Assembly (NCBI GenBank): GCA_039621445.1
Contig: CP154954.1
Coordinates: 44,743,847-44,807,846 of the forward strand
Source of the DNA: Euglena gracilis
Lineage: Eukaryota
Length of the DNA: 64,000 bases
Reading direction: 5' to 3'
The first letter of the stretch is position 1. Each line of letters begins with the position of its first letter. This document shows positions 1 through 64,000 of this stretch, piece after piece. The position numbers and the translations under genes were made by a program. The notes below the pieces were generated by a model. That model did not search any database. It had not been told where the DNA came from and saw only the letters and a list, made by a program, of their open reading frames with translations.

Positions 1-1284
1 CACATGGCTTTGCAGTTTGCACCTACATTTTCTTTGGTGTTGTATTTTTGGAGCAGATGAAAAAAATTAACCTCTCCAGTGGAAAAGTGCTCAGCCCCAA
101 AGGAATTAATATGTAATTTACATATTTTTTTCCATTTTTTCCCATTTTTTTTTGCATTCCATATTTTGAGGAGCTTTGTTGCATGTTTCGAACAATGTTT
201 GGGGTGTGGGTGACTGGCTTTTTTAGAGTGATTGACTGGTTTTGATGATTGACTGGCCCAGGGGGTCGGGGCAGCAAAAAAAAAGAACCAAAATGACCCG
301 GTGCCGAAGGCGCCAGAAAAAATGAAAAGGATTTGTCCTTTTTTTTTTCACGTTTCTGGTCATTTTTCCCTCGGATTCCAGAGTGGCCAACCCCCGCAGG
401 GGGGGGGGGGGGGTTAGTGATTTACTGTTTTCCGGCGGAAACAAGTGAGTGCCTGACTGGTTTCTGGAAGAGTGGCGTGGCCCCTCCCTCCAGGGGTCGG
501 TCCAAAAAAAAAACTGGACGGTTTGCATTGGCAGTGCTGCGTGGTGGTGTGGCGTTTGTTGTCCGCATCGTGTCGGTCATTAAGCGCTGCTGACTCGTCA
601 CTCGTCCGGAACCCGGTCGGGAATCCTCCCCACTCTCCCCAGGGAGCCTTTCCCCCGCCAGACCGTCTCCATCAGATGCCCCCGGCTGAAGGGAAAGATG
701 TTCATGGCAAAGGCGTGGCGGGGGTCCCTGCGCCGCGTCCACACTGCGCCAGGGGGTGTTGGTGTGCATCCGTTTGTGTGACTTTGTTTGTTTTTCCTCT
801 GTGTTTTTTGTGTGTTGGCGTCACCACAGCGTTAGTAGCTCCCCGGCATTGCATTATCTGTTTGGACCCATGTGCTATTGCTGTGGGGCGTTTGAAGAAC
901 CGATCACATATGCGCATGCAACGCACACACTGGCCCTCCCTCAATACACACACAATATGCAACGCAACGCAACGCAACACATAAATACACTATATGCACA
1001 CACACACACACAACACACACACACACACAACACACAACACACACACAACACACACACACCCACCCACCCACCCACACACAACACACACACACACAGCACA
1101 CAACACACACACAACACACAACACCCACCCACCCACCCACCCACCCACCCACCCACACACACACAGACACACACTCAAACAACACACGGCGCACATAAGC
1201 AAACTGTTCACACGTGTTGTGTGTTAAGTGTTCGCCCTGGCACCAAATCACGCGTCACCGTCCGGGGGTAGAAGGGCTGTCCCG

Positions 1285-2017
1285 GCGCAGCGTGGCGGCA
1301 GTCCCCCGCGGCCTACCCGGAGGAGGAGGACGCGCCCTTCGTCTACGACGCCGCCGGCCCCACCCGCTGCCTAATGGCCCTCGGCCTGCAGGCGCTGTTG
1401 GATGCGAAGCCGGAGGCGCTGCAGACCCCCGATGCTGACCCCGGGGCGGCCACCGCACACCCTCCACCGTGAGTGAGTTCCCCGAGGTTTTGGCCGTTTT
1501 TGGTCTTTCCCCAAAGTTGACCTCCAAAAGTGGGTCCCCCAGACCCCCCATCCCCACCCCTGGTTTTTTAAAGAAAAACCCTGCTGGAGGAGCAGGGGCC
1601 AGTTGTAGTCCGCCAACCTAGGTGCATGGTTCGGCGATTCCAAGTCTATGCTCATGGATTCGCACACGCACGCACACTCACCCGTTAACTCCCTAACTCA
1701 TTCACACACAGACACACACACACACACACTAACTCACTCAATCACTTACTCAATCACCGCGTATAGCATACACACGTGCACACGCGACAGGAAGGATGGG
1801 CACCACCAGCGCGGACGGCACGCCTGCGGGACCCCCCCCCCCCCCGATGGCGGACCCCGCTGGTCGGGCCGACCCGGGCGGCCAAGGGCAACTACCTGCT
1901 GCACACCGCGGCAGCGTCCAAGGCGGCGGATTGCGTGGCGCTGCTGGTCGACCGCCACGTTGCGGTGGACCGCCATTTTGACCCCCGCCTCCTCCTCAAC
2001 GCCCGCGGGGAGAGCCC
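1285..2017 (+). CDS. Duplicated ankyrin exons (~1285-1436, 1884-2017)
   Basis: Near-identical to 10318-11048; one synonymous CTA/CTG difference seen. Confidence 0.7.
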
Positions 2018-2126
2018 AGCCAGGCGGATGCCCCCACCCCCTACCAAACATATTTCATGTGTGTGTGCATGTGCGTGTGCGTGTGTGCGTGCGTGCGTGC
2101 GTGCGTGCACGTGCGTGCGTGCGTGC

Positions 2127-2244
<118 letters not shown>

Positions 2245-3889
2245 ACGCGCACGCGCACGTGCGTGTCCACACACATTTAACCCCCCCCAAAAATGAGACC
2301 CCCTTGGCCGATCAAGCAAAAATCCAAAGAATAAAACGCCCCCAAAGACAGAATCCCCCCCTGACGGCACGAAATGCTGAAGAAGGTGAAATTTCAATTT
2401 TTGGGGATTTTTGGGTTCCAAAAAAAATAGTTGATGAATGTCAAATTGTACCAATTTACATATGGCGCGACGCAAATGCCGAAGGAAAAGTTCTTGGTTG
2501 GTGTTTTTGGGAACCTGAAAATGATGTTTTTTTGGGCCCGGGTCAGTCAAGGATGAATCCTATACACAAGAACCTCCTGGAGGTTTCCAGCAGCAGGCCC
2601 AAAAATAAGACCCGGGACATATTTGGGGGAGGGGGGGTTTAATGCTGCACCTGGGAAACTGCCATGCCCGAGAACCTGTCAGGGTACCTCCAGGAGACTG
2701 TCAGGGTCTTTGGTGCCGGCCGACTTGTCATGAAAAGAAGTTGTCAGGGTCCCCGCTACTAGCCAACTTGTCATTTGACAGTTTCCCCGGGGGGGGGGGG
2801 GGGTATGACCTGCAGGGTCAGTTCTGTTTTTTTTTAAAAGTTGTATTTGGGGAATTTCAATGGCACAAAATTGATTGCCCAAGCCGGAAACACGCCAGAC
2901 AATCGTTTAGCCACAGGCCCGCCTTGCGGGGGGAACTGGCTGATTTTTTTGGGAAGCCCTTGGAGAGGGTCGACTCCGGGACCCGGACAACTTTGGCCAA
3001 AATGTGACGAGAATGACCAAACAAAGTTCAGTGCCAGGTCATTTTTGCAGGTTTTTTCCACCCCCCCCCAGCCAAAAATAGTGACTGGTTTTTGGAAGAG
3101 ATGTGAAGTCAGTACAGAATTGTCTGCTCCCCACTCGACGCTCGACGAGTGAGCAAGCGAGCCAAGGAGCGGTGGTGTTACCCCTGCCTTTTTTTGTCAG
3201 TGATTCGTCTCGCAGCGCATCGCCGGCACAGCGCAGTCCATCCAGCCCAACTGCCGGTGAAAACGGCGTTGTGGCAGACAACCCAACCAAAGACCCCATA
3301 CGGGCGGTTCGGAGCATGGATCCACTTGACCACCAGTGTAACCCCAGGGCGGGATCGCAAATAGGTGGGATAGTGGTGAATTTCCTCCCCAAATATCCTG
3401 GCGGGGTGCCGGGTTATTGGAACCATCTTTTTGCACTTCCCCCCTGCCAGGTCATTTCGGCGCGGTTTCTGGTTTTGTTAAAGGGGGTGCCAGGTCACTG
3501 GAACCAAAACTTTTTCGCCCTTTCTTGCCCCTCGCCAGGTTATTCGGCACCAGGGGCAAGGGGCCCAGAGGTTATTTGGGGGGTTTACCCCCCGATTTTC
3601 TGGTGCGAGCACCCAAAAGCTTTGGACCCCAAAATTGATCCTCCTCTGGAAGTTGGTCCCCTGAGCCCCCTCCCCCCAGTCTAAATGAATCAGAGGGTTT
3701 CTAAGGTTCTGGGGGGTCGGTACCCACCCACCTCCTGGAGACCCTTGGGACTGCATTTTGCATTTTGCAGAGAGTTTACCCTTCGGCCAACCTCGATCTT
3801 TTTCTGTTTCAACTTTGGCTCATTGTGTGTAGTTTTTTTGTTGCTCCTCCTGTTGTATGAGTTGCTTGTTTCTTGTTTCTTGTTCGTTG

Positions 3890-4015
3890 TTTGTTGCTTG
3901 TTGTTGTTGTTGCTGCTGCTGTTGTTGTTGTTGTCGTTGTTGTTGTTGTCGTTGTCGTTGTTGTTGTCGTTGTTGTCGTTGTTGTCGTTGTTGTTGTTGC
4001 TGCTGCTGCTGCTGC

Positions 4016-4093
<78 letters not shown>

Positions 4094-4272
4094 AACTGGT
4101 GGCGGTGTTGTTGGTGGTGTTGTTGTTCAATGCAAACACAAGTCAAAGCAAGCAAGCAAGCAAGCAAGCAAACAAACAAACAAACAAACAATTTAAACAA
4201 ACAACGCAGCAAACAACAGCGATGACGACGACAACGACAACTGCAGCAACAGCAGCAACAGCAGCAGCAACA
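3890..4272. repeat. (GTT/GCT)n tract followed by opposite-sense (CAAG/CAAA/CAR)n
   Basis: Read directly. Confidence 0.95.
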
Positions 4273-4336
4273 GTATTGGAGTGTGGTGTGCAGTGGCATA
4301 CTCTGTGTCTCTGTGTCTCATCGGGGCACTAATCCA

Positions 4337-9770
<5,434 letters not shown>

Positions 9771-10317
9771 GCCAGGGGGTGTTGGTGTGCATCCGTTTGT
9801 GTGACTTTGTTTGTTTTTCCTCTGTGTTTTTTGTGTGTTGGCGTCACCACAGCGTTAGTAGCTCCCCGGCATTGCATTATCTGTTTGGACCCATGTGCTA
9901 TTGCTGTGGGGCGTTTGAAGAACCGATCACATATGCGCATGCAACGCACACACTGGCCCTCCCTCAATACACACACAATATGCAACGCAACGCAACGCAA
10001 CACATAAATACACTATATGCACACACACACACACACACACAACACACACACACACACAACACACAACACACACACAACACACACCCACCCACCCACCCAC
10101 CCACACACAACACACACACACACACAGCACACAACACACACACAACACACAACACCCACCCACCCACCCACCCACCCACCCACCCACACACACACACAGA
10201 CACACACTCAAACAACACACGGCGCACATAAGCAAACTGTTCACACGTGTTGTGTGTTAAGTGTTCGCCCTGGCACCAAATCACGCGTCACCGTCCGGGG
10301 GTAGAAGGGCTGTCCCG

Positions 10318-31094
<20,777 letters not shown>

Positions 31095-33038
31095 CGGGGC
31101 GCCCGGGGCCCCAGCCCGCCATCCACCGTTATGGCGTGGGGCGGAGGGGCGGGCCCTCCCTCCACCCCCCCCCCCTCATCGGGCATCGGGGGGGCCAGAC
31201 CCAGGCGGAGTTTTAAGGGGGTGCCGACACCCCTGGGGTGGGCAGGGGGTGCCTGCCTGGGCAGGCACCCGGATCCGACCCCCAGGGGGGGGGACACATG
31301 GCCAGAAGGGCCTAGGCGCTCGGCCAAGGCAATTCCGGAGCCAAAGGCTCCGGAAGCCCAGAAAAGGCAGAGAAGGCCATTTTTGGGCACGGTTTGGCCC
31401 GCGAACAGGCAGGCACCGACCCCCCCCCCCAGGGTTGGCCACTGGCCACACCCCCTCCCCCTCCCCCAGCACAGATCCCGAGCAGTGGCATTGTGGTGTT
31501 GGGGGGGGGGCAGGGTATGGGACAGGCGCGTTGGGACAGGCGGAGGAGGGTGGGGGCTGGGGTGCCGCCACGGAGGGCCGCTAGGCTGCCGGTTCCCTGT
31601 CCGCTGCTCTATACCCCTCCTTGTCCCTGGGGTCCATTGGCTCTACCCCCCCCCAACGCATCAAACCGAACCAGCTCAAGTCCTCTCACAAGCACATCAA
31701 CACACATGCACACACAAACACAAACACAAAACACACTGCCCATTGTCTTGGGCTGCTGCTGCGCCCAATTGCAGTTCGGCCATGTCTCAGCCTGGTGGCC
31801 AACCCCCTCCCTTGCACCATCAAATGGCCAATTTTTCACAGGATTATGATGCGGTGCACAAAATGCACAGGTGCCACAGCAAAGTGTCTTTTGAAGAATT
31901 TTTTTTGGGATATTGGGACCCACCTGTCCACGCTCCGTTGCGGCATTTTGCGAGATATTGCCCCCCTTGCGATAATTGTGATGGTGTTGGTTTTAAGCCC
32001 CCCGCAAAGAATTCGTCAATCTGGAAACTCAATGAGCACGAAATTTGTGGGAATCCCTGCGACGTTCGCATGGAGAAATTCGACCCGGTGATGTGATTAT
32101 CCATGGATTTTGGAATATCTGGCATCAAGAGAACAGGGGGGTTTTGTGTGCACTCCCCTTGTGGAGTTGGTAAGATCTGTCACAAAAGACAGGGTGATGT
32201 TTTTCAGCCTATTCCGCATCTCGAGGGGAGATCCTCATCAAACGTGCCGAACCTGAACGATTTCACAAAGAAATGGGGTGTTTGTGTGCAACAGATTTAG
32301 GTAGTTTTCTGGCACAGCTAGTATATTTCTCATTGGTTGAAGATTTGCTGATGGGGCGTCAATGATGGTGGGAGGGGGTTGTTTTCACAGGGGGGTCGTT
32401 CTAAATGGAGTTACCATTATTTTTTAGGGCCAGGGACAGTCACGTTACGGGGATTCATATATCACACTTCTGGAGGGGGGAAACAGAGCAGTTTTCTGAT
32501 TATTTTGAGGCATCTTTTTCCCCTTCTATGGTGTATTCTTTGGAGGGACTGGAGTGAATTTTTTGGTTTGGCTTCGACAAATGACCAAAACTTGGGAGGA
32601 AATGTCACAAGGGTTGGTTAAAGTGGCTTTCGGATGACCAAATTCAATCAGCGGTTTGCAACTTTTTTTTATCTGGTTGATTGTTGAAGGGCTTTTGCCT
32701 TGGTTAATTATCTACCCCACCCCAAAATGGTTAAAATATCTTGAGTTTACCAAATGCAGCCCAAAATCAAAAAAGTGACCAATCCCAAATTGGAAAATGA
32801 CGTTTGGTGAGTGAAACAGTGCCGACCACAAACCAACCCCTAATCCGCATCACAAGTCACCAACGGTTGCCACGCCACATTTATGGCTTGGCTACCCTGT
32901 AAATTGCATCCATGTAGCCCCTCCCAAGGCATCGGGCGATGTTTTGCTTGCTGTTTACCGTATGTTCATGGGCATTTGGTGTGCGCGTGCGTGTGTGTTG
33001 TATGTGTGTGTGTGTGTGTGTATGTGTGTGCGCGCGTG

Positions 33039-33073
<35 letters not shown>

Positions 33074-33127
33074 ATGTGTGTTTGTCGTGTGTGTGTGTGT
33101 GTGTGTGTGTGTCGTGTGTGTGTGTGT

Positions 33128-33158
<31 letters not shown>

Positions 33159-33352
33159 TGTGTGTGTGTGTGTCGTATGTGTGTGTTGTGTGTGTGCGTG
33201 TGTGTGTGTGTGTTTGTGTGTCATGTGTGTGTCATTTGTGTGTGTGTGTGTGTTGTGTTGTATGTGTGTGTGTTGTATGTGTGTGTGTCATGTGTGTGTG
33301 GTGTGGTGGTGTGTGTGTGTCGTATGTGTGTGTGTGTCGTATGTGTGTGTGT

Positions 33353-33392
<40 letters not shown>

Positions 33393-33416
33393 GTGTGTGT
33401 GTTGTGTGTGTGTGTG

Positions 33417-33567
<151 letters not shown>

Positions 33568-35009
33568 TGAGCATCGCAGTCTTGTCATCCACCACTCTGC
33601 CCACCCACATTTGTGGGCCGGGGCCGTGCCACCACCGCCCCGTCCCCAACCGCTACCCCCACCACCGCCATCCGCAGCCACCGCGGCCCAGCCTTGCCAG
33701 ACCCTCGGCACGGTCCCCGCCGCGGCGGCCGTCGCGTATCGCGCTGCGCCGCTCGACACGCATCGGGGGGCCCCGCCCCTCCCCCCCCCTCCCTTCCCTG
33801 TCCCCCGGCGCCGCTTCCCATTGAGCACCCGACAGGCCTGGCGCTTCGCGGCTGGGCCACGCTGCCTCCCCTCCCGCCCCATGCTAATGAACCCCTTTGC
33901 CCAATGAAGGGGTGTCCAGACTGGTCACCTTTGAAGCAATACAAAAAGCCTGTACCCCGCATCCGATGAACGCCCCCCCCCCCGTCCGGACCGTCTAGAT
34001 TGTTCTTTTGATGTTCATTGGGCTTGGGGGTGTTGGATTCACCGAGGTGTTGCGATGGATTTGCACCCTCTTTGAGCAGATGCGAGGAGAATCCAAAGCA
34101 TGCACACACTATGCACATTTTTGACGGCGCATTTCCCAAGTGAATTTTTAGGACAATCTTATTACAAAACCATGTTCCAGGAAGTTGCCACTGAGGACTG
34201 TGCCTGATGGGTTGGCATATCGAGTTTTCAAATGTTTTTATTCAGAGTTTATGTTTCTTCACACCACCAAGTACCATATGAATGTTTTTTGCCGGTGAGG
34301 AGAAATTGCGTGCAAAGTAGGTCTACTAAATTTACAACCCAAAAAAATCCGAAATGGTCCAATCAGGGCGTCGCTTCAGCACCCCATCCCCCCGGGGGGG
34401 GGGCAGCCAGCCAGCAGCCTTTTTCTCCCCCCGGACCCCCCTCCATCGACCAACAATTATTTTGCTGCCCCACCCAAAGGATGACTGGAGGGTAACAATT
34501 TTTTTTTGCTTTCGGAGGTCCAAAATTGGGCAAAAATGGGTGGGATTCGGGCTGCCAGGGCAAGTCTAGGAAGAAAAATTAACACCCCGTCCGTGAAATT
34601 GTCCCACCCAGGCAAATGTCCCTTGGCCGAACTCAATGGTTCTTCGTGATGTGTCCAACAACTACCACCCCCCTCCCCGCGCTGCACGGCAGTCCCCGAA
34701 ACCATGGGGGGGGGGGGGCACTGGGCCTTCCAGTGCAGCCCTGCCCGGGGTAAGCAACTTTCTCTGTCCAGCATTGTTGAGGGGCTTCTGGATTTTCACC
34801 TCCAAATTTCAGCCGAAACATTTCAACCCAGCTGGATGTGGACTTTTTTTTTACCTGCTTTCGGGTACCAGTCAGGTCCAACTGCTGGACCTGCTCTCCC
34901 CCCCCCCCCGGACCCACCCCCTGGGGAGGGGGGGGGGGGGTCCAGCCAACGCCTTTTTCCCCAGCCAGCACGTTTTTCCAGCAGTCCCACAGGACCCCCC
35001 AGGGGTTTT

Positions 35010-35406
35010 TACCCCCCCCCTATGTCCAACGACCACCCCCCCCCCGGTCAGAGGACACCTTTTTGGAGGTTTGGCAAAAATTTTGGTCCCGGGCCGAAAA
35101 TTTTTGTGCCCAAATCGGTCAAAAATTGGCCAAAATGCCATTTTTAGCACTTTTTGGACAAAAATTTGTCAAAATTGCCCAAAATTTTCGGCGCAAAGCG
35201 CTGGAAGGGGAAATTTGACTTTATTTGGGGGGTGGGGTCCCGATTACCCGCCAACATTTTTTTTGACACCTTGTCCAACGACCACCCCCCCCCCGGTCAG
35301 AGGACACCTTTTTGGTCACTACCTATGTCCAACGACCACCCCACCCCCCCCCCCGGTCGGAGGACAGAGGTTACCGGTCGTTGGACATAGGGGGGGGGGG
35401 AGGGTA
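35010..35406. mobile_element. TIR element (MITE-like)
   Basis: TA-C-run-TATGTCCAACGACC ... GGTCGTTGGACATA-G-run inverted ends with internal TGTCCAACGACCACC repeats; no clear TSD. Confidence 0.55.
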
Positions 35407-37332
35407 AGAAAACCGCTGAGATGGATGGGAATGGGGGTTTGGGTTGCTGGGGACAGTTCTATGTTATGCTTTGGTTTACCATTCTCAGGACTTGAATTAA
35501 TCCGAGTGGGGATCCCGCCATAAACCCCCCCCCCCCTGAACAGAAGCCCTCGGGGCTTCTATTCAGACCGTTTGGTCGAAAACCGAGGAGGGGGCTTCTA
35601 TTCGGACCAATGGTCAAAATCCGAGGTGGGGATTCTATTCGGGGGGAGGGTTACCGCCCAAAGCGCCACCGCCTCAGACGCTCATTGGGAAGCAGCAGAA
35701 AAGGTTTGGCGTCCCCACGAGGAGAGTTCCACTTCCCTCGTCCCACATATGGGGTGTTCCCAACTCCTCCTGACTGACCCCTGTGTACCTCTCTTTTGAG
35801 GGTCCACATCACCTATTCACCTGCTCTGGAATCTGTTGGCATCCTGCCTTATATGTTGAACACGGTTTGCTCTTTTGTGAACCCAAAAAAAATCCCATTG
35901 GCATGCATTGAGCTTCGCAATGCGCAATACGTCGCAAGAATTTTTGCACCTTCATCCCAGTGGGTTATTATGGGCAAGCACCTCGGCAAGACGTGAGCGA
36001 TGCTGGGCGATGTTGGGCGATGCTGGATTTTTGGAGACCAGAGGTGGGGTCCCATGCTGGGCGATGGGCGATGCTGGCATTTCTTGTATATTTTGAAGAA
36101 TTGAAAAGGTTAGAACAAATAAGCAATCATTAACCACAATTCTCTTCTATCAAACCCATTGTTGCCATTTTGGAGTAATTCTTCTCTAATTTGTGGACCA
36201 CTTTGTGATGATTTGGGCAAACTTTGGGTATGGCATTTTTGGCCGTTTCATGCTTTGGTGGTTTTGGGTCGTCGGTCATTTTGGCCACGTTTCGGGGCCT
36301 TTTGTGGTCGCTTTGGGGCTTCTGTGGTCATTTTGGCCTGGATACTGGAAAAGATGGAGCGGGTGTCTCGTACTCCCTCGAGGAAAACCGCAACGGGAGG
36401 AAGGGACACCGAGGGCGAAGCACAAAGACCTTGTGAGGCCATGCCTTGCTCGCCGGGTGCCTTGTTTCGCCGGGTTCAGCTTACTGGCAATTTCCCCTTC
36501 GACACCCAGAAGAAAGGACAGAAAACGCGTCAGAAGAGGTTTCAAGCAAATAATTAACACGAAATCGATATCCAGGAGGACGCGTGCCAGAAGAACATAA
36601 ATGGACAATTCAATCATAAAAATTCAAAAATTTTATTCCAATGAAACATGAAGATTCAAAGAAATCGGATTCATGCCGCCGGCGTGGAGGGGCAGCAATG
36701 GCCGCAGAAACTGTAAAAATTGACCGTGCGGACAAACCCTGACGAACCATTGCCGCCGCCCCCAAATTCCCACAGAAAACTCCACCCAGTGACGGCTCGG
36801 CCCTTTGGCCCTTGCGGCTCGAAAGCCAAGGCATTCAAAGTCAAAAGGGACCATCGGACTCCCACGGCGAAGGAAGGGGAAGGAAGAGACGAGGAGGGCG
36901 AAGCACAAGAAGATGGCGAGGTCCTTCTTTCTTTTACAACTATTGTGTTCTGGTTTGTGGTGTGTGCGCAGGGGGGAGGGTGCTCCTTACTGCGCCGTTG
37001 TTGCCGGGATCGGCGATGATAAGGCCTCCGCCGATACCTTGGAGAAGCTGAATCCCCCCACGGGGTCGCTTGGTGGGGAGCTCCCGTTCTGGCGGGGATT
37101 TCTGTCTCTTTCTGGTGATTTTCTGGGTGGGGCTTTTTTGTTGCTTGGCAGGGCTTCCCCTTTCTGGCTGGGACGTCTTTATGTGTCTGGTGTTTCTCTG
37201 GGTGGGGTGGGGGGGTTGGCTCACCATCTTCTTGTGCTTCGCCCTTCTGGTCCCTTCCTCCCCTTTCCTGGGAGTCCGAGGCGAGTCGTGAAGTCCGAGA
37301 CCATTCGGGCTCCGCACTGCGAGATGGTGAGG

Positions 37333-37733
37333 TAAACCCCCCCCCACTTATAAAACCGCCCACCAATAACCCCCACCCCCCACCTATAAACCCCCCCCCC
37401 CTCGGGCCGACCAACCAAACCGGGACCTGTAAACCCCCCCCTGGGAAGAAAAATGACAGCCGCCGGGGACGATTTTTTTGGCCGCAGACCACCCAAAAAC
37501 TAATTTTTGGGCAATATTTTGAGACCGACCACCTTCAAAACTGCCTTTTTTGTCCAAATTTGCCGAAAACTGCCAATTGCGGGGTTTTTGGGGTCATTTT
37601 GGGGGTCGGATTTTCACCAACAATTCCGGGACCTATAAACCTCCCCCTCACTTATAAACCCCCCCTTCGGCCGGCCAACCAAACCGGATCCTATAAACCC
37701 CGGGGGGTTTATAAGTGGGGGGGGGGGGGTTAC
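37333..37733. mobile_element. MITE-like element with TATAAACCCC repeats (relative at ~22100-22350)
   Basis: TAAA-C-run-ACTTATAAA ... TTTATAAGT-G-run-TTA inverted ends; no TSD found. Confidence 0.5.
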
Positions 37734-37779
37734 TGTGCACCACTCCTCTCTGGGCCATAATCATTTTTTACTTTTTGAC

Positions 37780-38830
37780 ACGACCTCCAGCTTCAAATAA
37801 TGAGCTTGGAAGGCCCAAAAAAATTTCCACTACTTCTCCACCTGCAAACCAGCATATTTCCACCATGAACACGATCCCCTCTGGTGCTGTGGGGATTCCA
37901 ATGGGAGGTGTCCACACACCCCCCTCCGTCAAACTTATTTGGTCAGAGAATTCACTCTGCCTGACATTCATTCACAAAGTCCTTTTCCCATCAAAAGAAC
38001 ATAAATTATTTTTGTGTCCAACCATGTGCGCTTTCCTCCCCACACATCCTTGCAACAAATCCCAGGTGCTTATGAGTGGGTTCTATGGAGATTCACAACC
38101 TCCTCCCACCGGTGGTACTGCCATCCTTTTCTTTGAAACAAGATGTTTTTTTTTCTCCCAGAGAACTGATTTTTTGCTTGGTTCTGGCTAGATCAACCCG
38201 GCTGTGAAGGGCTAGCAACCTCCAACAAATAGTCAATCTCTTTCTCAGGCCTTTCCAATACCATTTTAGAGAGGGGCTCAGAATGTTTGTTCAATTGCAT
38301 CCGAAACATTGATGGATCCCATTCACACATTTCAGGCTATTTGAAGAACATTTAATGGCACCAACATGATCTCGAAGCTCAGTGGGTCACTATTAATAGA
38401 CGAGTTAGTTCTGGATCTAGCATTAATATCTGGAACTGCTCCGTAAGCATCCTCCGGGGGGGGGGGTTGCATAAACTGGTGGGAGACCCCTTAAATCTGC
38501 CCTCAGTGCATCTCCCAGAAAACCTCCTTGGTGGGGCAATCTACAAATGAACTTTTGAAATATCTTGTTGCTGAGAGTACAAGTACATGTCCACATCTGG
38601 GGTGATGTATTTTTTGAAGTATTTCAGGATCTTGTGAAAAAATGTTTACGTTTCCTTGGTCACGGAGTCTGCCACTGCTCCTGGGTGTGAACCCAGAAAC
38701 CACTTGCAAATTGAATTGTTTTCTTGGCAATGGTACAGAAGTGGTTTCAAAATGTAATTTAGATATGGATTTCTGCCTCCTCATTTTGTTAGCTACCTTA
38801 CAGATACCTGGATGTAAACGTGGAGAACAA
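37780..38830 (-). pseudogene. Second DIRS remnant (YR and MT fragments)
   Basis: 37884-38290 aligns by eye with 40760-41160 and contains PHSTRG; an MT PVYA fragment lies at ~38465-38490. Confidence 0.7.
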
Positions 38831-40627
38831 TGGTTTCTTTGGGTTTTGCCACTTCCTGGAACCCCCCCCCCGAGGAAGGTTCTTTTGTGACAAGTTTCGG
38901 CGGGCTCACTTGGTGTTTGTGCTTCGCCTTCAGTGTCCCTTCCTCCCCTCTCGGTCTGCCTCGGGGGAGTGCGAGACACCTCGGGCTTCGCACTTCCCCC
39001 AACTGAGGTTGACTGTGCACCACTCGGGGAGGGGGGCGGTTCCACGTAAGAAATTTTAATATTAAAGCGTGCTCAAAGTTTTCTTGGGCACCCAACTCTG
39101 ACAGTGGGAACAAAAGACTTCCACAACTTCCCATTGAAAAATCTCACAAACCAATTCTGAGCTCAAACACATTTTTTAGATCATGTTCACTCCTGCCCCC
39201 TGGCAGAGGGAGGGCCACAAATACGGGAATCAATCCCAAAACTTCTAAGACATTTTTTTGTAAAAGATGCAATGGTGTCCGTCTTGATACCCCTGAAGGA
39301 GGTTTGGGGGGTCAAAAACACATGCCCCCTGTTGGGAAATGGTCTTTTTTGCAAGGGCCACATATTCTTTTAAAACGTGAAAGGGAGAGAGTTAGGTAAT
39401 TTTTGTTAAAGAAACCATTGTTTACAATCTTGCTATTTTGTGACCGTTTCTCCGAATTTTTGCATAAGGAGTTGAGCCTAGTAAACTTGCACAACGTCTC
39501 ATTTCTGATAAATGAGAAGATCTGAGCAACATCAATAATGGACAACCCAGAATCAAGTGCAAATGTAACTGTGACAGGTTGTTCTGAAGGGTGGTAAACG
39601 GAACTGAGGCCAGACGAGCTGCAAAAAGCTCAGTTCTATTGTGGGGCAGGTCAGAAGCTACTTAGTTTACATGCCATTTCTCAAAATTTTAAGAGATCAA
39701 TTTTGCAAAATGGTGGATTTGCACACCAGTTGGGGTTGGGACCACATCCGCCATTCCCATGGGGTCTAGGATCAAATTATTTTCACAGCCAGGTGTAGGA
39801 AGAGCATTTCAATCCAATGCCTCTCAAGAATTGTTCTCAGAAAGAAGCACCTGGCAGTGGTGGAGGGTCTGGATAAATCTTGAGGTCGAAATGTGAATGA
39901 TTTTTGAATGGACGGACCTGCGTGCCCTTCATATAAACGAAAAGGAGTTCATGTCTGCCGTGGAAACGGTAAACGCCTTGGTCTTCCCCCCCCCGGAATC
40001 GTTTGCACCGGAGCACAGAGCCAGCCAACTCCGGTAAAATCGCAGCACGAATGGTACAAAGCCTAACCTTCCCAAAAACATTCACCTTCAAAAAGACGGC
40101 AAGCAAGGCGTTGCGTCACTTGGTGTTTGTGCTTCGCCCTTGGTGTCCCTTCCACCCCTCTCGGTCTGCCTCGGGGAGTGTGATTACAAGTCAACCACTG
40201 CATCGTGCGGCGGCACGGACGTTGGACAAATTTGACCAGACGGAAAAGGCAAAGGAAAATGTCACCACAGGTCGATCAGACGCCCTCCACTCTATCCATT
40301 CCCCCCTTCCAGGGAACAGATGTTTCCAGCATGGGCTATGGCAGCCGTTCAAATCAACAGCCATGGCAACCAGCAACCGTCATGGCAAGGCGGCCCGAGG
40401 CACATGTATCAACATCAAGATTTGCAAATGGAGGGGAAAGACAAATTTTATACTCTTCCAGAGTGGCAGCCCACAGGTCGAACAGACCTCCCGTCCCCCC
40501 TTTTGTTCACCCCTCAGGGTCAGTGGGAGCCGGACAAGGCATCAGCCCTTCAATCGAATGCTTTAGGGCCATCAATTCAAAGACCAAAATGGAAGATGCC
40601 TGGGACAACACATCAAACAGACCTTCT

Positions 40628-40759
40628 CCCTAAACCGTAACCCTAACCCTAACCCTAACCATAACCCTAACCCTAACCCTAACCCTAACCCTAACCCTAA
40701 CCCTAACCATACCCCTAACCCTAACCCTAAACCTAACCCTAACCCTAACCCTAACCCTA
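40628..40759 (-). repeat. Interstitial telomeric repeat, about 22 TTAGGG units
   Basis: (CCCTAA)n on the plus strand with a few variant units. Confidence 0.95.
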
Positions 40760-43743
40760 GGTGCTGTGTGGTTTCCAACGGGAGGTGTCCACACCCCCCT
40801 CTTGCAGAATCTCTTTGGTGAGAGAATTCACTCTGTCTGAGGTCAAAGGCCTTTTCCCATCCAAAAACCATAACAAAATATTTTTGTGTCCAACCATGTT
40901 GGCTGTCCTCCCCACATATTCTTGCAATAAATGCCAGGGGCTTATGAGTGGGCTGTGTGGCAGATTCATTACCTCCTCCCACCTGGGGTACTGCCACCCT
41001 TTCCTTTTGTAACAAGATGATTTTTTTTCTCCCAGGAAACTGATCTTTCGCTGGGTTCTGGCACAACCCCCCCCCCCTGTGGATGGCCAACAGCCTCCAA
41101 CAAATGATAAGCCTTTTCGTAAGGTCTTTCAAAGACAATTCTGAGAGGGGTTCAGAGTATTTCCTTAGTCTCCATATAAATTCTGTTGTATCCCAAAAAC
41201 TGGCATACCTAGCAACATTTAAATTCCACTTTCTTTTCAGTGGAGCCAGAAGGAGAGAAAACCTCAATGAACAAAACGTTGGGAGTAACAAAGCTGCCGC
41301 ATATGCATTTCGAGCAGTTCTGAGGCTGTGAATAGCAAGCTCCAGGACGGCCTCAGCCATCTTGTGGGACTGCGCAGTCCTGCAGGGGAACCCTTTGTGC
41401 GACAATTGGCCAACCAATGTCCTGAAGGCTGAGTCACATACTTTCAGATTGCCCATGTTTTTTATCCAAGTGTCGATACTGGACACCGAAACTTCCTGGG
41501 ATTGTAATTTTTTCCTGATACAATCAAGCAGGCCAAATTCCACCTGGAGGTGGGGGGCATCTCCTCCCCCCAGCAGTTGGTGAACAGGCCCCACTGGGGA
41601 GGCACCAGCAAAACTTTGCTGCCTAGCTGTCTGATGGACATTAATTGGCGCCACCATGATGTCGAAGCCCGGTGGGGTACGATTAACAAACAAATTAATT
41701 CTGGTTTAAGAACTAATCTCTGGACCCACTGGTCCATGGATGCTCCAGGGATGGTTTGCATAAACTTGGGTGAGACCCCTTAAATATGCCTTCAGGGCAT
41801 GCACCAGCAAAGCCCCTTGGTGGGGGTATCGACAGATGAACTTGGTAGATTTTTTGTTGCTGGGTGTGAAAAGCATGACCACCTCTAGGGTGATGTTTGC
41901 TTCAGAATTTGGTGAAGGATGTTTAGGTTTAGGGTATAATCCCCTGGTTATTTTTGCTCCCTGGTCAGGGAGTCTGCCAATTGCTCCTAGGTGGGAACCC
42001 AAACCACCTGCAAGTTGATTTTGCTTTTCCTGACAATGGTCCTGTAGGGGTTTGAGTTTTTGTCCAGCCCAACCCCGCACTGCCAGGTGCTGCTGCTCAA
42101 GTACAAGGACAGTTCCTGTGATGCCTGGGATTGAAATGCCCTGCCCAAACCTGGCTGTAAAAATTATTCAGTTCCACAATTGGATCCTTGACCCCCTGTG
42201 GAATGGCCAGGGGGTGTTCCAAACCTTGGTGTGTAACGCCACTATTTTGCAAAGTTGATCTGTCAGAATTCTGAAAAATGAGGATAGAACTGAGTTTTGT
42301 GCAAGCTCATTTTTTTGTTTTCACCACCTTTCCTAAACTCCATTCTTAGTTGTCCTCTTTCAAATTGATCCACTGGCCAAATGCTTTATTTCCTGTGGGG
42401 GTTCCAGACAGTATTTGGGGAGGTTTAGTCTGAAACCTGCCAGAAATAGATCCTATTTCATGTCTATCAAATGCTGGGATGCTGTCTTTTTTCTGGGGTC
42501 TAACAGCAAAATGTCGTCCAGGTAGACCAAAACTACCTTTCCCTCCTTTCTACACTTCCTTTCGCAGACCCTCATGATGATCGTGGTAGGCTGCTTAAGC
42601 CGACGCATGCAACTTGAACCGCCCAGGTTTGGGGATCGCCGTGGGTTGGTCCACGACTATGCGATATCCCGGAGCGGCACTGCGGGCTCAGGAAGCTGCC
42701 TGGCGGGAGACTGTTGAACCGCCAGGTGAGGGCCTCCTTTGTTCCAAACCGTAGTCTGGAGGAAGACGCTAGCCGAGGTCGTGGGTTCGATTCCCGTGTC
42801 GGAAATTGACGTCCGGCTCGGGACGGCGAGAGGCACCGGCCCCTCCTGGGGCATCAAACACAAGCCGTAAAACAAAAACCCCACACAGGTTTCCCCCCCA
42901 CATGCATGCAAACAAATTTTCCATGCTGTTGTGCAACTTTAACTGAAATAAGCATCTGTGAGGTCGTTTTTTCCACAAAAACCAGCCTTTTCTTAAATAT
43001 TGGAAAACGTTTCTCATGTGTTCCTGTCTGAATTTCTGGGGGGTGAAGTGGAGGTTTAATTGTCGACAGTCTTAAATTAGGATTTTCTTTGTCTTTTCCT
43101 CCTCTGTTTTGGAAATGATGAAATAAGGGACAAAATGTTTTGCCTCCTCTGGGGGGATTTGCCTGGTTGCCCCTGCACATTCGTATTCCCTCATCTTTTT
43201 GGCTGTCATAATATCTTGGGGGGATTTGAAATGAACTTTTAAGGACATTTGGGAGGGGAGGGGAAGATCTGCCACAACCCCTTCCCTTCTCAGGTTTAAT
43301 ACCTCTCTGCTGGCTCCTGCCTTGACCCAATGGTGGATGCTGGCCTGCGGGACCCTGTAAGGGGGAACCCCTTGTTGTAATGTGTCCGGGGATCCGCAGG
43401 CCCCAGCACTGGGGCCTCTCCCCCTGGCTGCCCTATCACCGGGGTCCCAGATGGAGGGCTGCCCAGAGCCAGGCTTTCCCTTTGACTGTGAAATGTGGAG
43501 GGGGAAAGTCTGCAGTGGTGTGGTGCACATAAAACAGAAGGGGCAGGGCTGCTCCTTATCTTTGGGGGGGGGGGGCCTGTCTGAGCCAAGCTTGGGCCTC
43601 CCCCCCCAAGGGCTGTTGTGATGCTGCAGAGTTCGAATAAAACGGCCTCCACTGGCCTCAAGATCTTGAAAACTCCACTGGCATCCATTGGCCTCCTGAT
43701 CTTCAGTGAAAGGGCGTCCACTGCCCCGAGATCATGAACCTTC
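40760..43743 (-). mobile_element. Decayed DIRS-type retrotransposon: RT, RNase H, Dam-like MT, tyrosine recombinase
   Basis: FVPYFIISK...DCRQLN, DLTDAY and VLVYLDDILL (RT); VVWVP...ADSL (RH); FICRYP...VYANHPW (MT); RLIICWRLLAIHR and LTSDRVNSLTKEILQEGGVDTSRWKPHST (YR). Many stops and frameshifts. Confidence 0.8.
42742..42804 (+). other. tRNA-like fragment lacking an anticodon arm, inside a ~280-bp insertion (~42580-42860) in the DIRS RT
   Basis: D-stem GTCT/AGAC and T-arm GTGGG-TTCGATT-CCCGT (B box); imperfect acceptor stem. Confidence 0.4.
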
Positions 43744-44550
43744 TGTTCACCGGGTTCGCCACCCCCGGGCCGCCGGTCGCCCCCGCGACCGCCGAGTCCC
43801 TTCGCGCCGAGGGCCCCGGGGGATCCTCGCCGGTGGGGAGGACCACCGACAGGGGGGGTGGTGTTTCCGGGGTGGGGCCTGCGCTTTCTCCGGGGGTTGG
43901 TGGGCTCAAGTCAACCCCCGTTTTTTCACCCAGGTGGTTTCCCCAACCCCAGCCGGTGCGTAGGACCGTTTTTTGAATGGTTTCCGATAATTTGGTGAAA
44001 ACTGAAAAATCTGCCATTTTGATTGCAAATCTCACTTCTCTCCTCTCCCTCTCTCGCACAAAAACCAACCCACTGAACCTTGGAACTTTGAAGTCAAAAC
44101 TGAAAGAAACTTGAATTCTGAAACTCCGAAACTTGAGTGAGAAGACACTTGAAACTGAATCTGTGAAATGTGAATGTATGAAATGTGCAAACCTTGGGGC
44201 AAGGAGCGTTCGGTGAAGGAGGCGAAGGCGGTGATATAGAGGGGTGGGCGGTGGTGTTTAAGGCTCCTTCAATACAATTGACTTCAATGGATAATGACCA
44301 ACAATGAAACTCAGCTTGCAATTACAAATCAAAGTCCAATTGCCAAATTCAATACAATAGTATTCCTTCTTGCCAAATATTGGGGAAACCCCTCAAGTTC
44401 TGTGAAAATGACAAATTTGAAGGCGCTTAGAAATTTGACCCGCTTCCAATTTAAGTCGCGGGTTTTTTTAATTGATTGGCTGTTACCCGCGACTTTGTAA
44501 TTTGCGTCTTCTGGCAATTTTTGGCTGCCGTCGAAAGCCGGTGGCCGACA
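43744..44550 (-). repeat. 3' LTR
   Basis: Preceded on the minus strand by the polypurine tract at 44551-44560. Confidence 0.95.
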
Positions 44551-44964
44551 CCCCCTCCCTTGCGACCTTAGTCGGACCCCAAAAATTCGCCCCCCCCCCG
44601 TTCCTCAACAACGGGGGGGATATCCTCCATTCGGCACTCTTTCATCCAAAGCCTATGTCCCACACCCATTCTCCCTTGAATCAACAAATGGGAAACAAAC
44701 TTCAGGAACTATGGCTTTCAAGTGCCTTCAAACCTTTGGGAAAGACTTGGTTCACCAACCAATGAATATTAGGTAGCCCCCCCCCCCCCCCGCTTCTCAC
44801 GGGTGGTATGAGGGCTCCCAAACCAAAATCCTGTCCCCCCCCCCCTTTTTTCATTTCCACGGGCCTTCACCGGGTCGATTCTTGGTTTTAAAAAAGGGTT
44901 CGGTTTGTAGCACAACCACCCCCTTGGGTCGGCGGTGACTTTTTGATCACAAAAAAATTCGAAA

Positions 44965-45195
44965 ATCGCCCCCCCCCCCTTCCTCGGGCCGGGGGATTTT
45001 TGTCAAAAAAATCGAACGCCCCCCCTCCTCGGGCCGGGGGATTTTTGTCAAAAAAAATCGAACGCCCCCCCCCCTCCTCGGGCCGGGGGGATTTTTGTCA
45101 AAAAATCAAGGCCCCCCCTGGGCCGGGGGTAATTTTTGTCAAAAATTCAAGCCCCCCCCCCTCCTCGGGCTGGGGAGATTTTTGTCAAAAACTCT
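44965..45195. repeat. About 45-bp tandem repeats in the element's 3' non-coding region
   Basis: About five copies of CCTCGGGCCGGGGGATTTTTGTCAAAA. Confidence 0.85.
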
Positions 45196-45759
45196 GTCCC
45201 CTTAACCAACCGAGTGAGGGCTCATAAAGTGACCAAGGACTCCCAACCACAGTGTAATCCATCCTCATCCACACATCCGAATGATTTAGGAAGGAACCCT
45301 TATAACACCACCGCGTGACCGTAATGCGACGGGAAGCAACGCGAGGGGTAGGGAGAGGGAGAGGGAAGAGCGGACGGCAGTATACGGCAAATATAGTAAG
45401 CAACGGTGGAGTGGGGGGTACTGTTCATGCATAAAGTGGTGCCCCCTGGTGGGGCATTCACACTCCTGGCCCCCTTGCGGGGCCTTTTTCTGCCTTTCTC
45501 CATTCTCTTTCCATGGCAGATTCCCATTGTTTGAGCTTGGACATTCTCTCCTTCACACACTCGTGCGCATTTGCGCCCACATACACACACGCACACACAC
45601 AGACATGCAAATCCGGATTTTGAATTTTAATCATGGGGAAAAAAACAGCACTTTGCCTTCCCTCAATCTTGTGTCAAGGCCTCCTAGCTCACTCAAGAGC
45701 TTATGGCCCACCGTCAATTTTTAGTTTGGACATTACGTCCACTTTCACTTTTTTCTCAC

Positions 45760-47307
45760 GACAATATTTCACAAACTCTTCACTGAATCTGTGAATGAAA
45801 TTTACATCTGGTTCCCAGGTTTCCTCCCCGTCCTCATATTCGACCCACTTGGTCAAAAATTCTCATTTTCCATATTTTCCTTTCCGGTGCCTTACGATTT
45901 TTTCCACCTCCCACTCATCAGGTAATGCCTCTTCTTCTTTTTCGGTCCGTTTATAATTAAAAAGAGGCACCCCCTTACCTTCCACTTGGAGTTCCCGATA
46001 CTCCTTCAAAAAACTCCTATGAGCTTTTGTCTCCACCCCAGGCTTCATCTCAATTACATAACTCCGATCCCCTTCTCTACCCTTCACGACCCCAGGTCCC
46101 ACCCACCTAGAGTCAAGCTTCTCGGGGTTCCATTTCTTTCCTCCCCTTATTTATCCTTGCCACCTCCTCCTCATGCTTTTTGTTGAGTATCCTAGCCACC
46201 CTCCCATCAATGTCTTGCATCCTTCGGAAAAACTCCACCGAATCCTCACATTCTTTGGGTGGTTGGTAGGGTACCCCTGCCAATGGTCTTTTCTTTCCAG
46301 TCACAATTTCATATGGTCTCAATCCGCTTTCCCCTTTTACGTCATGAATTCGGTCCAAAACTTGGGGTAAAGCTTCAACCCAATTAATTTTTTCCTCCAC
46401 GTACAATTTTCTCAACACCTCCATTACCTGTTGTCCGGCTCTCTCAACCCTCCCGTTTGCTTGTGGTGGTATGCTTGGGAATACGCTTGCCTAATCCCCA
46501 AAAGAGCACACATGTTTTTCCACCAAGTGCTTGTAAAATGGCTCCCTTGGTCACTTGAGATGACCGAGGGAACCCCAAAAGGCCTCCACTGATTTTTCAC
46601 CATTTCCTTAGCCAACCTGGCCCCGGTTAATCCCTTGTCCTTGCATGCAACCCCACAATCCAACCCGAAAGCCTATCCACACAAAGGGCTAGGGTGTCGT
46701 ACTCCCCCCCGTCGTGTAAAACCCTTGGCATTCGAAACAAATCGATGGCAACACTTGTCATTAGTGCAGGGGGTATGCGTGTGGAGTCGATCGGTCCTTT
46801 CAAACTCTCCCCCCTCACACTCGCTTGGCATGTGGAACAATTTTTGCTGCAATTTTGGTTGAGTTGCTTTGCAGCCTTTTCATCAGCCCAAACAAAACGG
46901 ATTGTCATGTGTTTCCAAACTTTTTCAGGGCCAACGTGCCCCAAAAACCCGTGATTTTCTTGAATCACCAAGGGTTGGAAACTTTCAGGCACACACAACT
47001 TTTCCTCGAAAAACAGTTGACCGTTCAATACTTTATAGCTTTTGGGCCAAACTGAACCACCTTTGGTAGCCTCCCATTTTTCTTTCCATGTGGGGCATCG
47101 GGAATATGCTTCCCCCCAATCACGCTCCCATACGGGCTTAATATCCTTAGGGGTCGTACTGGGCAGGGCGTCCCCCACTTCCATACGAGTGTTCCCCATC
47201 GAACTTTCAGCCGTCTCCGGGACAGGGGTCGTCTCCCCCCCCCACTTTCTCATCCCAAAAATGAATTCGTTTCTTTTCTTTCCTGGGCCCTTGTGAGTGG
47301 GTGTCAA
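45760..47307 (-). CDS. pol: Integrase and C-terminal chromodomain (frameshifted)
   Basis: H-GH...C-xx-C zinc motif, VAIDLF, CVDRLSG, ISSDQGSHF; EWEVEKIVRHR...FLTKW...EETWEP chromodomain. Confidence 0.9.
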
Positions 47308-47409
47308 CAGGGGTGTCTTTTCCTCCTGTGTCTACCACACCCTCGGTTCCCCTCCTTGTGCACTCTCCTTTTTCCTCCTCAGGTGTTACGTTTTTGCCAC
47401 TACGGGTTG

Positions 47410-48769
47410 TCACCCCCCGTATCCACCCATCCAGGCATTACGTAAATTGGGCTGGCTTTTGATTCTTATCTCCAAACACTGTTTTTCCTCTTCTTTTTCC
47501 TCCCGGATAAAATTTTCCATTTCATCCTTGTCGTCGGCTGACCCGTGCTTACTTATGTCCCTTAGGGCTTGTGAAGCTGGGTATGCCCACAGACTAAGGA
47601 TATCAACTATGGTATTTTCTTTACCCGGGATATATCCCACCTTCAAGTCATACTTGGAGAAAATTTGATGCCATCTCGCCCTCCTCCCAACCGGACCACT
47701 GGGGGTGTCTAGGACCTCCCTTGTCCAAGACTCCAAACTTTGGTGGTCGGTTAAAACCAAAACGGGTTGCAATCCAATCCAACTCTCCCATTTTTGTAGT
47801 GCCAAAATTATGGCGTACGTCTCCAACTCCCTAGGGGTCCATTTTCTTTGCCCCTCGGTCAATTTTCGGGACATAAAAGCCACTGGCACAGTTTTTTTCT
47901 CAATCACATCTTGGGCTGTGGGTCTTCCTCCCCCCTCCTTCATTTGCTCTAACGTTGCCCCCACGGCGTATCCACTGGCATCAACCCTTAGCACAAAGGG
48001 TTTATCTGGGTCTACCCGTTGCAACATTAGGCCCGAACACAACCTTTTTTTCAGCTCCTCAAAGGCTTTTAAATCCTCCCCATCAAATTCCACAGGTTTT
48101 CGACTTCCTTTCTTTCCCACCTCCCTGGGGACTTTCAATTTGTCTTGCAGCCGTGCAGCTACTTCCGCATACATGTGAATGTTATGCATTGTAATAATTT
48201 GTGAATCCCAAAAAGGCTCTCAAAGCCGTAATTGTTTTTGGAACCTCCCACCTTTCGATCACTCGTAACTTACCCGGTGCAGGCCTCCTAGTCCCGTTTC
48301 CTAAAATTTGTCCACAAAATTCGACCTCCTCAACGAAAAGTTTGGCTTTGAATTCATCAGCCACCAACAGTTCTGTTTTGAGCACTTCCAACACCCTCCT
48401 CAAATCTTTTTCATGTGCCCCCACTAGATCCTCCCCTTCCCCGACCGTTGTCCCCACCAGTATGTCGTCTATGTACCCTGTGGCGATATCCCTTACTGGT
48501 GTCAAACGGTCGTCGATCATTTGCTGAAATTGCTGGGGGGCATTTGTCAAACCCATTACGTTCACCCTCCACTGAAAAATTCCTTTGAAGGTAAAACAAC
48601 ACGTTATGGGTCGACTTTCTGGGTGCAGAGGTTGTTGGTGAAAAGCTTGCTTCAAATCGATGATCGAAAACATTTGGTTTGCACCATGTTTGACCAAAAT
48701 GTCTTCAATTTTGGGTAGGGGGTAGTTGCATCGCCTTGTTTGGCTGTTTGTGCCCCTGAGGTCCACCAC
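47410..48769 (-). CDS. pol: Reverse transcriptase and RNase H (in-frame stop at 48182, frameshifts)
   Basis: IDLKQAFHQ, MGLTNAP, GYIDDIL, LRAFLGFTNYY; VLRVDASGYAVGA, ELETYAI, LTDHQSL. Confidence 0.95.
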
Positions 48770-49779
48770 CCCTCTCCAAGGAAAATCGTTCGATTTTTTT
48801 GGAACTGGAAAAGTCTGGGACAGCCATTCAGAATTTTTGGCTGTGGCTGGCTGAATGTATTTTTTTTGTCAAGCCAGTCTTGTGCGATTTTTTCAAGTGC
48901 CTCTTTCCGCTCACCGTGCATGAAAAAACGCTTCTGTCTGGTTGGTTTTGCAGGTATGTATGCATAACCATATTGTCGTCTTTCGTGGGGGTCTGGAAAT
49001 GGTGATGACCGAAATACCGTCCCCCGGTAATCTTCCAAAACTTGTTCCCTCAACTTGACTACCCGTTCCTCCTCTTTTTTGTTCTCCCCCTCCCTTGCAA
49101 TTATCATTCGGTTGATAACTTGCATTGGGGGGTCACTTCCCTCCAAATTCGTGGCAACCTCCCCCAGGTCCTCATCGCTCAAAAATTGCAATTCCTGGTC
49201 CAACCCCTGCAATGGCAAACAAAGCCCAAGTTTTTGCAACCGAAACGAAGACCCGTCTGCCACAGTCACATTGTCCACTGAAAATTTTTTGTCATCACTG
49301 AATTTTTGCGGACCCCTCCGTTTTTCAACACCCCGCAAAAAAATCTGGTCGGGGCTGTCTTTCACCAACGCCTTGTGGTGTGGAAAAATTCCAAGTTTTG
49401 CCTCCGCCAACCATGGATAAGAAAGAATGGCATCAACTTTGATGTTTGCCTCATAAAATTCAACCTCATATTCCACCCTCTCAATTTCCCTTTCCTCATT
49501 CCATTTTTGTTGTAGGATCATTTTCACCTTTTCACATCTGCTCCCCCCCGCCAAAGTTTGCCCATTGGCAGTTTCAGACCTTAACGGGTCCTTAGCAGGA
49601 TACATTAGGTGGTCCCCTATCAACCCTTGTCGAATGAGGTTTGCCTCCGCCCCCGTATCAATCAAAATTCTGGCCGTTTTTTCCTCCCCATTTGCCAACT
49701 TAATCTGGGTTTTTAACAGAAGTTGTCTGTCCTCCCCGAGTTTCTTCGATCCTCCCCGAGTTTTCGTCCCCCTCAACAT
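48652..49779 (-). CDS. pol: Aspartic protease and start of RT
   Basis: ILIDTGAEAN catalytic motif and the downstream DAILSYPWL. Confidence 0.88.
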   Translation of the reverse strand: MLRGTKTRGGSKKLGEDRQLLLKTQIKLANGEEKTARILIDTGAEANLIRQGLIGDHLMYPAKDPLRSETANGQTLAGGSRCEKVKMILQQKWNEEREIERVEYEVEFYEANIKVDAILSYPWLAEAKLGIFPHHKALVKDSPDQIFLRGVEKRRGPQKFSDDKKFSVDNVTVADGSSFRLQKLGLCLPLQGLDQELQFLSDEDLGEVATNLEGSDPPMQVINRMIIAREGENKKEEERVVKLREQVLEDYRGTVFRSSPFPDPHERRQYGYAYIPAKPTRQKRFFMHGERKEALEKIAQDWLDKKNTFSQPQPKILNGCPRLFQFQKNRTIFLGEGWWTSGAQTAKQGDATTPYPKLKTFWSNMVQTKCFRSSI

Positions 49780-49787
49780 TCATTTTT

Positions 49788-51107
49788 TCAGCCGAACCAA
49801 TTTTTTCTTCCCTGCGGCTGCCACCCCCCCCCCTTGGAGGGTTGCCTTCTGTCAATCAACAAGGCCCACACCCCCCAACGGGTACCCCTCAAAATCCTCC
49901 CATCAGCCTCAAACAACTTTGTCCCCTTGGGAAAATAAATCTTTTTGACAGCCATAACCACCAGATTTTTCACCCACCTCCTATTCCAGTCTGGACATAT
50001 GCAAATCGCCTGACAATTGGAATTTTGCAATTTTTCAGCCACCTCCGGCCACAAATTCCAGAGGGGGTTCATCCACAACGTTTCCTCCGCCCCCCAATCC
50101 TTTTTCATGGCATCATCATCCTCCCCGTAAAACTTTTCACACCTAGCATTTTGGCTGGTTGCAAAACAATCCCGTTCCGCCTTAACCCGAAATTCCTTCT
50201 CAATTTCCTCCACACAAACTTTCCTAACAGCATAATCCTCCCTACGATATCCGCTTTTTCGTTCCAACACGGTTAACAAATACTCCACCAGTTGTTTGGG
50301 CATCCTCCATTTTTTCTGGGTGCCAACTGTCATTCCATATCCTCCCAACTTTTCTCGGTGACTCCTCCCCCCAGGAATCAAATTCGGACAGGTCTGGCCA
50401 TCACAAAGTTTGTTTTGTAGCTTGCTCAGATTTTCGCTCCCCCAGATTCGGGTGGGCTTTTGATATCCCCAATCTGAAAACTGACAATAGTCATCATCGA
50501 CAAAAGTCAGGTTTTGAACACAGGGTCTTTTCCGCAAAAGTCCATGACGGGGATTTTCAATCCACCACAACTTTGGTTTGAAATATTCGACAATCTCCAA
50601 AGTTTTTTTGACCAGCCGATCTGCCCCCTCCAAATTTCTGACTCCCAATGTTTTGGCCAAGCTATATTCTGTACAGGGCACTCCTGCAGCGATGATCTGA
50701 AAATATCCGGGGGGGTACCTCCAATATCTCCACTCCAAAATATTTGCACAGTGGGTTGGGTTAAATCTGGGGTTTATGTCCACTGACACAACCTTAAAAC
50801 CCTGCTCTCTGAGGCAATCCCCAACCGAGCCTTTACCGCAAAAAAGGTCTAAAGCTCTTTTCTTTACGGAAGGCTGTGCACGACCTCTTATGAGGTCTGT
50901 TGTTTTACAGATTTGGGCTGAATCACAGATTTGCACGTCACGCACACACGGACCCAACACACTGGACACACCTTGCGCAGAGATCTCCTGGGATGGCAGA
51001 TTTTTCATCGTGTTTTCATTCGCACGAGATTTCTCATGCCACCTGGGATTTGCGTATGTCTTTGTGTGGGTCTGGGTATGCGAGCCCGGGACGGCTCCCG
51101 CCCCCAA
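49788..51107 (-). CDS. Fused C5-cytosine DNA methyltransferase (~50274-50860) and Dam-like N6-adenine methyltransferase (~49851-50240)
   Basis: C5 motifs: ALDLFCGKGS (I), VVSVD (II), GVPCTEYS (IV), WIENP (VI), QKPTRIW (VIII-like). Dam-like motifs: RDCFA...NARCEKFY...DAMKKDW...LWMNPLW...ICPDW. Confidence 0.85.
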   Translation of the reverse strand: MGAGAVPGSHTQTHTKTYANPRWHEKSRANENTMKNLPSQEISAQGVSSVLGPCVRDVQICDSAQICKTTDLIRGRAQPSVKKRALDLFCGKGSVGDCLREQGFKVVSVDINPRFNPTHCANILEWRYWRYPPGYFQIIAAGVPCTEYSLAKTLGVRNLEGADRLVKKTLEIVEYFKPKLWWIENPRHGLLRKRPCVQNLTFVDDDYCQFSDWGYQKPTRIWGSENLSKLQNKLCDGQTCPNLIPGGRSHREKLGGYGMTVGTQKKWRMPKQLVEYLLTVLERKSGYRREDYAVRKVCVEEIEKEFRVKAERDCFATSQNARCEKFYGEDDDAMKKDWGAEETLWMNPLWNLWPEVAEKLQNSNCQAICICPDWNRRWVKNLVVMAVKKIYFPKGTKLFEADGRILRGTRWGVWALLIDRRQPSKGGGWQPQGRKNWFG

Positions 51108-51125
51108 CGGTCCACCCCGGCTGTC

Positions 51126-54100
51126 CTAGCATCGGTTTTCTTTCCCCCTTCCTTTTCCTTTGCCTTTCCCACCATCCTGGCCCTTTCCCCTAGACCAGTC
51201 ATTTCCATTGTTTCCTTTCCCCCAAGAATTGTTTCCTTTGCCTTTTCCTTTGCCTTTGCCTTTGCCACCACCAGACTGTGAATCAAAATTCTGTTGATTT
51301 GAGTGCCACCACTGATTTCCCTGAAAATTGCCATTGGCATTGTAATTCCACCCAGAATCGTTTCTCCATCCCCCCCCCCATTGCCAAACTGAGATTGCTG
51401 GGGGGGTGGTAATGACTGTGATCGAACCACTGGCACTGGATTTTGCACGGGGGGGGTTCACGTTTGCATTGGTCGCAGGAGCTGCCACCTGTGGATCTGA
51501 TTTTCCAACGGACGGTTTTGCCACCGTTTCGCACCCCTTGGCTGACCGTGTTGGGGAGGGTGTCCTGGACCCCTTGGCCCGATCTGCCTTAGCAGACCTG
51601 GCCCTCCGGTTTCCAAACGTATTTGGCTCCCTGGAACGGTGTATCATGTCTTGAGAATCCCTGGAAGACAATTTTCGCTCAACAAAACGTAACATTTCTT
51701 CAGCTCCCATTTTTGGCTGTTCCTCCACAATTTTGATCCTTTTATCCGTGCCTGTGATTGGTTTCCCACTGACCTCTTTCAGTTTCTCGCAAATCGTAGT
51801 GTTGGGCAAAAAGACTTCGAACTCCAGCGGTGAAACTTTCAAAACCTTGCAGGGCTTTTCCCCAGTGACACGTTCCACGGCACAAATAATGTTTTCCTCG
51901 GTTGCTGGCACTCCAGTGTACATTTTGACTTTCGGTCCACACGTTGATTTTCTTTCCTCCTCATCGGCGACCCAATGCAAAATGAAATTTGGCAGTTTTC
52001 CCTTGACCAGTCTTTCTGCCTCATCGTCAGTGGCACTTTTCACCTGTCTCCAAGCCATTCTGAAATTTATGACAAAATCTCGCCATTCCCGTACGGTAAT
52101 TTTCCCTTGGTTCACAAGGTTCACATTATACCATTTTGTTCTGGCGCACTCGGACTGAGTTCCAGCATATTTCCCGTCAATCCTGTCAAATTCCTCCTCA
52201 GAAGATGTTTTTCCGTTCAATTCCGTTCGGAATTGCAATTCCTTTTGATTTGTGTCGTCCAGCGTCATTGAAAAAAGCTGAAGCTTGAGTGAATCAGACA
52301 CATGTCCATTTTGCAAAATAACCACCGTCCTGAAATATTGATCCCAATCCCGCACAAAGGACGACCAGTCTTTTGTCTGTCCAGAAAAATTTGGAGCTAC
52401 CAGGTTTTTCATCAATTGATGCGTTGCCACTGCATTTGATGAAACTAGTCCTGCACCTGCAGGCACTGCCCCCACAGGTCGTGCACAAACCTGCCTGACA
52501 TGTGTCGCATGTGACCCTGGTTCAGCGTATTCATAGCTTTCAATTTCAACCAGATTTTTCTCGATCACAGGTAAGTCGTTGTAACCAAAAATATCAAACT
52601 CTTCGATTTCTGGGTTTCCAGCTGATTTTTCTCTCGTTTCCTTTGTCAGATCCACTGTCGCAGATTTGGCAGATTCAGCTTGCTGATTTTTCATCACCAA
52701 AACTCAGCCTGAAATAATTCCAGCTTTTGTTGCAATTTTTTCCGCTCCTGCTGTTCTTTTCGAAGTTCAATGCATTGCTGTTGCAGTAAAACTCCAACCT
52801 GCTGTTTCATCGAGTTTTCCATTTCAGCCCGAACTTTTTCAAGCTGCCCCTCCCTTTCACTCAGCCTCAACCTTTCCTGCAACATTTCACTGATAATGAC
52901 CTCCAAATTCTTTCTCCTTTGCAGCCCCAACTCCCTTTGCACCTCCAACCGAATTGTTTCCTCACTCTTGTTAATCAGGTCACAGACTTTCTCAATGGGA
53001 AAATCTTTCCGACCCAGAAAATTCTCCAACCAGCCCAAACGATCATTCAGAGATTTGCCCTCTCGCTCCAGGGACTGTGAAAATTCCTTCAATTTCTCAG
53101 CCTGTGCCTGAAAATTGGCACACTCAGTCTCCCCCAAACTTTTGCATTGCTGAAAAATGGTCCCAAAGCGTCCCTCCGGACCAGAGCTTAGCTCACCGAC
53201 TGCAGATTTGACCTGATTAACAGCTATTTCCTGCTTTTTTTTCTTCTCCCCCACTTGTTGCACCACCACGTGCATCTCCCCCACAGATTTTTCCAAAAAC
53301 GACAGCTTCTGAGAAAAATTCCTCTCATTTTTTCTCAACCCCTCAACCTGGGTCTCAAAAAACGTGTTTACTCCATCCTCCACTTTCTTCACTTTTTCAG
53401 CAAACTGCCGTTCCATTTCCACACTCAACAAACATCTTTGGCATTGGGCCAGATTTTGCACCATTTCACCATTTTGCTGAAACTGCAAAAGCAAGTCGTT
53501 CACAGTTGAACTCAGTTCAGCCTGAATTTCACGTTTCACCATGGCAATGTGATCAGCCATTCGCTGATCATGCATGCCCAATGCCTCATTGACCAGATTC
53601 AATGCCTGCCCATTTGACATGGCCAATGCCCGATTTAGCCTGTTTTCTGCCTCACCCACCAAAATTTCAGCCGTTTTTTCAGGGTTTTTTCCTTCCTGCA
53701 CCAAAAGTCTGCCATGTAAACATTCAACTTTGCAACTGATTTCTTCACCCCAATTGTTCCAATCATCATCAGATTGGCCATAGCCCGATTCCATTTCCAC
53801 ATCATGCTGATTTCAGGGTTTTCGGACCCAGTTTCTGCAAAAAAAAAAAACTGGTGTTTGGCTGTAAATTCTGTGGCTGGGTCTGTGGAAAATCTGGCTG
53901 AATTGGCTGAAAATTCTGGGCTGGGCCTGTGTTTGAAGACACTGTTAACGCTGGCTGAAAAACCTGCCCATGCATCTGGGCTGATCCCATGATTGCTGGA
54001 ACAGATGACTCAGCAGAAAACTGCTGGACTGGCTGAACAACCTGTGAAGTCATCTGGGCTGGCCCCATGATTGCTGGAACAGATGACCCAGCCGAAAACT

Positions 54101-55437
54101 GCCGGGCTGGCTGAAAAACCTGTGAAGTCACCTGGGCTGGCCCCATGATTGCTGGGACAGGTGACCCAGCTGAAAACTGCTGGGCTGGCTGAAAAACCTG
54201 TGAAGTCATCTGAGATGGCCCCATGATTGCTGAAACAGATGACCCGCCGAAAACTGCTGGGCTGGCTGAAAAACCTGTGAAGTCATCTGGGCTGGCCCCA
54301 TGATTGCTGGGACAGATGACCCAGCCGAAAACTGCTGGGCTGGGTGAAAACCCTGTCCAGGCATCTGGGCTGGGACAGACATCTCAGCCGAAAACGGCTG
54401 GGCTGGCTGAAAAACCTGCAGCTGGGCTGCAGCTGGCTGTGCTGACTGCGTTTCTGAACTCTGTGTTAACAGCAATGGTTCTGGCTGGCTGTTAAACACA
54501 ACATTTTTTGTTCTGGCCCTGGGCTGCTGTCTCGTGACGACACAGAAATTTGCTGAAAACCTGAAAAATTTACTGGCCACATGCCAGCAGCTTTCATTCT
54601 TTGCATATCCATTTCCTGAATTATTGCGTTTTCAGCCTGCTTTTCTTCCTCTGTTTCACTTTTGTAAGCTGGGGGGTCTGGTTCCTCATCACTGCTGTGC
54701 AGTGGAACCAGCTGAAAATTTTCTGGCCCTGCCACCGTGATGGGCCTTATGCATGTAATTGACACCCTCCCAGAATCAGCATCAGATTCTGATGCTTGTG
54801 TCGTTTCTGAAAATTCTGAAGACGATAAAGTTTCTGCAGCCTGAAAATTGTTTTCTGCCACAGATTCCGTCACGATTTGCAATGATGCCACAGATTCTGA
54901 AAACTGGGCTGCAGAAAACTCAGTTTCCTTTTCGTTCTGAAAATAGATATCTGCCACAGATCTCAGAAAATTTTCACCACAATCTGAAACTCGGACAGAA
55001 TGATCTGAAAACGAGCAGATTTCTGCAGATTCTTCTGAAAATTCACAGACAACTGGGTTGGTGAAGCTGCTCTCGTGTACCATGTTTACCGGGTCTGACT
55101 TGTCATCAACGGAAACTGAAACCTCTTCACTGACAGAGTCAGCGAAGTAACCTCTGCGTACCATGTTCACCGGGTTCGCCACCCCCGGGCCGCCGGTCGC
55201 CCCCGCGACCGCCGAGTCCCTTCGGGCCGAGGGCCCCGGGGGATCCTCGCCGGTGGGGAGGACCACCGACAGGGGGGGTGGTGTTTCCGGGGTGGGGCCT
55301 GCGCTTTCTCCGGGGGTTGGTGGGCTCAAGTCAACCCCCGTTTTTTCACCCAGGTGGTTTCCCCAACCCCAGCCGGTGCGTAGGATCGTTTTTTGAACGG
55401 TTTCCGATAATTTGGTGAAAACTGAAAAATCTGCCAT
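51126..55437 (-). CDS. gag: Long gag-like region (acidic N-terminus, 78-bp repeats, coiled coil, capsid-like part, GK-rich tail) split into several ORFs
   Basis: ORFs 54466-55437, 53802-54580, 52694-53800 and 51126-52700. APNFSGQTKDWSSFVRDW resembles a retrotransposon capsid motif; position is upstream of pol. Confidence 0.6.
53945..54420 (-). repeat. 78-bp coding tandem repeat (QMTSQVFQPAQQFSAGSSVPAIMGPA)
   Basis: CATGATTGCTG recurs at ~78-bp spacing. Confidence 0.9.
55149..55163 (-). promoter_or_regulatory. Primer binding site
   Basis: TGG-starting 15-mer abutting the 5' LTR; cognate tRNA not identified. Confidence 0.7.
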
Positions 55438-55986
55438 TTTGATTGCAAATCTCACTTCTCTCCTCTCTCTCTCTCTCGCACACCTTGTTAGCAAAAACCA
55501 ACCCACTGAACCTTGGAACTTTGAAGTCAAAACTGAAAGAAACTTGAATTCTGAAACTCCGAAACTTGAATGAGAAGACACTTGAAACTGAAACTGTGAA
55601 ATGTGAATGTATGAAATGTGCAAACCTTGGGGCAAGGAGCGTTCAGTGAAAGAGGCGAAGGCGGTGATATAGAGGGGTGGGCGGTGGTGTTTAAGGCTCC
55701 TTCAATACAATTGACTTCAATGGATCAATGACCAACAATGAAACTCAGCTTGCAATTCCAAATCAAAGTCCAATTGCCAAATTCAATACAATAGTATTCC
55801 TTCTTGCCAAATATTGGGGAAACCCCTCAAGTTCTGTGAAAAATGACAAATTTGAAGGAGCTTAGAAATTTGACCCGCTTCCAATTTAAGTCGCGGGTTT
55901 TTTTTAACTGATTGGCTGTTACCCGCGACTTTGTAATTTGCGCCTTCTGGCAATTTTTGGCTACCGGCGAAAGCCGGCGGCCGACA
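55164..55986 (-). repeat. 5' LTR
   Basis: Direct repeat of 43744-44550, with roughly 15-20 differences by eye plus short indels. Confidence 0.95.
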
Positions 55987-57500
55987 CTTCCCCTGGCCTC
56001 CACTGGCCTCCTGATTTGATTATAATGGCCTCCACTGGCCTTCTTTCCTCCATCTCTCCTTTGAGTTGGATGATCCTGCTGGGCCCAAATTCCGTGATGG
56101 GGTGACTTCGTGCTGTATTGATGAGCGGCTCCTGAGGGGTTTATGCTTGAGGGAGCTGCGGGGAAAAATGGACATGCCTTTCCCCAATGGCAGTTTCCCA
56201 TCTTGATAGTCTGGCTTCCATAGCCTTCAAGTTGGGCTCTATGCCCTGTTGAGTGATGGCTGCCATAGCCTTGCTGAAAAGGGCTTCCGTGCCCCTGATG
56301 CAGTCCATGTTGCCTTTGGACTTTCCCCCTGGGCGGGGGGTGGGGATGTGTAAAAGGGGGGGTTGTCTGCCAGACCTGTTTTCCCATTTCCAGCTGGCAA
56401 CTTCTCCACTTGGGCTGTGGACTGCTGCCTTCTTTGTCTCCTCGACTTTCTGGCCACCACTGTCCAGGGTCCATGGCCGTCGTTGAACTGTTGGAACTGA
56501 GATTTTTCTGGGTCATTGGAGGGTGGGGGGGTTGCGACGGCCACGGAGTGGCGTTCTGCACCTGCACCAGTGGGGTTCTCCAGCGCCTGCTGCTCCTACA
56601 CTCTTCTCCACTTCTGGGGTCGTTCTTTAATTTGCTTCGGCGCTTGCTGGTGCTCCATCTTCTCGAGCTTCTGCTGCCTTCGCTTGGGTTCTTTGCTGCT
56701 CCTCTTTGCAGCTGGGTAATTGGGTTGTTGCATATTTTCTTGGAAATCAAAAAATGTTCTTCCGATTTCTTTATCTTACGGATTTCTCTCCACCACTGAA
56801 TTGATTGCTTGATGGTGGTGAACGTATTTGAACTCATTGGGTTGAAATTCTTTCCCCTTGAGGTCGAACGGAAGATTTTGGACTCAACCAACTCCGGCAA
56901 CAAAAACAAGTAAGAAGCACAACATACACACACCGGAGCAGAGCAGCCGGAAAGGAAAGCAGGGCCTCACCATCTCGCAGTGCGTGGTCGGCACTAAGCA
57001 GAGACTCCGAGCCCAGCGTCTCACAATCACACAACAGACCGCCGGCGAGCAAGGCATGGCCTCGCAAGGGCAAAGTGCGGGTGCCGCAGGGGAATTTTGG
57101 TGTCTGCCAGCCCCGGGGGAAAGGGCACTGCGTGGGGCCTCCTAGCCCAGCTCGTCACATTCAACCAGCAGACCGCCAGCGAGGGAGGCATGGTGCTGAA
57201 AGGGCAAAGTGCGGAGCCCCAGGTGGTCCGTTTCCGCGGGGAGGGTTCGAAAAGCAAAAAAAAAAAGCCCTGAAAGGGCTTGAAGAAACCAAAAAAATAG
57301 CCCAAAAACGCCACCAACGTCCAGATGAGTTTTTTTTTAAAAAAAATAACCAAAACGCCCAATGGCATAATTGCCATGCCCACGTGCAAACCGACATTGG
57401 CCAATATTTTCCCAAGGCAATGCAAAAATAGCCCCCAAACTAGCAAAAAAACAATCCAAAATAGTCTAGGTGCAATCATTATTGGAGACTTGTAGACTAA
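55987..57500 (-). mobile_element. Probable 5' (gag-like) half of the interrupted DIRS element
   Basis: The GGCCTCCACTGGCCTC motif continues on both sides of the LTR insertion; degenerate low-complexity ORF. Outer boundary uncertain. Confidence 0.5.
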
Positions 57501-58431
57501 AAGGGAGTTAATCATTCAAGATGTTTAAAAAAATGCCACCATCGCCCAGCATCGCCCAGCGTCGCCCAGCATCACCAGAGGTGCTTGGCCTGGACGACCT
57601 TTTGGGTGTGGGTCCCCCCCGACACCTGTCGGGGGTTGGTGCGGACCAGGTTTCGAGTAGTGCTGAGCTCTTGATAAGCGCGCACCCAACCCTTTCATTG
57701 ACCCCATCTACACCGGCCAACTCAATGGAGCTCTTTTGACTAAAATGCAAGGGTTTTGTGCCCGAAACCGGGCACCCGGGGGTCGAAAAACCCCCCGAAA
57801 ACGGCTAAGTCGGACAGTCGGGAAAGTTTGCAGCACGGTCATGCCGCGGGCTCGGCGGGGAGTTTCGCACTCCCTCGAGGGAAAACGACCAGGGAGGAAG
57901 GGCAACCGAGGGCGAAGCACAAAGACCTTGTGAGGCCATGCCTTGCTCGCCGGCGGTGGAGTTTGGATTGTTTGGGTGCGTAGGGTTAGGATGTCCCGCT
58001 TAGTGCCTTTTTTCGCCGGAGTTTGGCTGATTCCTAATTTGCCCTTCGACACCCAGAAGAAAGGAACTTCAAAATACCAAAATACCAATCAAAATACCGG
58101 TGGATGGGCTGTTCCAAGGGCTTCAAATTTGATCTCTGTACATTTCCTTTGACTTGGCTTCATTTTGGGGATATTTTGAAAATTGACATTTTTTTGGCCG
58201 AAATGGCAAGGTCCAAAGGGGGGGGGCTTATCCAGGGGGGGGCGGGCCGATCCTACCCAGTTTGGACCCCTTCGCGCGTGAATAACTCGGGCCTGGCGGG
58301 GAATTGGGAGTCAAACAAACCCAGGTGATTCGGAAACTAGAAATCCAGTCGCTCGCGGCTGAAAAAAAATTTTAGTGAACGGGGTCGGGATCATGGTGGC
58401 AATCTGTCCGTTCTCCAGGTGGCCCCGACCT

Positions 58432-58465
<34 letters not shown>

Positions 58466-59950
58466 GGGGAGGGTTTCGCCAGGGGTAAGCTTCGCTCTTA
58501 CCCATAAAGGGATAAGAGTTCAGCGACCCCCCATCTAATCCCTGCACACCCTCCTTGCATCGAAGCCTGGTCGGGGGGGGGGGGTCGAGGTTTGAAACTT
58601 GAAAAAATGCTTTCCACATCACCCAAAAGACTCATTAGAGGAAGGGGTTTTTCTTTCACCCAAAAATATGCAAAAAATTAATTCAGAAATCGCTTGGTTT
58701 TCCTCTGCGGGGTGGCAACACCTTCCTTGAAATGAGCAAATCAATTCGCCTCCAAGTCCCAAAATTGGTTGTGTGTGGAAAAATAATACATCACCACGAG
58801 CCAGATTGAACCGAGGTTGCCAAGGTTGACTATTGAACACATCCGACCAACGCATCCTGAAGAGATTGGAAATGGCTCCTTGGGGTTTCGTCGTGACACA
58901 GGGCACATGCAATACAGGTTGTTTGTTTAACACATATGTAAATAATTTATTCATTACATAAATAAATTATGTAACCTGTGGGGAGGGGGGCAGACCTCCT
59001 TGACCGACCGGAGGGTGGGGAACCCATAAAAAACAGTTGATATCAAGCCTTTTTCCAAGGTTCCAAGGTTGCACTTGTTCTGGGTGCTGAATGCACACAA
59101 TTCCCCAGAGCCCACAAACCTGGTTTCCAGAACCCAACTCCCCATTCCTTGAGCCAGCTAAATTCATATATAAAAAAACACAAAAACAGATGCAAAATGG
59201 TGGGGGGTGGAAACATACATGGGCAAACCAGTGTCTTGGACATCTTTCTCAAAACTTTTTGTCAAAAAACAAAAACCAACGGAAAAATGCCCACCACAAA
59301 GCGCGGTGCAAACTTGCAAAACGGCATGGCTTGCCCAGTTGCACACACTTCTATTCCACTATGCAGTTCGCAACTTCCAGACTGGCAGAAAAGCAACTCC
59401 GAAAAAAGTTTGCAAAAAATTGAAAAACAAAATGTGCAAAAAAATGCAAAAAATGCTCATTTTCAAGGTTCTGGATATGCCAAAATAAAATCAAGCAAAT
59501 TTCATATTCAATATTGCATATTGCACATTGCATGAGCAACTTGCATATTTTATCCCCCCTCAGAAGTAAGCCCCCCAAAAATGGACCCCCAGCCCATTTT
59601 CAGCAAAATAAAAAAATAAAAAATAGACTCCCAAAATAGACTCCCAAAAAATAATAATCTCTCAATTGGGGAGGGGTGCACTTTTTTTTTGAAATTCTTC
59701 ATTTTTAAACCGTTTTTCATGTGCTAAAATTGGCTTTTTTTTGAGACAATTCTATTTTGTTGCGAAAAATCTAAGCTTGTTTTGAGCGATTTTGCGTTTT
59801 TGGACCACAAAAAAGTTGGTTTTCGGCCAAAAAAATCAAAATCCAAAAAAGAACTCGACCCCCTTAAGATTTTTTTGCAAAAGACCCAAAAAAAGACTTT
59901 TACCCAGGGTTGAGCAACCCAGAGCTGCCAGCAAACAAGACAGCAGGGGT

Positions 59951-60633
59951 CAGGGTTTTTTTTAAGACCGGGGGGGGGGGTCCCCCCCACCCACCCACCC
60001 CCTGGCCCCCCCGGCTGGGGGGGGTCCTGGGGGACCCACAAAAAAAAAAAATGGCCGAAAAATCGCGAAAAGTGCTAAAAATAGCACTTTTTCAGCGCCT
60101 TCGGCGCCAAAAAGTATATCTTACCCCCCTCCGGGGGGACCCCCCCAGGGGGGGGGGGGGCTCGGCCGGACCCAGCCACCTTAAACCCCCCCCTAATAAG
60201 TGCACGGGTGCGCGCATTTTAAGGACGTAGTTTCGGACCCCAAGGGGTGCGCACTTATTGGGGCAGTGCGCACTTTTTAGGGCAAAGCCAAAAATACTGA
60301 CATTTCCCCCACTCTTTTTCAATTTTCCCCCAATTTTGTGATTTCAAGCTATGAGTCAAGTGATTATGTGTCAAATGTGTCAAATTTGGGCTTGGACAAT
60401 AGAAATATTTGGTCTGAGAAGGACAGTTCTGAGAATTGTGCGTGCTTTCCGACCTGAGATATGACAATGATTTCTCCTTTGGGGGGGTGCGCACTTTTTA
60501 GGGAGGTAGTTTCGGACTGGGGGTGCGCACTTATTAGGGCACTGCACACAATTAGGGCACTGCGCACTTATTAGGGGGGGGGGTTACCCCCTCCCCCCCC
60601 CCCCGGGGGTCCACGGCTAAAAAAAAAACCCTG
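59951..60633. mobile_element. MITE family C copy (opposite orientation) with a nested TIR element at ~60182-60586
   Basis: CAGGGTTTTTTTTAAGACC...GTCCACGGCTAAAAAAAAAACCCTG; TSD GCAGGGGT/ACAGGGGT (7/8). The inner element has C-run CTAATAAGTGC...GCACTTATTAG G-run inverted ends. Confidence 0.75.
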
Positions 60634-62986
60634 ACAGGGGTGAGAAACCTGATCAGCCTCGCTGCTTCAAAGTGATCTTGTCCCCAAGGCCCAAGGCAAT
60701 CCCCTGGGTCTTGGACCGGATGCGCACCAACCCTTCGATGCGTCCATCAGGGTGGCGTTCGATGCTGAGGCAGAGAAGAAGGGAGGAAATACACCTCGCC
60801 AACAAATCCAAGGCAGTGGCAAGGCCAAACAACTTTTGCAATCTGAACGCAAACTGGGTAACTGGCACAGTTTGCTGTGTCCATTTGTCTGATGATGCAA
60901 GCACACACATGCACATACATGCACGCAACGACACAAATGCACACAGACAGATGGGGGAGGGACAATGAGAGAGAGAGAGAGAGAGAGAGTGAGTGAGTGA
61001 GAGAGAGAGAGAGAGATTTCTGCAATTTGTCTGTGTTCTATGGAGACCTTCCTAATCGGACGACACACTTTGTTTGTTTGCTTTTTTTGTCCCCGGCACC
61101 TATTTGGGCTGAACAATGAAAGCCTGTTGGGGCCAGGGCATCATTGAATAAGAGTCCTGGAAGCGACCCCATCGTGGTGGATGGGAATCTACCCCCACTT
61201 CCCAGCTTGCAAAGGCGCTGATTTTTCGGCCAGAATTCCCTTTGCAAAAATGCCATTCGGATAGATGGGAAGCCTTGAGGGGGGGGTCAGACACCCTCCC
61301 AACACGGGGGCGGTCGGAGCTGAGCTCTTTACCTATCTGATGGTGAAAGGCAACCCGGCCCGGCCGGCGGCCCAGCCCAGCCTGGCCCAGCAGGCAGCCT
61401 GGTGGCCCAGCCAGCGGCCCAGCGGCCCGGCCCGACCCGGCCGGTGGCCTGGCGCCTGGCCCTGCCCAGCTGGCAGCCCGGCCAGGCCAGGCCAGGCCCA
61501 GCGGCACAGATTGGGCGCGTAGCTGGCCCTGGAGTTATATGCAGGGTGATAGAGGGTCCTCAAAGATTTATTTAAGGTCTCCAGTTATTTCCTTCTGTAC
61601 CTCATCATTTTGCAGAAATTCTGAAATTTTCGATTTTTTTATCCCAAAATGGCCCTAAAATCGCCAAACCGGCTGTATTTGTGACCTTGGGGGCCAAAAC
61701 AGGGTTTCATTATTTTAGGTCCCCAGTGGTTTCCTTTTGATTGGCCACCATTTTGGAAATTTTGAAATTTCGATTTTTTGACCCATGGTACAGCATGTGT
61801 GGAGCAAAACGCCATTAAATTGACAATCACTTACGGGGAAATAAAAATACGTAAAAAAATAAAATAAAATACATAAAATACCATTAGATAGGGCGTTTCA
61901 AGGGCTTTATGTTAGGTCTCCAGACATTTCCTTTGATTTTGCTTCATTTCCGAGATATTTTGGAAGCATCGTTTTTTGGACCTCAAAACAGCCCAAAATG
62001 GCCCCAGAAATGGGCCAAAATTGGTCGAGAAATGGCCATGACTCGGGCCACACGAAGAAGTTGGGGGGAAAAGTAACCCATGACCAGATTGGGCATTCCA
62101 AGGGCTTCATTTTTGGTCTCCAGGAAATTCCTTTGATTTTTGCTTCATTGTCCAGATATCTTGAAAAAATCGATTCTTCGACCAAAAAACAGGGCTGTTT
62201 TGGGCCGCAAAAGTGCACCGGAACACAGGCCAGGCGGCCAAAACAGCGAATGGGGGGCGATAGAGGGTCTCAGGGGGGGTGCATTTCGTCTGGCGGACAC
62301 TTTTGGAGATAATGGACATTTTCTCGAGATTTTTGAAAAATCAATTCTTTTGACCAAAAATCTCAGCCCGCAAAATGGCAGAGTCGTAACTGGGGGGGGG
62401 GGGTGGCTAATCCTCCAGTGATCCAACCCTTGTCAGTTGAATAAATCTGGCCGGGCGGGGGGTTGGGGATCCAGTCGCTTGCGACTGAATGAGAAAAAAT
62501 TCCTGGAATGGGGCCAGGGTCATGGTGATAATCCGCGGTTCTCATAACCTAATTTTTCCTGGTGGTGAGCTCCGCTCTTACTCTAAAGAGATCAGCCTCC
62601 CCCCCTACCTCGAAACTGAAGGGGGCAGGGAAAATTATTGATTGTATGGACCGGCAAAGGCCCAGATGCAAGGCCAAAGTTAGTGGGAAAGCCCTGATTT
62701 TGTCTGGAAAAAAAAATTAAAAAAAAATGTTCATTTTTTGAAAATTTTTAACACTTTTTTTGTGGAAACATCAAAAACAACAAAACATGTGCAATATGCT
62801 CTAAAATGAGGGAAACGGGGCATTTTTTTTGCTCATTTTCCAGCGCAGCACCGGAAGAAAATTTTTGCTATTTTTGGAACCTGCCGAGGACGGGGGGTGG
62901 GGATCTAGGCTCCCTCCCAACATCGAGGGGGGATCCGAACCCCTCTGCCACCTTACCCCGGGGGGAGGGGGGGGCAACCCCTACCA

Positions 62987-63569
62987 CAGGGTTTACCACC
63001 GGTTCGTGCTAGGAAGCCTGAAATACGCTTCGTGATTGTTCGTGATTGTTCGGACTTCCAAAAAACCGTCCGGTTTTCCATTTTCCTTAGCGAAATAGGT
63101 GATTCCTCTGGTACTTTGGCTTCTTGTGCTCTTTTAATTGAAATATCCAGGTCAATGAGGAAAGCAAAAGCTCAATTCAATTCAGCTGATGAACCAGATT
63201 TTTCCACAATCTTCGGTTTGCAAATGAGGTTGTCCTTGTGAATTGACAATGAAATATGTCGCTTTGCATATGTCTTCTTGGCCCAGTGCACTGAAAAATG
63301 GCAAACACTGAACCATTTCTGAACCTCTCAAACTGAAAAAAAGGGGGGGAATCAAAACAAGATAGGTGTGACACCTGGGCAGTATGCTTTTCAGGAGTCA
63401 TTTTGCCACCTCTCTTCCATGATGTTATCTCTTTGGTTGGTTGAACAACACCGGTATTCTCAGAAGAAGACATTTCTGCAGGGGTGACGAAAAAATCCGG
63501 TTCGTGATTGTTCGTGCTGGTTCGTGATTGTTCGTGATTGTTCGTGGCACGAACCGGTGAAAAACCCTG
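62987..63569. mobile_element. hAT-like MITE
   Basis: 23-bp TIR CAGGGTTTACCACCGGTTCGTGC / GCACGAACCGGTGAAAAACCCTG; subterminal TTCGTGATTG repeats; TSD degenerate. Confidence 0.7.
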
Positions 63570-64000
63570 CCCACCACCCACCTCAAACCCAGAGGGTTGC
63601 ACAGCACTGTTTAACGGTCTGTAGCAATCAAGGATGAGGGATGGCACTGTGGCAGGGTCGTCTTCCCCTGGCAATGTCCCACCTGCCAGCCTGAACCCAC
63701 ATACAATCTTGCAGTCCACGAACAACACACTTTCATCCACATCCAAAAATGATTGGATTCGGTGCCCTCCCACCGTTGGGGTTCCATACTTGGAGGGGGG
63801 ACACAGAATGTAAAGCACAGAAGGTGTGGCAAAAAGGTCCCACCTGACATTGGCCAGGGCATCTTCCCCAAAAGAGCTCTTTGCGTAGAGGTTGGCCGAC
63901 AGGAAATCGCAATCTCCTTGGATGAAGTTGTCTGACGTGAGAGACCTGCACAGAAAAGGAGGCGGGGAGCCCCTTGTGGCAGCCAGACTGTTCCCCCACC

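What the first reader, a model, noticed from the sequence alone, without database searches (positions are those of the whole stretch)
49788..51107. Gypsy chromodomain retrotransposon with tandem 5mC and 6mA methyltransferases between gag and protease
Seen: one reading frame holds a compact C5-MTase with intact FxGxG, PC and ENP motifs, followed directly by a Dam-like domain (DCFA...NPLW...PDW). It lies inside a bona fide LTR element that also ends in a chromodomain. NPLW (CTC) is one transition from NPPW (CCC). Established: Dam-like domains are typical of DIRS elements, and C5-MTase capture by retrotransposons is known in dinoflagellates and a charophyte. I do not know of a Gypsy with both types fused, or of one in a euglenid. 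Inference: the polyprotein could be packaged and methylate its own cDNA, giving an element with two DNA-mark writers and a chromatin reader.
Basis: partly seen in the sequence, partly recalled or inferred. Interest (0 to 1): 0.88.

Follow-up and report, generated by a model that had tools for sequence, protein, structure and literature searches.

The report
Dual-methylase Euglena retrotransposon, broken copy
A 12-kb jumping gene that carries a cytosine-methylase domain, an adenine-methylase-like domain and a chromatin-reading domain is really there, but this kind of element was described in Euglena in a 2026 preprint and this copy is damaged.

Summary
Window 43744-55987 (minus strand) is a 12,244-bp Ty3/Gypsy chromovirus-type LTR retrotransposon. 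One reading frame (49788-51125) holds a compact C5-DNA-methylase domain directly followed by a Dam-like (PF05869) domain. It lies after the gag-like frame and before the protease. Both Pfam matches pass their curated cut-offs, both domains fold with high confidence, and 161 fetched relatives keep the catalytic motifs. Relatives and a 95%-identical Euglena gracilis transcript carry the module in one pol reading frame, so it is not a one-off insertion.

It is not new. A May 2026 bioRxiv preprint (Fernandez-Moreno et al.) describes exactly this class, E. gracilis "EpiLTRs" with chromodomain, DAM and DNMT.

This copy is defective as assembled. It has NPLW where the family has NPPW, a stop inside the chromodomain, and at least eight frame changes in pol. 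Several frame changes sit at homopolymer runs and could be assembly errors.

Four details are absent from the preprint's main text:
- gag and pol are separated by a single in-frame TAG followed by a conserved hairpin signal.
- The two methylase modules sit in different orders around the protease in relatives.
- The compact DNMT has stand-alone homologues on giant-virus-like contigs.
- The closest solved fold to the Dam core is the RNA cap m6A methylase CAPAM.

Enzyme activity and targets remain inferred.

The parts
55164..55987 (-). 5' LTR (824 bp, TG...CA)
   Evidence: Direct repeat with 43744-44551: 96.4% over 824 columns, with 17 substitutions and 4 indel events. Ends read.
43744..44551 (-). 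3' LTR (808 bp)
55988..55991 (-). Target-site duplication GAAG, upstream copy. The downstream copy is at 43740-43743.
   Evidence: Read directly.
55151..55163 (-). Primer-binding-site-like sequence starting with TGG, directly after the 5' LTR
   Evidence: It could not be matched to a tRNA because ARAGORN finds none in the window.
44552..44562 (-). Polypurine tract AAGGGAGGGGG directly before the 3' LTR
51129..55163 (-). gag region, split here over four frames. The pieces are an ORF that starts inside the LTR (54469-55701), a 78-nt tandem repeat (53950-54400), a coiled-coil-looking ORF (52697-53812) and a gag-like ORF (51129-52703).
   Evidence: Other copies carry +A at 52698 and +T at 53810, which join the frames. 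There are weak homologues (21-26% identity) upstream of pol in L042, L043 and L051. Feature search points to PNMA / Retrotrans_gag at scores of 0.80 or less, which is a lead only. No Pfam match.
51126..51128 (-). In-frame TAG between gag and pol
   Evidence: The same layout is seen in 5 relatives.
51056..51125 (-). Candidate read-through signal: a G-rich spacer and a GC-rich hairpin whose loop ends in GGGAG
   Evidence: Not shown to function, and weakest in this copy, which lacks the downstream CTCCC.
50250..50873 (-). Compact C5 DNA methyltransferase domain (about 208 aa) with motifs FxGxG, PC, ENP and QKPTR
   Evidence: Pfam. Motif conservation in relatives. AlphaFold2 pLDDT 92. Foldseek matches to DNMT3A/3B, DNMT1, DIM2 and M.HhaI at E about 1e-7.
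49818..50240 (-). Dam-like N6-adenine methyltransferase core (about 130 aa), with DCFA and NPLW where the family has NPPW
   Evidence: Pfam PF05869. Comparison with P0128. Model pLDDT 93.5. Fold matches: CAPAM Z 10.6, T4 Dam 8.9, EcoDam 8.7.
49779..49827 (-). Frame change between the Dam domain and the protease, in a C/G homopolymer run. The TGA at 49788-49790 ends the methylase frame here.
   Evidence: In P0128 the frame is continuous.
48862..49779 (-). Aspartic protease region
   Evidence: Asp_protease_2 E 0.0012, below its cut-off. 92.9% identity to P0128 residues 144-453.
48185..48865 (-). Reverse transcriptase
   Evidence: RVT_1 E 3.7e-19. 97.8% identity to P0128.
47422..48180 (-). RNase H (Ty3/Gypsy type)
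   Evidence: RT_RNaseH E 2.7e-25
46125..47298 (-). Integrase (H2C2 zinc domain and core), split over three frames
   Evidence: Integrase_H2C2 28.5 bits. Aligned piecewise to P0128 residues 970-1362, which carry rve. Other copies have +C at 46650 and +G at 46462.
45779..45913 (-). Chromodomain with an internal TGA at 45863-45865. pol ends at 45704.
   Evidence: PF00385 39.2 bits with TGA read as X. Alignment. All other copies and reads show TGG there (place 45863).

Best explanation
This is one defective copy of the Euglena gracilis 'EpiLTR' family, a Ty3/Gypsy chromovirus-type LTR retrotransposon.

In the intact family a very long gag frame ends in a single in-frame UAG. Pol follows in the same frame as DNMT - Dam-like - protease - RT - RNase H - integrase - chromodomain.

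Shown here:
- the element's anatomy;
- both methylase folds and their motifs;
- the module sits in the same place in relatives;
- the module is under purifying selection at family level.

Inferred:
- Pol is made as a Gag-Pol fusion by read-through of the UAG.
- The two methylase domains therefore enter the particle as the first part of Pol and are released by the protease.
- They act on the element's own replication intermediate or newly integrated DNA. The DNMT would write CpG 5mC, which is the default state of the Euglena genome. The Dam-like core would write N6-methyladenine.
- The chromodomain steers integration.

I put identity at about 0.95, catalytic activity of the DNMT at about 0.6, activity of the Dam-like core on any nucleic acid at about 0.45, and action on the element's own cDNA inside the particle at about 0.3. 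This copy cannot do any of it as assembled.
For: Anatomy: LTRs, target-site duplication, polypurine tract and domain order.

Family membership:
- 123 of 130 residues are identical to EG_transcript_113 (P0128) over the Dam domain. P0128 carries Dam-PR-RT-RH-IN-Chromo in one 1540-aa frame.
- 'EG_transcript' identifiers occur in 10 E. gracilis papers (search listing).
- The preprint describes E. gracilis LTR elements with chromodomain + DAM + DNMT.

Not a one-off insertion:
- 4 of 4 long relatives scanned (P0120, P0122, P0123, P0124) have DNMT then Dam then RT-RH-IN in one frame, and 3 of the 4 end in Chromo.
- Family contig depth over the module matches that over RT in run X1 (372,000-434,000 against 329,000-428,000).

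Constraint on the module:
- Motif residues are kept in relatives of 38-72% identity: F 36/36, PC 37/37, E and P of ENP 38/38 each (N 34/38), K-P-T 38/38 each and R 37/38. The second Pro of NPP is kept in 15/23.
- In 7 computable pairs of relatives, dN was 0.26-0.51. Synonymous sites were saturated in 6 pairs, and dN/dS was 0.09 in the seventh. One further pair failed on a stop codon. dN of DNMT (0.258) and Dam (0.262) lies below that of the protease (0.396) for L042-L050.

Folds:
- The two-domain model has pLDDT 92.0, with DNMT3A/3B, DNMT1, DIM2 and M.HhaI at E about 1e-7.
- The Dam core model has pLDDT 93.5. CAPAM scores Z 10.6, T4 Dam 8.9 and EcoDam 8.7.

Read-through layout:
- A single in-frame stop lies at the gag/pol junction in the window and in 5 relatives.
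- GGGAG follows at +13 to +27 in 6 of 6, and CTCCC lies 25 nt after it in 4 of 6. Neither pair occurs in 44 other in-frame stops flanked by long open frames.
Against: No activity has been shown for either domain. The preprint found no rise in 6mA when the eukaryotic DAMs it tested were expressed in dam-deficient E. coli (Results section read).

The Dam-like core is only about 130 aa and has no recognisable target-recognition domain. Its Pfam match covers profile positions 19-69 of 169.

The DNMT Pfam score only just passes its cut-off (22.4 against 22.0) and covers only motifs I-VI.

CpG observed/expected in the element (0.59) equals that of the flanks (0.60 and 0.55), so there is no element-specific footprint.

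RNA support is thin. 300 reads were laid from about 5% of the RNA data, only 8 of them at 99% identity or more, and both orientations were about equal. The preprint also reports low or undetectable LTR expression in E. gracilis.

Hairpin free energies after the stop are no better than shuffles in 5 of 6 sequences. In the window copy the downstream CTCCC is absent.

This copy has NPLW, a nonsense codon and many frame changes.
Confidence: 0.75

Rival explanations
1. The methylase stretch is a nested insertion of another element (for example a DIRS fragment) or a chimeric assembly. On this view it is not a true part of a Gypsy pol.
For: The preprint itself raises nested insertions and assembly artefacts for Euglena DAM-LTRs. 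This assembly copy has many indels at homopolymer runs.
Against: The same DNMT-Dam-RT-RH-IN order lies in one uninterrupted frame in 4 of 4 long relatives from other assemblies, and the E. gracilis transcript has Dam joined to PR-RT-RH-IN-Chromo. Only the two element LTRs were found as long direct repeats in 42000-58000. Family depth is even across the module and RT. No laid contig among the 15 joints listed (14 more were not shown) skips exactly the module.
Confidence: 0.03
2. One or both methylase domains are pseudo-enzymes. They would be kept for binding nucleic acid, SAM or a host factor rather than for methyl transfer.
For: The preprint's E. coli assay for eukaryotic DAMs was negative. 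The Dam core lacks a target-recognition domain and matches only part of PF05869. The second Pro of NPP is kept in only 15 of 23 relatives.
Against: The catalytic Cys-containing PC, the ENP Glu and the FxGxG residues of the DNMT are invariant or nearly so in 36-38 relatives. The family consensus keeps NPPW. dN is low for both domains. Stand-alone viral homologues of the DNMT, 204-333 aa long, suggest the 200-aa unit is a complete enzyme.
Confidence: 0.2
3. The Dam-like core methylates RNA or the RNA:DNA hybrid of reverse transcription rather than double-stranded DNA. A candidate substrate is adenosines of the element's own genomic RNA.
For: The best solved fold match is the cap-specific RNA adenosine methylase CAPAM/PCIF1 (VIA Z 10.6, rmsd 2.9, 126 aligned), and all 5 Foldseek matches with E <= 0.001 are CAPAM. 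rRNA adenine methylases (Erm, KsgA, DIMT1) score Z 8.4-8.9, level with T4 and E. coli Dam at 8.9 and 8.7. The E. coli DNA assay was negative and the preprint's authors suggest a hybrid substrate.
Against: The Pfam family matched is a DNA adenine methylase family. No PF05869 member seems to be solved (sequence search), so the fold ranking cannot tell DNA from RNA specificity. The preprint reports more 6mA on DAM-LTR insertions than on other LTRs, which is a DNA mark.
Confidence: 0.12
4. The many element-borne DNMT copies serve the host. On this view they supply much of the near-complete CpG methylation of the Euglena genome, as has been proposed for dinoflagellate retrotransposon DNMTs.
For: The family is very abundant: 17,671 contigs of run X1 were laid at 90% identity or more. 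[quoted passage not shown] De Mendoza et al. 2018 report hundreds of retrotransposon DNMTs in Symbiodinium (section heading and passages seen).
Against: Expression of the family is low (preprint). I could not survey host DNMT genes because no genome is held. Nothing here links the element's DNMT to genome-wide methylation.
Confidence: 0.08

Closest known systems
Euglena gracilis EpiLTRs (Fernandez-Moreno et al., bioRxiv 2026, 10.64898/2026.05.21.726589)
   Same: An LTR retrotransposon of E. gracilis encoding a chromodomain, a DAM (PF05869-type) domain and a DNMT domain. A transcript of that species is 95% identical over the Dam domain.
   Different: Nothing in kind; this is a damaged member. 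The preprint's main text does not mention gag, protease, stop codon or read-through (0 occurrences each). The position of the module and the junction signal may therefore be new detail. I could not see the figures or supplements.
Cymbomonas tetramitiformis EpiLTRs (same preprint)
   Same: A chromovirus-like element with DAM, DNMT and chromodomain. The DNMTs are reported as monophyletic with the Euglena ones.
   Different: There the DNMT is appended to the 3' end of pol. Here it opens pol, before the Dam domain and the protease.
DIRS1-like retrotransposons with a Dam-like methylase domain
   Same: The same Pfam family, PF05869. The preprint derives LTR-borne DAMs from DIRS elements.
   Different: DIRS elements use a tyrosine recombinase and have no DDE integrase, chromodomain or DNMT. 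This element has LTRs, H2C2/rve integrase and a chromodomain.
KnitGypsy-Dnmt3 of Klebsormidium nitens, and SymbioLINE-Dnmt / SymbioDIRS-Dnmt3 of Symbiodinium (de Mendoza et al. 2018, PMC5890265)
   Same: A C5-methylase inside a retrotransposon pol frame, with conserved catalytic residues and purifying selection (passages seen).
   Different: Those carry Dnmt3-type or other DNMTs and no adenine methylase. The preprint states the EpiLTR DNMT is a separate acquisition, sister to DNMT4. I did not test that placement.
Stand-alone compact C5-methylases on giant-virus-like metagenomic contigs (IMG/VR)
   Same: The same roughly 200-aa domain, with PC and ENP/ENV motifs and 24-47% identity, on 39 contigs. 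Two contigs examined carry Nucleocytoviricota-type genes: Pox_A32 with D5_N, and a C962R-type primase.
   Different: These are free genes of 204-333 codons with no retroelement genes nearby. One branch of the DNMT tree (SH-like support 77, weak) separates 115 of 117 retroelement-context rows from 55 of 56 others.
Gammaretrovirus-type gag-UAG-pol read-through (recalled, not tested)
   Same: A single in-frame stop between gag and pol, followed by a purine-rich spacer and a GC-rich structure.
   Different: The host is a protist LTR retrotransposon. The structure is only predicted and no read-through was measured. The comparison rests on my memory of the retroviral signal.

Membership tests
Ty3/Gypsy (Metaviridae) LTR retrotransposon, chromovirus type | Two long terminal repeats with TG...CA ends, flanked by a short target-site duplication | tested here: met
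   LTRs of 824 and 808 bp with 2.1% substitution divergence. GAAG lies on both sides.
Ty3/Gypsy (Metaviridae) LTR retrotransposon, chromovirus type | pol order protease - RT - RNase H - integrase (integrase after RT) | tested here: met
   Pfam matches in that order along the minus strand. The order is the same in P0128 and P0120-P0124.
Ty3/Gypsy (Metaviridae) LTR retrotransposon, chromovirus type | Chromodomain at the C-terminus of the integrase | tested here: met
   PF00385 at 39.2 bits with the internal TGA read as X. The domain carries a stop in this copy.
Ty3/Gypsy (Metaviridae) LTR retrotransposon, chromovirus type | RT groups with Ty3/Gypsy RTs in a phylogeny | not tested
   No reference RT set was available. 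The preprint notes that some Euglena DAM-LTR RTs branch oddly.
Ty3/Gypsy (Metaviridae) LTR retrotransposon, chromovirus type | Primer-binding site complementary to a tRNA 3' end | tested here: inconclusive
   A TGG-starting sequence follows the 5' LTR. No tRNA gene is in the window and no genome is held.
C5 DNA methyltransferase (PF00145) | Profile match above the curated cut-off | tested here: met
   22.4 bits against a cut-off of 22.0, covering profile positions 3-117 of 324 only.
C5 DNA methyltransferase (PF00145) | Motifs I (FxGxG), IV (PC with the catalytic Cys) and VI (ENV-like Glu) | tested here: met
   FCGKG, PC and ENP are present. They are invariant or nearly so in 36-38 relatives.
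C5 DNA methyltransferase (PF00145) | DNMT fold | tested here: met
   pLDDT 92.0. DNMT3A/3B, DNMT1, DIM2, M.HhaI and M.HaeIII match at E 7e-8 to 8e-7.
C5 DNA methyltransferase (PF00145) | A target-recognition domain between motifs VIII and IX | tested here: inconclusive
   The whole domain is about 200 aa, against 270-330 aa for the matched chains. No separate sub-domain is evident, but I did not map it.
C5 DNA methyltransferase (PF00145) | Methyl transfer to cytosine C5 | not testable with these tools
   Needs an enzyme assay.
Dam-like N6-adenine methyltransferase (PF05869) | Profile match above the curated cut-off | tested here: met
   36.5 bits against a cut-off of 28.1, but profile positions 19-69 of 169 only.
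Dam-like N6-adenine methyltransferase (PF05869) | Catalytic (D/N)PP(Y/F/W) motif | tested here: not met
   This copy has NPLW. The family has NPPW: P0128, the A2 consensus, and Pro in 15 of 23 aligned relatives.
Dam-like N6-adenine methyltransferase (PF05869) | Class I methyltransferase fold of the N6-adenine type | tested here: met
   pLDDT 93.5. CAPAM Z 10.6, T4 Dam 8.9, Erm/KsgA 8.8-8.9, EcoDam 8.7.
Dam-like N6-adenine methyltransferase (PF05869) | DNA adenine methylation activity | not testable with these tools
   The preprint reports a negative E. coli assay for the eukaryotic DAMs it tested.
EpiLTR (preprint definition) | LTR retrotransposon that encodes DAM, DNMT and a chromodomain together | tested here: met
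   definition
EpiLTR (preprint definition) | DNMT belongs to the clade sister to DNMT4 | not tested
   No reference DNMT4 sequences were at hand. DIM2 had the highest identity (21%) among the rows listed, which is only a hint.

The most novel reading that the evidence does not exclude
The two methylase cores are minimal enzymes without target-recognition domains. On this reading they came from giant-virus-type stand-alone genes. They ride into the particle as the first part of a read-through Gag-Pol. They then mark the replication intermediate (genomic RNA, RNA:DNA hybrid or nascent cDNA) rather than chromatin. The Dam-like core would act like the cap m6A methylase CAPAM, on RNA or on the hybrid. 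That would explain why DNA assays in E. coli were negative.
Probability: 0.15. Interest if true: 0.7.

Novelty: already known. Interest (0 to 1): 0.33.

Why it matters
Elements that carry their own writers of 5mC and 6mA plus a chromatin reader show that transposons can bring an epigenetic toolkit with them instead of only evading the host's. That case has already been made in the 2026 preprint.

This window adds a well-resolved example of the Euglena architecture and four testable details:
- A single UAG and a conserved downstream signal probably control how much methylase-bearing Pol is made.
- The modules are separable units placed on either side of the protease in relatives.
- The compact DNMT has giant-virus-like relatives.
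- The Dam core looks most like an RNA adenine methylase.

Naturally damaged copies such as this one (NPLW, stops) could serve as internal controls when methylation is compared across copies.

Tried and rejected
- Whole-genome census, family consensus and dN/dS among paralogues: not possible, because no genome is held for this window.
- Other copies in the window: none (tblastn). The blastn half of that script crashed and was not repeated.
- Rfam at gathering threshold: 0 matches in the window.
- tRNA genes: 0, so the primer-binding site could not be matched.
- Earlier findings of this scan: nothing by place, sequence or words.
- Solved structures by sequence: nothing meaningful for the Dam core (best E = 2, an unrelated permease). 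The A1 profile gave only weak DNMT1 and generic methylase hits (E around 1e-3).
- gag identity: no Pfam match. Atlas feature scores were 0.80 or less, which is a lead only.
- dN/dS among relatives: synonymous sites were saturated in 6 of 7 computable pairs, so only dN and one ratio (0.09) could be given. One further pair failed on a stop codon.
- Hairpin energies after the stop: z-scores were -2.3 in 1 of 6 sequences and between -1.5 and +0.1 in the other 5. The minimum-free-energy test does not support the structure by itself and cannot see pseudoknots. I did not run a formal covariation count because the stems lie in different alignment registers.
- Cluster look-up of 10 relatives: almost no names or taxa.
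- Neighbours of the viral DNMT in L005: no Pfam or PHROG match.
- Dam gains and losses on the DNMT tree: the labels were too dependent on truncated proteins to interpret.
- Nested-insertion reading: rejected (see rivals).
- Leaf-litter metatranscriptome run X19 holds family contigs. I draw no habitat conclusion from it.
Full report
WHAT IS THERE

On the minus strand, window 43744-55987 is a 12,244-bp LTR retrotransposon.

- Two direct repeats (55987->55164 and 44551->43744) align at 96.4% over 824 columns. They differ by 17 substitutions (2.1%) and 4 indel events.
- Both repeats begin with TG and end with CA. They are flanked by GAAG on both sides.
- A TGG-starting sequence follows the 5' LTR, and a polypurine tract (AAGGGAGGGGG) precedes the 3' LTR.
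- Reading down the minus strand, Pfam finds a protease (weak, below cut-off), RVT_1 (E 3.7e-19), Ty3/Gypsy-type RNase H (E 2.7e-25) and the integrase H2C2 domain.
- A chromodomain scores 39.2 bits when an internal TGA is read as X.

THE FLAGGED FRAME

The frame 51125->49791 (445 codons) starts directly after an in-frame TAG (51126-51128) that closes a 525-codon gag-like frame.

- It matches DNA_methylase PF00145 (22.4 bits, cut-off 22.0; residues 91-199) and Dam PF05869 (36.5 bits, cut-off 28.1; residues 305-356).

IS IT REAL AND CONSTRAINED?

The frame has 119 relatives of similar length (best E 1.3e-140) and 42 longer ones.

Motif conservation in an alignment of 40 relatives at 38-72% identity:

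| Motif residue | Kept in relatives |
|---|---|
| F of FxGxG | 36/36 |
| PC | 37/37 |
| E and P of ENP (each) | 38/38 |
| N of ENP | 34/38 |
| K, P, T of QKPTR (each) | 38/38 |
| R of QKPTR | 37/38 |
| Second Pro of NPP | 15/23 |

Structure:
- AlphaFold2 on this alignment gives a two-domain model with mean pLDDT 92.0.
- The first domain matches DNMT3A/3B, DNMT1, DIM2, M.HhaI and M.HaeIII at E about 1e-7.
- The Dam part folded alone has pLDDT 93.5.
- Its best solved neighbour is the cap-specific RNA adenosine methylase CAPAM (Z 10.6, rmsd 2.9, 126 residues aligned). T4 Dam (8.9), ErmE/Erm38/KsgA (8.8-8.9) and E. coli Dam (8.7) follow.
- No solved relative is found by sequence.
- The core is about 130 aa and aligns to both halves of T4 and E. 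coli Dam while skipping their DNA-recognition insert.

Selection:
- Among metagenomic relatives, dN is 0.26-0.51. Synonymous sites are saturated in 6 of 7 computable pairs, and the seventh gives dN/dS 0.09. One further pair failed on a stop codon.
- For the pair L042-L050, DNMT (0.258) and Dam (0.262) change less than the protease (0.396).

The module therefore does not evolve neutrally at family level.

NOT A ONE-OFF INSERTION

- Four of four long relatives scanned (P0120, P0122, P0123, P0124) have DNMT, then Dam, then RT-RNase H-integrase in one frame. Three of them end in a chromodomain.
- P0128, named EG_transcript_113 by EukProt, is identical at 123 of 130 residues over the Dam domain. 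It carries Dam-PR-RT-RH-IN-Chromo in a single 1540-aa frame.
- Identifiers of that form occur in 10 Euglena gracilis papers (search listing), so the window is E. gracilis or a very close relative.
- Reads and contigs of four public runs were laid on 45700-53900. They cover the methylase stretch as deeply as the RT (run X1: 372,000-434,000 against 329,000-428,000, summed word depth).

THIS COPY IS DAMAGED, AT LEAST AS ASSEMBLED

Against P0128, the pol of this copy has to be read in pieces. Frame changes lie near:
- 49827-49779 (Dam to protease)
- 48865
- 48182
- 47421-47431
- 47298-47333
- 46650
- 46462
- 46124

Further points:
- The chromodomain holds TGA where all other copies have TGG (place 45863).
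- The laid runs show that other family members differ from the window by indels at those very places:

| Place | Difference in other copies |
|---|---|
| 46462 | +G |
| 46650 | +C |
| 47421 | -8 |
| 48182 | -1 |
| 48860 | -2 |
| 52698 (gag) | +A |
| 53810 (gag) | +T |

- The catalytic motif is NPLW here but NPPW in P0128 and in the family consensus.
- Many of the indel sites abut homopolymer runs of 4-10 bases. Some lesions may therefore be assembly errors rather than mutations, and I could not decide this.
- RNA support is slight. 300 reads were laid from about 5% of the RNA data, with only 8 at 99% identity or more.
- CpG observed/expected is 0.59 in the element, against 0.60 and 0.55 in the flanks.

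WHAT IS KNOWN

[quoted passage not shown] I read the outline, abstract and whole Results section, and searched passages in other sections. It reports the following:
- DAM domains occur in non-DIRS LTR retrotransposons.
- 'EpiLTRs' are defined as LTR elements with a chromodomain plus both DAM and DNMT domains. They are found in Cymbomonas tetramitiformis (DNMT at the 3' end of pol) and in Euglena gracilis ('structurally distinct configuration').
- The EpiLTR DNMTs are sister to DNMT4.
- Eukaryotic DAMs keep the Asn-Pro-Pro pocket but lack part of the prokaryotic enzyme.
- The eukaryotic DAMs tested added no 6mA in E. coli.
- E. gracilis has near-default CpG methylation, more 6mA on DAM-LTRs than on other LTRs, and low LTR expression.

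It is the only paper in the held library with all four terms 'Euglena gracilis', 'retrotransposon', 'methyltransferase' and 'chromodomain'. De Mendoza et al. 2018 (PMC5890265; abstract start in the search listing and searched passages seen) cover the earlier DNMT captures in Symbiodinium and Klebsormidium.

WHAT THIS ANALYSIS ADDS

The preprint's main text has no occurrence of 'gag', 'protease', 'stop codon', 'readthrough' or 'PCIF1'. Its figures and supplements were not available to me and may cover some of the points below.

(a) The gag/pol junction is a single in-frame stop.
- The window has TAG, with 525 open codons before it and 445 after.
- L042 has one TAG in an otherwise open 8.2-kb frame, with 1431 codons before it and 1297 after.
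- L043 and L050 also have TAG. L046 and L048 have TGA.
- After the stop, all six have a G-rich spacer and a GC-rich hairpin, with an invariant GGGAG at +13 to +27.
- Four of the six have CTCCC exactly 25 nt after GGGAG. None of the 44 other in-frame stops flanked by 140 or more open codons shows that pair.
- This suggests stop-codon read-through aided by a pseudoknot. The evidence is weak: free energies beat shuffles in only 1 of 6 sequences, and the window copy lacks the CTCCC.

(b) The module order varies among relatives.

| Order | Seen in |
|---|---|
| DNMT-Dam-PR | window, P0120-P0124 |
| Dam-PR-DNMT | L042, L043, L044, L050 |
| DNMT-PR without Dam | L041, L047, L048, L049 |
| PR-DNMT | L046, L051 |

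- Of 64 fetched relatives with 200 or more residues after the DNMT, 24 have a Dam domain.
- The two methylases thus behave as separable units around the protease.

(c) The DNMT is a compact unit of about 200 aa with many relatives.
- 2,967 cluster representatives match at E <= 1e-3, and 229 at E <= 1e-30.
- Stand-alone homologues (204-333 codons stop to stop in the 22 of 39 loci I examined; 24-47% identity) lie on 39 IMG/VR contigs.
- Two contigs whose neighbours I scanned and that gave matches carry Nucleocytoviricota-type genes: Pox_A32 with D5_N, and a C962R-type primase next to a D12 adenine methylase. A third contig gave no matches.
- In a FastTree of 277 DNMT domains, one branch with weak support (SH-like 77) separates 115 of 117 retroelement-context rows from 55 of 56 rows without such context. 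104 rows of unknown context were left unlabelled.

HOW IT MOST LIKELY WORKS

Shown: the anatomy, the folds, the motifs, the constraint and the shared junction layout.

Inferred:
- Ribosomes mostly stop at the UAG and make Gag.
- A minority read through and make Gag-Pol, whose first two domains are the DNMT and the Dam-like core.
- These domains are carried into the particle by Gag and freed by the protease.
- They act where the other Pol enzymes act, on the replication intermediate or on the newly integrated copy.
- The chromodomain guides integration.

In a genome where CpG methylation is the default and 6mA marks a minority of active promoters (preprint), writing 5mC could make new DNA look like the host's. 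Writing 6mA could favour transcription. Neither has been tested.

RIVALS

- Nested insertion or chimeric assembly: about 0.03.
- One or both domains are pseudo-enzymes: about 0.2.
- RNA or RNA:DNA hybrid as the substrate of the Dam-like core: about 0.12.
- The element's DNMTs supply host genome-wide CpG methylation: about 0.08.

VERDICT

This is a damaged member of a family already described in a 2026 preprint. Interest is moderate to low for this window, with a few testable side observations.

Noticed in passing
window 51056-51128 (-); L042 4296-4368; L043 3768-3840; L050 2679-2751; L046 640-712; L048 446-518: gag and pol are separated by one in-frame stop (TAG in four, TGA in two). A G-rich spacer and a GC-rich hairpin with an invariant GGGAG follow. 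CTCCC lies exactly 25 nt after GGGAG in 4 of 6 junctions and in 0 of 44 control stops. This may be a read-through pseudoknot.
   Followed up: partly
L041-L051 and proteins P0120-P0146: Related elements place the two methylase modules differently around the protease: DNMT-Dam-PR, Dam-PR-DNMT, DNMT-PR without Dam, and PR-DNMT. Only 24 of 64 relatives with enough sequence after the DNMT have a Dam domain.
   Followed up: partly
L001-L039 (IMG/VR contigs), e.g. L020 3846-4682, L007 4965-5759: Stand-alone compact C5-methylase genes related to the element's DNMT lie on AT-rich viral contigs. L020 also has Pox_A32 and D5_N genes. L007 has a C962R-type primase and a D12 adenine methylase.
   Followed up: partly
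window 51129-55163 (-): The whole 4,035 nt between the 5' LTR and the TAG is probably one giant gag frame in intact copies; relatives have 1,255-1,431 open codons before the stop. It includes an ORF that starts with ATG inside the LTR (about 55436) and a 78-nt tandem repeat (53950-54400, 5 copies).
   Followed up: partly
window 46462, 46650, 47235, 48860, 49826, 51370, 51449, 52698, 53841: Indels that set this copy apart from other family members lie mostly at homopolymer runs of 4-10 bases. That pattern fits long-read assembly error as well as real mutation.
   Followed up: partly
protein P0013 (NCBI EPS62093.1): A 719-aa 'hypothetical protein M569_12700, partial [Genlisea aurea]' carries the same DNMT and Dam domains. 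It may come from a non-plant sequence in that plant assembly or from a true relative. I did not examine it.
   Followed up: no
window 43632-43723 and 55989-56041: The sequences on the two sides of the insertion resemble each other (80-88% over 26-50 nt). The element seems to have landed inside a short tandem repeat.
   Followed up: no
window about 23100-25240, 26081 and 26560 (+): Repeated units elsewhere in the window encode near-identical peptide stretches several hundred bases apart. This looks like another repeat family or tandem array.
   Followed up: no
run X19 (coded), laid on window 45700-53900: Contigs of a leaf-litter metatranscriptome cover nearly the whole element at 90-99% identity (29 of 30 bins). 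Family members therefore occur in environmental RNA libraries. Transcription is not shown, because DNA can be present in such libraries.
   Followed up: no
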